Shown: piece after piece, positions 1-64,000 of the stretch
Position numbering within the stretch: the stretch's first letter is position 1
Layout: each line of letters opens with the position of its first letter
Assembly (NCBI GenBank): GCA_963767925.1
Contig: CAVYGB010000010.1
Span: 1,408,001-1,472,000, forward strand
Direction: 5' to 3'
Length of the DNA stretch: 64,000 nt
DNA from: an uncultured delta proteobacterium
GTDB taxonomy: Bacteria; Myxococcota_A; Polyangia; Fen-1088
Notes under the pieces: generated by a model
The model's database searches: none
Seen by the model: the letters and a program-made list of their open reading frames with translations, nothing else
What the model was told of the DNA's origin: nothing
Made by a program: the position numbers and the translations under genes

Positions 1-1616
1 TTCTGCCGGCGCAGAAAGCCCAGGTCGTTGCGGTCGAAGCGGCGGCCGGTCGAGCTGGTCCAGGCGCCGCCCAGCCAGTGCTCGCCGCCCTCCTTGCGGG
101 CCTCGAAGCGGAACTCCCGGTCCATGTCGCCGGCGGCGATTGTCGTGCCGTCGGGGAAGAGGCGGGGCGGCCCGCCCTGCACGCGCGACAGGGCCACCTG
201 GCCCAGGGCCACGTAGCTGCCCGAGGGGGAGCGCCAGTAGCCGTCGAGCGCCCCCACGTAGGCGTCGTGGAAGCAGCGGGCGCCGGGCGCCACCCGCGAG
301 CCGTCGGGACAGAGGGTCTCGCCGGGGGCGGCGGCCGGGTAGCGGGCGGGACGCTCGAGGCGGTTGACCGCGGTGGCCAGCAGGCCGAGGCGGGCCCCCT
401 CGCCCACCCGCTGGCGCAGGCGCAACACGTGGAACAGGCCGAGGGGAGCGGCCACCCGGTCGACGGTGGGGCCCTCGGCCAGCGCGACCGGCAGGGTGGT
501 CTCGCCGGTGACGGCGCTGATGACGCCGAGGTCGAGCCGCTCGGCCGCGCGCCCGGTCAGCTTGAGGGCGCCGTAGATGGGAGCGGGATCGAGCAGGCCG
601 GCGGCGCGCTCTTCGGGCAGGCGGGCGGGCGAGCGGGGCGTCTCGCCGATGCGCCTCGTGTGCACCATGTTGAGGGGGGTGGCGAACAGGTCGAGCCCCT
701 CGCTGAAGAAGGGGCGCTTCTCCGGGTAGAAGGTCTCGACCGTGCTGAGGTTCAGCACCACCTGGTCGAGCTCGACCTGGCCGAAGTCGGGCAGGACCGC
801 CGCCTCGAAGGTGAGCTGGGGCAACACCTGCCACTTGAGGTCGAGGCCGGCGGCGGCCCCCGGGCGGAACCCCTGCACGGGGGCGTAACCCCGCTGCAGG
901 TGGGAGACCTTGCCGAGCACGAAGGGGCGCAGCTCGAAGCGGCGCCGGCTGGGCAGGTTGTCGAGGCTCTCGACCCGGCCGTAGCGCGACACCTCGGCGG
1001 CCTGGGTGCGGGGGATGAAGGCCCACTCGGAGATCTCCTGGCGGAGCGAGACAACCCGGCGCACGTTGAAGGCCCAGTCCTGGCTGGTGGCGGCCTCGAA
1101 GCGCAGCACCCGCAGGGGGATGCGCAGCTCGACGCTCCAGCCGCGCAGGCTGCGGCTGGTGGCGGCCTCCCAGTTCTCGTCCCACTCGGGCGCGAGCTGG
1201 TTGTCGTCGAACTGGAGGGCGTCGCTCAGCACGCCGGCGGCGTTGACCTCGAAGCGGTAGGCGGAGGCCTCCCCCCGCCGGCTGCCGATGTGCACCGAGA
1301 CCCGGTCGGCCTCCACCTCCCGATCGCGGCGGGTGAGCACCGCCCGCACGGGGGTGCGGAGCTGCTCGCAGTCGACCGCGACGTAGATCGCCTCGTCGTC
1401 GTAGAGGACGCGGAAGCTGGTGGCCTCGGTGGGCAGCGCCGCCTCGTCGGGGAACTTCTGGGTGAAGCCGCCGGCCAGGGGGGCCCGCTGCCACACCGGA
1501 TCGTCGATCCGCCCGTCGAGCACGGGCGGCGCGCTCGTGCGGGCGGCGCGCACGCGGGGCGGGGAGGCGGCCGGCAGGACGGCGGCGGCGGCCGCCACCA
1601 GCAGGAGGAGGGTCAC
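1..1616 (-). CDS. DUF5916 / CBM9-like domain exported protein (3' end runs off the window)
   Basis: Absent from the ORF track; translated by hand from GTG at 1616: MTLLLLVAAAAAVLPAASPPRVRAARTSAPPVLDGRIDDPVWQRA...FTQKFP...FRVLYDDEAIYV...RRD. The signal peptide plus the PxLDGxxDDxxW motif is typical of CBM9-like/DUF5916 proteins. The start overlaps the upstream stop (GTGA). Confidence 0.75.
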   Translation of the reverse strand, partial: MTLLLLVAAAAAVLPAASPPRVRAARTSAPPVLDGRIDDPVWQRAPLAGGFTQKFPDEAALPTEATSFRVLYDDEAIYVAVDCEQLRTPVRAVLTRRDREVEADRVSVHIGSRRGEASAYRFEVNAAGVLSDALQFDDNQLAPEWDENWEAATSRSLRGWSVELRIPLRVLRFEAATSQDWAFNVRRVVSLRQEISEWAFIPRTQAAEVSRYGRVESLDNLPSRRRFELRPFVLGKVSHLQRGYAPVQGFRPGAAAGLDLKWQVLPQLTFEAAVLPDFGQVELDQVVLNLSTVETFYPEKRPFFSEGLDLFATPLNMVHTRRIGETPRSPARLPEERAAGLLDPAPIYGALKLTGRAAERLDLGVISAVTGETTLPVALAEGPTVDRVAAPLGLFHVLRLRQRVGEGARLGLLATAVNRLERPARYPAAAPGETLCPDGSRVAPGARCFHDAYVGALDGYWRSPSGSYVALGQVALSRVQGGPPRLFPDGTTIAAGDMDREFRFEARKEGGEHWLGGAWTSSTGRRFDRNDLGFLRRQ

Positions 1617-3841
1617 GAGCTGCTGGCGCCGAGCTGGGCCAGGAGGAAGCCGACCAGGCGGCCCCACAGGCGCTCCCGCACGATCGCGTCGGGGACCTGG
1701 TGGGTCACCGTGAGGGGGAGAAAGTCGAAGGGCTTGCCCGCCCGGAAGAGGGCGTTGGCCAGCTTGAGGCTGTGCAGGAAATAGACGTTGTCGTCGGTGG
1801 TGCCGTGGATGAGCAGCAGCGGGCGCTCGAGCTTGCCAGCGTAGGTCAGCAGGTTCGACTCGTCGTAGCCGGCCTTGTTCTTGTCGGGCAGGCCCAGGTA
1901 GCGCTCGGTGTAGTGGGTGTCGTAGTCGCGCCAGTCGACAACCGGCGCGCCCGCCACCGCGACCTTGAACACGTCGGGGCGTTTCATGGCGGCCAGCGCC
2001 GCCATGTAGCCCCCGAACGACCAGCCGTAGATGCCGACCCGGGACAGGTCCAGCTCGGGGAAGCGGGCGGCCAGGGCGAAGAGGCCGTCGACCTGATCGT
2101 CGAGGGGGATGCGGCCGAAGCTGCCCTTGATGACCCGTGACCAGCGGCGGTCCTTGCGGGGGGTGCCCCGGTTGTCGAGGGCCACGACGATCACGCCGTG
2201 GTCGGCGATCCACTGCGGCAGCAGGAAGCGGCTCTCGTCGGCCCGGACGATGAGGGAGCTGGGGCCGCCGTAGACGTTGACCACCACCGGGTACTTGCTG
2301 CCGGGGCGAAAGCCGCGCGGGCGCACGATGGCGGCGTAAAACTGCCGGTCGCCGGCGTTGACCGTCGTGAGCTGCAGGTTGGCCCGGAAGGGGGGCGCCT
2401 CGGCCGCCGAGGGGAGGTCGGCCACCCGCACGAAGCGGTCCTTCTCCAGCCGGTAGACCGTGCTAATGGCGAGGGCGTCGGCGGCGGTGCGGGTGTCGAC
2501 GTAGACCGCGCCGTTCTTGGCGAACACCGGCTGGTGCTCGGCGGCGTCCTCGGTGAGGGGGACGGGCGGGCCGGGGGGCTGCAGCGGCACCCGGTACAGG
2601 CGGGTGCTCACCGGGGTGGCGCCGAGGGCGTAGGCCACGGCGCCGTCTTCGGAGAGGTGGACGAGATCGTGAAAGCCGAGCCTGCCCGGGAAGACCTCGC
2701 GCACCAGGGTCCCGTCGGCCTTGCGCAGCTCGAGGGCGCGCTGGCCCGTGCGCTCGGTCGCCACCAGGAGGCCGCTGCCGTCGGGCAGCCAGCGGGGCAG
2801 GTGGTCGTCGAGCTCCACCCAGGCCTCGTCGCTCTCGCTGTGGATCGGGCGGGTCTGGCCGCTGCGGGGGTCGGCCGCCAGCAGCACCTGCTCGCGCTGC
2901 TCGCGGGTCTGCACCAGCAGCGACAGGGGGGCCTTCTTCTCCTTCCAGAGCACGCGGGCCAGGTAGGGGTACTTCTCGCTGTCCCAGCGCACCCAGGTGG
3001 TGGCGCCGCCGCTGGCGCCGATGATCCCCAGGCGCACGCGGGCGTTGCCCTTGCCGGCGCGGGGGTAGGCGAACACGCTGGCCGGGACCTCCGGCCGGGC
3101 CGGGTCGGCGATGGTGAAGCGCTCGAGGGCCCGCTGGTCGACCTCGGTGTAGGCGAGCTGCTTCGAGTCGGGCGACCAGAAGTAGCCTTCGTGGCGTCCC
3201 ATCTCCTCCTGGGCGATGAACTCGGCCAGCCCGTGGGTCAGGTCGGTCGACCCGCCCCGGGTCAGGCGCCGCTCGCGGCCGGAGGCGACGTCGGCGACGT
3301 AGAGGTCGTGGCCGCGCACGTAGGCCGCCTTCTCCCCGTCGGGCGAGAAGCGGGCGTCGATGGCCGGCGGATCGCTGCCGCCCAGCGGCTGGGTCTTGCC
3401 CGCCTGCGGTCCCTGCCGGTGGTAGACGTAGGGCCGCCCCGAGAGCACCAGCAGCACCCGCCGCCCGTCCTCGCTGAGGTGGTAGCCGGTGAAGCCGCGG
3501 TCCACGATCCGCTTGCGCTCGCGGCGGGCCTTCTCCTCGACCGAGAGCAGCTCCTCGGCCCCCTGCAGGAGCTGGGCGGGGGTCAACAAGGTGCGGGTCT
3601 GGCCGGTGGCGGTGTCCAGCTCGTGCAGCGCGAGCACCGGCTCGCGCGCGCCCGACCGCAGGAACAGCACCGCCTTCCCGTCCGGGGTGGGTGCGATGCC
3701 GGTGGGCCGCCCTTGCCGGAACTCGCGCGTCTCGGCGAGCGTGCGCAGGAACCCCGGGTGGGGCCCGCTCTGCGCCCGGGCCGGCGCCGACGCCGCACCG
3801 AGCAGCAACAGGGAGACCCCCAGGTAACGGGCAGGCCACAT
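1613..3841 (-). CDS. S9B family dipeptidyl peptidase IV-like serine peptidase, exported
   Basis: Signal peptide, DPP-IV N-terminal propeller, GWSFGG nucleophile, HGTTDDNV Asp motif, C-terminal His; GGAGG RBS upstream of ATG. Confidence 0.92.
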   Translation of the reverse strand: MWPARYLGVSLLLLGAASAPARAQSGPHPGFLRTLAETREFRQGRPTGIAPTPDGKAVLFLRSGAREPVLALHELDTATGQTRTLLTPAQLLQGAEELLSVEEKARRERKRIVDRGFTGYHLSEDGRRVLLVLSGRPYVYHRQGPQAGKTQPLGGSDPPAIDARFSPDGEKAAYVRGHDLYVADVASGRERRLTRGGSTDLTHGLAEFIAQEEMGRHEGYFWSPDSKQLAYTEVDQRALERFTIADPARPEVPASVFAYPRAGKGNARVRLGIIGASGGATTWVRWDSEKYPYLARVLWKEKKAPLSLLVQTREQREQVLLAADPRSGQTRPIHSESDEAWVELDDHLPRWLPDGSGLLVATERTGQRALELRKADGTLVREVFPGRLGFHDLVHLSEDGAVAYALGATPVSTRLYRVPLQPPGPPVPLTEDAAEHQPVFAKNGAVYVDTRTAADALAISTVYRLEKDRFVRVADLPSAAEAPPFRANLQLTTVNAGDRQFYAAIVRPRGFRPGSKYPVVVNVYGGPSSLIVRADESRFLLPQWIADHGVIVVALDNRGTPRKDRRWSRVIKGSFGRIPLDDQVDGLFALAARFPELDLSRVGIYGWSFGGYMAALAAMKRPDVFKVAVAGAPVVDWRDYDTHYTERYLGLPDKNKAGYDESNLLTYAGKLERPLLLIHGTTDDNVYFLHSLKLANALFRAGKPFDFLPLTVTHQVPDAIVRERLWGRLVGFLLAQLGASSS

Positions 3842-3991
3842 GCCTCCGTCTTATCGCGAGCGGCCCCCCGGGTCGATAGCCTCGGCCTGGCGCAACCGGG
3901 GGTCGTCGGAGGTTGCGCGGGTGGGCTGAGGCGCGGCGCTCAAGGGCCGCGCCGATTCTGCCGAGGCACCTCCCCCGGGGGGCGCAGGCAG

Positions 3992-4591
3992 GTGTCGCAC
4001 GTACCGGTGCTGTCGAAGCTGGCGTACGCCAAGAATCCGGAGCACCAGAGCTTCATCCTGGGGTTCGAGGGGCAGCTCAAGGGCCGGTACAACCTGCTGT
4101 TCCTCGAGACGATCGGGGTGCTCGGGGGGGCCAAGCTGCGGGCGGACATCGAGCGGGAGCTGGGACATCCCACCTACACCCCGGAAGGCTGGGCCCCGGT
4201 GCGCGACTGCATCTACATGTTCGATCAGGCCTGCCGGGCCGGCGTGTCGGTCGAGCAGATGGGCGAGCTGGTCATGCCGGCCTACAAGCTCGCCAAGCCC
4301 GAGGCCTTCGAGGGCCGCTCGATCGTCGACGCCTTCGAGATCCTCGAGAAGGGCTACCGGCAGGACACCTCCTACGGGGGGGTCTCGCCGGGGTTGCGGG
4401 CCGGGCGCGACCACGCCTCGGTGTTCCGGCGCAACTCGGTCTTCCCCTGCTCGTATTTCGTGGGGGTCATCCGCGGCCTGCTCGGGATCTTCCGGGTCCA
4501 GGGGTCCATCGCGGAGGTCGAGTGCCAGTGGAAGGGCGCCCCGAGCTGCCGGTTCGACGCCCGCTGGACCCCCGAGCGCCACGCCGTCTGA
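3992..4591 (+). CDS. V4R/HNOB-like small ligand-binding domain protein
   Basis: Coding-like 3' part of ORF 2198..4591 (the rest is antisense to DPP-IV); FPCSYFVGVIRG...ECQWKGAPSCRF resembles a V4R fold. Start uncertain (GTG 3992). Confidence 0.55.
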   Translation: MSHVPVLSKLAYAKNPEHQSFILGFEGQLKGRYNLLFLETIGVLGGAKLRADIERELGHPTYTPEGWAPVRDCIYMFDQACRAGVSVEQMGELVMPAYKLAKPEAFEGRSIVDAFEILEKGYRQDTSYGGVSPGLRAGRDHASVFRRNSVFPCSYFVGVIRGLLGIFRVQGSIAEVECQWKGAPSCRFDARWTPERHAV

Positions 4592-4781
4592 GCGGGCCCG
4601 CCTGCGGATGGGGTCGGGCCGTCCTGACGCCGCGAACCGGAAAAGCCTGGCCGGCGTGCGCGCCGTCGCGGCCGCGGCCAATGGCGATAGATAATTAGAA
4701 CCGTTCTCGACGAGCTGGGCCACTACCCGTCTGCTCGGCGTCTCTCGCGAAACGCCGGTCCTTATCCCCGAAGGAGGAGCG

Positions 4782-6470
4782 ATGGTTCGAGGCCTCAGGA
4801 CGTTGTGGCTGGTCGGTGGTGTGCCCTTGCTGGCGGTGGCGTGTACCGGCGCGATCGGATCGGGCGGCGGCGCCGGACCGAGCCCCGCGGGCGCCCCGAC
4901 CGCTCCGCCCCGCCCGGGCACCCCGCCCCCCGCTGGCGCCGAAGCGCCCCCGCCGGTCGAGCCCCCCTCGACCATCTCGGGCACGCGGGCCTGTGTCGGC
5001 GGCAAGCCGGGGCCCCGGCTGCTCCGCCGGCTCAGCGCCGAGCAGCTCGACAACAGCATCCGGGATCTCTTCCGCGACCCGGGCGCGCCGAAGAGCAACA
5101 TCTTCAACGACCCCCAGGTGCTGGGCTTCACCGGTGACGCCGGGGCGCTGCTGGTGCGCGACCTCGGATCGCAGCAGCTCATGACCTACGCCGAGCAGGT
5201 CGCGCGCTGGGCGGTCACCAGCGTCCCGGAGGTCGCGCCCTGCCAGGAGATGACGCCGGCCTGCCGCAGCCAGTTCGTCGAGCGGTTCGGCCTGCGCGCC
5301 TTCCGCCAGCCGCTCGACCCGGCCAAGGTAGCCCGCTACGAGCGGCTGTTCGCCAGCGCCGCCAGCTTCGAGCAGGGGCTGGAGCTGACCATCACCGCGA
5401 TGTTGCAGTCCCCGTTTTTCCTGTACCGGCGCGAGCTCGGTGAGCCGGCTCCGGGTCAGCCGGGGCTGGTGCGGCTGACCCCCTACGAGGTGGCGAGCAA
5501 CATCTCGTACCTCATCACCCGCTCGATGCCCGACGACGAGCTGCTGGCCGCCGCCGCCGCCGGCGAGCTCGCCAGCCGCGCCCAGATCGACGCCCAGGTC
5601 GAGCGCCTGCTGCAAGCGCCGAAGCACCGCCAGACCATCAACACCTTCATGGGCGAGTGGCTCGAGACCAGGCAGGTGGCGATGGTCCTGAAGGACCCCA
5701 GCGTGTTCGACTTCCCCGACGCCCTGCGGGCCGACATGGAGCGGGAGACGGCGGCCCTGATCGAAGACATCGTGTTCACCCGGGGCGGCTCGCTGACCGA
5801 TCTGCTCACCGCCGACTACACCTTCGTCAACGCCGGCCTGGCCAAGCACTACGGCATCGCCGGCGTCACCGGCACCGAGCTCGGCAAGGTGAGCGCGCGC
5901 GGCCCCGGCATCCTGGCCCAGGGGAGCATCCTGGCGGGCCACGCCGGCACCCACTTCAGCTCCCCCACCCTGCGGGGCAAGCTCGTGCGCACCCGCCTGC
6001 TGTGCGAGAACCTGCCCCCGCCGCCCGACGACGTCGACACCATGATCAAGGTGCCGGAGAACGCGAAGACCTCGCGGGAGATCTTCGAGACCCACTCGGA
6101 GAACGCGGCCTGCGCCGGCTGCCACATGATGATGGACCCCATCGGCTTCGGCTTCGAGCACTACGACCTGGCCGGCCGCTACCGCGACAGCGAAAACGGG
6201 GTGCCGGTCGACGCCAGCGGCGAGATCCTGGGGCAGGGCTTCCGCTTCGACGGCCTGCCCGAGCTGGCCGGCTACCTGGCGAACAAGGACGAGGTCCGCC
6301 AGTGCATGGTCCGCTTCATGTCCTACTTCGCCTACGGCTCGGCCGGCTGGAGCGACGACGGCTGCACCTTCGACGCCATCTCCGCCGAGGCGTCCGCTTC
6401 GGGCTGGAGCATCCGCAGCGTGCTCACCGCGATCACGCGGGCGCCCCATTTCACGACCCGGGTTCAATAG
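4782..6470 (+). CDS. DUF1592/DUF1588/DUF1595 (PSD/PSCyt) domain lipoprotein
   Basis: Lipobox AVAC, LRRLS..QLDNSIRDL, LQSPFFLYR, SSPTLRG, CAGCH..MDPIGFGFEHYD; AGGAGG RBS. Confidence 0.88.
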   Translation: MVRGLRTLWLVGGVPLLAVACTGAIGSGGGAGPSPAGAPTAPPRPGTPPPAGAEAPPPVEPPSTISGTRACVGGKPGPRLLRRLSAEQLDNSIRDLFRDPGAPKSNIFNDPQVLGFTGDAGALLVRDLGSQQLMTYAEQVARWAVTSVPEVAPCQEMTPACRSQFVERFGLRAFRQPLDPAKVARYERLFASAASFEQGLELTITAMLQSPFFLYRRELGEPAPGQPGLVRLTPYEVASNISYLITRSMPDDELLAAAAAGELASRAQIDAQVERLLQAPKHRQTINTFMGEWLETRQVAMVLKDPSVFDFPDALRADMERETAALIEDIVFTRGGSLTDLLTADYTFVNAGLAKHYGIAGVTGTELGKVSARGPGILAQGSILAGHAGTHFSSPTLRGKLVRTRLLCENLPPPPDDVDTMIKVPENAKTSREIFETHSENAACAGCHMMMDPIGFGFEHYDLAGRYRDSENGVPVDASGEILGQGFRFDGLPELAGYLANKDEVRQCMVRFMSYFAYGSAGWSDDGCTFDAISAEASASGWSIRSVLTAITRAPHFTTRVQ

Positions 6471-6479
6471 GAGGACGTT

Positions 6480-7781
6480 GTGAAGCTGAGCCGTCGAACC
6501 TTGGCGAAGAGCGCGGGCGCAGGCCTCATCCTGGCCCCGTTTTATGACCTGCTCCGGCCCCGCCGGGCCCACGCCCAGGCGGGCCGCGCCCGCCGCATCT
6601 TCATCTTTCACAGCCAGCCCTGTGACACCGGGACCTGGAACCCCTCGAACGTCACGGGCGAGTCGAGCTTCACCCTGCCGGGGATGCTGGACGCCCTCAA
6701 CGAGGTCAAGGAGCACATCGTCCTTGTCGACGGGCTGGCCCCCAAGCAGCCGGGCGACAACCACTACTCGCCGCACGCCCTCACCGGGGTGGGCCGGGAG
6801 GGGCGGCCCGACAAGGGCAACATCTCCATCGAGCAATACATCGGCGACCAGCTCGAGAAGCGGCCCGACAAGCGCCCGATCAAGACGCTGCTGCTCGGCA
6901 CCGGGGCCAAGTCGGAGGCGGTGTTCTACCGGAACAGCACCCGCCTGACGACCATCGCCTCGCCCCTGTCGGCCTACAACACCGTGTTCTCGAGCGGGTC
7001 GGGCGGGACCTCCCCCAGCGTGCTGCTGGAGCAGCGCAAGAGCATCCTCGACGTGGTCAAGGAGGACGTGGGCGAGCTGGAGGGGGTGCTGGGGTCGAGC
7101 GAGAAGCAGAAGCTGGAGCTGCACCTGGAGTCGATCCGGCAGTTCGAGCTGCGCATCGCGGGTGGCCTGCAGAACGGGGGCCAGGTCATGTGCGCCAAGG
7201 GGACGGCCCCCAGCGACGACATCAGCTCGGTGAGCAAGGAGACGCTCGCCGACATGGCCCACCTGGATCTGGTCATCAACGCCTTCGCCTGCGACGTCAC
7301 CCGGCTGGGGGCGGTGCAGTGGGGCAACAGCCACACCTGGAAGTTCGACACGCCCACCGGCCTGCGGGGCGAGCTGCACATGGGCATCATCCACGTGTCG
7401 CGCAAGGCCGAGGCGGTCAAGATCGAGAACTGGCTGGCCGGTCAGTTCGCGGGCGTCATCAAGAAGCTGAAGGCGATCCCCGAGCCCGACGGCTCGGGCA
7501 CCCTGTTCGACAACACCCTGCTGGTCTGGACCCGAGACTTCGGCGACGCCAACGCGCACAACTCGCGCAACATGAAGTTCATCCTCGCCCAGGGCAACGG
7601 CGGCTATTTGAAGACGAGCCCCGCCGGCCGCTACCTCCGCCTCAACACCGGCAACAACCGCCAGGAGCGCATCCTCCTCAACCTGGCCGAGGCCATGGGC
7701 GTGACGACCTTCGAAGGCTTCGGCGACCAGGGCGCCGACTTCCGCCCCAACAAGACCCCGTTCAGCGAGCTGCGCGGGTAG
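6480..7781 (+). CDS. DUF1552 family Tat-exported protein
   Basis: LSRRTL Tat-like signal, RKSILD, KLELHLESIR, AFACDVTR, GTLFDNTL motifs; usual partner of DUF1592 genes. Confidence 0.88.
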   Translation: MKLSRRTLAKSAGAGLILAPFYDLLRPRRAHAQAGRARRIFIFHSQPCDTGTWNPSNVTGESSFTLPGMLDALNEVKEHIVLVDGLAPKQPGDNHYSPHALTGVGREGRPDKGNISIEQYIGDQLEKRPDKRPIKTLLLGTGAKSEAVFYRNSTRLTTIASPLSAYNTVFSSGSGGTSPSVLLEQRKSILDVVKEDVGELEGVLGSSEKQKLELHLESIRQFELRIAGGLQNGGQVMCAKGTAPSDDISSVSKETLADMAHLDLVINAFACDVTRLGAVQWGNSHTWKFDTPTGLRGELHMGIIHVSRKAEAVKIENWLAGQFAGVIKKLKAIPEPDGSGTLFDNTLLVWTRDFGDANAHNSRNMKFILAQGNGGYLKTSPAGRYLRLNTGNNRQERILLNLAEAMGVTTFEGFGDQGADFRPNKTPFSELRG

Positions 7782-7814
7782 AGCCCGCCGCGGGCCGGGC
7801 GACCGCCCACCCCA

Positions 7815-7840
7815 CCCTCTCCCCGCTCCGCGGGCGAGGG
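7815..7840. repeat. REP-like hairpin downstream of the DUF1552 gene
   Basis: ccctctccccgctccgcgggcgaggg is an imperfect palindrome of the CCCTCTCCC...GAGGG REP type. Confidence 0.4.
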
Positions 7841-8043
7841 CGAACGGGCGGGGGAGGGCGCGACGCGCCATCGAGCTCAACGGCCGGACGGAAAGCCGCC
7901 GGCGCCTTCGCCGTGGGTTGCAGGCACCCCGCCACGCGGCTTTCTGCTCGCGTTCCGGCCGGGGAATCGGCTATGGAGGTGCGTCCGGCGTCCGCACCTG
8001 GATGCGGCGCCGGGTCGAATCGACCCGCCCGGAGGCCCCCAAG

Positions 8044-8454
8044 TTGAAACACCTTTCGATCTCGTCGCGTTACCTCTCTCTCACGCTCTACCTGTCGTTG
8101 CCGCTGTTGCCGGCGCTGGCCTGCACCGGAAAGTTCACGTCCAGCTCGTCGGACGCGGCCGCCCTGAATGGCGGGATGATGCCGCCTCCGCAGGGCGGTG
8201 GCGGGGGTGGAGGCTCGGGCGGAGGCGGCGGCTCGGGCGGAGGCGGCGGCTCGGGCGGGAGCGGCGGCTCGGGCGGTGGGGCGCCGCGTGGACCCGACGC
8301 TGCGGGCCAGGACGTGGCCCGCTCGCCGGACGCCGGAGCGCGGGCCGACGTGGGAGGCGACCTCGGCGGGGCCGACCTGGGGGCGGCGCCGGGTGCGCCC
8401 GCGACCGGCGAGCTGCTCGTCTACTCGAGGTTGTCCGGCTCGACTACCCGCTGA
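8044..8454 (+). pseudogene. Truncated lipoprotein, probably the N-terminus of a ThuA-like domain protein
   Basis: Lipobox ALAC, long Gly/Ser linker, then ELLVYSR (like the first strand of ThuA domains) followed by a stop 8 codons later. Confidence 0.45.
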
Positions 8455-8516
8455 CCGCCCACGACGACTCCGACCACGTGGGCGGCATCGGCGACGCCGC
8501 CTGTAAGCTGGAGGGC

Positions 8517-10019
8517 TCAGCCGGTGGGGGGCGCTGATTCGAACACCACGCAGGGGCGGGTGGGATCGCGGGGGTCCTGGCCGATCAGCTTGAAGCATAC
8601 CCGGGAGGTTCGATCGGGTTGCCGGATCACCTCGATGAGGCCCAGGTTCAGGCCGCCGTAGGGATTCTTGCCGCCCCGGACGCCGGGCAGCGGGGCGACG
8701 TGCAATCCGGCGACCTCCCGCTCGAGGGGGCTGGTCACCTCCAGCAGCGCGCGGGCGAATGCCCCGGACAGCGAGCTGCTGTGGTTGGTGAGCGCGCTCG
8801 AGACGAACTGGGTGATGGCGGGGCCGCCGGGCTGCCGCAGGGTCGACGCCCAGCCTGCGTGAATGTCCCCCGAGAGCAGCGAGACTTGCTGCCGGGGATG
8901 AGCCAGCTGGTGGTCGGCCAGCATGCCCAGGAGCTGGTCGCGCTGCGGACGGAACAGCGGGCTGGACCAGCGGTCGTGGATGTCGCTGCCCCCGCTCAGC
9001 ACCCGGCTCGCCAGGGCACTGAGCCAGCCGGGGATGTGCACCATGGGCACACCCAGGACGATGAAGAGGGCGTGCCGGTGGGCGTTCTCGGACAGGAACG
9101 CGGCCAGAGCCTGCACCTGCGCCTCGGACATCACCCGCCCCCTCCCGGCGGTGACGTGCCGTTCGCCCCGGATGTCGGTCACGAACACGGCGACGCTGCC
9201 CCAGGCGAACCATCGCCACAGCCGGTCGGGGCGGCCGCCCGCCGAGAGCCCTCCGCGAGCGCCCTGGTAGTCCCAGTAGGCGTCCAGGGCGCCCGCCGCC
9301 ACCGTCTGCCAGGCGGGGGAGCTGTGGCGCGAATGTGAGCCCCAGTTGTCCACGATCTCGTGATCGTCGGGGATGCAGTGGGTGGAGCGCCGGGAGATCA
9401 ACGTGCTCAGCCCGGGGAGCCCCCAGGACCGCCGGTACTGGCGGTGGTACCGTCGGCGAACCTCCTCGCGCGGCAGCCCCAGCAGCGCCGAGCGCGCCGG
9501 CGATCTCCGGTGCTCGGGTCCGTGCAGCGAGTAACAGGCGGGCGTGTCGGCATAGACCTGATCGCCGATCAGCAGGAGGAACTTCGCCTCGTGGGCGACC
9601 AGCGCGCGATGGGCGGCCTGGAGCATGGCCAGGGCGTCCGCGGCCGGCTGCCCCTCGCGGTCGAAGGGCTGATGGCAGCTCGCGAAGCCGAAGCACAGCC
9701 GCCCGGGCGTGTCCTCCACCGACGCCGGCGCGGTCTCGAACTGTCCCTCGCCGATCAGCTCGCCTCCCGCCTGGACGCGAAAGCCGTAGGCCGTGGCCGG
9801 ACGCAAGGGCGATGCCTCCGGGAAATCGTCGGGATAGCTCACGGTCAGGGTGTGATCGGCCGCGGCGCTCGGGCGAGCCGCGATCGGCGCGCGCAGCGCC
9901 GATCCATCCGGCGGCAGCAGCACCAGCTCCAGGGCCGCCACGTCAGGCGCGCGCATCCAGATCCGGACCGAACGCATATCGACCGTTCCCACAGCAACCG
10001 CCCGCTGCACCGAGGGCAC
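8517..10019 (-). CDS. PhoD-family (alkaline phosphatase D) metallophosphoesterase with no evident signal peptide
   Basis: FASC, GDQVYAD, DDHE, SGDIH motifs; start estimated at GTG 10019. Confidence 0.85.
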   Translation of the reverse strand: MPSVQRAVAVGTVDMRSVRIWMRAPDVAALELVLLPPDGSALRAPIAARPSAAADHTLTVSYPDDFPEASPLRPATAYGFRVQAGGELIGEGQFETAPASVEDTPGRLCFGFASCHQPFDREGQPAADALAMLQAAHRALVAHEAKFLLLIGDQVYADTPACYSLHGPEHRRSPARSALLGLPREEVRRRYHRQYRRSWGLPGLSTLISRRSTHCIPDDHEIVDNWGSHSRHSSPAWQTVAAGALDAYWDYQGARGGLSAGGRPDRLWRWFAWGSVAVFVTDIRGERHVTAGRGRVMSEAQVQALAAFLSENAHRHALFIVLGVPMVHIPGWLSALASRVLSGGSDIHDRWSSPLFRPQRDQLLGMLADHQLAHPRQQVSLLSGDIHAGWASTLRQPGGPAITQFVSSALTNHSSSLSGAFARALLEVTSPLEREVAGLHVAPLPGVRGGKNPYGGLNLGLIEVIRQPDRTSRVCFKLIGQDPRDPTRPCVVFESAPPTG

Positions 10020-10296
10020 ACCGTCGTGACAGGGGTCTGGCGGGCGGGGGGTGGGCACTCTTTCACGACAAGGTGCACCAGGTGCCAAACGGCTGCAAGG
10101 GGGCAAGACCACGACTTCTCGCCCCGCCTGGCCCGAGAACGACGACCACCTTGCTCGACCCGCGTTCACTGTGCTTGCGAAAGACGGGCCGTGGCCAAGA
10201 TCCCCCAGCGCGCGGGAGCCGTGGAACCGGCGCCAGGCCGGCCACGCGCTGGTCCGGCCGTTGCTTTGGACCAAGACCGGACTCAGGGTGGGGCCG

Positions 10297-11676
10297 GTGG
10301 GTACGAGCCCCAGGCGTTTCATCATCCTTGGCGCGACCGGAGACCTGACGGGACGGTACCTCCTCCCCGCGTTTGCGCGGCTCTGGGAGGAGGACCGGCT
10401 GCCGGGGGATCTCGACGTGCTCGGGGTAGCCCGGGACGACTGGGACACCGCCCGCTTCCGGGCTCACGCGGCCGAACGATTGCGGCGGCACGCACCCGGC
10501 GTCGGCGGGGCCGCGCAGGAGGCGGTCGTGAGGCGGCTGACCTACCGGCGTGCGGACATCGGTAGACCGGGCGAGATCGCGGCCGCCGTGGCACCGGCGG
10601 ATGAGCCTGCGGTCTTTTACCTCGCGCTGCCACCGGCCCTCGCGAGGCCGACCATCCAGGCGCTGGGCGAGGTCCGCCCGGCGCCCGGGAGCCGCGTGGT
10701 CATGGAGAAACCCTTCGGGACGGATCTCGCGTCGGCCCAGGAGCTCAACCGCCTGGTCCACGAGCTATTTCCCGAGCGCATGGTCTTCCGGATGGATCAC
10801 TTCCTGGGCAAGGAGACCGTGCTCAACCTCCTGGGGCTGCGGTTCGCCAACCGCGTCCTCGAGCCGGTGTGGAGCCGCCAGCACGTCGAGCGGGTAGAGA
10901 TCGTGTGGGACGAGACCCTGGCCCTCGAAGGCCGCGCCGGATACTACGATGGCGCGGGGGCCCTGCGGGATATGGTCCAGAACCACCTGCTGCAGATCCT
11001 GTGCCTGGTGGGCATGGAGCCCCCGCTCGACCTGGGCGAGCGGGAGCTGCGCGACCGCAAGGCGGACCTGCTGCGCTCGGTCCGGAAGATGTCGCTCGAC
11101 GAGGCCGCCCGCGCCAGCCTGCGGGGCCGCTACGGGGCGGGAACCATCGGGGACCGGTCCGTTCCGGCGTACACCGGGGAGCCTGGCGTGGATCCCGGCC
11201 GCAGCACCGAGACGTTCGCCGCGGTCACGCTGACCATCGACAACTGGCGATGGGCAGGCGTGCCGTTCCTCCTCCGCAGCGGCAAGGCGCTCGGCCGCGA
11301 GCGTCGCGAGATAGCGGTTCACTTTCAGCCGGTCCCGCACCTGGTGTTCGGCGAACGGTCGATCGCCGAGCCGAACGTGCTGCGTATCCAGCTCAGCCCG
11401 GACCGGATGAGCTTGCTGGTCAACATCAGCAACCGCCGCGGGCGGTTCGAGCTCGAGCCGGTCTCGCTGGACGTTGACCTGGCGGCGGATCCGCTGCCCG
11501 CGTACGCCCGACTGCTCCTGGACATCCTGGCCGGCGACGTCACCCTCGCCATCCGTGACGACGAGGCGGAGGAGTGCTGGCGCATCGTCGAGCCAATCGT
11601 CGAGGCCTGGCGGCAAGACCGGGTTCCCCTGCACGAGTATCCGGCCGGTTCGTCCGGGCCGCCCTGGCCACGCTAG
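10297..11676 (+). CDS. zwf: Glucose-6-phosphate 1-dehydrogenase
   Basis: GATGDL, YLALPP, MEKPFG, RMDHFLGKE, RDMVQNH, RWAGVPF motifs; start estimated. Confidence 0.93.
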   Translation: MGTSPRRFIILGATGDLTGRYLLPAFARLWEEDRLPGDLDVLGVARDDWDTARFRAHAAERLRRHAPGVGGAAQEAVVRRLTYRRADIGRPGEIAAAVAPADEPAVFYLALPPALARPTIQALGEVRPAPGSRVVMEKPFGTDLASAQELNRLVHELFPERMVFRMDHFLGKETVLNLLGLRFANRVLEPVWSRQHVERVEIVWDETLALEGRAGYYDGAGALRDMVQNHLLQILCLVGMEPPLDLGERELRDRKADLLRSVRKMSLDEAARASLRGRYGAGTIGDRSVPAYTGEPGVDPGRSTETFAAVTLTIDNWRWAGVPFLLRSGKALGRERREIAVHFQPVPHLVFGERSIAEPNVLRIQLSPDRMSLLVNISNRRGRFELEPVSLDVDLAADPLPAYARLLLDILAGDVTLAIRDDEAEECWRIVEPIVEAWRQDRVPLHEYPAGSSGPPWPR

Positions 11677-11679
11677 TGA

Positions 11680-11945
11680 GCACCCGGAGGAAGCGCCTCG
11701 GCTTGCCGTTGCCGTCACAATCGGACCCCAAGGTGGTGGCCGGGACCACCGCCGGGAAGGCGGCGCTCGTCTTCAATCCCACCGCCAGCGGGAGCTGCTC
11801 CGGGGACGTGAGTCGCGTCGTCTTCATGCGATGGACGAACTGGCAGACTCCGTAGGCCCGCAAGACGTCCGGGGTGAACTGGAAGATGGCCCCATTTTCG
11901 TAGACGGTGCCGTTGGCCACCCAGATCGGCAGGCTCACCTGCCGC
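11680..11945 (-). pseudogene. Internal fragment resembling a patatin-like phospholipase
   Basis: LPIWVANGTVYENGAIFQFTP...LPLAVGLKTSAAFPAVVPATTL resembles the patatin ASxxxP segment; neither GxSxG nor DGG is present. Confidence 0.35.
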
Positions 11946-12007
11946 GCTTCGTCAACCCGGCAGGCGATTGCCGTTGCTGCAAACGTCGGGACGAGCTAGC
12001 GGACCCA

Positions 12008-12345
12008 TGCTCGAGAGCCCCGCTGTCTGGTCCCCCCTGGAAGCGCGAAGGTCTGCTCTGATCTGCGGCGTCGGCTTGATATGTCTCGTTAGTTGCGCGC
12101 ATTCTCCGGCGACCAGGCCGGCTGCCGCCGGGAAGCCTTCACCGGCCGGCGGGCCAGCGGTCGCGGCGACCGAAACCAGCCAGGTTGCCGTCCCGCCATC
12201 CGCTGGCGCCGTCACCCGGATCGTCGGCAAGGTCAAAGCCCCCGGCGGGATCGACCTGGACTTCGTTGCGGTACTGGACGGCAACGGCGGCGGGACCCTC
12301 GACATCCCGGCCCAGGGTCTCGAAGGTGGGCCGCTCGACCGAACG
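12008..12345 (+). pseudogene. Truncated lipoprotein (N-terminal fragment)
   Basis: Lipobox LVSC and GTLDIPAQG (typical N-terminal beta domain of exported hydrolases), after which the frame becomes the antisense of the next gene. Confidence 0.35.
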
Positions 12346-12381
12346 TCTCGGCGAGCAGGCCCCAGATCACGATCGTGGGGA

Positions 12382-12798
12382 TCAGAAGGGGACCGTCACC
12401 TTCACCATGGGAGGGCTGAGGCTTCCCCCGATCGTGACGCCGCCGCCGACGTCGATGCCGTTCGGGCCGATCCGGCTCGCGATCTCCTTGATCTTGTCGC
12501 CCAGGGTGCTGGCGCCTTCGGTCTTCTCGCCGGGTTTGCCCGGCTCCGATCCGCCCTTCTCCCCGTTCGGCGGGGGATTGGCGGGCGGGGGATTGGCGGG
12601 CGGGGGATTGGCGGGCGCGCCTCGGGGGGCGCCGCTGCCTCGGTAGAGCACCGTCGGCTCGTCCAGCAGGGCGAGATCGGACACCTGGTCGACCCCGTCG
12701 GTGAGTCCGCCCGGCGTCGCCTTGCCGACGTCTTGCTCGACCGAGATCTGATCTACGTCGAGTCGGAGGTCGCTGGCCTGTCCAATGCGAAAACTCAT
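12382..12798 (-). CDS. Small hypothetical protein with a (PANPP)x3 linker
   Basis: ATG 12798 preceded by AGGAG; coding-like codon usage; 15-bp tandem repeat at 12569-12613. Confidence 0.55.
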   Translation of the reverse strand: MSFRIGQASDLRLDVDQISVEQDVGKATPGGLTDGVDQVSDLALLDEPTVLYRGSGAPRGAPANPPPANPPPANPPPNGEKGGSEPGKPGEKTEGASTLGDKIKEIASRIGPNGIDVGGGVTIGGSLSPPMVKVTVPF

Positions 12799-13012
12799 AT
12801 TGGGCTCCTGTCGCTGCCCGGCACAGCCGGGGAAAGAAGATGATTGACCGACGGTGTTCGGAAGGATCCTCGAGGGGTTGCCTCCTCGCGATGTCGCGTT
12901 TGGTGACACGGCCGCTCGGGGCCATTTCCCACAACTCCTCGTCACCGCTTCCGATGAGTGACCTGCGACGCGAGCAACGCGGTTCATTCACGCCGAAGGG
13001 AGCAAGATCATC

Positions 13013-14011
13013 ATGGGTTGGTTCAGAAATGTCGTGAGCGTCATCCTGCCGGGTGTCCCCCAGACCTACGATGCCATCGGCCAGATCGGCAACGGCGAGC
13101 TCCCGATCCCGAAGAATCCCTTGCCCCTGCCCGACCCGCTGGTCAACGCCATCACGCCCGACCCCGTGAAGGACGCGTGGGAAGAGCACATCAGCGGTGA
13201 AAACGACAAGACCCGCGGGCTGTGGAACGACGTGAAGGGGAGCATCGGCGGCTTCTTCAGCGGCGTCGGCGAGATCGCCTCGGGGAACTTCTCCGAGGGC
13301 GCGGGGCAGATCTGGAATTCGGCGACCCGGGGCGTGACGGGCGGGGTCGGCTTCGCGCTGCTCGACGTCCGGCGCAACGCCGCAATCATCGAGGCGCAGC
13401 TCGGCATATCGGCGCAGACCCGGGGCCTCAACGCGGAGGAGAGGGCGGTGCTCACCAGCGTGTACGGGGACACGGTCGATCTCGACGCCATCCGGCTGAA
13501 GGTCGGCGGAGATGGCATCCTCGGGATCCGCGGCAGCCAGGATCGGGCCTTGACCTCGGGCAACACCATCTACCTGCGCAAGGATCCGAACAACCCCGAC
13601 GACTATCCGGGGCTCACGGCGGCACAGCGACAGGAAGCGTGGCTCGAGCTCCTGGTTCACGAAGCGGCGCACGTGTGGCAGTTCCAGAACGTGGGGTCCG
13701 GCTACCAGACCGAATCGCTCCTCAGCCAGATCTTTCCCCCTGCCGTACCCCATCCGACGACCGTGGGTGGGGAGTCCACCAAACCCGAATACGACTGGCG
13801 GGCCGCTCAGGACGCGGGCCTCCGCTGGGAACAGATGAACCCCGAGCAGCAGGCGGAGCTGCTCGAGCAGGCCTACGAGGCGGGCTTCTTCACGGGACTG
13901 AAGCCCGGGGAGCCCTACAACCCGACCGCGGTCTTCGTTGACGACCAGGGTAACAACCGTACGGCCTTCGTGCAGGATGCCATCACCAAGATGCGCGCCC
14001 GCCAGGGATGA
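13013..14011 (+). CDS. DUF4157-like zinc metallopeptidase-fold protein
   Basis: RGLNAEERAVL..VYGDTVDL, ALTSGNTIYL, LLVHEAAHVWQ (HExxH), NPEQQA; GGAG RBS. Confidence 0.75.
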   Translation: MGWFRNVVSVILPGVPQTYDAIGQIGNGELPIPKNPLPLPDPLVNAITPDPVKDAWEEHISGENDKTRGLWNDVKGSIGGFFSGVGEIASGNFSEGAGQIWNSATRGVTGGVGFALLDVRRNAAIIEAQLGISAQTRGLNAEERAVLTSVYGDTVDLDAIRLKVGGDGILGIRGSQDRALTSGNTIYLRKDPNNPDDYPGLTAAQRQEAWLELLVHEAAHVWQFQNVGSGYQTESLLSQIFPPAVPHPTTVGGESTKPEYDWRAAQDAGLRWEQMNPEQQAELLEQAYEAGFFTGLKPGEPYNPTAVFVDDQGNNRTAFVQDAITKMRARQG

Positions 14012-14182
14012 GCCGATCGACACATTCCGTGACGGCGACGCGAACCCACTACCTCCCGGGACCAGATCACGATGACGATGGGTCAAGATGCAGACGGCAC
14101 TCTGCGATGCCCGCCTGGCGGCGTGGCTCCCATGTCAAAAGCACGCGTCCGCCGTCGCCGCCCGGAGCGGCGGCCCCTCTGA

Positions 14183-15697
14183 ATGAGCAGTCTTCGCATC
14201 GCTTTTGCGCCCGGCTCGTCGGGACCGTCGACCCCGACAGCGTGGCCCGGCCGGCTCCTGGCCGTGGCGGCGCTCTCGATGCTGGCGTGCGCTTCACCCC
14301 GGAGCGAGGAGGTCCTCGACGCGGGCGCGGAGGCCGCCGCTGCGGCGACGCCGGCGTCCGGCCCCGGCGGTGGTCCGGTGGCCGGCGACGCGCGGGGGGC
14401 CGCCGACGGGCCCTCGGGTGGCGCAGCCGGCGCGGACGCGCCCGACGACATCGCCGACCCATTCGTGCCGATCGACGGGCGGCGGCTCAAGGGCCGCTGG
14501 GCCGAGGCGCCCGGGGGCGCGCGGCTCTGGCTAGGCTGGTACGACAGCGAGCTTGGCGGCGAGTGTCGCTTCATCACCACCGCTGACGGCGCGCTTCGCT
14601 GCGTCCCCTGTGAGGGCGGCGCGATCGGCGGCTATTTTCAGGACGCCGCTTGCACGGTCGCCCTGGCCTCCACTCCGTACAGATCCTGCTGGTCGGGGGA
14701 AGTGGTGCGGGCCCTGGCGCCTCCCGCCTGCCCGCCTGCCCCCACGTCGATCTTCCGTGGTGGCGCGCGCTGGCGTGGAATGGCCTACTATCGATCCCAG
14801 GCCACCGGCCGGTGCGAGCGCAACAGCTTCGACGCGGACTACCTGCTCGTGGGCCCCGAGTTGCCCGCCTCGACGTTCGTCAAGGGCGTCGAGGTGCCTC
14901 GCCCGCTGAAGGACGGCACCGCCAAGGTCGAGCCGGTGATCCTGGAAGCGGAGGACGGCGCGCGCGGCTTCGTGCGCTGGCAGGACGTGGCCTCCGCGGC
15001 GCCCTGTCGCATCTACCAGGGATCGGACGGGCGCGAGCGGTGCCCGGTCGCCTTTCACTTCGCCAATCGGTACAGCTATAGCGACGCTCAGTGCCAGCGC
15101 GAGTCCATCTACGTCCAGATGGCCAATACGACCTGCGCGCCATTTCCCCAGGCCGTCCCCCTACCTCGGACCGATTGCTCCGGCTCGTCCCAGCTTTTCA
15201 CGCTCGGCGCCCAGCTCACCCAGACCTTCAAGAAATGGAACGGCGCCTGCATGCCACAAGACGTCTACGGCGGCGCCGCGGCTTACGCGCTGGGGCCGCC
15301 CGTGTCCGACGACATCTATCCCGCGATCGACAAGGTGGTGGACACGGCCGGCGGCGGCCGGTTGCGCGCGCTCTGGAAAGGCCCGCCCGGCGGCCGGCGC
15401 GTGCTCGCCGACGCCTTGCTCGACACGACCCGCGGGCAACCTTGCACACCGCTGCTGTTCACCGACGGCGTCACCCGCTGCGTTCCGCCCACGCCGCCGT
15501 TGTCTTCGTACTTCGGCGACGCTGCCTGCACACGCCCCCTCGCCTCGATCGTCGGCGATTTCGAGCAGATGTGCCCGCCTCCGCTCTACACCAGCGACGA
15601 CGAAACCTGTCCCCGCCGGTATCGCATCTGCGCCCTCGCGATCGGCAACGAGGCCATCTACGTCGCCGGCGACAAGCTCTACCGGCTCTCGCCCTGA
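14183..15697 (+). CDS. Cys-rich repeat lipoprotein (myxobacterial type)
   Basis: Lipobox MLAC; three repeats of RL...D...C.....DG..RC.P...YF.DAAC. Confidence 0.7.
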   Translation: MSSLRIAFAPGSSGPSTPTAWPGRLLAVAALSMLACASPRSEEVLDAGAEAAAAATPASGPGGGPVAGDARGAADGPSGGAAGADAPDDIADPFVPIDGRRLKGRWAEAPGGARLWLGWYDSELGGECRFITTADGALRCVPCEGGAIGGYFQDAACTVALASTPYRSCWSGEVVRALAPPACPPAPTSIFRGGARWRGMAYYRSQATGRCERNSFDADYLLVGPELPASTFVKGVEVPRPLKDGTAKVEPVILEAEDGARGFVRWQDVASAAPCRIYQGSDGRERCPVAFHFANRYSYSDAQCQRESIYVQMANTTCAPFPQAVPLPRTDCSGSSQLFTLGAQLTQTFKKWNGACMPQDVYGGAAAYALGPPVSDDIYPAIDKVVDTAGGGRLRALWKGPPGGRRVLADALLDTTRGQPCTPLLFTDGVTRCVPPTPPLSSYFGDAACTRPLASIVGDFEQMCPPPLYTSDDETCPRRYRICALAIGNEAIYVAGDKLYRLSP

Positions 15698-15860
15698 CCC
15701 CCGGCGTACCCGGCGCCGCGTGGCCTGATCGTCGGCCAGTACCAGCGAGAGGGGGAAAGGCAGCGGCTCGGGGTCCACGACGGTGGGCGATCCCGCCCCC
15801 GCGCCTCGACCCCCCAGTCCCCGGCTTCCCTCCCTGGTAGAAGACGTACAATCACATCAT

Positions 15861-16472
15861 ATGCCGGCGCGAGTGGACCCGATCCTCCAGCTGTCGCACA
15901 AAGCGTCGACGCAGCGACGATCTGCGGCCAAGCAGCTGCGGAAGCTGAAGGACAAGAACGCGGGACCTGCCCTGGCCGAAGCACTCGCACGCGAGGTTCA
16001 GGACCGACGGACCTGGGAGACTCAGTACCAGATGATCATGGCCCTCGGAGAGAGCGACTATCGGCCGGCTCTTCCCCTGCTCGAGCAACTGAGGACGTTG
16101 GATCTGGAGCCCATGGTCCGCGTCGCCATCGGCGACGCATCGGTCCGCCTCGCCGGCTCGCCAGACGGCGGCGCAGCGTCTGTGATGGACATTCTGAAGA
16201 ACGGCGACACCCACCTGGCCGAGGGAGCTCTCCGTGCAGCCGCCTTGCTGCGCCTCGCTCCCACCTCCGAGGCGGTCGAGCGAATCGTTGACTACGCTTC
16301 CCGGCCGGAGAACACGAAGGTCCGGTTCTGGGTCGCGGCCGCGGCCGCCGGCTGGAGCGGCCCTGCCGTGGAGTCGTTCCTGCGGTCCTGCACCCAAGAT
16401 TCGCTGGCCGACACCCGCCGGGCAGCCGAAGCCTCCCTACGCCACGAGCACCTCAAGTGGAATCCCCTCTAG
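15861..16472 (+). CDS. HEAT-repeat protein
   Basis: RRSAAKQLRK...WETQYQMIMALG...VRFWVAAAAAGW helical repeats; TACAAT 8 nt before ATG. Confidence 0.75.
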   Translation: MPARVDPILQLSHKASTQRRSAAKQLRKLKDKNAGPALAEALAREVQDRRTWETQYQMIMALGESDYRPALPLLEQLRTLDLEPMVRVAIGDASVRLAGSPDGGAASVMDILKNGDTHLAEGALRAAALLRLAPTSEAVERIVDYASRPENTKVRFWVAAAAAGWSGPAVESFLRSCTQDSLADTRRAAEASLRHEHLKWNPL

Positions 16473-16924
16473 CGGGTGGGGTGCCCGCAATGTCCCTCCT
16501 CGAAATCCCAGACCCCGGCCTCCGCTCCGGTTTGCAGGAGGGCGTAGACCCCGTGGATGTCGGCCTTGGGCGGCACATCGACCGCCAGGAGCTTCCCCTT
16601 TACCCCCTCGAAGCTGCACCCCTGCCTCTCCAGAGGAAGCCAGCGCGCCCGAAAGACCTCGCTATCGACGGCAACTTTCAGCATGAGTCGATAGGTCGAG
16701 TGGCCGCCGGCCAGTGAGGTTCCTGCGAACACGCGCTGACCATCGGTTCCGGTCTCGGCGAACACGACATCCTCCACGCTCACCCCTCGCGCAAAGAACG
16801 GGGAGTTTCGGAGGCGATAGCGGTTGCCCGCCACCACCTCCGCCCAGAGACGTTCCGTGGCGTGTCCGTGCCAGGCCCCAGGTTCCAGGGAGAACGTGAC
16901 CTTCACGAGATGCTCAGTGCTCAT
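16469..16924 (-). CDS. DUF4265 family protein, probable immunity protein of the RHS-HNH toxin
   Basis: ERLWA...YRLRNSPFFARGVS.EDVV...GGHSTYR...LAVDVP motifs; starts 17 nt after the toxin stop. Confidence 0.8.
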   Translation of the reverse strand: MSTEHLVKVTFSLEPGAWHGHATERLWAEVVAGNRYRLRNSPFFARGVSVEDVVFAETGTDGQRVFAGTSLAGGHSTYRLMLKVAVDSEVFRARWLPLERQGCSFEGVKGKLLAVDVPPKADIHGVYALLQTGAEAGVWDFEEGHCGHPTR

Positions 16925-16941
16925 CGCGCGCCATCCTACTA

Positions 16942-19900
16942 TCACCTCCCTTGCAGGTACTCTTCGGTGGTCTTCGTCCCTTTTTCTTGATTGCAGGTCC
17001 GACACGTCTCCTGCGCGTTATCCACGGTGTTGTTGCCACCACGTGACTTCGGAATCGCGTGATCGATATTGGCCTGGTCGGAGCCCGGTTGCCTCGTCGT
17101 GGGAGCTCCGCAGAAGACGCACTCCCCGGTTCTCACCGCATCCTTCGTGCTCTCGGAGAACGGTTTCCCCGCGCCCGGACCACCCTCACTTCCGATCTTG
17201 GGACCGCCCCCCTCCTGCTGAAGGATGTTCGGCGGTCGGGTTTGAAGTGCTTCGCGCTCCCCCCGATTCAGCTCAGGCGAGTACAGCGTGATGGTCACGA
17301 AAGCGGCCAGGCCGGCCCCGATGGCCGTCACACCCTGCGCGAGCCAGGAGGCCGCTGCCCCGAGCGCACGCGAGATGGCACCCGGTTGAGGTGGAGCGAC
17401 GGGCACAGGTGGCGCCATCGGTCGCGGCATCACCATGGTGGTCCCCATGGTCATTCCGTTGCCCTCGCTTCCCGCGGGCGGATTCGGATCGGTGGGCGGC
17501 GTCTCGGGGGGCGGCGGCGGCGGCGGTGAGGGCCCGCCGCCACCCACCCCGCCGCCCGGTGGAGGTGTGGGCGGCTCAGGCGGAGACGATGGCTCCGGGA
17601 TGGCCGGGGTTGGTTCCCCCCAGCCGCATACATAGTCGAGGCACAGGCTCCCGGGCGGCGGCGTGCGAACGCACGACCCGTTCGGCAACTTGTAAGGCTC
17701 TTCCGCGTCGCAGCCATCCGCCGCAAATCCACTCGGGTCCGTGAAGCGAAGCGGGTTGTTGAGAACGTAAGCGTACCGGTTATACGCCTGTCCCAGCAGA
17801 CCTCGAGAGACCAGCGGGTCTGGCGTCAGGAAGCGCGCCAAGCGCGGGTCATACACGCGACCCCGCATGTTCACCAAGCCGAGCTCCTCATCCCCTTCAT
17901 GTCCAGTAAAGCCGAGCTTCACCTTGCTGGTGGTGGCGGCGACGCTGGTGGGCAGTTTGGGCTCGTTGAAGTTGGCGACGCGGTTGCCGTACGGGTCGAA
18001 CCTCGAACGCTCGATGACCGACCCCGCGCCGTCCATCACCGCATCGACGGAACCGAGGCGGTCGCGATGGACATAAGACGTGCTTTCGGAGCCACCCTCC
18101 CGCCGCGTCACCTGGAGCAGCGCCCGTCCGCCGGTGTTCACGTAGAAGACGTGATCCGTTCCGGCAGAGCTCCTGCGTTTCTCGTAGATACCGCCGACGT
18201 AGACCGTAAAATCGGCCGAGGATCTCCGCTTCTCCGCCCTGGTGCCGAGGGCGTCGTACGAGAAGTCAGCCGCGCGTGGACCGACTATGCCCTTGGGGAG
18301 GTCGAACGCCGTGTAGGCGATCGTCTCCCCATCCGGACGCCCAACCTGGTTGCCGCCCGCATCATACGAGTACGTGCCCCAGGGCGAGCTTTGAACGCGG
18401 TTCGTCCCCGGAAAAACGCCGAAGCCGAGATCCTGCGAGGTGCCGCCCGTGCTCGATCCAGCCACGAACTGACGGCGGGTCAGGTTACCGAAATCGTCCA
18501 AGGTGTAGTTCACCACCCAACCGCCGGAGAGAGGATTGCCGGCGCTGTCTGCCGCCATCCAGCTTTTGATACGTTCCAGGCCGTCGTATTCGAAGCGTTC
18601 GTGTTCGTTGGCCAGCAGATCCGACCGACGCTGAAGGTTGCCGTCCACCCAATATCCATAGGACCAAGAACGTACCGTCGTCTTCGACCTCGGAACTGTG
18701 CTCTTGATGGTCCCGATTCGACCGGTCCTGCTGGAGTAGCCATATTCGGTCCGGACGCCATTCCCGAAGCTCTCCTGCACCACCTGGCCGTCCGCCTCCG
18801 TGGCATCGAGCTCCCAGAGCAGCTTGTCGGTTGCATCGTTCTGCACCCGGGAGAGGTCTCCGGAGTCAGAGTCGTAGCTGTTTCTCACAACAAAACGACT
18901 GAACCCCATGACGTTCGGGTACGACACCTTGGATAGGCGGCCTTGAGCTTCATACGCGTAATCAATTTGATAGGCCGTGCCTCGAATCGTCCACACCTCT
19001 CGGGACAGCCGCCCCGCAGTGTCGTAGCTGTATCTCCGCTTGACGCCACTGGCGCTCAGGGTCTCAGCTATCTGTCCCCGGCCGCTCGCGGCGGTGTCCC
19101 AGGTGAATGTCGTGACACCATCCTTGTCGCGCCTTTCTTCCAGTCTCCCCTCGGCGTCGCGGTGGTACGTGGTCAGGTTGCCATTGGCATCGACCTCCTC
19201 CCGGACGTCACCAAAGGCGTTGTACCTGAACGTCCGGGTGCCGGCGTCAGGATCGGCGAGACTCAACCGGCGACCCCGTACGTCGAAACGAGCCTCCGTC
19301 GTTTGGACAGCCAACCCGGCCCCATTGCGCCGGGTGACGAACCTCAGCACGTCGAATGGACCGTAGGTGAATTCAGCCGGCAGCCACTGGCCGGCGTCGT
19401 TCCTCGTTTCGCTCCGCCGGATACGACCTGCCTCGTCGAGGCTGACCCGTCGCAGGCGCCCAAAATCGTCCGTGATCGTGCTCGTCAGACCATCGTGAGC
19501 GAAAGAGCTGGTGGCCGTCGACGTCGGTGCGCCTCCGGCGTCGAGGCCGTCCTCCGGACGAGTCTGCGACGTGGGACGACCAAGCTCGTCGTAGAGCCAC
19601 GTCGTGGCCGGCCCCGCTGCGGATCCGACCCTTGCGAAGCGCGTCCGCTGAGCCGGCAGCCCGAGGTCATCATAGGCTCGGTCCTCGAAGCTGACACTCC
19701 CGTCGAAGTTCTTCCTCTCATGCCTGATCTCCTGGCCCAGGCGGTTGACGATCTGACGACTCTCGCCTCCACCGTCGAAGACCGTCGTGACCCTCCAGAC
19801 GTCTCGGCCATCGGCGGGTGTCGAGCCCGTCTCTGGCTCGCGCGTGTAAGTGATGGCCTTTCCAAACCCTCCCGGGTAGTCCACCCGCCGGAGCATCCCG

Positions 19901-22900
19901 AAAAAGTCATAGCTGAGCGTCGTCCTGATGTTGTTCGGGTCTGTCACCGTCCGCGGACGTCCGGTCGCCGGGTCGGCCACGACGGTCGTGACGTGTCCCA
20001 CGGCATTGGTGTGAGTCCGGGGATGGACAGACTGTTCGTCATACGTCACGAGCTCCTGGCGAATCACCGCTGCCCGGTCCATCCGTCTGAGCGCGGTGAC
20101 CTGCCCGAATGAATTTCGAACGTATTCCAGGCGCAGAAAGTCGTCGGCCGCGCCGAGAGGCTCGATGTCCACGAACCTCGGGACGCCCCGACCCGGTTCA
20201 GGCGAGAACATCGTGAGCCGGACCGTCGCCTCGCCCGACGCGGTACGCTCGGTCTCCCGCCGGTCGAGTGGAACACCGATCAGCCATTGGTTTGCATCGT
20301 TCTGGTAGGCCGAGCTCCAGCTCCTCGAGAGTGTTCCACCGGCGACCGTCGCCGAGCTGTTCACGCCCGAAAGGAGCCCGAAGTCGTTCAGTGATCGATC
20401 GTAGACGAGGGTATGAAGCTCGTCTCGCACCCTGGTCGTGACCGAGCCCCGGGTCTCCTCCTCCACATGGTGAACGGTGACCGGGCGAGTGTAATACGAC
20501 CGCTGGCTGTTCGTCGTCACGAACTCGTACCCGAATGTGCTGCTCAGAAGCCGCGTGAAGCCGCCGTCCAGCGTCTGAACGGTTCGCGTGACCGGCACGG
20601 ACAGGCCCGAGTAGACCGCCACATTCATGGTGGGGTCCGAGCGCATGGGGACGGTGGCGGTCGCAGCGAGGTCGAAGGTTTCGGTCGTCGTCGTACTCGA
20701 GGCGAGGTTGCTGACTACCCAGGACGAAAATCCAAGAAACCCGGCGCCCGTCAGGTCGATCCGGCCGTCTCGAAACAGGTACTGGGTCTCGTTCTGGGCT
20801 CCGCCGATTCCGTTGTCCTCGCGAAGGCTGCGAACGAGCCAGTGCCCACGGCGGACGCATTGCTGGGGAAACTCGCAGGCCGGCCCGGTCGTGTAGACGG
20901 AGGGGTCCACCATGGGCAGATAGGCGAAGGTCGCCTTCTTGCCCATGCCGTCTGTCACCCCGGTCAGGAGGTCCGGCTTGGACCCCTCGCGGACATAGAG
21001 ATGCAGCGCTTGATCGGCCGCAGACACCTGCACGACGTCCATCAAGCCATCCCCGTTCACATCGAGCAGCTGCGATTGCTTGTAGTTGTGGACATCAGGG
21101 GAGGTCGGCTTGAAGTGACCCTCCGCCGGCAGGCCCACCGGGATTGAGAGGCTTTTGACCTCGAAGCCGTCGTGGCGGCTGATCAAGACCTGAAGCGTGG
21201 TCCTTGTGGGCGCGGAGGTCAGGGCACTGTCGCGTACCACCCCGTTGTCGACGAGCATGATGTCCTGTCGACCGTCGCGGTCGAAGTCCGTGACCCGGAT
21301 CCCGGGATCGGCCAGATCGCTCCACCGGGCCGAAGAGCCGACTCCTACGTTCGCTGCCGAGTCGGCGAGGCCCGACAGGCTCTGCGGCGGGCCGAAGTCA
21401 TTGCCCGTGTTCACGATCAGGGTCGGTGTCGCGCCGCCTTGCCGCAGACGCAAGGCGTCCGATAGCCCGTCTCCGTTGTGATCGAAGAAGAAGTAGCGCG
21501 CGAGGTCCCCGCTCCCGCTGGCGAGAAGCGTGGTGTCCAGGTAGTCGAACTCCGATGCCAGCTCCTGGCCCCGGTCCGGGGTGAGAGGCGTTCCTCGTCT
21601 CTGGCGCATGACGAGCAGGCGGTTGCCTCCATCCGGCGGCAGCGCCAGGGCGTCCGTGGCGCCGTCGCCGTCGAGGTCGAGCGGCTGTCCGGACCATCCG
21701 GCACTGTTGAAGTTCTGCTCCCATGAGGCATCCATGGGACCGCTGATGTCACTGACGGTCCCGCCCGTGAAGACCGCGTAACCCCAGCGGGCGCCGGGGC
21801 CGCCGAGGGGACGCAACAGCGTGAGGCGCCCGCGAGCGCCGAAGTCTCCAAGCTGGAGGCCGCCGCCAGCCGTGGCCAGGTTACCGCCCAGGACCGCGGT
21901 GAATCCCACGTCGCCGCCAGAGCTGTTGGTGTAGTAGGCATAGCTGTCAGCAGACGCCGGCACCGCGATATCGGGTCGGGCGTCCGAGTTGGCAAAGTCG
22001 GCGATGATCGCGTCGCCACCGACCGTATTTTCCTGTAGCCCCATGTCGACCGCCGAGGAGAAGCCCGTTCCAGTGCTCAGCCGGTAGAACCAGCGCGGAG
22101 GTGTGCCGCCGGACGCACCGGGGGGCCGAGCGCGGTAGACGATGTCGTCCTTCCCGTCGTTGTTCAGGTCTGCCGGCTGAATCGACCAGAAGTCGGCGTC
22201 GAGCGGGTTTCGCACATCGGTGATTCCCGTAGGAATATCGAGAAATTCCTCGCTACCCGGGTCGTAGGAGAATCTCGTGGGTTTGCGACACGTCACGGCT
22301 CTACCGGCCGTCGCCGGGTTCCCGTCGCATTCCTTCACCTGCAAGAGCAGCAAGCGGCGCGTGGCAGTCGAGACCGAATGGCCGAGCTCATAAAACCGAA
22401 CGCTGGTGAATGACGACGACCGCGGCGGCAGCACCCGCACTTCGATGGAGGTCAGCTTCTGGGTCGTCCGAAACTTGAGGCCTGCGATGAATGTCTCCCT
22501 GAAGGATCCTGGGTCTCCTCTCACAGCGTATTCGAGCTGGACCACCCGGGTTGGCTGCCCACCGACGTGTGCATATTCTATCGTCTTCAGGCGGGGCTCC
22601 TGGAACCCGAGGACGGCATTTGCCTCTGGCGGTTGCAGGTACCGGTAGGTGATCGCGTTGGCGAACCGGTCACGGGTCACCCCACGGAGCCAGCCGTAGC
22701 GAACGAGGGTCCCAGCGCCGTTCACGACCGCGCTGTCGGTCCGGACTCCGGACGAGGCCTCCCAGCTTTCACGCCAGCCCTGCACGAGCAAGCTCGCATC
22801 GATCGATCCGAATTCGTGGATCCGGCCATCACGTGTCCGGACCTCGAAGCGCAGCGGTGCTACGGCATCGGCCTGGAGGACGGACACCTCGGCGAACGTG

Positions 22901-23484
22901 TCCGGCTCGGTTCGATACTTGGCGCCGGCGGCGCCATGGGTGCCTGTCACGAGGACGAGTGGTCTACCGTCGAGACAGATCTCGTCGGCGGCGAATGAGC
23001 TCATCTCGAGCGCGCGCGGACGCTCGAAACGCTGGTTGTCGGAGGGGCAGCGGTGAATCAACGACTGCCCACCTGACACGGACCACCCTTGCCCGGCGTG
23101 GTCCTCACCGGCGTTGCTGGCGTAGACGAGCCGCATCTCAGGTGTGAGGCTGTTCCGTCCGTCCGGGACCCAAAGGCTGATCCCATAAGACGCCGTCCCT
23201 TTCGGCGAGACGGAGACAATGCCCGGCAAGGAACCGGCATCTTCGCTCGGGACGGTCGTCGAGCTCCCCGTGGAGAGCGGAGCGGCCCTGTCGGCGTCGG
23301 CCCCGGCGGCGCCCGGCGTGCGATCCAGGCCACTGCCACTGCTTCCCGCGGCGGCTGGTGAGCGGGGCTCATCCACCTGGGGCGCGCACGACAAAACGCC
23401 CAGCGTCGCGATCCTGATCGCCAGTGCGATGCGGAGCGCGCTGGACGGCACGCCCACTCGAAAGGCGAAAGCTTCTTTTCGCAT
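16942..23484 (-). CDS. SpvB/FG-GAP/RHS-repeat polymorphic toxin with a C-terminal HNH nuclease and an N-terminal lipoprotein signal
   Basis: GGAGG RBS before ATG 23484; VLSC lipobox; SpvB-like GTASYGISLWVP.GR..LTPEMRLVY; repeated DxNxDGxxD; YD repeats; FTGHE...RVYDP...PDP...NPLRFTDPSG core; CxxC...DHAIPKSRGG..N.Q.TCRTCN HNH. Confidence 0.93.
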   Translation of the reverse strand: MRKEAFAFRVGVPSSALRIALAIRIATLGVLSCAPQVDEPRSPAAAGSSGSGLDRTPGAAGADADRAAPLSTGSSTTVPSEDAGSLPGIVSVSPKGTASYGISLWVPDGRNSLTPEMRLVYASNAGEDHAGQGWSVSGGQSLIHRCPSDNQRFERPRALEMSSFAADEICLDGRPLVLVTGTHGAAGAKYRTEPDTFAEVSVLQADAVAPLRFEVRTRDGRIHEFGSIDASLLVQGWRESWEASSGVRTDSAVVNGAGTLVRYGWLRGVTRDRFANAITYRYLQPPEANAVLGFQEPRLKTIEYAHVGGQPTRVVQLEYAVRGDPGSFRETFIAGLKFRTTQKLTSIEVRVLPPRSSSFTSVRFYELGHSVSTATRRLLLLQVKECDGNPATAGRAVTCRKPTRFSYDPGSEEFLDIPTGITDVRNPLDADFWSIQPADLNNDGKDDIVYRARPPGASGGTPPRWFYRLSTGTGFSSAVDMGLQENTVGGDAIIADFANSDARPDIAVPASADSYAYYTNSSGGDVGFTAVLGGNLATAGGGLQLGDFGARGRLTLLRPLGGPGARWGYAVFTGGTVSDISGPMDASWEQNFNSAGWSGQPLDLDGDGATDALALPPDGGNRLLVMRQRRGTPLTPDRGQELASEFDYLDTTLLASGSGDLARYFFFDHNGDGLSDALRLRQGGATPTLIVNTGNDFGPPQSLSGLADSAANVGVGSSARWSDLADPGIRVTDFDRDGRQDIMLVDNGVVRDSALTSAPTRTTLQVLISRHDGFEVKSLSIPVGLPAEGHFKPTSPDVHNYKQSQLLDVNGDGLMDVVQVSAADQALHLYVREGSKPDLLTGVTDGMGKKATFAYLPMVDPSVYTTGPACEFPQQCVRRGHWLVRSLREDNGIGGAQNETQYLFRDGRIDLTGAGFLGFSSWVVSNLASSTTTTETFDLAATATVPMRSDPTMNVAVYSGLSVPVTRTVQTLDGGFTRLLSSTFGYEFVTTNSQRSYYTRPVTVHHVEEETRGSVTTRVRDELHTLVYDRSLNDFGLLSGVNSSATVAGGTLSRSWSSAYQNDANQWLIGVPLDRRETERTASGEATVRLTMFSPEPGRGVPRFVDIEPLGAADDFLRLEYVRNSFGQVTALRRMDRAAVIRQELVTYDEQSVHPRTHTNAVGHVTTVVADPATGRPRTVTDPNNIRTTLSYDFFGMLRRVDYPGGFGKAITYTREPETGSTPADGRDVWRVTTVFDGGGESRQIVNRLGQEIRHERKNFDGSVSFEDRAYDDLGLPAQRTRFARVGSAAGPATTWLYDELGRPTSQTRPEDGLDAGGAPTSTATSSFAHDGLTSTITDDFGRLRRVSLDEAGRIRRSETRNDAGQWLPAEFTYGPFDVLRFVTRRNGAGLAVQTTEARFDVRGRRLSLADPDAGTRTFRYNAFGDVREEVDANGNLTTYHRDAEGRLEERRDKDGVTTFTWDTAASGRGQIAETLSASGVKRRYSYDTAGRLSREVWTIRGTAYQIDYAYEAQGRLSKVSYPNVMGFSRFVVRNSYDSDSGDLSRVQNDATDKLLWELDATEADGQVVQESFGNGVRTEYGYSSRTGRIGTIKSTVPRSKTTVRSWSYGYWVDGNLQRRSDLLANEHERFEYDGLERIKSWMAADSAGNPLSGGWVVNYTLDDFGNLTRRQFVAGSSTGGTSQDLGFGVFPGTNRVQSSPWGTYSYDAGGNQVGRPDGETIAYTAFDLPKGIVGPRAADFSYDALGTRAEKRRSSADFTVYVGGIYEKRRSSAGTDHVFYVNTGGRALLQVTRREGGSESTSYVHRDRLGSVDAVMDGAGSVIERSRFDPYGNRVANFNEPKLPTSVAATTSKVKLGFTGHEGDEELGLVNMRGRVYDPRLARFLTPDPLVSRGLLGQAYNRYAYVLNNPLRFTDPSGFAADGCDAEEPYKLPNGSCVRTPPPGSLCLDYVCGWGEPTPAIPEPSSPPEPPTPPPGGGVGGGGPSPPPPPPPETPPTDPNPPAGSEGNGMTMGTTMVMPRPMAPPVPVAPPQPGAISRALGAAASWLAQGVTAIGAGLAAFVTITLYSPELNRGEREALQTRPPNILQQEGGGPKIGSEGGPGAGKPFSESTKDAVRTGECVFCGAPTTRQPGSDQANIDHAIPKSRGGNNTVDNAQETCRTCNQEKGTKTTEEYLQGR

Positions 23485-23672
23485 GCTCGCTCCTCCTCTG
23501 CCCGAGGCCACCCGGTCAGCGAGAGGGAACGTAGCCATCATTCTCAGATGCCAGTATTCGTAGGTTCACGTCATCTGGTGCCGGCGGATCGACCGGCGGT
23601 CGCCCGTCTGGCGTCACCAATCGCGCTACACCCGGCATTTCGAGGGCCACCCCGCCTACCCGGACATTGATG

Positions 23673-23702
23673 GCGGAGCATGTCGGAGCGGAGCATGTCG
23701 GA
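23673..23702. repeat. Perfect 15-bp direct repeat (gcggagcatgtcgga x2) in a divergent intergenic region
   Basis: Seen directly between the RHS gene start and the RibD-C fragment. Confidence 0.7.
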
Positions 23703-23748
23703 TCGGAAGGGGGCCGTTCGTCCTATGCTCAGAGAGGGAGAGTGACCC

Positions 23749-24195
23749 ATGAGGAAGATTATCGTTGGCGCCCAGGTTTCCATGGATGGCGTCATGCAAG
23801 CGCCCGGCGGGCCGACCGAGGACCCGACCAGGGGCTTCAAGTTTGGCGGCTGGTCGATGCCCTATTTCGATCAAGAGTTCGGCGAGGAGCTCGACCGGAT
23901 GTTCAAGGAGAAGTTCGACCTCCTACTCGGCCGCAAGACCTACGAGATCTTCGCCGGGTACTGGCCCTACTACGAAGAAGACGCGCCCCATGGCGGCATC
24001 GCCAAGGTCTTCAAGGACATCAAGAAGTACGCGGTTTCGCGCTCGGGCGAGGTCGCCACCACGGTTGGCGAGGAAGGTGATGGACATGGCGAGGATGAAG
24101 GTGACGATCAGAATCGCCACCAGGTCTCTTCGTGCGGTTCGCCTGGGAGTTTCCATGTGCGCTTGCTCCATCTGACAGAAGGTGCCGATCAATAA
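23749..24195 (+). pseudogene. Truncated dihydrofolate reductase / RibD C-terminal family protein
   Basis: MRKIIVGAQVSMDGVMQAPGG...LLLGRKTYEIF...KKYAVSR matches the family, but similarity ends near 24055 and the GS/GG motif half is missing. Confidence 0.75.
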
Positions 24196-24633
24196 GGGGG
24201 AGATCCTGGATCACCCGGGCTGCGGCGGGGAAGGCAGCGGCTCGATCACGATGCCAGCCTGGGGATTCGGGGGTGGCGGCGGAGGAGGGTCCCCTTGGTG
24301 TTCGGATGCAGGAGGTGCCTGTCGATCTCCGTTGCGATGCGACTGCTGAGGACGCCGATTGCGAGGGCACCCAGAGCGGGCAGGATCAGGAACTTCTGAG
24401 TGCCGTTCGGATCTTGACCTTGGGATTCTGGCTAGCCGAGCTCGGTCGGGTCGCCTGGAAATGACGGCGGCGGACGGTCCACACCGTCGACGAGTCTCGC
24501 AGGGTCGCTCGCTCTGGCTGCAGACGAGGGAGGCGCTCCGAGGTCGTCGAAGCAAAGTTCCGGACTCACGGCAGGGAGGGAGGATGCACCGATTGCGCTG
24601 ATCATGGATCGCGCACGCGAAAACTTCGGGGAA

Positions 24634-25965
24634 TCAGCGGCGCCGGCGCACGGGCGCGATGCCGTCCCAGGCGGCGTCGCCGGTGTTGCGGTAGCCGGCG
24701 GGCAGCTCGGTCCAGACCTGGCGGGTCAGGCCGTTGAGGTCATAGACCACCTTGCCATCGCGCACCGTCAGCTCGCACAGCAGGTTCTTGCTGGCGGACA
24801 GCCGGGCCCCGAAGCTGTCGACGAAGCCGAACTTGCCCCGCTGCAGGCGCAGCACCGCGATGTCGGCGGGGGCGCCCACCGACAGGTGGCCCAGCTCCTC
24901 GTGTTTGATCTCGCGGGCCGGGTTCCAGGTCGCGCGCAGCACCACGTCCTCGAGCGACAGGCCCAGGGCCAGGTACTTCGACATGACGTTGAGCATGTCT
25001 TTCATGCCGCCGTTCATGCTGCCGACGTGCAGGTCGGTGGAGAAGGAGTCGGGCAGCAGCCCCTCCTTCACCGCCGGCACCGCCACCCGCCAGATGAAGC
25101 TGCCGCCGCCGTGGCCCACGTCGAAGATAATCCCGCGCTTGCGGCCCTCCCAGATGCCGGCGCTCACCTTGCCGGCGTCGTCCTGCTCCTTGCGCAGGCC
25201 GGAGTGGACGTGGGTGTAGATGTCGCCCGGGCGCAGCTTCTTCGTGAGCAGCTCGATGAGCGGCCGCTCGGCCCGGTTGGCGCCGAAGTCGACCATCACC
25301 GGGATGCCGGCCATGGTGCCGGCCTCGACCGCCTGCTCGACCGGGGTCCACTCCGGGCCGTTGAAGTGGGCGGTCTTGATCCCCACCACCAGGCCCTTGT
25401 TGGCCAGGGCCATCTCCCCGGTGGGGCGGGCCTGCATGTCGGAGAGGTCCTGCTCGTATTTGCCCCCCCGCATGCCGTTGCCGACGATGTTGAGCATGGC
25501 CAGCACGCGGGTCTTGGCCCGCTCGATGACCCGCTTCTTGAACTCCGGGAAGTTGCGCCAGCCCGAGCCGCCGGCGTCGACGACCGTGGTGACTCCCGAG
25601 CGGAAGGTGAACCCGTCGGGCTGGACGCTGTTGTCGCCGGCGTAGGAGTTGGGCTCGCTGCCGGCGAAGACGTGGGCGTGGATGTCGACGAGGCCGGGCG
25701 TCACCAGCAGCCCCTTGACCGAGACGACCTTGAGGGCCTCGGCGGGATCGATCCGGGGAGCCACCGCCGCCACCTTGCCGGCGGCGATGGCCACGTCACG
25801 GACGGCGCTGAGCTTGTTCTTCGGATCGATGACCCGCCCGCCCCGCAGCAGCAGGTCGTATTTGTGGGCGCCGGCGCTCGGCTGGGCCCGGACCGCGGCA
25901 AGGGGGCTCAGCAGCAGGGCCACCGCCAGCAACACGCCGGCGGGTCGGGACATCGATCCGGGCAT
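24634..25965 (-). CDS. Amidohydrolase/deacetylase family metallohydrolase (dihydroorotase-like), with signal peptide
   Basis: PGLVDIHAH, GVTTVVDAG, GIK, IYTH, DVGHGGGSF, STDLH; N-terminal GVLLAVALLLSPLAAVRA-Q. Confidence 0.88.
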   Translation of the reverse strand: MPGSMSRPAGVLLAVALLLSPLAAVRAQPSAGAHKYDLLLRGGRVIDPKNKLSAVRDVAIAAGKVAAVAPRIDPAEALKVVSVKGLLVTPGLVDIHAHVFAGSEPNSYAGDNSVQPDGFTFRSGVTTVVDAGGSGWRNFPEFKKRVIERAKTRVLAMLNIVGNGMRGGKYEQDLSDMQARPTGEMALANKGLVVGIKTAHFNGPEWTPVEQAVEAGTMAGIPVMVDFGANRAERPLIELLTKKLRPGDIYTHVHSGLRKEQDDAGKVSAGIWEGRKRGIIFDVGHGGGSFIWRVAVPAVKEGLLPDSFSTDLHVGSMNGGMKDMLNVMSKYLALGLSLEDVVLRATWNPAREIKHEELGHLSVGAPADIAVLRLQRGKFGFVDSFGARLSASKNLLCELTVRDGKVVYDLNGLTRQVWTELPAGYRNTGDAAWDGIAPVRRRR

Positions 25966-25972
25966 GGGGACC

Positions 25973-26452
25973 TCAGATGTAGGCGATGACGTCTATCTCG
26001 ACCAGCGAGTTGCCGGGGATGCCGCCGGCGGCGGCGATGGTGGTGCGCACGGGCGGGTCCTCGCCGAAGCGCCCGCGGAACACCTCGTTCATGGCGTCGT
26101 AATCCTTGAGGTCATTGAGGTACACGTTGCACTTGAGGCACTTGTCCATCGACGAGCCGACCTCCTTGAGCTTCTTCTCGATCTCGTCGAGCACGTGTTT
26201 CGTGTGGGCCTTGATGTCGCCCTCGAAGTGCGCGCCCACCCCGGCGATGAACAGCAGATTGCCGAAGGAGACCGCCCCGGAAAACAGGGGCACCTGCTTG
26301 GGCCTGGCCCCCTTGCGGTGCACCTTCTTGCTGGGGGCCGCCTCGGCGGCCCGGGCGGCGCCGCTGGCCCCCGCCAGCGAGACCGCGGCGGCGGCCGCTC
26401 CCGCGGCAACCTTCAGGATGTGTCGCCTCTCGCTTCGCTTCTCGTTTTTCAT
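25973..26452 (-). CDS. RidA/YjgF family enamine/imine deaminase with a Tat signal
   Basis: ERRHILK plus Ala-rich h-region; KCNVYL, MNEVF, PPVRTT, LVEIDVIA. Confidence 0.88.
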   Translation of the reverse strand: MKNEKRSERRHILKVAAGAAAAAVSLAGASGAARAAEAAPSKKVHRKGARPKQVPLFSGAVSFGNLLFIAGVGAHFEGDIKAHTKHVLDEIEKKLKEVGSSMDKCLKCNVYLNDLKDYDAMNEVFRGRFGEDPPVRTTIAAAGGIPGNSLVEIDVIAYI

Positions 26453-26544
26453 GGGGTTCCTCCGAGGTTTTCTGGCCGACGAGGAGCGGCAGTTTACATA
26501 CCTTCCCGGCGTTCGACGCAAGACGAGCCGTTTCGACCAGGCGT

Positions 26545-26587
26545 TTGACACCACCTTGACACCCGTACACCGGCGTCCGTATAGACT
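26545..26587 (+). promoter_or_regulatory. Putative promoter/operator of the lactate permease gene
   Basis: TTGACACC twice at an 11-bp period (26545, 26556) and TAGACT at 26582-26587, 8 nt before GTG 26596. Confidence 0.4.
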
Positions 26588-26595
26588 CGCGCCCC

Positions 26596-28221
26596 GTGAA
26601 CGGCTGGCCCCAGAATTACGACCCACTGGGCTGGTGGCCGCTGTCGACGCTGGTCTCGGCGCTGCCCGTCCTGACGCTGTTTTTCTTCCTGGTGGTGCTG
26701 AAAAAGCGGGTCTGGATCTCGGCCCTGGCCGGCCTGATCGCCGCCGCGGCGCTGGCCGCCGGCGCCGTGGGCATGCCCGCGGTGCTGGTGCTGGCCTCGG
26801 CGGGGCACGGCTTCCTGTTCGGGATGCTGCGCATCGCCTGGATCATCGTGGCCTCGATGTTCCTCTACAACCTGTCGCTGTCGACCGGGCAGTTCCAGGT
26901 GATGAAGGACTCCATCGCCGGGCTCTCCTCGGACAAGCGGCTGCAGCTCATCCTGATCGCCTTCTGCTTCGGGGCCTTCCTCGAGGGGACCGGCGGCGGC
27001 GGCGCGCCGGTGGCGATCGCCGGCTCGTTCCTGATCGGCCTGGGCTTTCCCCCCTTCCAGGCGGCGACGTTGTGCCTGGTGGCCAACACCGCCCCGGTGG
27101 CCTGGGGCGCGGTGGGCAACCCGATCCGGGTGCTCGCCGGCGTCACTGGCCTGCCCGAGATGCAGCTCTCGGCCATGACCGGCCGGATCCTCGCCCCCTT
27201 CTCCCTGATCCTGCCGCTGTGGCTGGTGCGCAGCCAGGTCAACTGGCGCGAGACGCGCGAGGTGCTGCCCGCGGTGGCGGTGGCCGGCGTCTCCTTCGCC
27301 GGCATGCAGCTCTACTGGTCCAACTGGCAGGGCAGCGGCCTGGTCGACGTGGTGGCGGCCCTCTTCTCGCTGCTGATGATGGTGCTCTTCCTCAAGGTGT
27401 GGCGCCCGGCGCGGATCCTGCGTAACGAGGGCCAGAGCGAGGAGGTCGTCACCTCCCACAGCCACCTCGACGTCCTCAAGGGCTGGTCGCCCTTCCTGCT
27501 GGCCTCGGTCTTCATCTTCGTGACCGGCATGCCCTTCATCCGGAAGCACCTGCTGTTTCCGGCGCTGAGCTGGCCCATGCCCGCCCTGCACAACGCCGTG
27601 TTGCGGGTCCCGCCGGTGTCCCCCCGGCTCGAGCCGGAGTCGGCCATCGTCGACTTCAACTTCATCGCCCTGCCCGGCACCGCCGTCTTCGTGGCCGCCA
27701 TCCTCTCGGGCCTGCTGGCCGGCCTGCGCCTGTCGACGGTGATGCGCACCTTCGCCCGCACCGTGCGGGAGCTGATCCCCTCGCTGGCGTCGATCAGCTT
27801 CATGGTGGGGCTGGCCTACGTCACCAAGTACTCCGGCATGGACACGGTGATGGGCCTGTCGCTCACCCGCACCGGCGACTTCTTCCCCTTCTTCGGCACC
27901 CTGCTGGGCTGGCTGGGGGTGGCCCTCACCGGCACCGACGCCGGGTCGAACGCGCTGTTCGGCAACCTGCAGAAGGTGACCGCCGAGCAGCTCGGCATCT
28001 CGGCGGTCCTGATGGCCTCGGCCAACTCGGCCGGCGGCGTGATGGGGAAGATGATCGACGCCCAGTCGCTGGTCGTGTCAGCGACCGCCACCCGCCAGGT
28101 GGGCAACGAAGCGGCCATCTTCCGCGCCGTCATCAAGCACAGCATCGTCCTCGCCGCCCTGGTCGGCCTGGTGGTCACCCTCTACGCCCTGGTCCTGCCC
28201 GGGCTCATCCCCGGACCCTGA
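26596..28221 (+). CDS. lctP: L-lactate/glycolate permease (LctP family)
   Basis: Highly hydrophobic; FGAFLEG, ANTAPVAWGAVG.P, GTDAGSNALFGNLQ, GGVMGKMIDAQS. Confidence 0.9.
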   Translation: MNGWPQNYDPLGWWPLSTLVSALPVLTLFFFLVVLKKRVWISALAGLIAAAALAAGAVGMPAVLVLASAGHGFLFGMLRIAWIIVASMFLYNLSLSTGQFQVMKDSIAGLSSDKRLQLILIAFCFGAFLEGTGGGGAPVAIAGSFLIGLGFPPFQAATLCLVANTAPVAWGAVGNPIRVLAGVTGLPEMQLSAMTGRILAPFSLILPLWLVRSQVNWRETREVLPAVAVAGVSFAGMQLYWSNWQGSGLVDVVAALFSLLMMVLFLKVWRPARILRNEGQSEEVVTSHSHLDVLKGWSPFLLASVFIFVTGMPFIRKHLLFPALSWPMPALHNAVLRVPPVSPRLEPESAIVDFNFIALPGTAVFVAAILSGLLAGLRLSTVMRTFARTVRELIPSLASISFMVGLAYVTKYSGMDTVMGLSLTRTGDFFPFFGTLLGWLGVALTGTDAGSNALFGNLQKVTAEQLGISAVLMASANSAGGVMGKMIDAQSLVVSATATRQVGNEAAIFRAVIKHSIVLAALVGLVVTLYALVLPGLIPGP

Positions 28222-29820
28222 GGCCGACCCGTCTCCGCCCGGCGCGGGGGTGCGGTATCCGGCGAGCAGCCGCTCGATCTCCTCGATGGCGGTCGGCTTG
28301 CGCAGGTGCAGGTCGAAGCCGGCGGCGTGGGCCCGGGCGGCGTCCTCCGGCTGGCCGTAGCCAGTCAGCGCCACCAGCAAGATGTCGGGCCCCAGGGCGG
28401 CCCGCACCCGGCGGGCCACCTCGTAGCCGTCGATGCGGGGCAGGCCGATGTCGATGAGCGCCACCTCCGGCCGGGAGGTGAGGGCCTTTTTTACCCCCAT
28501 CTCGCCGTCGGCGGCCGCCTCCACCCGGTGCCCGATCTCGGACAGCAGCTCCTGCAGCGATTCCCGGATGTCCTCGGCGTCCTCCACCAGCAGCACGTGG
28601 CGGGGCTGGACCGAGCCGGCGACGGGCGGCGCGGCCGCGGCGCTCGGCGCGCGGGGGGCCACCGCCCGCTCCCACCCGGAGGTGAGCGGCAGGCGGAGGG
28701 TGAAGGTGCTCCCCCGGCCTGGCCCCTCGCTGTCCACCTCGACCCGCCCAGCGTGCAGCTCCACCAGCGATCGCACGACGGTGAGCCCCAGCCCCATGCC
28801 CCCCTGGGCACGGTCGAGCGTGCGGTCGGCCTGGGCGAAGGGCTCGAAGATCGTGGGCAACACGTCCCGGCCGATGCCGACCCCCGTGTCGGCCACCCGC
28901 ACCACCGCCCAGCCGGACTCGGCCCTGAGCGAGATCGTCACGTGCCCGACGGCCGGGGTGTATTTGAAGGCGTTGGTCAGCAGGTTGGTGAAGACCTGGT
29001 ACAGGCGCACGGGATCGCCGTCGAAGACGACCTCCTGCGCGGGCAGGTCCCAGACGAGCCGGGGCCCGATCCTCGCCTCGCCGGGAACCACCTCCTCGAC
29101 CGCCGCCCGCAGCAGGCCACCGATTTCGACGATTTGCCGTTGCAGGGTGATCTTCCCCGAGGTCACCCGGGCCACCTCGAGCAGATCGTCGACCAGGCGG
29201 GTGAGGTGGCCGATCTGCCGTTCGATCACCGACAGCGGGCGCTGGCCGGGCGTGTCCACCGAGCGGCGCAGCTTCAGGGTTTCGGAGGCGTGGCGGATGG
29301 CCGACAGGGGGTTGCGCAGCTCGTGGCCCAGCATGGCCAGGAACCGATCCCGGTGCCGCAGCTCCGACTCGCGCTGATCGAGCGCCCGGCGGGCCTGGTA
29401 CTGCCGCTGGCGCGCGCGCAGGGCCGCCCGGGCCGCGCTCACCAGGGTGGCAGGGTGCACCGGTCGCTCGAGGGCGGTCACGTTGCCCAGGCCGGCCAGC
29501 GACTCCAGCACGCGCAGGTTCTGGCTGGCCGAGGCCCCCCGGGCGGTGAAGACGACGATGGGAAAATCCGACCAGGGGGGCTGCTGGGCCAGCGCCGCCG
29601 AGGCCAGCGCCAGCGACGCGGGAGTGAAGGCCTCCTCAACCACCACCGCCGCGCCCGCCCCCCGCCGCAGCTCGCCCAGCAGCGTCTCCATGTCCGGGCA
29701 GACCCGGGCGGCGAGCCCGTGTTGCTCGAGCAGGCCGGCGGTCAAGGTGGCGTCGCGGCCGTAAGGGGCCAGCACCAGCACCCGGTGCTCGTCGACGCCG
29801 GACTCCCGCTCAGGCGGCAT
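28078..29820 (-). CDS. Hybrid sensor histidine kinase/response regulator
   Basis: N-terminal degenerate REC, HELRNPL H-box, N/G1/F/G2 boxes, C-terminal REC (LIDIGLP..DGYE). Confidence 0.9.
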   Translation of the reverse strand: MPPERESGVDEHRVLVLAPYGRDATLTAGLLEQHGLAARVCPDMETLLGELRRGAGAAVVVEEAFTPASLALASAALAQQPPWSDFPIVVFTARGASASQNLRVLESLAGLGNVTALERPVHPATLVSAARAALRARQRQYQARRALDQRESELRHRDRFLAMLGHELRNPLSAIRHASETLKLRRSVDTPGQRPLSVIERQIGHLTRLVDDLLEVARVTSGKITLQRQIVEIGGLLRAAVEEVVPGEARIGPRLVWDLPAQEVVFDGDPVRLYQVFTNLLTNAFKYTPAVGHVTISLRAESGWAVVRVADTGVGIGRDVLPTIFEPFAQADRTLDRAQGGMGLGLTVVRSLVELHAGRVEVDSEGPGRGSTFTLRLPLTSGWERAVAPRAPSAAAAPPVAGSVQPRHVLLVEDAEDIRESLQELLSEIGHRVEAAADGEMGVKKALTSRPEVALIDIGLPRIDGYEVARRVRAALGPDILLVALTGYGQPEDAARAHAAGFDLHLRKPTAIEEIERLLAGYRTPAPGGDGSASGSGDEPGQDQGVEGDHQADQGGEDDAVLDDGAEDGRFVAHLAGGGR

Positions 29821-31291
29821 CGCCGCCCAGCAGGCCGGCAGCGCCGCCCAGGTAGTCGGGCGCGCCGGTCAGCACGCCCTTGAACTCCGCCAGGGCGGGA
29901 CCGACCTGCACCCCCTTGTCGCTCAGGTGCAGCTCCCGGATCGACGACTCGTGGCGCCCCGTGCGCTTCTTGAGCACGGAGATGGCCTTGCGCACCCGCC
30001 CGGCCGCCTCGAAGTGGCGGGTCAAGATGACCGTGTCGGCCAGGTAGCTGACGTCGGCCGGGCTGGTGATGCCGCCGCCCACCAGGCCGTGCTGGGCCAT
30101 CGTGAGGAGGGTCAAGATGCCCCGCTGGCCCAGGTAGGCCAGCAGCTCGTGGAGCTGCAGGATGAGAAAGTCCTCGCTCGGCATGGCGTTGAGGTAGCCG
30201 TTGAGGCTGTCGATGATGACGATGCGGCTGTTGGCCCGCTCGACCTGCAGGCGGACCTGGCCGGCGAACTGCCCGGGCGGCACCTCGGCGGGGTCGATCT
30301 GGCGCAGGGTCACCTTCCCCGAATCGACGTGGCGGGCGAGATCGAGACCGAGCGAGCGCGAGCGGACCATCAAGGTGGCCAGGCTCTCGTCGAAGGCGTA
30401 ATGGGCGACGTTGTCGCCGCGGGCGGCCGCCGCCGTGATGAGCTGGGTGGCGAGGGCCGACTTGCCGGTGCCGGCCGGCCCCAGCAGCAGCGCGCTGGTC
30501 CCCGGCTCGAAGCCCCCGCCCAGCAGGGTGTCGAGCTCGGGCAAGCCGGTCGTGATGGGCGCCCGGGAAAACTCCTGGTGGTGCTCGGCCGCCACAAGAC
30601 GGGGGAAAACCTCGAGTCCCCCCGGGGCGAGGGCGAAGTCGTGGTACCCACCCCGGAAGTCGACGCCTCGGAGCTTGAGCACGCGCAGACGCCGGCGGTG
30701 GGCCCCGTAGGTCGGCGCGAGCTGCTCGAGCCGGACCACCCCGTGCACGAGGCTCTCGAGGTGGCCGTCGTTGCCGCCGCTGTGATCGTCGATCAGCAGG
30801 ACGGTGCAGTTCCGGTCCGCGAAATATTGCTTGAGGGCGAAGACCTCCCGCCGGTAGCGGAGCTGGCTCTGGGCCAGCAGCCGGATCTCCGAGAGCGAAT
30901 CGAACACCACCCGCTGCGGCTGCAGCTCCCGGCACCGATTCACGACCGCCCGGGTGGTCTCGGCCAGCTCCACCTCGGAGGGGTGAAACAGCGTGTTCTC
31001 ATCCTCGCCGCTGAGCGCCCCCGGCGGGGCCAGCTCGTGCAGATGTAACCCCTCCAGGGAGAAGCCGTGAGAGCGGGCTACCTGGGTCAGCTCCTCGCGG
31101 GTCTCGGAGAGGGTGACGTACAGGCAGCGCTCGCCGCGGCGCACGCCTTCCAGGAGATATTGCAGCGCGAGGGTGGTCTTGCCGACCCCCGGGTCACCCT
31201 GGATCAGGAGGAGGCGGCCACGCGGGAACCCACCCCGCAGGATGTCGTCCAGGCCGGCCACCCCCGTGGAAGAGACAGAGGCCTCGGTCAT
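29810..31291 (-). CDS. KaiC-like double RecA-domain ATPase
   Basis: Two Walker A motifs (GDPGVGKT, GPAGTGKS), VSYLADTV, LKKR; overlaps the kinase start. Confidence 0.9.
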   Translation of the reverse strand: MTEASVSSTGVAGLDDILRGGFPRGRLLLIQGDPGVGKTTLALQYLLEGVRRGERCLYVTLSETREELTQVARSHGFSLEGLHLHELAPPGALSGEDENTLFHPSEVELAETTRAVVNRCRELQPQRVVFDSLSEIRLLAQSQLRYRREVFALKQYFADRNCTVLLIDDHSGGNDGHLESLVHGVVRLEQLAPTYGAHRRRLRVLKLRGVDFRGGYHDFALAPGGLEVFPRLVAAEHHQEFSRAPITTGLPELDTLLGGGFEPGTSALLLGPAGTGKSALATQLITAAAARGDNVAHYAFDESLATLMVRSRSLGLDLARHVDSGKVTLRQIDPAEVPPGQFAGQVRLQVERANSRIVIIDSLNGYLNAMPSEDFLILQLHELLAYLGQRGILTLLTMAQHGLVGGGITSPADVSYLADTVILTRHFEAAGRVRKAISVLKKRTGRHESSIRELHLSDKGVQVGPALAEFKGVLTGAPDYLGGAAGLLGGDAA

Positions 31292-31394
31292 CGTGAGAAC
31301 GTAATACCGAGGGTCAGGCTGTCGAGTCCCCTCTGTACTTTTTTGGCGGGTTCCGACCCGCCGCGCCTGGGCCCTCTCGGGGCGAATCCCGATC

Positions 31395-32624
31395 TCAGCG
31401 GGTCGGTGCGGCGATCAGCGTGATCTCGATGATCGACGTGCCGACCAGCTTGGACACGGCGGTCGTGGTCAGGGCCGGCGGGTCCTTGGGGAAGGTCTCG
31501 CGGAAGACCGCCAGCACCTTGTCCTGATCGTTCAGATCGGTGAGGTACACCTTGGCCTCCACCACGTCGCCGAAGCTGCCTCCCCCCTTCTGGAGGGCGC
31601 TGCCGATGCCCTCGAGCGCGGCCTTGGTGTGGGCCTCGATGCCGTCGCCCTTGCCGACCTTGCCGGCGGGATAGACCAGCGGACCGGCGGCCACCACCTC
31701 GCTGAAGTTCGGGTTGGGGCGGGCGCCCTCCGGCAGGAACACCTGCTTGCCGCTGCGGGTGGCGACGAAGGTGATCTCGATGGGGACGTCGCCGGGCAGC
31801 GCGGGCACACCGACCGTGGTGCGCGAGGGCGGCTCGGAGGCGAAGAAGGTGCGGTACACCTCGTTCATGCGGCCGATCATCGCCATGTCGGTGAGGTAGA
31901 CGTTGGCCGTCACCACGTTGGCCGGCGTCATGCCGGCCGACTCGAGCAGCAGGCGGATGTTCTCGAGGGTCTGCTTGGTGTGGGCCTCGATCTCGCCCGC
32001 GGGGAGCTGGCCGGTCTTGACGTCGCGGCTGCCCTGCCCCGACAGATAGAGGGTGTCGCCCACCAGCACCGCCGGCGCGTAGGGCAGCTTGGGATTGGCC
32101 GGCACGCCGGCCGGCTGGACCGCCTTGTGGGGCTTGCGCGAGGCGATGAAGGCCACCTGGAACCGGGCCCCGCCGGGCAGCGCCGGGACCGCCACGGTGG
32201 TGCGCGCGGGCAGGTTCGACTTGAAGTAGCCCCGGTACACGCCGTTCATGGCGTCGAAGCTCTTGATGTCGGTGAGGTAGAGGTTGGCCTTCACGACGTG
32301 CGAGAAGCCGAGGCGGGCGGCTTTCAGGATGCGGCCGGCGTTGTCGAGGGCGGCCTTGACCTGGGCCTCGAAGCTGTCGGGCAGCTTGCCGGTCTTCGCG
32401 TCGGCCCCGGTCTGACCGGCGACGAACAGGGTGTCGCCGACCAGCAGGGCCGGGCTGGCCGGCGCGGCCTCGCCGGTCGCCGGCGCCTTGGCGGCGGCGG
32501 GGCGGATCACCTTGCGGCCAGAGGCGGCGGGGGCAGCCTCGGCGGCGCGGGGGGAGAAGGCGTCGGCCAGGACCGCCAGGGCGAGCGTGGCGAGGACGAA
32601 GGTGGGGAAGGCTGGGCGGGTCAT
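31395..32624 (-). CDS. Exported protein with three tandem RidA domains
   Basis: Signal-like N-terminus; three repeats ending LPARTT, PPSRTT and PPALTT. Confidence 0.85.
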   Translation of the reverse strand: MTRPAFPTFVLATLALAVLADAFSPRAAEAAPAASGRKVIRPAAAKAPATGEAAPASPALLVGDTLFVAGQTGADAKTGKLPDSFEAQVKAALDNAGRILKAARLGFSHVVKANLYLTDIKSFDAMNGVYRGYFKSNLPARTTVAVPALPGGARFQVAFIASRKPHKAVQPAGVPANPKLPYAPAVLVGDTLYLSGQGSRDVKTGQLPAGEIEAHTKQTLENIRLLLESAGMTPANVVTANVYLTDMAMIGRMNEVYRTFFASEPPSRTTVGVPALPGDVPIEITFVATRSGKQVFLPEGARPNPNFSEVVAAGPLVYPAGKVGKGDGIEAHTKAALEGIGSALQKGGGSFGDVVEAKVYLTDLNDQDKVLAVFRETFPKDPPALTTTAVSKLVGTSIIEITLIAAPTR

Positions 32625-32634
32625 GGATGTCTCC

Positions 32635-34242
32635 TCATTCGGAACGGCGGCGGCCGCCCTGGCGGCGGCGGGCCGACCAGCGGGCGGCGAGGTATTCGCC
32701 GAGGTCGAGCTCGCCGGACATCTTGTCCTGCTCCACCGTCCCGGTGAAGCCGTAACCGATGTTGTCCCCGTTTTCCCGGTAGAAGCTCTGCAGGCGCACG
32801 AGGTTGCCCTCGATGCTCCCCTGCACGTCGCGGCCGGCGAAGTCGCCCTGGTGGGTGCCGGCCAGCTCGGCCCCCTGCTGGCGCAGAAAGAGGGAGTGGC
32901 GCGAGCGGCTGCCGACGTATTCGATGTCCACGTCCCAGTGGCCGCTGAGGTCGGCCACCGGCGGGCGGGGCGCCTCGCGCGGGCGGGCCTTCTGGGCGCC
33001 GGCCAGGGTGGCGTGGATCCGGTTGGCCACGATCTTGGAATCCCCGGGCTGCATCATGTACGCCATGATGCCGATGCTGGTCTCGGCGCTCTCCATGGCG
33101 CGGCGGGCGCGACCGCCCCCGTCCTCCGAGAGGACGATGCGCGGCTCGCTCGTGAACAGCACGCGCGACACTTCCTGCCCGGTGATGCCCAGCTTGCGCG
33201 GGTCCCAGCTCAGGCGCAACGAGGGGCTGCGGTTGGACAGGCCGCGCGGCTCGGCCCGCAGATCGGCGGTGACCCCCTCGATGCTGGTGACCTTCTTGCT
33301 GATCTGCTCCATCCAGGAGACCCAGCGGTTCCACTCCGCCTTGTGGTCGCGCTTCATCCAGGTCTCGACCGCCACCAACATGCCGATGGCCTCTTCCTTG
33401 CCGACCTTCATGGCCCGGCCGAAGCCGTGGTGGGGGGCGCTGTGCACCCAGGCCGCCCGCACCAGGTCCTTGCGTCCCAGCAGCAGGCCCGCGCACTGCG
33501 GTCCGCGCAGGCACTTGCCCCCGCTGTAGCCGACCAGGGCGGCGCCCCGCTGCAGGTGCACGTTGGGGACGGTGAGGATCTCGGCGGCCGCGTCGACGAA
33601 CACCGGCACCTTGCGGGGGTTGGCCAGGCGGGTGATCACGTCGAGCGAGAGAGGGCCGTTCTCCGAGCGATCGCCGGCCAGCACGTAGACCATCGCCGTG
33701 CGCGGACCCAGCGCCGCTTCCATCTCTTCGGGGGTCTCCACCTCGACGACCCGCACGCCGACCGCCCGCACGGCGGCGTCGTACACGTTGCGCGAGTAGC
33801 CGGGGATGATCACCTCGTCCTTGTCGAAGCCGGCCAGGTTGGGCAGGCGGACGTGGCGGTCGGGGTTGGCCCCCGCCACGCAGGCGGCGGTGGAGTGGGA
33901 GATGGCTGCGGCGCAGCCCGAGGTGACCATGCCCCACTCGGCGCCAGTGAGCGTCGCCAGCCGGCGCCCGATGCCCTCCATCAGCTCGTCGAGCTGGACG
34001 AAGTGCTGGGCGGCGGCCTCCTTGGCGGCGCGCACCTCGGGCAGCTCGAGCGAGCCGCCGATGATGGTGTGGGTCCCCTTGCAGTTGATCACGGGTCGGA
34101 CCCCGATCGACTCGAAGATGCGCGAGCCGACACGCACGCCGGCCGAGGGGGTGGCAGCGCTGGCGGACTTTCCGCTCAGGACGCCGGGCAGCGCCAGGAG
34201 GGCGCCTCTCTCGAACAACTTACGCCTGCTTATTCCGCGCAC
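32635..34242 (-). CDS. SelA-like / DgaE-like PLP-dependent enzyme with a Tat signal and an extra C-terminal beta domain
   Basis: ISRRKLF Tat motif, GVRPVINCKGT.T..GGS, VDAAAE, YSGGK.LRGPQ (PLP lysine), RAMKVGKEE; GGAG RBS before GTG 34242. Confidence 0.85.
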   Translation of the reverse strand: MRGISRRKLFERGALLALPGVLSGKSASAATPSAGVRVGSRIFESIGVRPVINCKGTHTIIGGSLELPEVRAAKEAAAQHFVQLDELMEGIGRRLATLTGAEWGMVTSGCAAAISHSTAACVAGANPDRHVRLPNLAGFDKDEVIIPGYSRNVYDAAVRAVGVRVVEVETPEEMEAALGPRTAMVYVLAGDRSENGPLSLDVITRLANPRKVPVFVDAAAEILTVPNVHLQRGAALVGYSGGKCLRGPQCAGLLLGRKDLVRAAWVHSAPHHGFGRAMKVGKEEAIGMLVAVETWMKRDHKAEWNRWVSWMEQISKKVTSIEGVTADLRAEPRGLSNRSPSLRLSWDPRKLGITGQEVSRVLFTSEPRIVLSEDGGGRARRAMESAETSIGIMAYMMQPGDSKIVANRIHATLAGAQKARPREAPRPPVADLSGHWDVDIEYVGSRSRHSLFLRQQGAELAGTHQGDFAGRDVQGSIEGNLVRLQSFYRENGDNIGYGFTGTVEQDKMSGELDLGEYLAARWSARRRQGGRRRSE

Positions 34243-34516
34243 TGGGTGCTCCGTTCTGATCGCTAACCACACTGCGAGCGCGCAGGGCGGTCAAGGGTGC
34301 CGTCGTAAAAAGTCCGTGATCGGGGCGCGCTGAGCGGAAAAGTTTACCGAAGGGAGCAGAAATCCCGCAGCCGGCCGGGCAAAAGGCTGAGCCCGGGCCA
34401 GACGCGGGGCCGCGCCGGCGGCGACGATAACGCTTGGCCTCGCCGGCGTCTTGGCGTTTCATCCCTGACGCGACGACCGTCTTCCGGCAACCTCGTCCGG
34501 CGCACAGGAGAGACAG

Positions 34517-35311
34517 ATGAAGCAGCCGACCCGATCCCTCCCCCAGATGTTCTTCTTCGCGCTGGCGCTGATCGCCGGCGCGGCGGGCAGCCTGGCCTGC
34601 CGCTCGTCGGAGGCGGCCCAGGCCCCGGCGGCGGCCGAGGCGGCGCCCGGGCAGGCCGAGATCCTGGCCGAGCTGCGCAAGGCCAGCACGGGCAACGTGT
34701 CGGACGCGGTCGACGAGGCCACCGGCCAGCGCGGGTTCATGTTCCACGACATGAAGCCCGCCTACCGAAGCAAGCTGACCCGCAAGGTGGTGGGTCGGGC
34801 GGCGACCGCCCTGCTGCGCCCGGTGCTGAAGAACGACGGGCGCACCTACGAAAACGCCGCCCTGCAGGTGCTGGACGAGGCCGCCCCCGGCAGCGTGCTG
34901 GTCTACGTGCTGGAGAACGGCCTCGAGATCGCCGGGCTGGGCAACCTGATGGCGACGACGGCCAAGACGCGCGGTCTGGCCGGGGTGGTGATCGACGGCG
35001 GGGTCCGCGACGTCGACGAGGTGGAGGACATCGGCCTGCCGGTCTGGAGCCGCAGCATCACGCCGGCGACGTCGGTGGGTCGCTACGTGAGCGTGTCCAA
35101 GCAGCAGCCGGTCACCTGCGGCGGGGTGGTGGTGCGGCCGGGGGACTACATCATCGCGGACTGGACCGGCGTCGTCTCGATCCCGCAGGAGAAGATCGGC
35201 GACGTGGTCAAGCTGCTGCGCCAGTACGACGCCAAGGAGAGCAAGATGGTCGGCATCATCAAGGAGACCAAATCGATGCTCAAAGCCCTGGCGAAGTACA
35301 ATCGGTACTAA
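34517..35311 (+). CDS. RraA-like / HMG-aldolase family lipoprotein
   Basis: Lipobox SLAC; NVSDA, G.LMAT..K.RGLAGVVIDGGVRD, V.PGD.I.AD..GVV; AGGAG RBS. Confidence 0.85.
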   Translation: MKQPTRSLPQMFFFALALIAGAAGSLACRSSEAAQAPAAAEAAPGQAEILAELRKASTGNVSDAVDEATGQRGFMFHDMKPAYRSKLTRKVVGRAATALLRPVLKNDGRTYENAALQVLDEAAPGSVLVYVLENGLEIAGLGNLMATTAKTRGLAGVVIDGGVRDVDEVEDIGLPVWSRSITPATSVGRYVSVSKQQPVTCGGVVVRPGDYIIADWTGVVSIPQEKIGDVVKLLRQYDAKESKMVGIIKETKSMLKALAKYNRY

Positions 35312-35433
35312 AGAAATTGTCTCCAGGCGAGGCGGGCGGGTGGGTCGAGCGCGTCAGGGGGGATCGGAAAAAGCCATGTAAACGTTCCAAGCAGGCGTTG
35401 CTTGGGGGTTGCGGTTCCCGGTAGGGTACGCCC

Positions 35434-36768
35434 ATGGCGCGCGCTCTCACGCTTGGCTGGTTGGGTCCGCTGCTGCTCGGGGCTCTGGCTGCCTGTACGG
35501 CGGTCAAGGAGCACTTTCCGCCGGGGACGGAGCCGCTGCCCGACCCGAGCGCGGGATCTGGCGGATCGGTCGGGCCGGCTCCGGCGCCGGTGCCGCCGGT
35601 CGGGAGCACGCCGACGCCCTCCCCCAGCGGGCCGCCCGCCGGGACCGGGGGAGCGGCGCCGCCGCCGGTCGGCACGGTTCCGCCGCCGCCGGGCACCGCC
35701 CCGCCGCCGAACGTGGGCGGCGGGGGCGCCGGTGGCAACGCCGGCATGCCGATGCCCCCGGCCGGCATGGCCCCACCGCCGGGCACCGCACCTCCCGCGC
35801 CGCCTCCGGGCGTCGGAACGCCGGGCGGGCCCGGGGCGGCGACCGTCGAGATCGGGGGCCAGCAGGTCCCGGGCGACAAGGTCCTCGTGTTCATCCACAT
35901 CGGCCAGTCGAACATGGCCGGGCGGGCCCAGGAGCCGGCGTCGCTGTTCAACCATTTCATCTGGTACGGGCGGGGCCTGCCCAACGGGCGGCCGGATCCG
36001 CAGTTCGATCCCGATCCCCTGCCCTACGATCCGAAGATCTGGATGTTCGATCTGATGGGCAAGTTCATCCCCGCGCGCGAGCCGACCGCCAGCGACGAGT
36101 CGGACGAGGCGGGCGCCGGGCCGGGCATGGGCCTGCTGCGGGCGGCCCGGGCCAAGTGGCCCGACCACACGATCGTGTCGATCGGCCGAGGGCAATCGGG
36201 CCAGCGGGGCGGCTACTGCGCCCACTTCCTCGAGCGCAATCCGGTGACAAACCAGCCCTGGTCGACGGTCCCGCCGGTGCGCCAGAACGAGGCCGAGGGG
36301 GAGAAGCGCTACGGGTTTTACGACGAGGTGATCAACCGCCGGGCGCTCAAGCTCAAGGGCAAGGTCGTCTTCGGCGGCATCGTCGCCATGTTCGGCTCGA
36401 CCGAGGACCGACCGGGTGCCCCCGTCCCCAGCCCCCCGGCGGAGCCCTTCCTGTCCCAGTGCCTGATCAAGCTGGCCCAGACCTACCGCGAGGTGCTGGG
36501 CGACCCGAACATCCCGTTCATCATCACCGACTTCGAGCACGGGGCCGGTGAATACAGCTACAACGGCGCGCTCGGGCAGAAGGTGCGCCGGCAGGTGCGC
36601 CTGGCCCAGGGGATGATTCCCCGCAGCGAGATCCTCCCGACCGACGCCATCCAGATGCGGGACGACCACCACTACACCATGCAGGGGCACAAGACCTGGG
36701 GCGAGACCGCCGTCCAGATCATCTCCAGGAACGCCTGGGACACCTGGACCGCGCCGCCCGCGAACTGA
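35434..36768 (+). CDS. SGNH carbohydrate esterase (sialate O-acetylesterase/CE6-like) lipoprotein
   Basis: Lipobox LAAC, Pro-rich linker, IGQSNMAG, GPGM, DDHHY (DxxH). Confidence 0.75.
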   Translation: MARALTLGWLGPLLLGALAACTAVKEHFPPGTEPLPDPSAGSGGSVGPAPAPVPPVGSTPTPSPSGPPAGTGGAAPPPVGTVPPPPGTAPPPNVGGGGAGGNAGMPMPPAGMAPPPGTAPPAPPPGVGTPGGPGAATVEIGGQQVPGDKVLVFIHIGQSNMAGRAQEPASLFNHFIWYGRGLPNGRPDPQFDPDPLPYDPKIWMFDLMGKFIPAREPTASDESDEAGAGPGMGLLRAARAKWPDHTIVSIGRGQSGQRGGYCAHFLERNPVTNQPWSTVPPVRQNEAEGEKRYGFYDEVINRRALKLKGKVVFGGIVAMFGSTEDRPGAPVPSPPAEPFLSQCLIKLAQTYREVLGDPNIPFIITDFEHGAGEYSYNGALGQKVRRQVRLAQGMIPRSEILPTDAIQMRDDHHYTMQGHKTWGETAVQIISRNAWDTWTAPPAN

Positions 36769-36873
36769 AGCTGGCCCGGGCGACCCGGCCGCCTCGCATT
36801 GACCCTCGGCACGGCCAACCCGAGGCGAGGCGCGCGCTTCCCGGGGCGATGGAAAAGAGCGCCCGGCGGCGGG

Positions 36874-38079
36874 TCAGCAGAGGGGGCGGATGGTTCCCTC
36901 GAAGCGGGCGGGGGCGGCGGCGGTGGAGAAGGCGGGCGCCAGGCGGCGGGCCGCCTGCTGCAAGCTCGCGTCGGCGAGGGCCTGGCCGAGGGCGGCGCCG
37001 ACGGTGGCGCGGGTGGCCCGGCCGGCCCGGACGAGCAGGCCCGCCCCGGCGCGGGTGAGGGCGGCCATCGACAGGTACTGGTCGAGGTTGGAGGCGATGC
37101 CCACCACCGGGCGGCCCGCGGCCAGCGCCTGGTACGAGGTGGTGCTGCCGCCGTTGGAGACCACGACGTGGGCCCGGGCGGCCGCCGCGTCGCCGGGCAG
37201 GTAAGAGGCCACGTGGACCCCCGGGGGCAGCGGGCCGCGGGGGTGGTCCCGGCCGGCGGTGGCGACCAGCGCCTGGGCGCCGAGATCGGCGACCGCCGCG
37301 ATCACCGCCGGCAGCAGCTCGGCCCGGCCGGAGGAGCCCAGGGTGACGTAGACCGTGGGGCGGGCGGGGTCGAGGCCCTGCCACCAGGGGGGCGGGGCGA
37401 TGGCCGGCGCCCAGAGCACCGGGCCCAGGTGGTGGTGGTGGGCGGGGGCGTCGCGGGTGGGGACCACCTCGGGGAGGTCGGGGTGCAGGGTCAGGTCCCC
37501 GTGGCAGAGCACGGCCGGCAGGCTGCCGATCTCGGGCAGCCCGTGGGCGCGGCGCAGGCGGTTCACGGGGGCGGCGAAGTGGTCGAACACAACCGGCAGG
37601 GCCCGGGGAAAATAGCGGGCGGCCAGCCGCTCGCCCAGCAGGCGCACGATGGGGTGCTCGGGCAGGGGGAAGCCCTCGCGCTCGGCGAAGGGGCTCCAGT
37701 AGGCGTTGATGAGGGCGGCGTGGGGGATGCGGCGCAGGGGCGCCGCCACCGCCAGCGACAGGCGCAGGTCGCCGACGATCAGGTCGGGCTTCACGGCGTC
37801 GATCACGCGCAGGTCGTCCTGCAGGTAGCGGCGCAAGGTGCGCAGACCGTAGAGCCGGCGCCCACCCCGCACCCGGCGATCGATGAGCGCGGGCGATAGC
37901 GAGAAGAGCGGCCAGCGGGTGAAGTCGCCTGCCTGGAACACCAGGTCGTCGAAGTGGGCGGCCGCGAAGTGCACCTCGTACCGGTCGCGCGGCAAACTGC
38001 GGGCCAGCACCACCAGGCGCACCACCTGCGCCAGGGTGACCGCCTCGGAGACGAAGAGGATGCGGCGGCGCCGGGCCAT
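36874..38079 (-). CDS. GT1 (MGT/UDP) glycosyltransferase, probable carotenoid glycosyltransferase
   Basis: PDLIVGD, VYVTLGSSG, YLP, SNGGSTT.YQAL, DQY; last gene of the crt operon (TGATG overlap). Confidence 0.8.
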   Translation of the reverse strand: MARRRRILFVSEAVTLAQVVRLVVLARSLPRDRYEVHFAAAHFDDLVFQAGDFTRWPLFSLSPALIDRRVRGGRRLYGLRTLRRYLQDDLRVIDAVKPDLIVGDLRLSLAVAAPLRRIPHAALINAYWSPFAEREGFPLPEHPIVRLLGERLAARYFPRALPVVFDHFAAPVNRLRRAHGLPEIGSLPAVLCHGDLTLHPDLPEVVPTRDAPAHHHHLGPVLWAPAIAPPPWWQGLDPARPTVYVTLGSSGRAELLPAVIAAVADLGAQALVATAGRDHPRGPLPPGVHVASYLPGDAAAARAHVVVSNGGSTTSYQALAAGRPVVGIASNLDQYLSMAALTRAGAGLLVRAGRATRATVGAALGQALADASLQQAARRLAPAFSTAAAPARFEGTIRPLC

Positions 38080-38732
38080 CAGCCGGCCGCGCCCGGCAGC
38101 GCGGCCAGGGTGGTCTTCACCCCGGGGTAGCCGAGCAGGTACCAGCGCCACCAGCCGGCCATCATGGTGCCGTGGCCGATGAGGATGAAGACGTGGCTCC
38201 ACATCTCGACAACGTCCGAGCGCCGGCTGAGGTAGCGGCGCCAGTGCATCGCCTCGTCGACCAGGCTGTAGATGAAGGACAGCGCGGTGAGCACGCCGGC
38301 CACCAGGGCCAGGCCGGTGCGCTGGGGGTAGGCGGCGATGAGGAACACGCAGGCCCCCACCCCGGTCGTGATGGTGACGTGGTGGACCAGGGCCTCGCCG
38401 CCGCGCAGGACCTCCTTGTAGACGGTGCGGTGGCCGATGGTGTCGACGGCGATGGCGACGGTGAAGATGGCGGCGCCGACCGGCAGCAGGTAGGCCTCGG
38501 CGGGGAAGACCGCGCCGGCGCGGGCGCCGAGGGCGAGGAAGGCCGAGCTGACGATGGCCAGACCGCCCATCACCCCCACCCAGGCCAGGTAGACCACCCA
38601 GTCGACCGGCTGGAACTCGCGAAAGCGGCCGAAGTAGATGCGCAGCGGACCGGGCCCGGATCGGACCGCGGGGCGGGAGGGGGCGCGGTGGGGGGCGTGG
38701 TGCGGGATCCGGTGGGGGTCGATGGCGATCAT
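38079..38732 (-). CDS. Unknown integral membrane protein with a duplicated D-x3-H...E-x3-H motif
   Basis: About five hydrophobic helices; DTIGH..EALVHH and DEAMH..EMWSH; ATGA-coupled to crtB. Confidence 0.75.
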   Translation of the reverse strand: MIAIDPHRIPHHAPHRAPSRPAVRSGPGPLRIYFGRFREFQPVDWVVYLAWVGVMGGLAIVSSAFLALGARAGAVFPAEAYLLPVGAAIFTVAIAVDTIGHRTVYKEVLRGGEALVHHVTITTGVGACVFLIAAYPQRTGLALVAGVLTALSFIYSLVDEAMHWRRYLSRRSDVVEMWSHVFILIGHGTMMAGWWRWYLLGYPGVKTTLAALPGAAG

Positions 38733-39760
38733 GGGAGCGGCTCCGGCAGGTTCAGGAAGGGCAGCGGCAGCGGGCCGGGCAGCGACGGCCGCAAGCGGGC
38801 GGCCGGGCGGCGCGAGGCCCGCCGGTAGAGGGCCACGTCGAAGCAGGCCCGCGCGGCCAGGACCAGCTTGCGCCAGCGCGGGACCACCACCCGGGGGCCG
38901 GCCACGTCGCAGCCGCGGGCGGCGAGCCGCTGGCCGATGGCGCTGTAGATCAGGCGGGCGGCGCGCACGGCGATGGCCGAGCGGCCCGCGAGGGCGGCCA
39001 GGCCGGCGTCGCCCCAGCGGTAAAATGGATCGGCGGCGGCGAGCAGCGCGGGCACCGCCCCGCTGAGCAGGGCGGCCGACCCGGCGTCGAGGGGCCGGCC
39101 GGGCAGCAGCGAGGGGCCGGCGCGGCCGAGCGCCTCGAGCGGGATGTACATGCGCCCGCGCGCCCAGTCCTCGGCGACGTCGCGGGCGATGTTCGTGAGC
39201 TGCATGGCCATCCCCAGGGCGGCGGCGTGGCGGGCGGCCCGGGGGTCGCGGGTGCCCATCACCTGGCACATCATGAGGCCGACGGTGCCGGCCACCCGGT
39301 AACAGTAGAGGAGCAGCTCGGACCAGCTCTGGTAGCGGATGGGCAGCGGGCGGGCGTCCATGGCGAACCCGGCGATCAGCTCGTCGACGTGCTCGCGCGC
39401 GATGGCCCGCCGGACCACCACCTCCTGGAAGGCGGCCAGCATGGGATCGTCCTGGGCGGCGCCCGCGAAGAGGCCCCGAGCCTCCTCCTGCAGCAGGGCC
39501 ACCGCGGCGGCGACCTGCCCCGGGGCGGCCCCGTCGACGAGATCGTCGGCCCGCCGGCAGAAGGCGTAGACCACGGCGGCGTCGTCGCTGCAGCGGCGGG
39601 AGAGCAGCTTGCCGGCCAGGGCGAAGCTCTTCGAGCCCCGGGCCAGCGCGGCGTGAGCGTGGGCCCGGCCCGTGTCGGGCGGATGGTCGGGCGGCTTGTG
39701 GGCCGGGGCGGGGGTCGGCGTCCCGGCATGGGCCAGGGCGCCGGCGGGCGGGGCGCTCAT
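38729..39760 (-). CDS. crtB: Phytoene synthase
   Basis: SKSF, YAFCRRADDLVD, YCYRVAGTVG, QLTNIARDVAED. Confidence 0.93.
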   Translation of the reverse strand: MSAPPAGALAHAGTPTPAPAHKPPDHPPDTGRAHAHAALARGSKSFALAGKLLSRRCSDDAAVVYAFCRRADDLVDGAAPGQVAAAVALLQEEARGLFAGAAQDDPMLAAFQEVVVRRAIAREHVDELIAGFAMDARPLPIRYQSWSELLLYCYRVAGTVGLMMCQVMGTRDPRAARHAAALGMAMQLTNIARDVAEDWARGRMYIPLEALGRAGPSLLPGRPLDAGSAALLSGAVPALLAAADPFYRWGDAGLAALAGRSAIAVRAARLIYSAIGQRLAARGCDVAGPRVVVPRWRKLVLAARACFDVALYRRASRRPAARLRPSLPGPLPLPFLNLPEPLP

Positions 39761-41256
39761 GACAAATCCTCGAAGATGGTCCGGGCTGTCGCCTTGGCGG
39801 AGTTGACCACGCCCGGCACGCCGGCCCCGGGGTGGGTGCCGGCGCCGACGATGTACAGGCCGGGGATGTGCGGGTCGCGGTTGTGCGGGCGGAAGAAGGC
39901 GCTCTGCCCCAGGCGCGGGGAGACGGAGAAGGCCGAGCCCTGGAAGGCGCCCAGCTCGCTGGCGAAGTCGAGGGGGGTGAAGATCCGGCGGGTGACGAGG
40001 TGCCGGCGCAGGTCGGGCAGGGTCGGCTCGAGCGAGGCGAGGATGCGGTCGGCGTAGGCCTCCTTCTCCCGCTCCCAGTCGACGCGCGCGTTGCCCAGGT
40101 GGGGGACGGGCGCCAGCACGTAGAAGCCCTCGTGCCCGGGGGGGGCCAGCGCCGGATCGCTCACGGTGGGGGCGTGCAGGTACAGGCTGAAGTCGTCGGG
40201 CAGCGCGGGCCCGTGGAAGATCTCCGCCAGCAGCGGCTGGTAGCGGGGCCCGAACAGCACGGTGTGGTGGGCGACGCCCGGGTACTTGCGGTCGGTGCCG
40301 AAATACACGACGAACAGGGACATCGACCAGTCCATCTTCTCGAGCCGCCGGGCGGTGGCCGCCGCCGGCACGCTGCTCTCGAGCAGGCGGGCGTAGGTGT
40401 GGTGCAGGTCGGCGTTGGAGGCGACGAGGTCGAAGCGCTCCCAGCGCCCGCCGGCGAGCACCCGGTGGGCCGGCCGGCCCCCCTGGGGCTCGGGCAACAC
40501 GCGTTCGACCGGGGTGCCGAGGCGGAGGTCGCCGCCGAGGCGCTGGAACAGCCCGGCCAGCGCGCCGACCAGGGCGCCGGTCCCGCCCCGGGGGAAGTAG
40601 ACGCCCCAGCGCCGCTCGAGGTAGGGGATGAGGGTGTAGATCGCGCTGGTCTCGAAGGGGTTGCCGCCGATGAGCAGGGCGTGGAACGACAGCGCCTGGC
40701 GGACGCGCTCGTCCTTCACGAAGCGGGCGACGGTGGCGTAGACGCTGCGGTGGGCGCCCAGGCGGGCCAGCGCCGGCGACACCTTCACCATGTCGGCGAA
40801 GCGCAGGAAGGGCACGGCGGCCAGCCCCTCGTAGCCGGCCTGGAACACCTCCTGGCTGTAGGCCAGGAAGCGCTCGTAGCCCTCCACGTCCTGGGGGGCC
40901 AGCCGGCCGATGCGGGCCCGCATGCGCCCGGGATCGCCGTCGTAGTCGAGCGACGATCCGTCGGCGAAGGCCAGCCGGTAAAACGGCAGCACCGGCAGCA
41001 GCTCCACCCGGTCGGACATCGACTCGCCGGCCAGGGCGAACAGCTCCTCCAGGCAGCCGGGGGCGGTGATCACGGTGGGGCCGGCGTCGAAGGTGAAGCC
41101 GTCCTGCTGGTAGACGTAGGCCCGCCCGCCGGGGCGATCGCGCGCCTCGTAGAGCACGGTCTGCACGCCCGCCGCCTGCAGGCGGATGGCGAGGGCCAGC
41201 CCGCCGAAGCCGCTGCCCACCACCGCCGCCCGGCGGGCGCGCCCGGCCTCAGCCAT
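39757..41256 (-). CDS. crtI: Phytoene desaturase
   Basis: GSGFGG, FDAGPTVIT, DFSLYLHAP, GAGTHPGAGVPGV. Confidence 0.95.
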   Translation of the reverse strand: MAEAGRARRAAVVGSGFGGLALAIRLQAAGVQTVLYEARDRPGGRAYVYQQDGFTFDAGPTVITAPGCLEELFALAGESMSDRVELLPVLPFYRLAFADGSSLDYDGDPGRMRARIGRLAPQDVEGYERFLAYSQEVFQAGYEGLAAVPFLRFADMVKVSPALARLGAHRSVYATVARFVKDERVRQALSFHALLIGGNPFETSAIYTLIPYLERRWGVYFPRGGTGALVGALAGLFQRLGGDLRLGTPVERVLPEPQGGRPAHRVLAGGRWERFDLVASNADLHHTYARLLESSVPAAATARRLEKMDWSMSLFVVYFGTDRKYPGVAHHTVLFGPRYQPLLAEIFHGPALPDDFSLYLHAPTVSDPALAPPGHEGFYVLAPVPHLGNARVDWEREKEAYADRILASLEPTLPDLRRHLVTRRIFTPLDFASELGAFQGSAFSVSPRLGQSAFFRPHNRDPHIPGLYIVGAGTHPGAGVPGVVNSAKATARTIFEDLS

Positions 41257-42346
41257 AGCTGACCTCCAGGCGCGCGATCTCCTTCTCCACCCGCTCGATC
41301 GCGCCCGAAGGCTGCGGGCCCAGGCGCTCGCGCAGGTGGCGCAGGGCCTCGTGCAGGTGCCAGTGGGCCTCGAGGCGGCCGGGGCCCACCACCAGGCCGC
41401 GCAGGGTCGCCGCCAGCGGCTCGAAGCGATCGGCGCCGGGGGCGCGGGCCAGCGACAGGCGCGCCTCGGCCGACAGCCGCTCGCCCTGCCCCACCAGCTC
41501 GGCGAAGGCCGGGCCGTCGAGCTGGGCGGCGGCCCAGGCCCAGGGCCAGGTGACCCGGCCGTGGCGCAGGTCCTCGTAGCGCTTGCCGGAGGGGGTGCGG
41601 CCCGACAGATTGCCGAGGTCGTCGAGCATCTGCAGCCCCACCCCGAGCGCCCCGCCGAAGTCGGCGAGGGCGGCGGTCACCTCGGCGCTGGCCCCCGCGC
41701 ACAGCGCCCCCGCCTCGGCGGCCAGCGCGAGCAGGCGGCCGGTCTTGAGCGTGCTGATGGTGGTGGCCACGTCGGAGACCCGGGTCTGCGGGATGCTGGC
41801 CAGGCGGGCCCCCAGGTCGAGGGCCTGCCCGAAGTGGCAATCGAGCAGCACCTCGCTGAGCCGGCGGCCGAGGTGCAGCTCGGCGGCGGCGGGCAACCCC
41901 AGGGCGCCCAGCAGGCGGATGGGGGCGAAATACATCCAGTTGCCCGCGTTGAGGGCCAGCGGCAGGCCGTGCCGGCGGTGCACCGCGGGGGCCCCGCGCC
42001 GCTCGCTCGAGTCGTCCTCGATGTCGTCGACGATCATCGACCCGGCGTGGATGATCTCGAAGATCGCGGCCAGGGCGGGCGGGGGATCGCCGGTGCCGCC
42101 GGCCAGGTGGAAGGCGGCCTCGGTGAGGCGGCCGCGAAAGCCCTTGCCCGGGCGCCCGAGGATGTCGAGCACCGGCGCCAGCAGGGCGTCCCGCCACACC
42201 ACCTCCGGCACGCCCGCCGCGGCCGGGCCGAGCGCGCCGAGGCCGGCCGAGGAGAGGACCTGCTCCAGCAGGAGCTGGGCCGCCTCCGGCAGGGGCTGCC
42301 CGCTGGCTGGCTCCGGGCGTCTCTGAGGCAAGAGGGTCATTGTCAC
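41249..42346 (-). CDS. crtE: Polyprenyl (GGPP) synthase
   Basis: GKGFR, HAGSMIVDDIED..RRG, GQALD, LKTG, QMLDDLGN; located in the crt operon. Confidence 0.82.
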   Translation of the reverse strand: MTMTLLPQRRPEPASGQPLPEAAQLLLEQVLSSAGLGALGPAAAGVPEVVWRDALLAPVLDILGRPGKGFRGRLTEAAFHLAGGTGDPPPALAAIFEIIHAGSMIVDDIEDDSSERRGAPAVHRRHGLPLALNAGNWMYFAPIRLLGALGLPAAAELHLGRRLSEVLLDCHFGQALDLGARLASIPQTRVSDVATTISTLKTGRLLALAAEAGALCAGASAEVTAALADFGGALGVGLQMLDDLGNLSGRTPSGKRYEDLRHGRVTWPWAWAAAQLDGPAFAELVGQGERLSAEARLSLARAPGADRFEPLAATLRGLVVGPGRLEAHWHLHEALRHLRERLGPQPSGAIERVEKEIARLEVSYG

Positions 42347-43518
42347 ACCGTCTGCAGGGCGGCGAAGGCCGCTCGCAAGGAGACGCCGCGGGGCGGACGG
42401 CCGAGGAGGATCCGGGCCCGGTCGGCGGTGGTGCTGGCGAGCGCGTAGAAGCGGGCGATGCTGGCCGGGGGCAGGCGGTAAAAGCGGGAGAGGACCTGCC
42501 AGCGATCGGCGGGGGCGACGGCCCGGAACAGCAGGCGGTTCAGGCGCCGGTAGAAGCGGGCCTGCGCCTGCACGCTCCGGTGCAGGGCGGCCAGCGCGGG
42601 CAGCGCTTGCTCCGGCCCCTGGGCGGCCAGGGTGGCGGCGACCCGCACCGCCACGGGCAAGGTGTAACCGGTGGTGGGGTGCAGCCAGCCGCCGCGCGCG
42701 CCGAGCCGCACCGGCGAGCCGAGCGGCGGCGAGGCCCCGTCGGAGAAGGGGATGCCGAGCACGCCCGTCTCCTCGCGCAGCACCCGGCGCACGCGGATCC
42801 CCCGGCGCTCGAGGTAGGCCAGGGCCCGCCCGCGCACCAGGGCGAGGTCGAGCTCCGGTCCGTCGCTGTAGTAGGTGTCCTCGATCAGCAGGCGGGTCGG
42901 GGACAGCGGGAGCAGGTACAGGAAGCGGAAGCCGTCGAGCTGGGGGACGCAGGCGTCCATGATCAGCGCGGTCTCCGGATCGATGGGGGCGGCGGCGGCG
43001 GTGGCGTCCTCCACCTCGACCTCGAGGCCGACGAACTTCTGGAAGCCCTCGTTCTCCACCCAGCGGGGCGGCGGCGGGGGACCCCGGCCGTCGAGGACCA
43101 GGCCGGCGCGCAGGCGACGCCCGTCGTCGAGCTCGACCCCGCCGGCGGTCATCGCCACCACCTGGCGACCGAGCAGGAGCTGGCTGCCGCCTGCGGCGTC
43201 GGCGGCGAAGGCGGCCTTCACGGCGGCGGCCAGCGAGGCCGAGGTGAGGGAGGCGTAGCCGATCGGCAGGGTGCGGGTGTGATCGGGGAAGGCCACCGCC
43301 ACCTTCGACCAGCGGCGTACCACCAGCGGATCGAGCAGGGCGGCGCCCGCCTCGTCGACGTCGCTGGCGTGGAACGACCAGGTGTGGTTGCCACCGAGGT
43401 CGGGCCCGGCCTCGACGAGAGCCACCCGTAGGCGCGGGCGGCGCCGGCGCAGGGCCAGCGCGCAGAGTCCCCCGGCCAGCCCGCCGCCGACGATGACGAC
43501 GTCGGCGACGTCGCTCAC
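42343..43518 (-). CDS. crtY: Lycopene beta-cyclase
   Basis: GGGLAG, GGNHTWSF, FQKFVG, QLDGFRFLY, EDTYY, HPTTGY, GRPP. Confidence 0.92.
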   Translation of the reverse strand: MSDVADVVIVGGGLAGGLCALALRRRRPRLRVALVEAGPDLGGNHTWSFHASDVDEAGAALLDPLVVRRWSKVAVAFPDHTRTLPIGYASLTSASLAAAVKAAFAADAAGGSQLLLGRQVVAMTAGGVELDDGRRLRAGLVLDGRGPPPPPRWVENEGFQKFVGLEVEVEDATAAAAPIDPETALIMDACVPQLDGFRFLYLLPLSPTRLLIEDTYYSDGPELDLALVRGRALAYLERRGIRVRRVLREETGVLGIPFSDGASPPLGSPVRLGARGGWLHPTTGYTLPVAVRVAATLAAQGPEQALPALAALHRSVQAQARFYRRLNRLLFRAVAPADRWQVLSRFYRLPPASIARFYALASTTADRARILLGRPPRGVSLRAAFAALQTV

Positions 43519-44174
43519 CGGTCCCCCCCCCGCCTCACGATGCGCTCGGCGATCTGCCGCCACTCGGGCGCCTCGGGGTGGTCCTGCTCGGAGATCGGGT
43601 TTTGCAGATATCGGCGGGCCAGGCCGACCGCGCGGGGCCGGTCGCCGTCGTCGTAGTAGAAGTCGGCCGCCAGCACCTGGTTGGGCGGGTAGTCGCCGGC
43701 CCGGGCGAGGGCGCGTTCCCAGTACAGGCGGGCCTTCTTCATCGAGCCGATCGAGATGATGCCGGGCGCCTTGTGGTAAAGGCGGCCCAGCGTCCGGGCG
43801 GCGGCGGCGTGGTCGTGCTCGGGCGCGCTGCCCTCGAGGGTGAGCAGCAGCCGCTCCATCTCGGGCAACACGCGCAGGGCCAGCAGCTTGCCGCGCTCGA
43901 GGGCCTCGCCGCCGAGGTTGGCGGCCAGCCAGAGCAGGCCTTCCGGGTCCTGCCCGTCGACCGCGAGCCGGGTCCGCGCCGCCTGGATGCCCGAGGCGAA
44001 CAGCCGCTTGCGCGCATCGGAGTCGCGCGCCCGCTGGCCGGCGAGGTATGCCTCTCGCCCCGCGTCCTCGCCGCCTGTTCGCGTCACGCCGCCGCCCTGG
44101 GCGCCGTCCAGGCGGATGGCGGTTGACATGGACAGCACCAGCGCCGCACCGCTGACCATCTTCCTTGTGACCAT
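43515..44174 (-). CDS. TPR / TRAP TatT-like exported protein
   Basis: Hydrophobic N-terminus; W.A..LG......G...AL, R.LGRLY.KAPG.ISIG...KA; GGAG RBS; GTGA-coupled to crtY. Confidence 0.65.
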   Translation of the reverse strand: MVTRKMVSGAALVLSMSTAIRLDGAQGGGVTRTGGEDAGREAYLAGQRARDSDARKRLFASGIQAARTRLAVDGQDPEGLLWLAANLGGEALERGKLLALRVLPEMERLLLTLEGSAPEHDHAAAARTLGRLYHKAPGIISIGSMKKARLYWERALARAGDYPPNQVLAADFYYDDGDRPRAVGLARRYLQNPISEQDHPEAPEWRQIAERIVRRGGDR

Positions 44175-44247
44175 TTTTGCTCCCGGTCGTTGGATGTCGG
44201 TCGTGCGCCGGCTGCTACAACGGGCCGGGCCTCCGCATCCAAGTACC

Positions 44248-45249
44248 ATGAGGATGGTCGCCAGCGGTAGCCACCTGGAAGATGAGGCGCGCGCCGCGCA
44301 GAGCAAACCGCGGGTGGCGATCAGCGCCTGCCTGCTCGGGCAGTCGGTGCGGTTCGACGGCGGCCACAAGCGCCACGGCTTCCTGTGCGACGGGCTGGGG
44401 CCCCACGTCGCCTGGGACCCCGTCTGCCCGGAGGTGGAGGCCGGGCTGGCGATCCCGCGCGAGGCGCTGCGCCTGGTCGGTCCTATCGATCGGCCGCAGC
44501 TGCGCGGCAACCGCACCGGCCTTGACCGCACCGACCAGATGACGGCGTACGCCCGACAGCGTGTGTCCTGCCTCGCCCAGGCGCCGCTCGATGGCTACGT
44601 GCTCAAGAAGGACTCACCGAGCTGCGGGCTGACGCGGGTTAAGGTGTACGGCGCCGACGGCTCGCCGCCCGACCGCCGGGGGACCGGCCTGTTCGCGCAG
44701 GTCCTGCAAGAACGGCTGCCGGCGCTGCCGCTGACCGAAGAAGGCCGGCTGCAAGATCCCGGGCTGCGGGAGTGCTTCTTGCATCAGGTCTTCACCCACC
44801 ACCGCCTGCGGATCGCCCGCGGCGACGCGCGCGATCCCCGGGCGCTGGTCGAGGCCCACGCCCGGCACAAGTTCCTGCTCATGGCCCACAGCCCGGCCGG
44901 GCAAAAGGAGGCGGGGCGGGTGATCCGCGACCTGCGGAGCGCGCCGCTCGACACGCTCTGGGAGCGGTACCTGGCGGTGGCGATGCGGTCGCTGGCCGAG
45001 CCGGCCTCGCGGGGGAAACACGCCAACGTGCTCCTCCACATCCTCGGCTTCCTGAAGGAAACCCTGGCGCCACCGGACCGCAACGAGATCCTCACGCTGG
45101 TGGAGGAGTTCCGCACCGGGCTGCACGCGCTGGGGGTGCCGCTGGCCATGCTGGCCCACCACATCCGCCGCTGCGGGCTGGAGGGCTGGATCGCCGAGCA
45201 GGTGTATTTCCAGCCGGTGCCCCGGGCGCTCTCCCCCTTCGTCCGCTGA
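44248..45249 (+). CDS. YbgA family (DUF523 + DUF1722) protein
   Basis: ISACLLG..VRFDGGH, VCPEVE.GL..PRE, KKDSPSCG, H...KFLLMAHS, NVL.H..GF.K. Confidence 0.9.
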   Translation: MRMVASGSHLEDEARAAQSKPRVAISACLLGQSVRFDGGHKRHGFLCDGLGPHVAWDPVCPEVEAGLAIPREALRLVGPIDRPQLRGNRTGLDRTDQMTAYARQRVSCLAQAPLDGYVLKKDSPSCGLTRVKVYGADGSPPDRRGTGLFAQVLQERLPALPLTEEGRLQDPGLRECFLHQVFTHHRLRIARGDARDPRALVEAHARHKFLLMAHSPAGQKEAGRVIRDLRSAPLDTLWERYLAVAMRSLAEPASRGKHANVLLHILGFLKETLAPPDRNEILTLVEEFRTGLHALGVPLAMLAHHIRRCGLEGWIAEQVYFQPVPRALSPFVR

Positions 45250-45265
45250 GGCGCGGGCGCTGGAT

Positions 45266-46363
45266 CTAGACCGCGACCACCCGCCCCTCGGCGGTGGCGC
45301 GCTCGGTGGCGAGAGCGAGGTCGCAGGCCCGGTAGATGTCGGCGAGCGGCAGGCCGGAGGGCTTGCCGGCGTAGGTCGCCTCCAGGAAGTCGACGAACAG
45401 TGATCGCGCTTGCGGCAGGGGGTCGATGGGGGTGGGGGGGCGGTCGTTGGTGATGACGGTGACGCCGGTGGCGGACTGGTATTCGACAACCCCCTGCGTG
45501 CCGATCAGCCGCAGGCGGTCGTCGCCGTGCGAGGGGGCCTGCTTCGGGCGCAGGTAATCGAGGTGCATGGTGGCCACCCCGCCGTTGTCGAGCTCGAACA
45601 GCGCGCCGCTGGCCGCGTCCATCTCGCCCATGCCGGGCAGGCCCGGGCGGGTGTGAAAGCCGGTGACCCGGCGGATCTCGCGGCCGCTGGTCCAGCGCAT
45701 GAGATCGATCAGGTGGATGCCGATCCAAGAGATGCTGCTGCCGTAGCTCTCGCGCTTGAGGAACCAGGGGGCGCGGGTCTTGATCTGGTAGGACTTCTGG
45801 GCCGACATCTGCAGCACCTGGCCGATGTCGCCAGCCGCCACCACCCGCTTCATCGCCTGGTAGGGGGCGCCGAAACGCATGGGAAACAGGGCGCCCAGGG
45901 CGACCTTGCGGGTGGCCACCGCGCGCTTGACCTTCTCGAGGTCGGGGCGGGTCAACGCCAGCGGCCGTTCGGCCAGCACGTCGAGGCCCCGGTCGACGCT
46001 GGCCAGGATGGCGGCGGCCCGCGCCCCGTTGCTGTTGTTGATGGCGACGAGGTCGAGCTTCTCCCGGGCGAGCAGGTCGCGGTAGTCCGGGTAGGCCTTG
46101 GCCTTCGCCAGCCGGGGGTTGGCCGCGAACTGCGCCCGCAGCGCCGGGTCGGGATCGGCGAGCGCGACAACCTCGACGTCGGGCACCCGCTCGAGGTGGT
46201 TGGTCACCTCGCCGACGTGGCCCGCCTCGAGCCCCAGGAGGCCGAGGCGGATCCGGCGCGGCAGGCGGACGGTGTCGCGGGCGGGCGGCTCGGCGGCGAA
46301 GGCGGCGGCGGCGACGAACAGCTTGCGGCGGCTCAGCCCGGGCGGGCGGCTGGTGGGCGTCAT
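45266..46363 (-). CDS. Gfo/Idh/MocA family oxidoreductase with a Tat-like signal
   Basis: LSRRKLF; Rossmann start, AERP in place of the usual EKP, GIHLID. Confidence 0.8.
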   Translation of the reverse strand: MTPTSRPPGLSRRKLFVAAAAFAAEPPARDTVRLPRRIRLGLLGLEAGHVGEVTNHLERVPDVEVVALADPDPALRAQFAANPRLAKAKAYPDYRDLLAREKLDLVAINNSNGARAAAILASVDRGLDVLAERPLALTRPDLEKVKRAVATRKVALGALFPMRFGAPYQAMKRVVAAGDIGQVLQMSAQKSYQIKTRAPWFLKRESYGSSISWIGIHLIDLMRWTSGREIRRVTGFHTRPGLPGMGEMDAASGALFELDNGGVATMHLDYLRPKQAPSHGDDRLRLIGTQGVVEYQSATGVTVITNDRPPTPIDPLPQARSLFVDFLEATYAGKPSGLPLADIYRACDLALATERATAEGRVVAV

Positions 46364-46392
46364 CCTGGCATCACCTCCGGGCGGAGAGCGCT

Positions 46393-47409
46393 TCAGAAGG
46401 GGGAGAGGCTGAGGCCCAGGCCGGCGGTCCAGGGCTGCATCTTGCCGCGGACGTCGAAGGGCAGCGAGGCGCCGACCAGCAGGGCGAAGTAGTCGGTGGC
46501 CCACTCGATCGAGGCGTTGGCCGAGACGGTGAGCAGCGGCAGGTCCTGCACGCGCTCCTGATCGCGGTCGTCCTCCTTGATCCCGGTGACTGTCAGGCCG
46601 GCCACCGGCACGAAGGGTCCCAGCAGGTAGCCGGCGTAGGCGTAGGCGCTGGCGCTGGGGGCGCGGTAGCTCTGCAGCTCGTTGGTGCCGCCGCGGTAGT
46701 CGACGGTGGCGCCGACGACGGCGGGGCCCCACAGGTTGTCGAAGGTGTGGTCGATCAGGGCGCCGCCGGTGAAGCGGCCGTGCCCCATCTGCTTGTCCTG
46801 GCGCAAGATGGCCGAGCGGTTCTCGGCCCGGTGGCCCCCGGTGGGCAGGCCGACCGTGAGGGTGAGGCTGGTGGCGTTGATGGCCCCCAGGCGGCGGGTG
46901 AGCAGCACGCTCGTGTCGCCGAGGCCCTCGTTCGAGATGTCGAAGCCGAAGCCGTAGGGATCGCGCCAGTACTTGTACAGCCAGGGGATGCTGACGCCGA
47001 GGTTCCACTTGTCCCCGAGGTCGGTGTTGACCAGCGTGTTGACGACGTAGTTGTAGCCGTCGTCGAGCTGGACGAAGTTGGCCTGGCACTGGGCCTGGAA
47101 CAGCCCGCCGCTGACGTTGCGGCCGACCCACTTGATGCCGCCGCCGGTGCCGGTCGAGGCGCCCGCGCCGCAGCCGGCGACGGTCTGCCAGCTCGCGAGC
47201 AAGGGGGTCGCGCCGATCGCCGCGGGGGCGGGCAGCCCGGCGGCGCAGGCGAGCGCGCGGGGGGCGCGGGCGAGCGCGCGCTCGGCGGCGTCGAGGCGGG
47301 TCTGCAGATCGAGGGAGAGCTGCGCCCGCTCGGCGCGCACGGCCGCGAGGGACAGGCCCGCGAGGGCGACGCACGCCACCAGCAACCGTCGGACCGGTAA
47401 CGTATTCAT
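46393..47409 (-). CDS. Outer-membrane beta-barrel protein (transporter-like)
   Basis: Signal peptide, amphipathic strands, GLGD, LPTG, terminal aromatic residue (LSLSPF). Confidence 0.65.
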   Translation of the reverse strand: MNTLPVRRLLVACVALAGLSLAAVRAERAQLSLDLQTRLDAAERALARAPRALACAAGLPAPAAIGATPLLASWQTVAGCGAGASTGTGGGIKWVGRNVSGGLFQAQCQANFVQLDDGYNYVVNTLVNTDLGDKWNLGVSIPWLYKYWRDPYGFGFDISNEGLGDTSVLLTRRLGAINATSLTLTVGLPTGGHRAENRSAILRQDKQMGHGRFTGGALIDHTFDNLWGPAVVGATVDYRGGTNELQSYRAPSASAYAYAGYLLGPFVPVAGLTVTGIKEDDRDQERVQDLPLLTVSANASIEWATDYFALLVGASLPFDVRGKMQPWTAGLGLSLSPF

Positions 47410-47540
47410 CGGGGGGCAGAGTACATCCATCGGCGCGGGGGTGGGAAGGCTCCCGCGTGGGAGGGCGCGGGGGCGATGGCGGGGGCGTGCCGTGGCCTGG
47501 GTCGGGTGTCGTGGGAATGGCTGGGCTTGGCGCAACGCCC

Positions 47541-47603
47541 CGGGGACGGGGACGGGGACGCGTACCGGTAGCCGTGGCCGTAGCCGTACCCGTCCCCGTG
47601 GGG
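47541..47603. repeat. Short-unit REP-like inverted repeat (ggggac x3 ... gtagcc units ... cccgtcccc)
   Basis: Hexamer tandem units that form an imperfect hairpin between two genes. Confidence 0.5.
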
Positions 47604-47614
47604 CGGGCGAGAGG

Positions 47615-48412
47615 TCAGAGGGTGCGGGAGAGGTCGGGAGGTACGTCGGCGTCGGGGGGGGATTCTTTGCGGATGAGGATCGAGCCGGTGACGATCTCGC
47701 GGCCGTCGGGCGGGAGCAGGACGGGGTCGGCGCGTTCGGCGCCGGGGCGGGCGCGGGCGACGGCCTCGCGCAGGCGGGGTAGCTCGATGGCGGGATCGGG
47801 CAGGTCGTGAAACAGGACGACGATCTGCTCGGAGCCGAGCGCGCCGTCGAGCACCAGCGACGACGGCGAGATCCCGCTCGAGGGCGACCAGTCGAAGAGC
47901 GGCTCGGCGCGGCCGAGGTCGTCCACCGAGAACACGTGGGCCCCCCGGAAGCGGCCAGCGTCGAGGTGGAGCTGGACGGCGTCGCCGCGGCGGAGCCGTT
48001 CGCCGCTGACGCCGGGACGCGGCCCCGGGCTGCCCGGGCGAAAGACCGAGAAGCCGACCGAGGGAGCGCGCGGCGCGGCCACGCTGGGTCCCGGACCGCG
48101 GACCCGCTGCCAGCCGCTGCCCGCGATGAACAGGGCGAGCCCGAACACCGAGATGGCCGGCAGGCTCCAGGCGAGGCGGCGCCGGCGGCGGCCGCGATCG
48201 AAGCGGGACAGCAGCTCGCGCGCGCGGCGCGGGGGTGGGTGGCGGGTCAGGAACGCCTCCTGCGCCTGGCGGGCCAGGGCGACCCGCTCGGTGCACAGGT
48301 CGCAGCCCTGCTGCTGGCGCCCGACCGCCGCCGCCACCTCGGCGGGCAACACGCCGGCCAGGAGGCGATCGATGAGGTAAGGCGGGACGTGCCGGTGGGC
48401 TAAGCTTGCCAC
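47615..48412 (-). CDS. Anti-sigma factor (degenerate zf-HC, TM helix, DUF4384-like domain)
   Basis: H...L......L........QQQGCDLC, TM segment, LRRGDAVQL, SLVLDG..G.E; overlaps the sigma gene stop. Confidence 0.7.
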   Translation of the reverse strand: MASLAHRHVPPYLIDRLLAGVLPAEVAAAVGRQQQGCDLCTERVALARQAQEAFLTRHPPPRRARELLSRFDRGRRRRRLAWSLPAISVFGLALFIAGSGWQRVRGPGPSVAAPRAPSVGFSVFRPGSPGPRPGVSGERLRRGDAVQLHLDAGRFRGAHVFSVDDLGRAEPLFDWSPSSGISPSSLVLDGALGSEQIVVLFHDLPDPAIELPRLREAVARARPGAERADPVLLPPDGREIVTGSILIRKESPPDADVPPDLSRTL

Positions 48413-48879
48413 GTCTTCACCAGCCGCTGCGCTTCTTCGGCGAAGCGGCCCATCCGCTCGTCGACCGCCTCGCGTTTCAACCCCAGGGCCATCGCCGCTT
48501 CCTCCTGGGTCAGCTCCTCCAGGCGCACGAGCACGACCACCTCCTGCGTCTCGCGATCGAGCTCGGCCAGCACCCGGCGCAGGATCTCCGGCTCGGCGAG
48601 CAGCGCCTCGATGTCGTCCTGGTCCCGCACGGCGTCCTCGACCTCCGCCCGCCACACGACGTCCTCGCGCGCCCGCTGGCGCAGGCGTTCGATGGCCAGG
48701 CTGGTCGAGGTGGAGAACATCCAGGGCGCGATCTTCTTGCCCTTCGGCCCGTCCTCGAGGAACCGCGTGAACAGCGCGTGCACGAGGTCGTCGCCGTCGA
48801 GACCGACGATACGCTGGATCCGCGCATGCGCGACCGCGGCGAAACTGCGATAAAGCTCTTCGAGGGCGTGAGGTTGCAG
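48400..48879 (-). CDS. ECF RNA polymerase sigma factor (probable CTG start)
   Basis: The frame is open upstream of GTG 48783: LQPHALEELYRSFAAVAHARIQRIVGLDGDDLVHALFTRF (region 2), then WMF, LAIERLR and region 4 LTQEEAAMALG. Confidence 0.78.
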   Translation of the reverse strand: MQPHALEELYRSFAAVAHARIQRIVGLDGDDLVHALFTRFLEDGPKGKKIAPWMFSTSTSLAIERLRQRAREDVVWRAEVEDAVRDQDDIEALLAEPEILRRVLAELDRETQEVVVLVRLEELTQEEAAMALGLKREAVDERMGRFAEEAQRLVKTWQA

Positions 48880-49120
48880 GGGTCCCCTCTGGTACAGCGA
48901 CTCGAGTGTACCCTTCTACGCGTCCGCCGTGGATCCGGCCCGACCCTCAGAACCTGGCCCCGACGCAGCTTTGACCCCTGACTGCCCCAGTCCCTGGCTC
49001 CAATCGCGCAGGACGTAGACCCGATCCGTTCAACCCCCCTGCGGTTTCCCACCAACGCGCCAAGCCCCCACACCCCCCCCCGGGTCGTACCGGCGCCTCC
49101 GACGGTCCCGTACCACCCGA

Positions 49121-49203
49121 CGGACGACCTGCCGGCGGACGACCTGCCGGCGGAGGACCTGCCGGCGGAGGACCTGCCGGCGGAGGACCTCCTGGCGGTT
49201 GAC
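49121..49203. repeat. 15-bp tandem repeat (cggaSgacctgccgg), about 5.5 copies
   Basis: Seen directly. Confidence 0.85.
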
Positions 49204-49255
49204 ATCTGTCGTAGTCGGCCAGATTGCGCGCTCTGGCAGCTAACGCTTGATCGAG

Positions 49256-50080
49256 TCAGCGCCAGCAGCGCTCGGGCCGGGCGAGCAGGGAACGGATGAA
49301 GGCCACCAGGTCGCGGGCCTCTTCCGGGCCGAGGGCACTGTCGAAAGCGGGCATGGGTGTTCCGTCGAGCCCGGAAAGCAGGGTCTTTTGCAGCGCCTCC
49401 GGGGAACATCCCGCCCGGTAGATCTCGGCGCGACGGAGGTTCGGCATCGCGACGGCACGGCGCAGGCCATCGGTCAGGGCTGCCGCGGCGGCTCCTCCCC
49501 CGCGCCCGTCCGGACCATGGCACTCCGCGCAGCGAAGCTCCTCGTACACGGCGCGCCCCCGGCCGGCGGCGCCCCCCCGCGCGGGGAGCGCGGCGAGCAC
49601 CGATTGGGGCCGCTCGCGCTGGAAGCGCGGCGAGAAGGTCTTCACGGTCTGCACGAGCTGCCAGCGGTCGTGCTCCGGAAGGTCGCCCCAACCTGGCATG
49701 GCGCCCCCCAGGCCGAACGTCACCGTTTCGAACAGATCCTCGTCGGTCGGCGGGCTCCCGCTCGGCGTCGAGCGGACCTTGAACACACCCAGGGTCAGGT
49801 CGCGCGGCTGGATTGTGAGGCTGCTGGCGACGGGGCCGTTGCCTCGACCGCTGCGTCCGTGACAGGCCCGGCAATGGCGGTCGTACAGGGCACGCCCGCG
49901 CCCTGGATCATGCGGGGGGAGCGGCCTCACCCTGGCAACGGGGACCCACCGCGAGGAATCGGCGGCCGTGTGCGAGGCACCGGCGGCCTCCGGAGCCTTG
50001 GTCGCGGTCGTGGTGGCCGCGTCGTTCACGGGCGCGGCTGGTTCGAGGAGCAAGGCGGCCGCGAGCGCCAGCCAGGTCAT
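49256..50080 (-). CDS. Diheme cytochrome c
   Basis: Signal peptide; CRACH and CAECH; PRDLT, distal AMPGW and PMPAF Met ligands. Confidence 0.88.
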   Translation of the reverse strand: MTWLALAAALLLEPAAPVNDAATTTATKAPEAAGASHTAADSSRWVPVARVRPLPPHDPGRGRALYDRHCRACHGRSGRGNGPVASSLTIQPRDLTLGVFKVRSTPSGSPPTDEDLFETVTFGLGGAMPGWGDLPEHDRWQLVQTVKTFSPRFQRERPQSVLAALPARGGAAGRGRAVYEELRCAECHGPDGRGGGAAAAALTDGLRRAVAMPNLRRAEIYRAGCSPEALQKTLLSGLDGTPMPAFDSALGPEEARDLVAFIRSLLARPERCWR

Positions 50081-50721
50081 CAGTGATGATGCCCCGAGCC
50101 GGCCGCCTGGAGCGGGGGCAACGGCCCGCTGCTGGCCTCCCGAAGGTTTCCGACCCGCCCGTCGAGCACGACGTAGGACAGCGGAGATCCGCCCCCCTCG
50201 GCGGGCACGATCAGCCTCAGCTCCCCGCCGATGGCGTATTGCACCTCGATGTCGGTCATGAGAACCGCGAGCCGACCCGAACCGGTCGCGTCCACGTTGA
50301 TCACGCCCAGCAGCGCCGGCCGGGGCTGGCTGATCGGTGGCGGTGGGGGCAGGTCGGGATCGACCGGGCCCTGCGGTCGCCCGACACTGGCGTAGTCCGT
50401 TCGCGGCTGCACGGGATGGTGGTCCAGCAGCAACCACATTTGATAGACGCGAGGGCCGCCTGGCGCCTGTCGAGGCGGCGGTGCCGCGCTCAGCGTGCAG
50501 GTCGCGGTCCCCGCAGGAACGTCCAGATCGCACCGGCCGCTGGCCACGTTGAGAAGGTGCGGATCGGCACCCAGATCCTCGGCCGGGGGAACGACCCTCT
50601 CGGTCGAGGGCGGCGGGTTTGCCAGCAGGAACGCGATCGACTGCAGACCATCGGACGGCCCCCCACATCCGAGCAGCGTCGCGAACACCGGCAGCAAGGA
50701 CCAGCGCATGACCGTCCTCAA
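50080..50721 (-). CDS. Hypothetical lipoprotein with a His-rich C-terminus
   Basis: Lipobox LLGC; YQMWL; ends GSGHHH; coupled on both sides. Confidence 0.65.
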   Translation of the reverse strand: MRTVMRWSLLPVFATLLGCGGPSDGLQSIAFLLANPPPSTERVVPPAEDLGADPHLLNVASGRCDLDVPAGTATCTLSAAPPPRQAPGGPRVYQMWLLLDHHPVQPRTDYASVGRPQGPVDPDLPPPPPISQPRPALLGVINVDATGSGRLAVLMTDIEVQYAIGGELRLIVPAEGGGSPLSYVVLDGRVGNLREASSGPLPPLQAAGSGHHH

Positions 50722-51905
50722 AGCGCCAGATCGAGGCGCAAGCTGATCACGCTGCGGTCGATGGCATGCAGCGGCGCCTGCGATTCGAAGGACAACCTGA
50801 AGTTCGTCAACAAGAGATAGCTCAGTTGCACGGTCAGCACCTCCTGATCGAGCGTGGCGTTCGGGGACAGATCGACCCGATCGTAGCGCATCAGGCCGAG
50901 CCAGCGGGAGGCCAGGCCGACCTGGAGCTCCGCGCGGGTGGCAAGGTAACTGGCGGGAGCGCCGCTGCCATCGGGGTTATCGTGGCTGGCGTAGGCGACC
51001 TGGGCAAACAGGTTCACGCCGTGCGCGGTCATCTCGGCGGCACCCCCCAGGTTCCAGAAGCGATCCGAAAAGCGCAGGGCGACGCCATTGGATTGGTCCA
51101 GGAGCTGGGTCCGCCCGAGGTAACCGAACGCGGCGACGCGCTGACCGACCACGGGCGAAAGCTCGAGCTGCGCGAACAGGTCCTTGTTGTCGTCGAGATC
51201 CCTCAGGCCATCCTGGTCGAGCGCGCCATCGACCAGGGCCAGCAGGTAAAACAACCGCCTCTTCCAGGCGCGGCCGAAGACCTCGATGCCTTGCTGGGTG
51301 GAATCGAGCGCGGTGGGGTTGAGTCCGACTCGCAGGGTTCCGGTGGGATTTCCCAGGCGGGTGAGATCCCGATGCTCGGGCCGGAGGAAATCGAGCAGGA
51401 GGAATCGTCCCAGGCGGACATTGAGCCGGCCCTCCCCGAGGAGCAGGTCGTGAAATCCTACCGAGGCATGGTGCAGCGCCGCCGGAAACAAGGTGGTGGC
51501 GAAGAAGATCGAAACGCCGGGATAGGGCGAGCCGCCTCCCACCAGGAACAGGCTCTCCAGCCAGCGACTGTCGAGGGCGCGCTCACCCGGCTGCGGGTTG
51601 CCAGGAACCAGGAGCGCGCTCTGCATCCGCAGCGACAGGGGCGCCTCAGGAAAGATCTCCAGTCGTTCCCCGGCACTCGGGGCGATGGTGTCACGCTCGC
51701 GGTAAGGCGCCTCGGCGGCGCGGGGGAACCGGTACCCCGCCTCCTTGAAGTCCCGGCCGAAGACGTTCAGCTGGGGAAAGGCCGGGGTGTGGCACGCGCC
51801 GCAGGGGGTCTCGTACTTGCGGGCAAAGGCGGGAATGGCCCCGGCCACGCCCGCCGGCAGGAGGAGCGCGAAGAAGACGCTCAGGCCTGCGAGCGTCCGG
51901 TTCAA
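50718..51905 (-). CDS. Cyc2-like fused monoheme cytochrome-porin
   Basis: Signal peptide, then AIPAFARKYETPCGACHTPAFPQLNVFGRDFKEAGY, followed by a beta-barrel (DNKD motif, amphipathic C-terminal strand). Confidence 0.8.
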   Translation of the reverse strand: MNRTLAGLSVFFALLLPAGVAGAIPAFARKYETPCGACHTPAFPQLNVFGRDFKEAGYRFPRAAEAPYRERDTIAPSAGERLEIFPEAPLSLRMQSALLVPGNPQPGERALDSRWLESLFLVGGGSPYPGVSIFFATTLFPAALHHASVGFHDLLLGEGRLNVRLGRFLLLDFLRPEHRDLTRLGNPTGTLRVGLNPTALDSTQQGIEVFGRAWKRRLFYLLALVDGALDQDGLRDLDDNKDLFAQLELSPVVGQRVAAFGYLGRTQLLDQSNGVALRFSDRFWNLGGAAEMTAHGVNLFAQVAYASHDNPDGSGAPASYLATRAELQVGLASRWLGLMRYDRVDLSPNATLDQEVLTVQLSYLLLTNFRLSFESQAPLHAIDRSVISLRLDLAL

Positions 51906-53065
51906 TGGAGCAACCCCAGGCCGAGCTGGAACATGTGGGCGACGACCCGGATGTCGGCCTCTCGATAGTCCAGCAGCGAGAGGTCGTACCCGAAGTGCAG
52001 GCCAATCGATTCGATACCGGCCCGGCCTACCGACACCCCCCAGCGCAGCTCCGCACCCAGCGTGTGGTCCTGGATCTCGCCGAGGCGCAGGTCCCCGCTC
52101 ATGATCGAAGCGATCCGGGAATAACGTGGCTGGTAAAACGAAGCACGGCTCTGCCGGTAGTAGCGGTACCGCGGCGACAACACGAGCGTCGGACTCAGCT
52201 CCATCGCCAGCACTGCCTCCGGAATCAGGGCCGCGACATCCCAGCTGTCGAAATAGACGCCCTGGCGGAGATGCAGCGCCAGCCCTCTCTCGATCTCCCA
52301 GGATCCGGCCACGAACGCGGTGAAGCGGTTGCGCTGGCGAGGCACGACCTCGGGGTAGAGGGTCGTTCCGACGATGGCCCGCCGGTAGGGGCTGGCCAGC
52401 TGGCCCCTCTGCAACGTGACGCCGCCCCCCCCGGCGACCAGCAGGGTCGGCGTGAGGATCTGGGAGGCCGTCCCCGTGAAGGTCCAGCGCTGGTGGGTGG
52501 CGGGCCAGTCACCCGCTTGCCCCGGTGGCACCTCGACCGGCTTCACTCGATCGCGGCCATGACCCACGAAACCGGTGAGCACGAGGTTCCGATCGAGCAG
52601 CTCCAGCGAACCGTGGGCCCCGCCCGAGATCGAGGCATAGTCCTTCTCGGTGCTCATGCGGAGCATTCCTCCCACCGTCGACGCCGACCCGCCCAGCCGT
52701 CCGTCGTAGCGGAAGGCGGCCATCCCTTCGTACCGCGATTTGTGGGCGACCGATCCGCCACCCACGGTCGCCGATGCGCTCGTCACCGCGTCCGCGGTGG
52801 GTCGGCCGGCGCTCTGGGTCGCGGGATCGAATGCCTCCCGCCCGTCGATCTCGATCGTGTCGCCGAGGGCCCGCAGCTCGACGGTCGCGCGAGACGTGAT
52901 CGGCTGGGTCACGCGGGCCCCGTAGGTGGCCACCAGCAGGCCGGTGTTATCCCGGTAGTAGTCCCCGCGGAGCTCCGCCGCGGCCGGCGGGCGCACTTCG
53001 CGGTGGCCACAGGCCGCCAGGCTGGCGAGAAGGAGACCGGCGAGACCAGACCGACGGGGCGTCAA
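51902..53065 (-). CDS. DUF3570 family outer-membrane protein
   Basis: Lipobox LAAC, DAVTSAS, STEKDY.S, G.LASPYR, E.VP.QR.R, YFDSW, RYYRQ..A.FY. Confidence 0.82.
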   Translation of the reverse strand: MTPRRSGLAGLLLASLAACGHREVRPPAAAELRGDYYRDNTGLLVATYGARVTQPITSRATVELRALGDTIEIDGREAFDPATQSAGRPTADAVTSASATVGGGSVAHKSRYEGMAAFRYDGRLGGSASTVGGMLRMSTEKDYASISGGAHGSLELLDRNLVLTGFVGHGRDRVKPVEVPPGQAGDWPATHQRWTFTGTASQILTPTLLVAGGGGVTLQRGQLASPYRRAIVGTTLYPEVVPRQRNRFTAFVAGSWEIERGLALHLRQGVYFDSWDVAALIPEAVLAMELSPTLVLSPRYRYYRQSRASFYQPRYSRIASIMSGDLRLGEIQDHTLGAELRWGVSVGRAGIESIGLHFGYDLSLLDYREADIRVVAHMFQLGLGLLH

Positions 53066-53347
53066 CTATTGCGTGCACCCGCAGCCGCCGCCGGGGGCGC
53101 TGCCGGGTAACCCACCACCCGTCTTGCTCTCGAGCACCTTGGCCTGGTAGGCCGGCGTCCACCCGACATCGGCGAAGGGCGACTGCATCGCGCGGGAAGC
53201 CAGCCTTTCCCGCTGCCAAGGCCTGACCCGGGCGCAGGCGCTGGTGGACAGCACCAGCGCCGCTGCTGCGGCGAGGGCGATCGTCATCAGCCGTCTTCTA
53301 ACCGACCGGGCTCCGTCGGGAAACCCGAAACCAGCTTGCTTCATCAT
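53066..53347 (-). CDS. DUF4266 family small lipoprotein
   Basis: SAC.RVRPWQRERLA...M...GGGCGC. Confidence 0.85.
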   Translation of the reverse strand: MMKQAGFGFPDGARSVRRRLMTIALAAAAALVLSTSACARVRPWQRERLASRAMQSPFADVGWTPAYQAKVLESKTGGGLPGSAPGGGCGCTQ

Positions 53348-53415
53348 CGTGCGCGAGCGTCCCTTGGAGTCTGTTGTTGCCGTGCCGGGCTCCCTCGCGT
53401 TGAGCCCGGGCCCGC

Positions 53416-54834
53416 TCAGTGAGGCCCCGTCTGGTCGCTGGGCCCCTCCGCGCTACCCCAGGTCGCGAGGCTGGTGGGCTTGCCCTTGGTGGTGAGCGTC
53501 TTGACCTTGTTGGTCGAGATCTCGAGCTCGGAGACCGTCGAGTCGCTGCCGTTGGCCACGTACAGGTAACGACCATCCCCCGTGATCGCCATGGCTCGAT
53601 GGCCCGAGTGTCTGCCGATGGCGATCGACGGTCGCTGCACCGGATTGGCAGGGTCGGAGACGTCGATGACCTGGAGCTGATTCGAGTAGCGCTGGTCGAG
53701 GCTACCAGCCGGGGGCGTGCCCTGACTGGCCACGTAGATCGTCTTTCCGTCCGCGGAGATCTTCATCTGCTCCGGCGCGACCGTCGCGGCCTCGGTTCCC
53801 ACGAGCTTCTCGCGGCAGCTCGCATCCATGTAGAGGAGCGGCAACTGCTTGACCACGCTGTCCTGCATCCCGTCGATGACGACGAGCTGACCGATCTGGC
53901 AATCGACCCCCGGCCTGGCCACATCCCCCTCTCGCGGACGATTCTGGAGCGAGTAGACGTAACGACCATCTTTGCCCGCCTTCGCGTATCCGCTGCCCGA
54001 GCCATTTGTGTCGAGCAACTTCAAGGTGGGAGGATCCTCGTCCTGGGCGACCGAGAGGATCTTTCCCCATCCGGTCAGGTTGTGATAACCGCGCTTGCCG
54101 GCGCGCGCGAACGCTCCGCCGTGGGGCACGGCCCCCTTGCTCGCGCAGCCCGCGCCCAGGCTGGGGTCCATCTCGGACGCGGAGAAGCTCTTGACCACCG
54201 TGGGGTTCGCGACATTGCTGTAATCGATGACGGCGACCGCCGAGTTGCAGTCGGCGATGTTGCTCACGGACACCCGGGCCCGCTCGACGCTGAAGGCGTT
54301 CTTGTGGTGTCCCATGCCCGGCAAGGTGACCTCCCCGACGGGCCGGAGATACGTCGAGCTGCCGGGCGTGAGGTCGAGGAAGCGCAGCGTGTTGGTCGCC
54401 AGCATCGGGACCGTACCGTCGTTGTTGGTGACCCAGTAGGTCTTTCCGGCCACGGCCGGTGTCACATAGCTGTGCACGGGCGTCGTGCCCCCGGTCGCGG
54501 AGGACGCTACCCGGGACTTCGCCTGCATCGTGGCCCCGTCGAAAACCACGATCTCGTTGCTGGTCGTCAGGTTGACGATCACCGTCCCATCGGCCAGGGC
54601 CTGCATCTCCGTCGCCCCTTTGACGTTGGTCAGCGACCCGGGTCGTTCCTGGCCGGTCGCGATGTCATAGGAGTTGAGGGTCCCCTCGGCGTACGCGACG
54701 AACAGGGTGTGGGCCCCGGCGGCCGGGCGGGGATCGGGCCCATCCGGCGCTGGATCACCGCCGCAGCCGGCGGCCGCCAGGATGCCGGCCGCGAGCACAA
54801 GCCACCTCATGCCTCGACTCATCAACTTGGCCAT
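53416..54834 (-). CDS. YncE/YVTN-type beta-propeller lipoprotein, His-rich
   Basis: Lipobox AAGC; SADGKTIYVA, GDGRYLYVAN repeats; several His at blade loops; AGGAG RBS. Confidence 0.78.
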   Translation of the reverse strand: MAKLMSRGMRWLVLAAGILAAAGCGGDPAPDGPDPRPAAGAHTLFVAYAEGTLNSYDIATGQERPGSLTNVKGATEMQALADGTVIVNLTTSNEIVVFDGATMQAKSRVASSATGGTTPVHSYVTPAVAGKTYWVTNNDGTVPMLATNTLRFLDLTPGSSTYLRPVGEVTLPGMGHHKNAFSVERARVSVSNIADCNSAVAVIDYSNVANPTVVKSFSASEMDPSLGAGCASKGAVPHGGAFARAGKRGYHNLTGWGKILSVAQDEDPPTLKLLDTNGSGSGYAKAGKDGRYVYSLQNRPREGDVARPGVDCQIGQLVVIDGMQDSVVKQLPLLYMDASCREKLVGTEAATVAPEQMKISADGKTIYVASQGTPPAGSLDQRYSNQLQVIDVSDPANPVQRPSIAIGRHSGHRAMAITGDGRYLYVANGSDSTVSELEISTNKVKTLTTKGKPTSLATWGSAEGPSDQTGPH

Positions 54835-54856
54835 CTTGCTCCTGTCTCGACGGTAT

Positions 54857-55420
54857 CTACCGTGGTGCCCGACGCCGCCGTCGGGCCATCAGCGCGGCGG
54901 CGACGGCGATGGACAGCCAGGAAATCCCCGACCGCCCCCCCACCGTGGTGCAGTCACATCCGGCCTCCGGTGGCGCTCCGGGCTGGCGGCCGTCGCCCGG
55001 GGGAGCCGTGGTCCCATCCACGGTGGCCGCCCCCGCATCGGCGCAGCCGGGCATCGGTTCGTGAACACATCCCTTGGTGACCTCGCAGCGGTCGACGGTG
55101 CAGCCGTTGCCGTCATCGCAGGTGCCCCCGTCTCCCGCGCAGGTCACGCAGGACGTCGAGGCCACCGCCGCGGCAAAGGTGCCGTCGGGGCACGCCTTGC
55201 ACATGGTGCTCCTGGTCGTGTCGGCGTATTGACCGGGGACGCAGGGATGACAGATCTCCCCGTCGCTCCAGAACCCGATGGGGGCGTCCACGCAGTCGTC
55301 GACAGCGTCGTGACAGGTGCCCGGAACCGTGCAATGGGCCCGGGCATCGCCGACGCTCAATCCAGCCACGGCGGCGACGAGCGCCACCGTGACGGGAGAC
55401 CTTGTTCGCTTCGATCTCAC
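54857..55420 (-). CDS. Cys-rich MYXO-CTERM surface protein
   Basis: Signal peptide, TNFR-like C.PG.Y...C..C..G, CDDGNGCT.D.C, then GCDC + TM + RRRRR. Confidence 0.75.
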   Translation of the reverse strand: MRSKRTRSPVTVALVAAVAGLSVGDARAHCTVPGTCHDAVDDCVDAPIGFWSDGEICHPCVPGQYADTTRSTMCKACPDGTFAAAVASTSCVTCAGDGGTCDDGNGCTVDRCEVTKGCVHEPMPGCADAGAATVDGTTAPPGDGRQPGAPPEAGCDCTTVGGRSGISWLSIAVAAALMARRRRRAPR

Positions 55421-55421
55421 T

Positions 55422-55658
55422 TCAGAGCGTGAGTCCTGGGGGAATGAGGTCGCAGGGCAGCCCCTCGGTGGGGGGGCGCGGCAGCTCGTCCGGCGTGTCG
55501 AGGCACGAGCTTACGGTGGTGGCCTGTGCGGTGTCCACCGCCCCGTCCGGGCTCCCCGCATCCGCTCTGGCGACGCCGCCTTCCACGAGCACCGAAGGTT
55601 CTTCTTCGCCACAGGTGCAGGCGAAACAGACGACCGCCAAGAGTAATAACCGACGCAT
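55422..55658 (-). CDS. Small Cys-containing lipoprotein
   Basis: MRRLLLLAVVCFAC...CLDTPDELPRPP..LPCDLIPP; GAGGAG RBS. Confidence 0.6.
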   Translation of the reverse strand: MRRLLLLAVVCFACTCGEEEPSVLVEGGVARADAGSPDGAVDTAQATTVSSCLDTPDELPRPPTEGLPCDLIPPGLTL

Positions 55659-55681
55659 CGTGATCTCCTCGAGCTCGAGGG

Positions 55682-56428
55682 CTAGAACCTGACCCAGACT
55701 TCGTCCCCGGCCGCCAGGCTGGTGAGCGCCGTGACCCCCGACGTGGTGCCGACCCGGGCCGCGATGTTGGCGTTCGGGCTGTAGGCCGCAGTTCCCTTCC
55801 ACACGATGAGCGCGTTGACGAAATAGACGGGAAGGTCGGCGGCGGCGATGCTCACGCCCGCCGGGAGGGTGTACTTGTTCCAGCCCGGCACGCGCGGAGG
55901 CACGATCCTCAACGCCGCGGCAGGCTCCCGCTCGGCCCCACCGTCCGGCACCGGCGCATCGGTCGGAACCCCCACCCAGTCCACGACCTCCTCGGCACCA
56001 GCCATGTCGCGACAGGTCTGATGGATGGGGAAGTAGAGCGTCGAGAAGGGCTTGTTCGGGAGCTTCATCCGCGCCACCAGCTTGTAATAGGCGGTGTCGG
56101 CGGGCAGGAGGTTGGCCAGAGGCTTCTGCCAGGTCACCTTGGTCACGTTCCCTGCCGCGTCCTTCTCGACGGCGGCGGGCCCGAAGTCACTGGTCAACGT
56201 CCGCAGCCCGGTCACGCCAGGCGGAATGTCGATGACCACCCGGTAGGTATCGTGGTCATTGCAGCCGTGACCCACACCGAACGTGACCTCGGTCGTGGCG
56301 TCCGCAAAGCCCACGCCGGAAGCCACGCTGATATGAGCGCGCGCCTCGGATCCGACGAGGACAGCCCCGCCCAGAACCAGCAAAGCTACTAGGTTCGCCC
56401 TGATCTCGCTGTCGATGACTGCTTTCAT
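55682..56428 (-). CDS. YcnI family (DUF1775) copper-binding protein
   Basis: ARA-HISV mature N-terminal His, VGHGC, VTW, LYFP..QTC, W. Confidence 0.82.
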   Translation of the reverse strand: MKAVIDSEIRANLVALLVLGGAVLVGSEARAHISVASGVGFADATTEVTFGVGHGCNDHDTYRVVIDIPPGVTGLRTLTSDFGPAAVEKDAAGNVTKVTWQKPLANLLPADTAYYKLVARMKLPNKPFSTLYFPIHQTCRDMAGAEEVVDWVGVPTDAPVPDGGAEREPAAALRIVPPRVPGWNKYTLPAGVSIAAADLPVYFVNALIVWKGTAAYSPNANIAARVGTTSGVTALTSLAAGDEVWVRF

Positions 56429-56530
56429 GAGCGCGGACGATAGCGCGGACTCGCCCTCAGCCACATGCGGCAAGTTGTCGCGCAGGCCGCCCGGCCGTGG
56501 GCGCCGCGGCGCCATGCAACGCGCCGGGGA

Positions 56531-56718
56531 GCGGGACCCTCCGAGGGTCCCGACTAGATCGCCTGCGGAGCCGCCGAGCTTGCTCGGCGCGTAGCTTCGC
56601 GGGGGGGGGGGGGCGGGACCCTCCGAGGGTCCCGACTAGAATCGCCTGCGGAGCCGCCGAGCTTGCTCGGCGCGTAGCTTCGCGGGGGGGGCGGGACCCT
56701 CCGAGGGTCCCGACTAGA
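56531..56718. repeat. Tandem REP-like composite repeat (82- and 78-bp units, about 2.3 copies) with two palindromes and a poly-G tract
   Basis: gggaccctccgagggtccc x3, gccgagcttgctcggc x2, G13 versus G8 tracts. Confidence 0.85.
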
Positions 56719-57556
56719 ACGTCAGGCCGGCGCCGGCGGCGAGGCCTTGTTCGCCGAGGGGGGCGCCTTCTACGAAGAGGTCGACGCGGCGGCGGATGAG
56801 GACCGCGAGGCCGGCGCCGAGCTGGTAGTGGTGCGTGTCGGTGCCGCTGATGGCCTGGCCGGCGTAGCGCCAGAACACGGGGCCGCCGAAGGCGCGGGCC
56901 AGGGCGTAGGGCGTGAACGTGCGCCACAACGTCGTCGCCAGCACCGCGCCGACCCGCACGTCGACCGCCTGGTAGGAAGCCCCCTGGTTCCTCGCCCAGG
57001 CGTACGAGAGCTGGCCGGTGAGCAGCAGGAAGGGGCCGCTGCGCCCACCCTCGAGCGCCCGCCAGGACCCGCCCGCCACCGCCACCACGCCCGGCTCGAA
57101 GCTGTACACCGAGCCGGCCACCGGCTCCGCCCCCTCCTCGACCGGTGCGATCACCTCGCCCCCGACCGGCTCGGCGCGGAGGTGACCGCCGAGGAAGCCG
57201 CCCGCCCCAACCACCAGAGTCGTCCGCCGCGTGCGCCGAACCTCCAGCGTCACCAGCGAAGCGTGGCGCTCCTGCACGAAGCGGCGGTCCCCGTCGAACA
57301 CCAGCCCGGTCGAGGAGAACGCGTAGCTCGAGCCGAGGTGCCACTTCCGGCGGACCGCCTCCTCGTGCTCATCGAGGCTGCAGCTCGTGATCCCTGCCGT
57401 CCCGCCGGCGGTGATCCCACACGCCGCCGCCGGCGCGGCGCCCGCCGCCACCGCCAGCAGCCCGGCCGCCAGCGACAAGCCGGGGCCGACCCACGTCCCT
57501 CCCCTCTTCCAGCCAGCCGGCGACGCGAAACCACAGCCACGGGCTGCCGACTTCAT
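56714..57556 (-). CDS. Hypothetical outer-membrane beta-barrel protein
   Basis: Signal peptide ending AAA-C, amphipathic strands, terminal Phe. Confidence 0.65.
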   Translation of the reverse strand: MKSAARGCGFASPAGWKRGGTWVGPGLSLAAGLLAVAAGAAPAAACGITAGGTAGITSCSLDEHEEAVRRKWHLGSSYAFSSTGLVFDGDRRFVQERHASLVTLEVRRTRRTTLVVGAGGFLGGHLRAEPVGGEVIAPVEEGAEPVAGSVYSFEPGVVAVAGGSWRALEGGRSGPFLLLTGQLSYAWARNQGASYQAVDVRVGAVLATTLWRTFTPYALARAFGGPVFWRYAGQAISGTDTHHYQLGAGLAVLIRRRVDLFVEGAPLGEQGLAAGAGLTF

Positions 57557-57846
57557 CTTCCCACTTTACCGCGAGTCGCGTCCCCCCGGCGACCTGTACG
57601 CCAGGACCGACATGTCCCCGCGAAGACCGGCTCGCCGCCGCAGCGCCACGATTGGTTCCGCCGCTGCTGCCCTTTCCGACTCCGGCGGGGCCATTCTCCG
57701 GCGGGCGTCGCATCCCACCCGACCGGCGCTGCCGCACGAGACGCGCAGCGAACGGCGGCGGCGCGGGCGGGTGGGACCAGGTGGGATGCGGCGCTGGACC
57801 GGGAGGAGTCGAGAGGGGCCTGATAAGATCGTGGAGGGGGTTCGGG

Positions 57847-58443
57847 ATGCTGCGGATCGCGTACGGGCTGGGTTTCGGGTTCCTGGGCTTGTGCGGGCTG
57901 GCGATCGCGGGGCGACCGGCGGCGGTCGAGACCGAGACGTTGATCCGGATCTCGATCCCTCCGACCGGGCCGGCGCCGGCCGACGGGTCGGCCGCGGGGT
58001 GGTTCGCTGGCATCCGCCCGCGCTGCAACGCCGTCGAGGTGGAGGTGGCCCTGCGCGGGTCGCCTGCTCCCGACGGCAACGAGGGCGCGAGCTACACCGC
58101 CGGCTGCCTGGCCCTCGCGGGCAAGATGGTCCGCGCGCAGGGCACCATCGAGGCCCTGCCCGCCGGCTGGCGCCCGCGCGCCGCCGGCATCGTGTTCGAC
58201 ATCGTCCACCCGGTGGCCGACGCGGGCGACGACCAGTCGGCTGGCCCCATGATGCGCCTGGTGCTGCGCTACACCCCGGAGAACTACCAGGCGCTCTACC
58301 ACGCGGGCATGGCCGAATACGCGGTGGGCGATCGCCCGCTGGCCCGAGCGCACCTCACCCGCTTCCTCGAGCTGTACCGGTCCGACGACGGCTGGACCCG
58401 CAACGCCCGCGAGGTGCTCGCCCGCCCCGGCATGACCCCATGA
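57847..58443 (+). CDS. Exported TPR-containing protein
   Basis: Hydrophobic N-terminus, ALYHAGMAEY..GD...AR..L.RFL.LY TPR; GGAGG RBS. Confidence 0.7.
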   Translation: MLRIAYGLGFGFLGLCGLAIAGRPAAVETETLIRISIPPTGPAPADGSAAGWFAGIRPRCNAVEVEVALRGSPAPDGNEGASYTAGCLALAGKMVRAQGTIEALPAGWRPRAAGIVFDIVHPVADAGDDQSAGPMMRLVLRYTPENYQALYHAGMAEYAVGDRPLARAHLTRFLELYRSDDGWTRNAREVLARPGMTP

Positions 58444-58588
58444 TCCCGCGCCCCCCTGGCCCGCCCGGAGCCGCCGCGCCCGCCGCACGCCCATCCGTGG
58501 AGACGGCGATCGACCCTGCACCGTCCGCCCCCACCACGAAGCCAGCCCATGCCCGAGCTCGAACGGGCCCACCGGCGGAGCGCCAGCG

Positions 58589-60415
58589 GTGACCGCCACC
58601 TTCTTCACCCCGGGGGCCTTGCTGGCCGGGCGCTACGAGGTGGAGCGGGAGCTGGGGCGCGGGGGCGCCGCGGTCGTCTACGCCGCCCGGGATCGCCAGG
58701 TGGGCACGGCGGTGGCGCTGAAGGTGCTGGTGCCGCCGCCGGCGGTGGCCCACCTGGTGCGCGAGCGGACCCGCCGCGAGATCCTCGCCGTGCGCGCGCT
58801 GGCCCACCCCAACGTGGTGCCGATCTTCGATCTCATCGAGGAGGGCCCCTTCACCGTGCTGGTGATGGAGCGGGTCTCCGGCTGCGACCTGCAGGCGCTC
58901 GTCGCCGAGCGCGGTCCGCTGGCTCCCGAGGAGGCCGCGGCCCTGGGCCAGGGCGTCGCCGAGGCCCTCGCCGCCGCCCACCGGCGCGGCATCGTTCACC
59001 GCGACGTCAAGCCCCGCAACGTCCTGGTCGACGGCGCCGGCCGCCCGCGCCTCACCGACTTCGGCGCCGCCCGGGTCGACGGGCAAGAGACGTTGACCGA
59101 GACCGGCGGCCTGGTCGGCACCCTCGACTACGCCGCCCCCGAGCTGCTGAGCGGCAGCCGCGGGGACGCCCGCGCCGACCTGCACGCCCTCGGCCTCACT
59201 CTCTACTTCGCCCTCACCGGCCAGCTGCCGGCCCGCCGGGCGGCCCACCTGCCGCCCCGGCCCGCCGAGGGCGGGCACCACCCGCGCGACGTCCGCCCCG
59301 AGATCCCCACCTGGCTCGACGCCGTCGTCGCGCGCGCCACCGCCGCCGACCCTCGCCGCCGCTTCCCCACCGCCGCCGGCCTGGCCCAGGCCCTCGCCAC
59401 CCACCAGCTCGCCCGCCTCCCCGAGCCCAGCGCCCCCGGCCAGATCGACTTCTGCCTGGCCTGCGGCGCCCCCGAGCCCTTCGGCCGCACCGTGTGCCGG
59501 CCGTGCAGCGAGAGCACCCCCGCGGGCCGCGAGACCCACCTCATCGTCTCCCCTCCGCAGCTCGCCACCGAACGCGCCTCCCTCGCCTCCCGCATCGCCG
59601 CCCTCCTGCACCTGCGCCCCGACGACCCGGCCGCCGCCGACGCCGCCGCGGGCCAGCGCACCCTGGGTCGCCTGCCCGGCCCTCTCGCCGAGCGCGCCGC
59701 CCGCCAGCTCCAGGACCTCGGCATCCCCGTGCGCGCGGTCTCCGCCCGCGCCGACCTGTCGCTGCTGCCCCGCCCCTTCCTCCTGCTCAGCGGGGCCACC
59801 GCCGCCGTCGGCACCTGGGCCGGCTTGCTCGCCCACCCCGCGCTGATCCTCGCCACCCCGCTGGTCACCGCCCTCATGCTGGCCCTCGCCACCCGCGCCG
59901 TGGCCCGCCCCCTGCTCACGCCGCCCCCGACCGGCGAACCCCTGCCGCCCCCGGTGGTCGCCGAGGTCAGCCGGTCGCTGACCGCGCTCGCCGACGGCGA
60001 GGCCCGCCTCCTGCTGGCCGACGTCGTCCGGCTCACCCGCGCCCTGCTGAGCGGGGGCCCCGCCGCCGATCACCTGCGCGATCCCGCGGTGTCCCTCCTG
60101 CGCACCGCCTGCCAGGCCGCGGGCGAGCTGGCCCACACCGACAGGACCGTGGCCCTGCTGACCGACCAGCGGGCCCGCCTCCCCCGCGTCCCCGAGTCCT
60201 GGGCCGCCAACCTGTCCCGCCTCGACGCCGCCCGCACCGCCCTGGTCCAGCACCTGCTCGACGCCATCGCCACCCTCGGCACCACCCTCGGCGAGGCCGC
60301 CCAGCCCGACGCCGCCGTCGGCGAGGCCCTCGCCCGCCACACCCGCGAGCTGGAAGAGGAGCTCACCCTGCGCGCCCAGGCCCGCGCCGAGGTGGAGTCC
60401 CTCCTCCGCGCCTGA
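58589..60415 (+). CDS. Hanks-type Ser/Thr protein kinase with a CxxC-CxxC ribbon and two TM helices
   Basis: GRGG, VALK, HRDVKPRN, DFG, APE; CLAC..CRPC. Confidence 0.92.
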   Translation: MTATFFTPGALLAGRYEVERELGRGGAAVVYAARDRQVGTAVALKVLVPPPAVAHLVRERTRREILAVRALAHPNVVPIFDLIEEGPFTVLVMERVSGCDLQALVAERGPLAPEEAAALGQGVAEALAAAHRRGIVHRDVKPRNVLVDGAGRPRLTDFGAARVDGQETLTETGGLVGTLDYAAPELLSGSRGDARADLHALGLTLYFALTGQLPARRAAHLPPRPAEGGHHPRDVRPEIPTWLDAVVARATAADPRRRFPTAAGLAQALATHQLARLPEPSAPGQIDFCLACGAPEPFGRTVCRPCSESTPAGRETHLIVSPPQLATERASLASRIAALLHLRPDDPAAADAAAGQRTLGRLPGPLAERAARQLQDLGIPVRAVSARADLSLLPRPFLLLSGATAAVGTWAGLLAHPALILATPLVTALMLALATRAVARPLLTPPPTGEPLPPPVVAEVSRSLTALADGEARLLLADVVRLTRALLSGGPAADHLRDPAVSLLRTACQAAGELAHTDRTVALLTDQRARLPRVPESWAANLSRLDAARTALVQHLLDAIATLGTTLGEAAQPDAAVGEALARHTRELEEELTLRAQARAEVESLLRA

Positions 60416-60483
60416 TCCCCGGATCCCCTCCGTCGCGAACCACCCCGCTCCGGTGGTCGGCGCACAACCCGGCGGAAGGCCGC

Positions 60484-61683
60484 TCAGGATCGCGGCACGC
60501 CGTGGAAGAAGCGGCGGAGCTCAGCGATCATGAGGTCGGGGCACTCCATGGCGGGAAAATGACCGCCGCGGTCGTATTCGGTCCAGGAGGCCTGACGGCG
60601 GTCGGGGTCGATCAGCGCGCGGATGCTGTGGTCGCCGGCGAAGACGGCGACGCCCGCGGGGGGCAGGGGCACGCTCGGCGGGGCGGCCTGGGCGCCCTGC
60701 CCGGCGCTGCGCTTCTTCACGAGCTCGGCGAAGGCCTTCATGCCCTCGAAGGTGAAGTGGGCCGAGGAGGCGCCGCTGCCGGTGAGCCAGTAGATCGTCA
60801 CCAGGGTGAGGAGCTGATCGCGGTCGACCGCCTGGTCGGGCAGCGGCCGGGCCGGGTCGGTCCACTCCGCGAACTTCTCGACGATCCAGGCGAGCTGGGC
60901 GACGGGGGAGTCGTGGAGGCCGTAGGCCAGGGTCTGCGGGCGGGTCGACTGCATGTGCAGGTAACCCAGGCCCTCGCGCTGGAAGCGGTTGAAGGCCTCG
61001 GCCCGGGGGCGATCGGCGGCCGGAACCGCGGCGGGATCGAGGGGAGGGCCGAAGGGGAAATAGGCGGGGCCGTTGAGGTGGGTGGCGATCACCCGGCCGG
61101 GGGCCACCATCGGCAACGTGCCGGTGACGCCGGCGCCGACGTCGCCGCCCTGGGCGCAAAAGCGCGGGTAGCCGAGGCGGGTCATCAGCTCGGCCCAGGC
61201 CAGGGCGACCCGGAAGGTGTTGCCCCAGCCGGGGGCGGAGGGGTTGGAGAAGGCGAACCCGGGCAGCGAGGGGATGACGAGGTGGAAGGCCTGGGCCGGG
61301 TCGCCTCCGTGGGCGGCCGGGTCGGTGAGGGGGCCGATCAGCTCGAGGAACTCGACGAACGACCCCGGCCAGCCGTGGGTGATGAGCAGCGGGGTGGCGC
61401 CCGGCTCGGGCGAGCGGACGTGCAGGAAGTGGATGGTCTGGCCGTCGATGGTGGTGGTGAACTGGGGGAAGCGGTTGATCCGGGCTTCCTGGGCGCGCCA
61501 GTCGAAGCCGCGGGCCCAGTAGCCGGCCAGCTCCTGGAGGTAGCCGGCCGGGACGCCGCGGCTCCAGTCGGTGGCGGCGGAGGCGGTCGGCCAGCGGGTG
61601 GCGGCCAGCCGGCGCGACAGGTCGTCGAGGTCGGCCTGGGGGACGGCGATGCGGAAGGGCTGGAGGTCGGTTGGCTTGTTCAT
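60484..61683 (-). CDS. Epoxide hydrolase (EHN / microsomal type)
   Basis: PFRI...RL..TRWP, FDWRAQE, HGWPGS, QGGDVG, GGHFPAME. Confidence 0.92.
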   Translation of the reverse strand: MNKPTDLQPFRIAVPQADLDDLSRRLAATRWPTASAATDWSRGVPAGYLQELAGYWARGFDWRAQEARINRFPQFTTTIDGQTIHFLHVRSPEPGATPLLITHGWPGSFVEFLELIGPLTDPAAHGGDPAQAFHLVIPSLPGFAFSNPSAPGWGNTFRVALAWAELMTRLGYPRFCAQGGDVGAGVTGTLPMVAPGRVIATHLNGPAYFPFGPPLDPAAVPAADRPRAEAFNRFQREGLGYLHMQSTRPQTLAYGLHDSPVAQLAWIVEKFAEWTDPARPLPDQAVDRDQLLTLVTIYWLTGSGASSAHFTFEGMKAFAELVKKRSAGQGAQAAPPSVPLPPAGVAVFAGDHSIRALIDPDRRQASWTEYDRGGHFPAMECPDLMIAELRRFFHGVPRS

Positions 61684-61707
61684 GTCCGACAAGCTAACTT
61701 TCAATGC

Positions 61708-61722
61708 GGAACGGATCGTTCC
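61708..61722. promoter_or_regulatory. Palindromic operator GGAACG-gat-CGTTCC between the divergent hydrolase and WYL regulator genes
   Basis: Perfect 6-bp inverted repeat in the middle of a 62-bp intergenic region, flanked by TAGCTT (- strand) and TACCCT (+ strand) -10-like boxes. Confidence 0.55.
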
Positions 61723-61745
61723 TCGATGAGCGGTACCCTCTCTCC

Positions 61746-62715
61746 ATGTTGAAGACGTCGACCCGGCTGCTGCAGCTCCTGACGCTGCTGCAGACCCGGC
61801 GGTCCTGGGCGGGGCGCGAGATCGCCGAGGAGATGGGGGTGACAACCCGGACCGTGCGCAACGACGTCGAGCGCCTGCGCGAGCTGGGCTATCCCGTCGA
61901 GGCCTCACCGGGGGTGGCCGGTGGCTACCGGCTGGGCGCGGGCGCGCACCTGCCGCCGCATCCTGCTCGACGACGGCGAGGCGGTGGCGGTGGCGATCGG
62001 CCTGCAGGGGGCGGCGAGCCAGATCGCCGGCATCGAGGAGACCGCCCGCCGGGCGCTGGCCAAGCTGGAGCAGGTGATGCCGGCGCGCGTGCGCCGTCGC
62101 CTCAAGACCGTCCAGGACGCGGTTGTCGCCCTGCCCCGCCCCGCGCCCACCGTTGACGCCGACACCCTCGGCACCATCGCCGCCGCCTGCCGCGACAACG
62201 CCCAGCTCCGCTTCGACTACCGGGACTACCAGGGCAAGGCCAGCCCCCGCACCGCCGAGCCCCACCGGGTTGTGCACGACGGCCGCCGCTTTTATCTGGT
62301 GGCCTGGGACCGCGACCGCGACGACTGGCGCACCTTCCGCGTCGATCGCATGCAGCTCCGCCTCCCCCTCGGCGCACGCTTCGTCCCCCGCCCGCCCCCC
62401 GAAGGTGACCTCCTCGGCCACGTCACCCGTGGCGTCGCCCAGGCCGCCTGGGCCTACCGGGCCACCGTGAAGATCCACGCCCCGGCCGCCGAGCTCGCCC
62501 GCCGCCTCCCCCCCTCCATCCCGCTGCAACCCCTCGACGCCCAAACCTGCACGGCCCAGGTCGGCTCGGACAGCCCCGAGCAGCTCGCCGCCCACCTCGG
62601 CCGGCTGGGGGTCGACTTCGAGGTCCTCGACGCCCCCGAGCTGCTCCCCCACCTGCAGACGCTGGGGGCCCGCTACCTCCGCGCCGCCACCGCGGCGAAG
62701 AAGCCGCGGCGCTGA
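61746..62715 (+). pseudogene. HTH-WYL (YafY-like) transcriptional regulator with a +1 frameshift near 61959
   Basis: HTH part (RLLQLL..LQ, RTVRNDVERLRELGYPV, GGYRL..GAHLPP) lies in one frame and LLDDGEAVAVA...FYLVAWD..R.DWRTFRVDR in another; one extra base at ccgccg-c-atcctg. Confidence 0.8.
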
Positions 62716-62728
62716 GGGGATCCGACGC

Positions 62729-64000
62729 TCAGGGGGCGTCGGGGCCGACGTCGGCCGGCGTGAGGGGGCGGCGCAGGGGCAGCGCGGGGGTGGTGGCGTG
62801 CTCGTCGGCGCCGATGTCGGGGGTGGCGCGAGGCTGGCCCTGGAGATCGTCGAGGACGAAGGGGTAGCTGCCCACGGCCTTGTCGATGGCGCCGGAGGTG
62901 GCGGGGATGGCGAGGATCTCGCCGCTGCGGGTGAGGCCGGCGGCGGCGGCGGAGAGGTTGCCGGCGCCGCCCCCGCCGCCGATGTTGTTGGCGACGGTGT
63001 TGCCGCTGCCGCCTATGGTGACGCTGCCGAGGAAGGTGTTGTGCACGATGGTGGCGCGGCGGAGGGGGGCGTGGCCGCCGCCGTCGCCGTCGGCGCGCAG
63101 GGCGGTGCCGGTCTCGATGTAGTTGTTCCAGATCTTGTGGTCGTCGTCGTAGGCCCGGATGCCGCCGCCGCCGAAGAAGAAGTTGCCGTGGATCTCGCTC
63201 TTGCGGCCGGCCCGCAGGGTCATGGTGCCGCCGTTGCGGCGGAAGGTGTTGTAGCGGACGGTGTTGCCCGAGCTCTTGATCGATACGTATTCGGCGTCGG
63301 AGCTGCAGTTGACCAGCAGGTTGTACTCCATGACGTTGCCGGTCATGTGGTAGTCGAACTCCGGGCCGCAGCAGCCGAGCGAGACGGCGTCGCGGCTGGT
63401 GCCGCCGCCGGTGGCGTCGTGCAGGTAGTTGCGGTCGATCTGGGTGAATTCGGACATCTCGGTGGCGTGAATGTAGTGCCCGTTGCCGCTGGCCTTGGGC
63501 CCGAACTCGTTGCGATCGATGCGGGTGTACTTCGCGGTGCCGGTGGCGCGGGCCACCCCGAGCTGGAAGCGCGAGCGGGTGATGCGGCAGCCGTCGGAGC
63601 TGCTGGCGATGGCGCTGCCCATGCCGGTGTATTGCAGGCCCTCGACCACCACGTAGGCGGCGCCCATCAGCTCGACGTTGCCCGCGACGGTGGCCTTGCC
63701 CCGGTTGGCGGCGCGGATGACGATCGGGGCGACGGCGGTGCCCCGGGCGGTGATGGGAGGGAAGGGATAGGTGCCGTCGGCCAGCACGAGGCAGTCGCCG
63801 GGCTGCACGCCGGTCAGCGCGGGCGCCAGGGCCTCGGCGGTGGCGACGTCGACGGTGCGCAGGCAGGGGGGCAGGACGTCCCCCAGGGCCCCGGTGGGGG
63901 CGGCCGGCGCGGCATCCCCCGACGCGGGGGGCGGCGGGGAGGCGTCGGGCGCCGCGCCGCCGGTGCCGGCGGGGGCGGCGGGAGGATCGACCGGCGCGCC
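62729..64000 (-). CDS. Polysaccharide lyase family 6 / chondroitinase-B-like beta-helix (5' end outside the window)
   Basis: PGD..VLADGTY, E.VSIKS..N..RYNTF, TLRAG; the frame stays open to the window edge through a Pro/Ala linker. Confidence 0.8.
   Translation of the reverse strand, partial: GAPVDPPAAPAGTGGAAPDASPPPPASGDAAPAAPTGALGDVLPPCLRTVDVATAEALAPALTGVQPGDCLVLADGTYPFPPITARGTAVAPIVIRAANRGKATVAGNVELMGAAYVVVEGLQYTGMGSAIASSSDGCRITRSRFQLGVARATGTAKYTRIDRNEFGPKASGNGHYIHATEMSEFTQIDRNYLHDATGGGTSRDAVSLGCCGPEFDYHMTGNVMEYNLLVNCSSDAEYVSIKSSGNTVRYNTFRRNGGTMTLRAGRKSEIHGNFFFGGGGIRAYDDDHKIWNNYIETGTALRADGDGGGHAPLRRATIVHNTFLGSVTIGGSGNTVANNIGGGGGAGNLSAAAAGLTRSGEILAIPATSGAIDKAVGSYPFVLDDLQGQPRATPDIGADEHATTPALPLRRPLTPADVGPDAP

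Follow-up and report, generated by a model that had tools for sequence, protein, structure and literature searches.

Textbooks place PLP-dependent elimination, and the RidA clean-up that follows it, in the cytoplasm, and periplasmic PLP enzymes are few. Our literature search found no paper on an exported RidA or an exported DgaE-like lyase. The closest functional analogue of the locus described here is the Ong pathway for oxidised chitin (GlcNAc1A) in Pseudoalteromonas prydzensis ACAM 620 (PMC9537276). In the available part of that paper, TonB-dependent receptors import the substrate, the amidohydrolase-superfamily deacetylase OngB acts first, the PLP deaminase OngC turns a non-phosphorylated amino-aldonate into KDG and ammonia, and the RidA protein OngD is essential for growth. 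OngB, OngC, OngD and KdgK are cytoplasmic and act after uptake by an SSS transporter, and KDG is phosphorylated. The Salmonella D-glucosaminate pathway, made up of DgaE (DGL, PDB 7LC0/7LCE), DgaF and the DgaABCD PTS, is alike in its type of reaction, in which a beta-hydroxy D-amino acid first loses ammonia and is then split by aldol cleavage, but it is cytoplasmic, is fed a 6-phosphate substrate by the PTS and ends with an Eda-type rather than an RraA-type aldolase (PMC9529869, as far as its available text goes). In the cluster of Gluconacetobacter diazotrophicus that encodes a Tat-exported L-amino acid oxidase, a RidA gene lies beside the gene for this Tat-signal amino-acid-deaminating enzyme and a cytochrome c; this grouping, as given in the accessible text, is a hint of imine handling outside the cytoplasm, although the enzyme is a flavin oxidase and not a PLP lyase (PMC5053998). 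Finally, three tandem-fused RidA domains, presumably forming a covalent trimer, are described in the 3x-RidA proteins such as EF_0115 (Niehaus et al. 2015, PMC4433059, text available in part).

The window analysed here is a 64,000-nucleotide stretch of DNA from a soil myxobacterium. A cluster at positions 24634-35311 differs from the Ong pathway in that every one of its enzymes carries a predicted N-terminal export signal, and a sixth protein predicted to be exported is encoded directly downstream of the last of them. The genes are as follows.

24634..25965, minus strand: predicted Sec-exported amidohydrolase/deacetylase-family metallohydrolase, 443 aa (NF006689; signal at about residues 1-27)
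25973..26452, minus strand: predicted exported RidA with one domain, 159 aa (PF01042 at 1.1e-19; Tat-like signal SERRHILK)
26596..28221, plus strand: LctP-family permease (TIGR00795), divergent from the RidA-amidohydrolase pair
28078..31291, minus strand: hybrid histidine kinase/response regulator and KaiC-like ATPase (Pfam HisKA/HATPase_c/Response_reg, KaiC)
31395..32624, minus strand: predicted exported triple RidA, 409 aa, with three RidA domains (three PF01042 stretches), 10 bp downstream of the PLP gene
32635..34272, minus strand: DgaE/SelA-like fold-type-I PLP enzyme with a Tat signal and a C-terminal 8-strand beta-barrel (TIGR01437, 7lc0; probable start GTG 34242)
34517..35311, plus strand: RraA/HMG-aldolase-like lipoprotein, 264 aa (PF03737 at 1.7e-35), divergent from the PLP gene
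35434..36768, plus strand: SASA-family (sialate O-acetylesterase-like) lipoprotein (PF03629 at 5.2e-11; lipobox LAAC)

Because normally intracellular enzymes here all bear export signals, they probably form a periplasmic route on which amino (sugar) acids are deacylated, deaminated and cleaved by an aldolase. The reading that we favour, with some reservation, is that the cluster is a periplasmic catabolic module assembled from enzyme families that are usually cytoplasmic.

Export signals on five clustered enzymes had been proposed in a preliminary description of this DNA, and all five are present and conserved across homologs. We assigned them by eye and with a crude rule for hydrophobicity, giving most weight to whether homologs conserve them. 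In what follows a slash marks the predicted cleavage site. The amidohydrolase has a Sec-type N-terminus, MPGSMSRPAGVLLAVALLLSPLAAVRA/QPS, with family homology from residue 35, and the Sec signals of its homologs in other loci end just ahead of a conserved KYDLLLKGG. The signal of the triple RidA is also of Sec type and ends AAEA/A; a signal-like N-terminus is found in 92 of 102 full-length homologs, whereas the available text on 3x-RidA proteins contains neither the word "periplasm" nor the word "signal" (PMC4433059). The single-domain RidA has the Tat-like SERRHILK, then an Ala-rich h-region, then AARA/A; its residues 4-48 weakly match the TAT-target model TIGR02811, and homologs in other loci, at 65-78% identity, have SNRRxFL. 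Among the PLP-enzyme homologs the twin-arginine (RR) motif is kept in 106 of 120. Tat substrates, which TatABC exports, have a motif of the S/T-R-R-x-F-L-K type, an h-region of moderate hydrophobicity and an AxA site. A motif and a region layout of this kind are present and conserved here, export itself being predicted; TatC was found in the genome. The RraA-like protein has the lipobox GSLAC/R, which is the canonical AVAGC/R in its nearest homologs, and the 119 homologs include 102 with a signal-like N-terminus and 20 with a lipobox.

One could suppose that these signals are start-codon artefacts and that the proteins are cytoplasmic, as the stored call for the PLP gene (P0007) begins past the RR motif. 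However, the likeliest start of this gene, a GTG at 34242 with GGAG 6 nt upstream, lies 18 codons ahead of that call, gives MRGISRRKLF and agrees with the starts of the closest homologs. The RidA gene begins with an ATG that has GGAGGAA upstream. Such Shine-Dalgarno sequences ahead of the upstream starts, the conservation of the leaders as protein sequence in more than 100 homologs per family, and family cores that begin right behind the predicted cleavage sites speak against this, and an artefact is very improbable indeed.

The amidohydrolase reaches 422.1 bits against NF006689 (cut-off 371), while OngB belongs to the D-aminoacylase branch and not to NF006689 (PMC9537276, available part). Among solved structures it comes closest to 8je0 ("Amidase", E=1.3e-43) and 2ics, and the metal ligands align with those of 8je0: HxH (DIHAH), Lys (GIKTAH) and Asp (STDLH). 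For TIGR00004, with a cut-off of 106.25 bits, the triple RidA scores 233 bits over its three domains and the single-domain RidA 65.7 bits, which is too low for that model. Arg105 of TdcF/RidA is the conserved arginine required for imine hydrolysis (PMC4433059, accessible text). In the single-domain protein the arginine of PPVRTT (ppvRtti against kpaRvav of 2dyy) aligns with the conserved one of three solved RidA homologs. Reading the triple RidA directly, we find PARTTV in domain 1 and PSRTTV in domain 2; domain 3 has PPALTTT and so no longer has the arginine.

The PLP enzyme had been called DgaE-like, and this is correct as to resemblance: DgaE (7lc0) is both the best sequence match (E=2.7e-36) and the top Foldseek hit. 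The PLP lysine is kept, with YSGAK aligned to YSGGK (K253), and R267 aligns with Arg-226 of DGL, which is the alpha-carboxylate arginine (PMC9529869, available text); R16/R17, K253 and R267 are invariant among 31 sequences. Family membership does not follow. The scores are 159.1 bits for TIGR01437 (cut-off 385.3) and 156 bits for a second model (cut-off 600). Additionally, DGL conserves His-162 and His-163, the second of which gives a proton to the enzyme-bound enamine (PMC9529869), but here SHH of 7lc0 aligns with AGD (H162/H163 to G/D) and the family consensus at this place is LAGPRA. We therefore rejected the assignment as a true DgaE on the cut-offs and the missing histidine pair. The Salmonella enzyme also differs in being, in the part of its description available, without a C-terminal barrel and without a Tat signal (PMC9529869). 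The barrel here was modelled with a pLDDT of 88.7, and the model resembles avidin and designed barrels (Z 11-13). For DgaE, a cluster of the arginines 301, 332 and 346 was placed at the 6-phosphate by manual docking (PMC9529869); R301 aligns with a serine, and the alignable region stops at chain residue 323-328, short of R332 and R346. DgaE is furthermore cytoplasmic and encoded with a mannose-type PTS, while this family has a conserved Tat motif and a search of the genome, 83.8% complete, gave no PTS IIC component (PF03609), in line with the preliminary description; the control for this search was positive in 3 of 14 genomes.

The second-best match to the PLP enzyme, by sequence (E=2.1e-26) and by Foldseek (7.5e-16), is Cap15 (8t7j), an O2-dependent PLP enzyme with chemistry unlike that of DgaE; the resemblance to it is nearly as great as that to DgaE. 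This opens a different reading, in which the SelA-like enzyme would not eliminate ammonia but would carry out an oxidative, decarboxylating or transaminating reaction on a periplasmic metabolite; RidA would handle the imine, and the cluster would modify or detoxify rather than feed central metabolism. The low DgaE scores, the absent histidine pair and the extra barrel domain would all fit. However, every search ranks DgaE above Cap15, the arginine that binds the carboxylate is kept, and RraA proteins of aldolase type and deacylases turn up repeatedly as partners, as would suit catabolism, which leaves this reading rather improbable.

For the favoured periplasmic catabolic module we infer where the proteins are, in what order they react and on which substrate, and what the aldolase and LctP do, as follows. 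The Sec-exported amidohydrolase would strip an N-acyl group, most likely N-acetyl, from an N-acylated alpha-amino acid, the likeliest substrate being a 2-amino-2-deoxy sugar acid such as N-acetylglucosaminate. The PLP enzyme would leave via Tat, folded with its cofactor, and perform an alpha,beta-elimination (the ammonia-lyase reaction) on the free amino acid. Since it has no His-163 proton donor for protonation on the enzyme, it probably releases the enamine/imine, and the exported RidA proteins would hydrolyse this to a 2-keto-3-deoxy acid and ammonium. The RraA-like lipoprotein, as a class II pyruvate-aldolase type, would cleave that acid to pyruvate and an aldehyde, and LctP may import the small acids. 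The preliminary idea of a non-phosphorylated route is borne out to the extent that a deacetylase, a PLP deaminase and RidA acting on N-acetylglucosaminate are known biochemistry in the Ong pathway (PMC9537276, in its available part). There the deaminase OngC is a fold-type III PLP enzyme, as against fold type I here, and KDG is handed to a kinase route that the proposed RraA-like aldolase would replace (PMC9537276).

For the aldolase the earlier assignment proved too strong. The RraA-like protein scores under every aldolase cut-off, with 102.4 bits against 179 for NF006731 and 97.1 against 304.5 for TIGR02798 (the HMG/CHA aldolase models). Its best solved match is nevertheless the HMG/CHA aldolase of Pseudomonas putida (3noj, E=1.5e-18), which shares the RraA fold and whose GVRD (residues 121-124) aligns with a GVRD here; we take Arg-123 and Asp-124 of 3noj to be the catalytic pair of the HMG/CHA aldolase. 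The Pseudomonas enzyme is cytoplasmic and serves aromatic degradation, whereas the protein here is a predicted lipoprotein. To our knowledge no RraA-fold enzyme cleaves KDG. RraA, the regulator of RNase E, was rejected as an identity: the score against NF006875 is 56.3 bits (cut-off 136), and the protein has 264 aa and a lipoprotein signal against about 160 aa for the cytoplasmic regulator.

The permease belongs to its family (473.4 bits against TIGR00795, cut-off 341.15) and falls under the equivalog cut-offs for L-lactate permease and GlcA. The known substrates of LctP proteins are lactate and glycolate and not pyruvate. Here it may be an importer of the acid products. The tie between LctP and the signal-bearing homologs is weaker than proposed: of 80 loci just one, L001, has it linked to a SelA-like gene. 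That locus is from the same genus, at 82% identity, and shares its contig with L082. Between the two gene groups lie the KaiC-like and hybrid kinase genes, which interrupt the cluster and are probably unrelated to the module: in the 80 related loci no KaiC-like gene was found, and the kinase gave only generic hits, in 6. The SASA-family gene was found in none of the 80 and has 7 further paralog matches in the genome; it is a possible accessory that is not conserved with the cluster.

The other enzymes recur together. Amidohydrolase genes are near SelA-like genes in 20 of 80 loci and RidA genes in 18, and in other genomes these neighbours have Sec and Tat signals. Within 500 bp of the PLP gene (79 loci) we counted 11 amidohydrolases, 6 RraA-like genes and 5 RidA genes, and at least one of these three partners occurs in 31 of the 79; among 17 further PLP-gene loci, 9 have the amidohydrolase. 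Gene fusions add to this. A genome of the same family encodes an 818-aa protein with one signal peptide, three RidA domains and the amidohydrolase, with a Tat SelA-like gene coming after it; P0378 is an amidohydrolase-SelA-like fusion, and P0375 is a predicted exported amidohydrolase fused to a YhcH/DUF386 domain. The families, conserved signals, linkage and fusions are matters of observation, and the proposed co-occurrence of signal-bearing PLP enzyme, amidohydrolase, RidA and RraA-like homologs in other genomes is supported.

Whether the RraA-like protein belongs to the unit is a narrower matter. Its own subfamily is in only 3 of 80 loci (tblastn), which, with the scarcity of LctP, SASA and KaiC-like genes and two divergent promoter regions in which no common operator was found, would suit a unit of PLP enzyme, amidohydrolase and RidA only, the RraA-like, LctP, SASA esterase and regulator genes being accidental neighbours. 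Against this, a second RraA-like subfamily lies directly downstream of the PLP gene elsewhere (6 of 79 within 500 bp, plus L086, L093 and L094), and RraA-like, PLP and LctP genes are adjacent again, in rearranged order, on the same-genus contig. We consider so small a unit quite improbable. Because 48 of 79 loci are without amidohydrolase, RidA or RraA-like genes, the PLP enzyme is not bound to one fixed pathway; at about 20 of the 79 no partner family was found within 10 kb. The distribution is patchy, at 5 of 61 related genomes with this one included, and suggests horizontal transfer.

Among 8000 candidates scored, at least 7563 clusters at 90% identity reach E<=1e-10, so the PLP family is a large one; it is concentrated in soil Acidobacteriota, where the neighbours of its gene include PQQ-cytochrome c dehydrogenases, lactonases and TonB-type outer-membrane barrels. 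In 26 of 79 loci the dehydrogenase is no more than 10 kb away, and in 10 of 79 no more than 500 bp, whereas the PQQ matches in four acidobacterial genomes number only 2-23 per genome; L005, L040, L054 and L090 each group a lactonase gene with PQQ dehydrogenase and PLP genes. TonB-type barrels abound (44-54 or more matches in three of four Acidobacteriota genomes), so that 31 of 79 loci with one inside 10 kb hardly exceed what chance would give, and enrichment shows only in the 12 of 79 that have one inside 500 bp. These neighbours fit an amino-aldonate made in the periplasm from an imported amino sugar.

The same module could be exported and yet work on a substrate that is not a sugar acid. 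N-acyl-D-amino acids or small peptides, for instance cell-wall debris, would be deacylated; D-serine, D-threonine or 3-hydroxyaspartate would be deaminated; RidA would yield pyruvate, 2-oxobutyrate or oxaloacetate, the RraA-like protein would be an oxaloacetate decarboxylase and LctP would import the acid. The compound on which DgaE acts counts, in formal terms, as a D-alpha-amino acid. The functional analogue OngC accepts D-serine and D-threonine for deamination as well, and OngB is closest to D-aminoacylases (PMC9537276, available part). The best RraA-like matches are named aldolase/oxaloacetate decarboxylase. Beside the cluster in this window we found no PQQ dehydrogenase, lactonase or TonB-type barrel, hence no adjoining sugar-oxidising enzyme, and the PQQ-cytochrome c dehydrogenase of this genome is on a separate contig. 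The lactonase and PQQ dehydrogenase that recur beside the PLP gene in Acidobacteriota, the exported amidohydrolase-YhcH/DUF386 fusion and the SASA-family carbohydrate esterase directly downstream in the window speak for a sugar acid instead, and we hold the other kind of substrate to be unlikely.

In its widest form the sugar-acid reading would give soil Acidobacteriota, and by transfer a few Myxococcota, a complete ATP-independent, non-phosphorylative periplasmic pathway. Amino sugars from chitin or cell-wall necromass would enter via TonB-type barrels, be oxidised by a PQQ-cytochrome c dehydrogenase passing electrons to the respiratory chain, and go through ring opening by a lactonase, deacetylation, deamination by the Tat-exported PLP lyase with the first known periplasmic RidA proteins removing the imine, and the RraA-fold aldolase to pyruvate, so that only small acids and ammonium cross the inner membrane. 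We put this forward tentatively, as a doubtful proposal.

Soil Acidobacteriota are hard to grow, and their carbon and nitrogen sources are poorly known. This window contributes a case from a myxobacterium in which a triple RidA, an RraA-like lipoprotein and LctP occur; the patchy distribution and the fusion proteins, which tie the parts together, are further additions. If amino-sugar acids are degraded outside the cytoplasm, this would be a new route in soil from microbial necromass to ammonium and pyruvate. RidA would then do more than protect cytoplasmic enzymes, and the module would show clearly how the addition of signal peptides can relocate a whole pathway.

The five enzymes that the preliminary description had credited with N-terminal export signals all have leaders, these leaders are conserved across homologs, and the SASA protein next to them, which it had overlooked, is a sixth. 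The genes concerned, with those lying among them, are the following.

24634-25965, minus strand: amidohydrolase (NF006689, 422 bits against a cut-off of 371)
25973-26452, minus strand: single-domain RidA
26596-28221, plus strand: LctP permease
28078-29820, minus strand: hybrid histidine kinase/response regulator
29810-31291, minus strand: KaiC-like ATPase
31395-32624, minus strand: triple RidA
32635-34272, minus strand: DgaE/SelA-like PLP enzyme
34517-35311, plus strand: RraA-like protein
35434-36768, plus strand: SASA-family (sialate O-acetylesterase-like) lipoprotein

The window has a G+C content of about 70% and comes from a genome of 9.3 Mb in 13 contigs, 83.8% complete, in which there is one copy each of the genes for the amidohydrolase, the PLP enzyme and the RraA-like protein. 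Its nearest public relative is the same-genus locus L001, labelled Myxococcota. The SASA gene lies directly 3' of the RraA-like gene; its product has a long Pro/Gly/Ala-rich linker and seven more paralog matches in the genome. The convergent LctP and hybrid kinase ORFs share 144 bp at their 3' ends (28078-28221), and the kinase tail past the receiver domain is low-complexity sequence antisense to LctP. A motif comparison of the divergent promoter regions 26440-26610 and 34260-34530 found only one GC-rich 9-mer in common, and a search of sequencing runs for the window returned no RNA run and three soil DNA runs with word shares of 0.06-0.07. Outside the cluster, a 2199-aa Rhs/YD-repeat-type protein (16942-23541, minus strand), whose C-terminal end looks HNH-nuclease-like by eye, is presumably a polymorphic toxin for bacterial competition. 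On the other side (36874-41256, minus strand) a glycosyltransferase-like gene with an EryCIII-like C-terminal domain is followed by phytoene synthase-like and phytoene desaturase-like ORFs, again by eye.

We assessed the signals chiefly by their conservation among homologs. The amidohydrolase has a Sec-type leader ending in AVRA-Q, and homology to its family starts directly after it, at residue 35; homologs adjoining PLP genes elsewhere have varied hydrophobic leaders, which stop immediately ahead of the conserved (K/R)YDLLLKGGHVIDP. The start codon of the single RidA, an ATG, has GGAGGAA upstream; its N-terminus reads MKNEKRSERRHILK and continues into an Ala-rich stretch, and RidA homologs in other PLP-gene loci bear SNRRxFL. 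The leader of the triple RidA is of Sec type and ends in AAEA-A, and lipoboxes are found in the RraA-like protein (SLAC) and the SASA protein (LAAC). By a crude hydrophobicity rule that also flags signal anchors (a 10-residue Kyte-Doolittle mean of at least 1.9 with at least one K or R ahead), 92 of 102 triple RidA homologs of at least 370 residues and 102 of 119 RraA-like homologs are leader-positive; 20 of the latter have a lipobox, the nearest relatives among them. The genome encodes TatC.

The stored gene call for the PLP enzyme, P0007, uses a TTG start 18 codons past the first possible start and thereby loses the conserved twin arginines; several database homologs seem to be truncated in the same way. 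The best start is the GTG at 34242, which has GGAG six bases upstream and is also where the closest homologs begin, and from it the N-terminus reads ISRRKLFERGALLALPGVLSGKSASA. An RR motif is present in the first 45 residues of 106 of the 120 best homologs. The other 14 comprise nine that lack the N-terminus through truncation or a miscalled start, three near-variants (e.g. RREWF) and two with long N-terminal extensions that place the motif past residue 45. Both arginines are invariant in an alignment of 31 sequences. Signals created by wrong starts are thus very unlikely, and at the level of sequence the export-signal observation is confirmed.

The PLP enzyme is best matched in sequence and fold by DgaE (DGL, PDB 7LC0/7LCE) and second best by Cap15, an O2- and PLP-dependent enzyme. 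As a member of the curated DgaE family it was rejected, with 159 bits against a cut-off of 385. It keeps the PLP lysine (K253) and an arginine (R267) whose counterpart in DGL sits at the alpha-carboxylate (PMC9529869). The DGL pair His-162/His-163 is replaced by Gly-Asp in the alignment. In DGL this pair is described as strictly conserved, with His-163 protonating the enamine on the enzyme, and the authors suggest that this histidine prevents release of a reactive enamine (PMC9529869). The absence of His-163 from the window's enzyme would readily account for its close pairing with RidA. DGL has three arginines placed at the phosphate by docking: R301 has a serine opposite it in the alignment, and the sequence and profile alignments end near residue 323-328, before Arg-332 and Arg-346. 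The full-length model is of moderate quality (mean pLDDT 71), so we make no residue-level structural claims from it. An extra C-terminal domain absent from DgaE (residues 430-545; window 32638-32985, minus strand), when modelled alone, reaches a pLDDT of 88.7 and forms an eight-stranded up-and-down barrel similar to avidins and to designed ligand-binding barrels (Z 11-13, rmsd 1.7-3.0 A). This domain is conserved, with invariant Trp, His, Gly and Tyr positions.

Among the partner enzymes, the single RidA keeps the arginine that is required for imine hydrolysis (PMC4433059), and the triple RidA keeps it in two of its three domains, the third having a leucine. The triple RidA EF_0115 described in the same paper is of this type; neither a signal nor the periplasm figures in that paper's text. 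The RraA-like protein is closest to the CHA aldolase/oxaloacetate decarboxylase 3noj, whose GVRD pair it matches in the alignment, and its score is under every aldolase cut-off. A literature search on PDB code 8JE0, an amidase structure near to the amidohydrolase, found no paper.

These families are also found fused. In G018, whose genome belongs to the window organism's family, a single protein of 818 aa (L102:92-2548, plus strand) unites three RidA domains with the amidohydrolase behind one signal peptide. The gene after it encodes a Tat-signal SelA-like protein that starts MKSNRRQFLK; this is the short form, with 433 aa and lacking the C-terminal barrel. A library-wide search with this fusion returned P0378, a leaderless 762-aa fusion of amidohydrolase and SelA-like protein, and P0375, an exported amidohydrolase joined to a YhcH/DUF386 domain; YhcH has been described as a sialic-acid anomerase (PMC8141875). 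In a further protein, P0366, the same amidohydrolase family is joined to an inosine-uridine nucleoside hydrolase domain. The fusions link RidA, amidohydrolase and PLP enzyme independently of gene order.

To examine gene linkage, a pattern search through one genome for each species was made and yielded 474 stretches that code for PLP-enzyme relatives. The 80 best loci, nearly all from Acidobacteriota and one from Myxococcota, were taken further. Searching these 80 by tblastn with the window proteins found the amidohydrolase in 20, the single RidA in 18, the window's RraA subfamily in three, LctP in one and KaiC and SASA in none. ORF clustering covered the 79 loci having a central PLP gene. Within 500 bp of that gene we find a TonB-type barrel (12 loci), amidohydrolase (11), PQQ-cytochrome c dehydrogenase (10), a second RraA-like subfamily (6), an exported 244-aa family (6) and RidA (5); within 10 kb the counts are 31 for the barrel, 26 for the PQQ dehydrogenase, 18 for amidohydrolase, 13 for RidA, 8 for cytochrome c, 7 for RraA-like and 6 for SMP-30-type lactonase. 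At least one of amidohydrolase, RidA and RraA-like is present in 31 of the 79 loci, and at least one of all partner families in 59. Since 15 of the 80 loci span less than 12 kb, these counts are lower bounds. Of four acidobacterial genomes examined, three have 44 to at least 54 barrel matches each, so we estimate that a barrel within 10 kb is near chance and only immediate adjacency seems enriched. For PQQ the acidobacterial genomes have 2 to 23 matches each, which puts the dehydrogenase linkage well above chance. Another 17 loci gave the amidohydrolase in nine and an RraA-like gene in four (L082 among them is the same contig as L001), and scanning metagenomes with the PLP protein returned 13 loci of greater distance, the known 82-85% identical relatives not among them. 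For the closest relatives, PLP and triple-RidA homologs agree in the length of the longest contig (5396, 12897, 57779, 18736 and 92163), an indirect hint at conserved synteny. The 244-aa family, which matches nothing in Pfam, is repeatedly located between the PLP gene and the cytochrome c/PQQ dehydrogenase genes (e.g. L008:11630-12364, plus strand; 10 of 79 loci within 10 kb). Tat-like leaders also occur in acidobacterial loci on further enzymes of cytoplasmic type, namely MR_MLE enolase-superfamily, DUF362 and a 300-aa family without Pfam match.

Loci of these further proteins with Tat-like leaders
L031:12986-14221, minus strand; L066:5103-6395, plus strand; L075:4670-5986, minus strand
L031:7859-8974, plus strand
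L075:6864-7778, plus strand

Signal-bearing homologs co-occur in other genomes, as leader-bearing amidohydrolases and RidAs beside PLP genes and as fusions. The periplasmic pathway proposed from the window alone is partly supported by the enzyme families, the conserved leaders and the linkage; its transport step is weaker, LctP being linked in only one of 80 loci. The best-supported reading is a module in which the substrate would be deacylated in the periplasm, ammonia would be eliminated by the PLP enzyme, RidA would assist imine hydrolysis and aldol cleavage would follow, with LctP uptake of the products as a possible last step.

We infer a sugar-acid substrate from the kinship with DgaE, the YhcH-domain fusion, gene groups of lactonase, PQQ dehydrogenase and PLP enzyme (L005, L040, L054, L090), which fit oxidation of aldose to lactone to aldonate, and the Ong pathway. 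In the latter non-phosphorylated N-acetylglucosaminate is turned into KDG by a deacetylase and a PLP deaminase together with a RidA that is essential (PMC9537276). The Ong enzymes are described there as cytoplasmic and OngC has another PLP fold, so the parallel is one of analogy, not of homology. A D-amino acid or hydroxy-amino acid is a serious rival as substrate. No sugar-oxidising enzyme adjoins the cluster in the window; the genome's PQQ-cytochrome c dehydrogenase is on another contig (C8), where its neighbourhood held nothing cluster-related, and is 77% identical to its ortholog adjacent to the cluster on the same-genus contig L001. By eye, from the CGCGNC motif, it lies near a PqqB-like ORF (C8:2730169-2731170 and 2736685-2739174).

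The PLP gene is present in five of 61 related genomes, the window's own counted, and among these the long form occurs, apart from the window genome, only in the same-genus genome, at 70% identity. With the best nine candidates scored per genome, at least 14 of the 151 genomes sampled from the acidobacterial phylum have it at E<=1e-60 (one positive, G111, is flagged unpublished), and individual genomes there encode about five paralogs. The closest homologs beyond the genus are metagenome proteins 82-85% identical, followed by acidobacterial ones at 60-69%. This patchy distribution suggests horizontal transfer of the gene into Myxococcota. A literature search, with most subscription journals outside its coverage, turned up no account of a DgaE-like lyase or a RidA that is exported, nor of a pathway for amino-sugar acids in the periplasm. 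In the acidobacterial phylum more enzymes may have been relocated to the periplasm, and the cluster itself would represent a new variant of known catabolic chemistry, predicted to have been moved to the periplasm.
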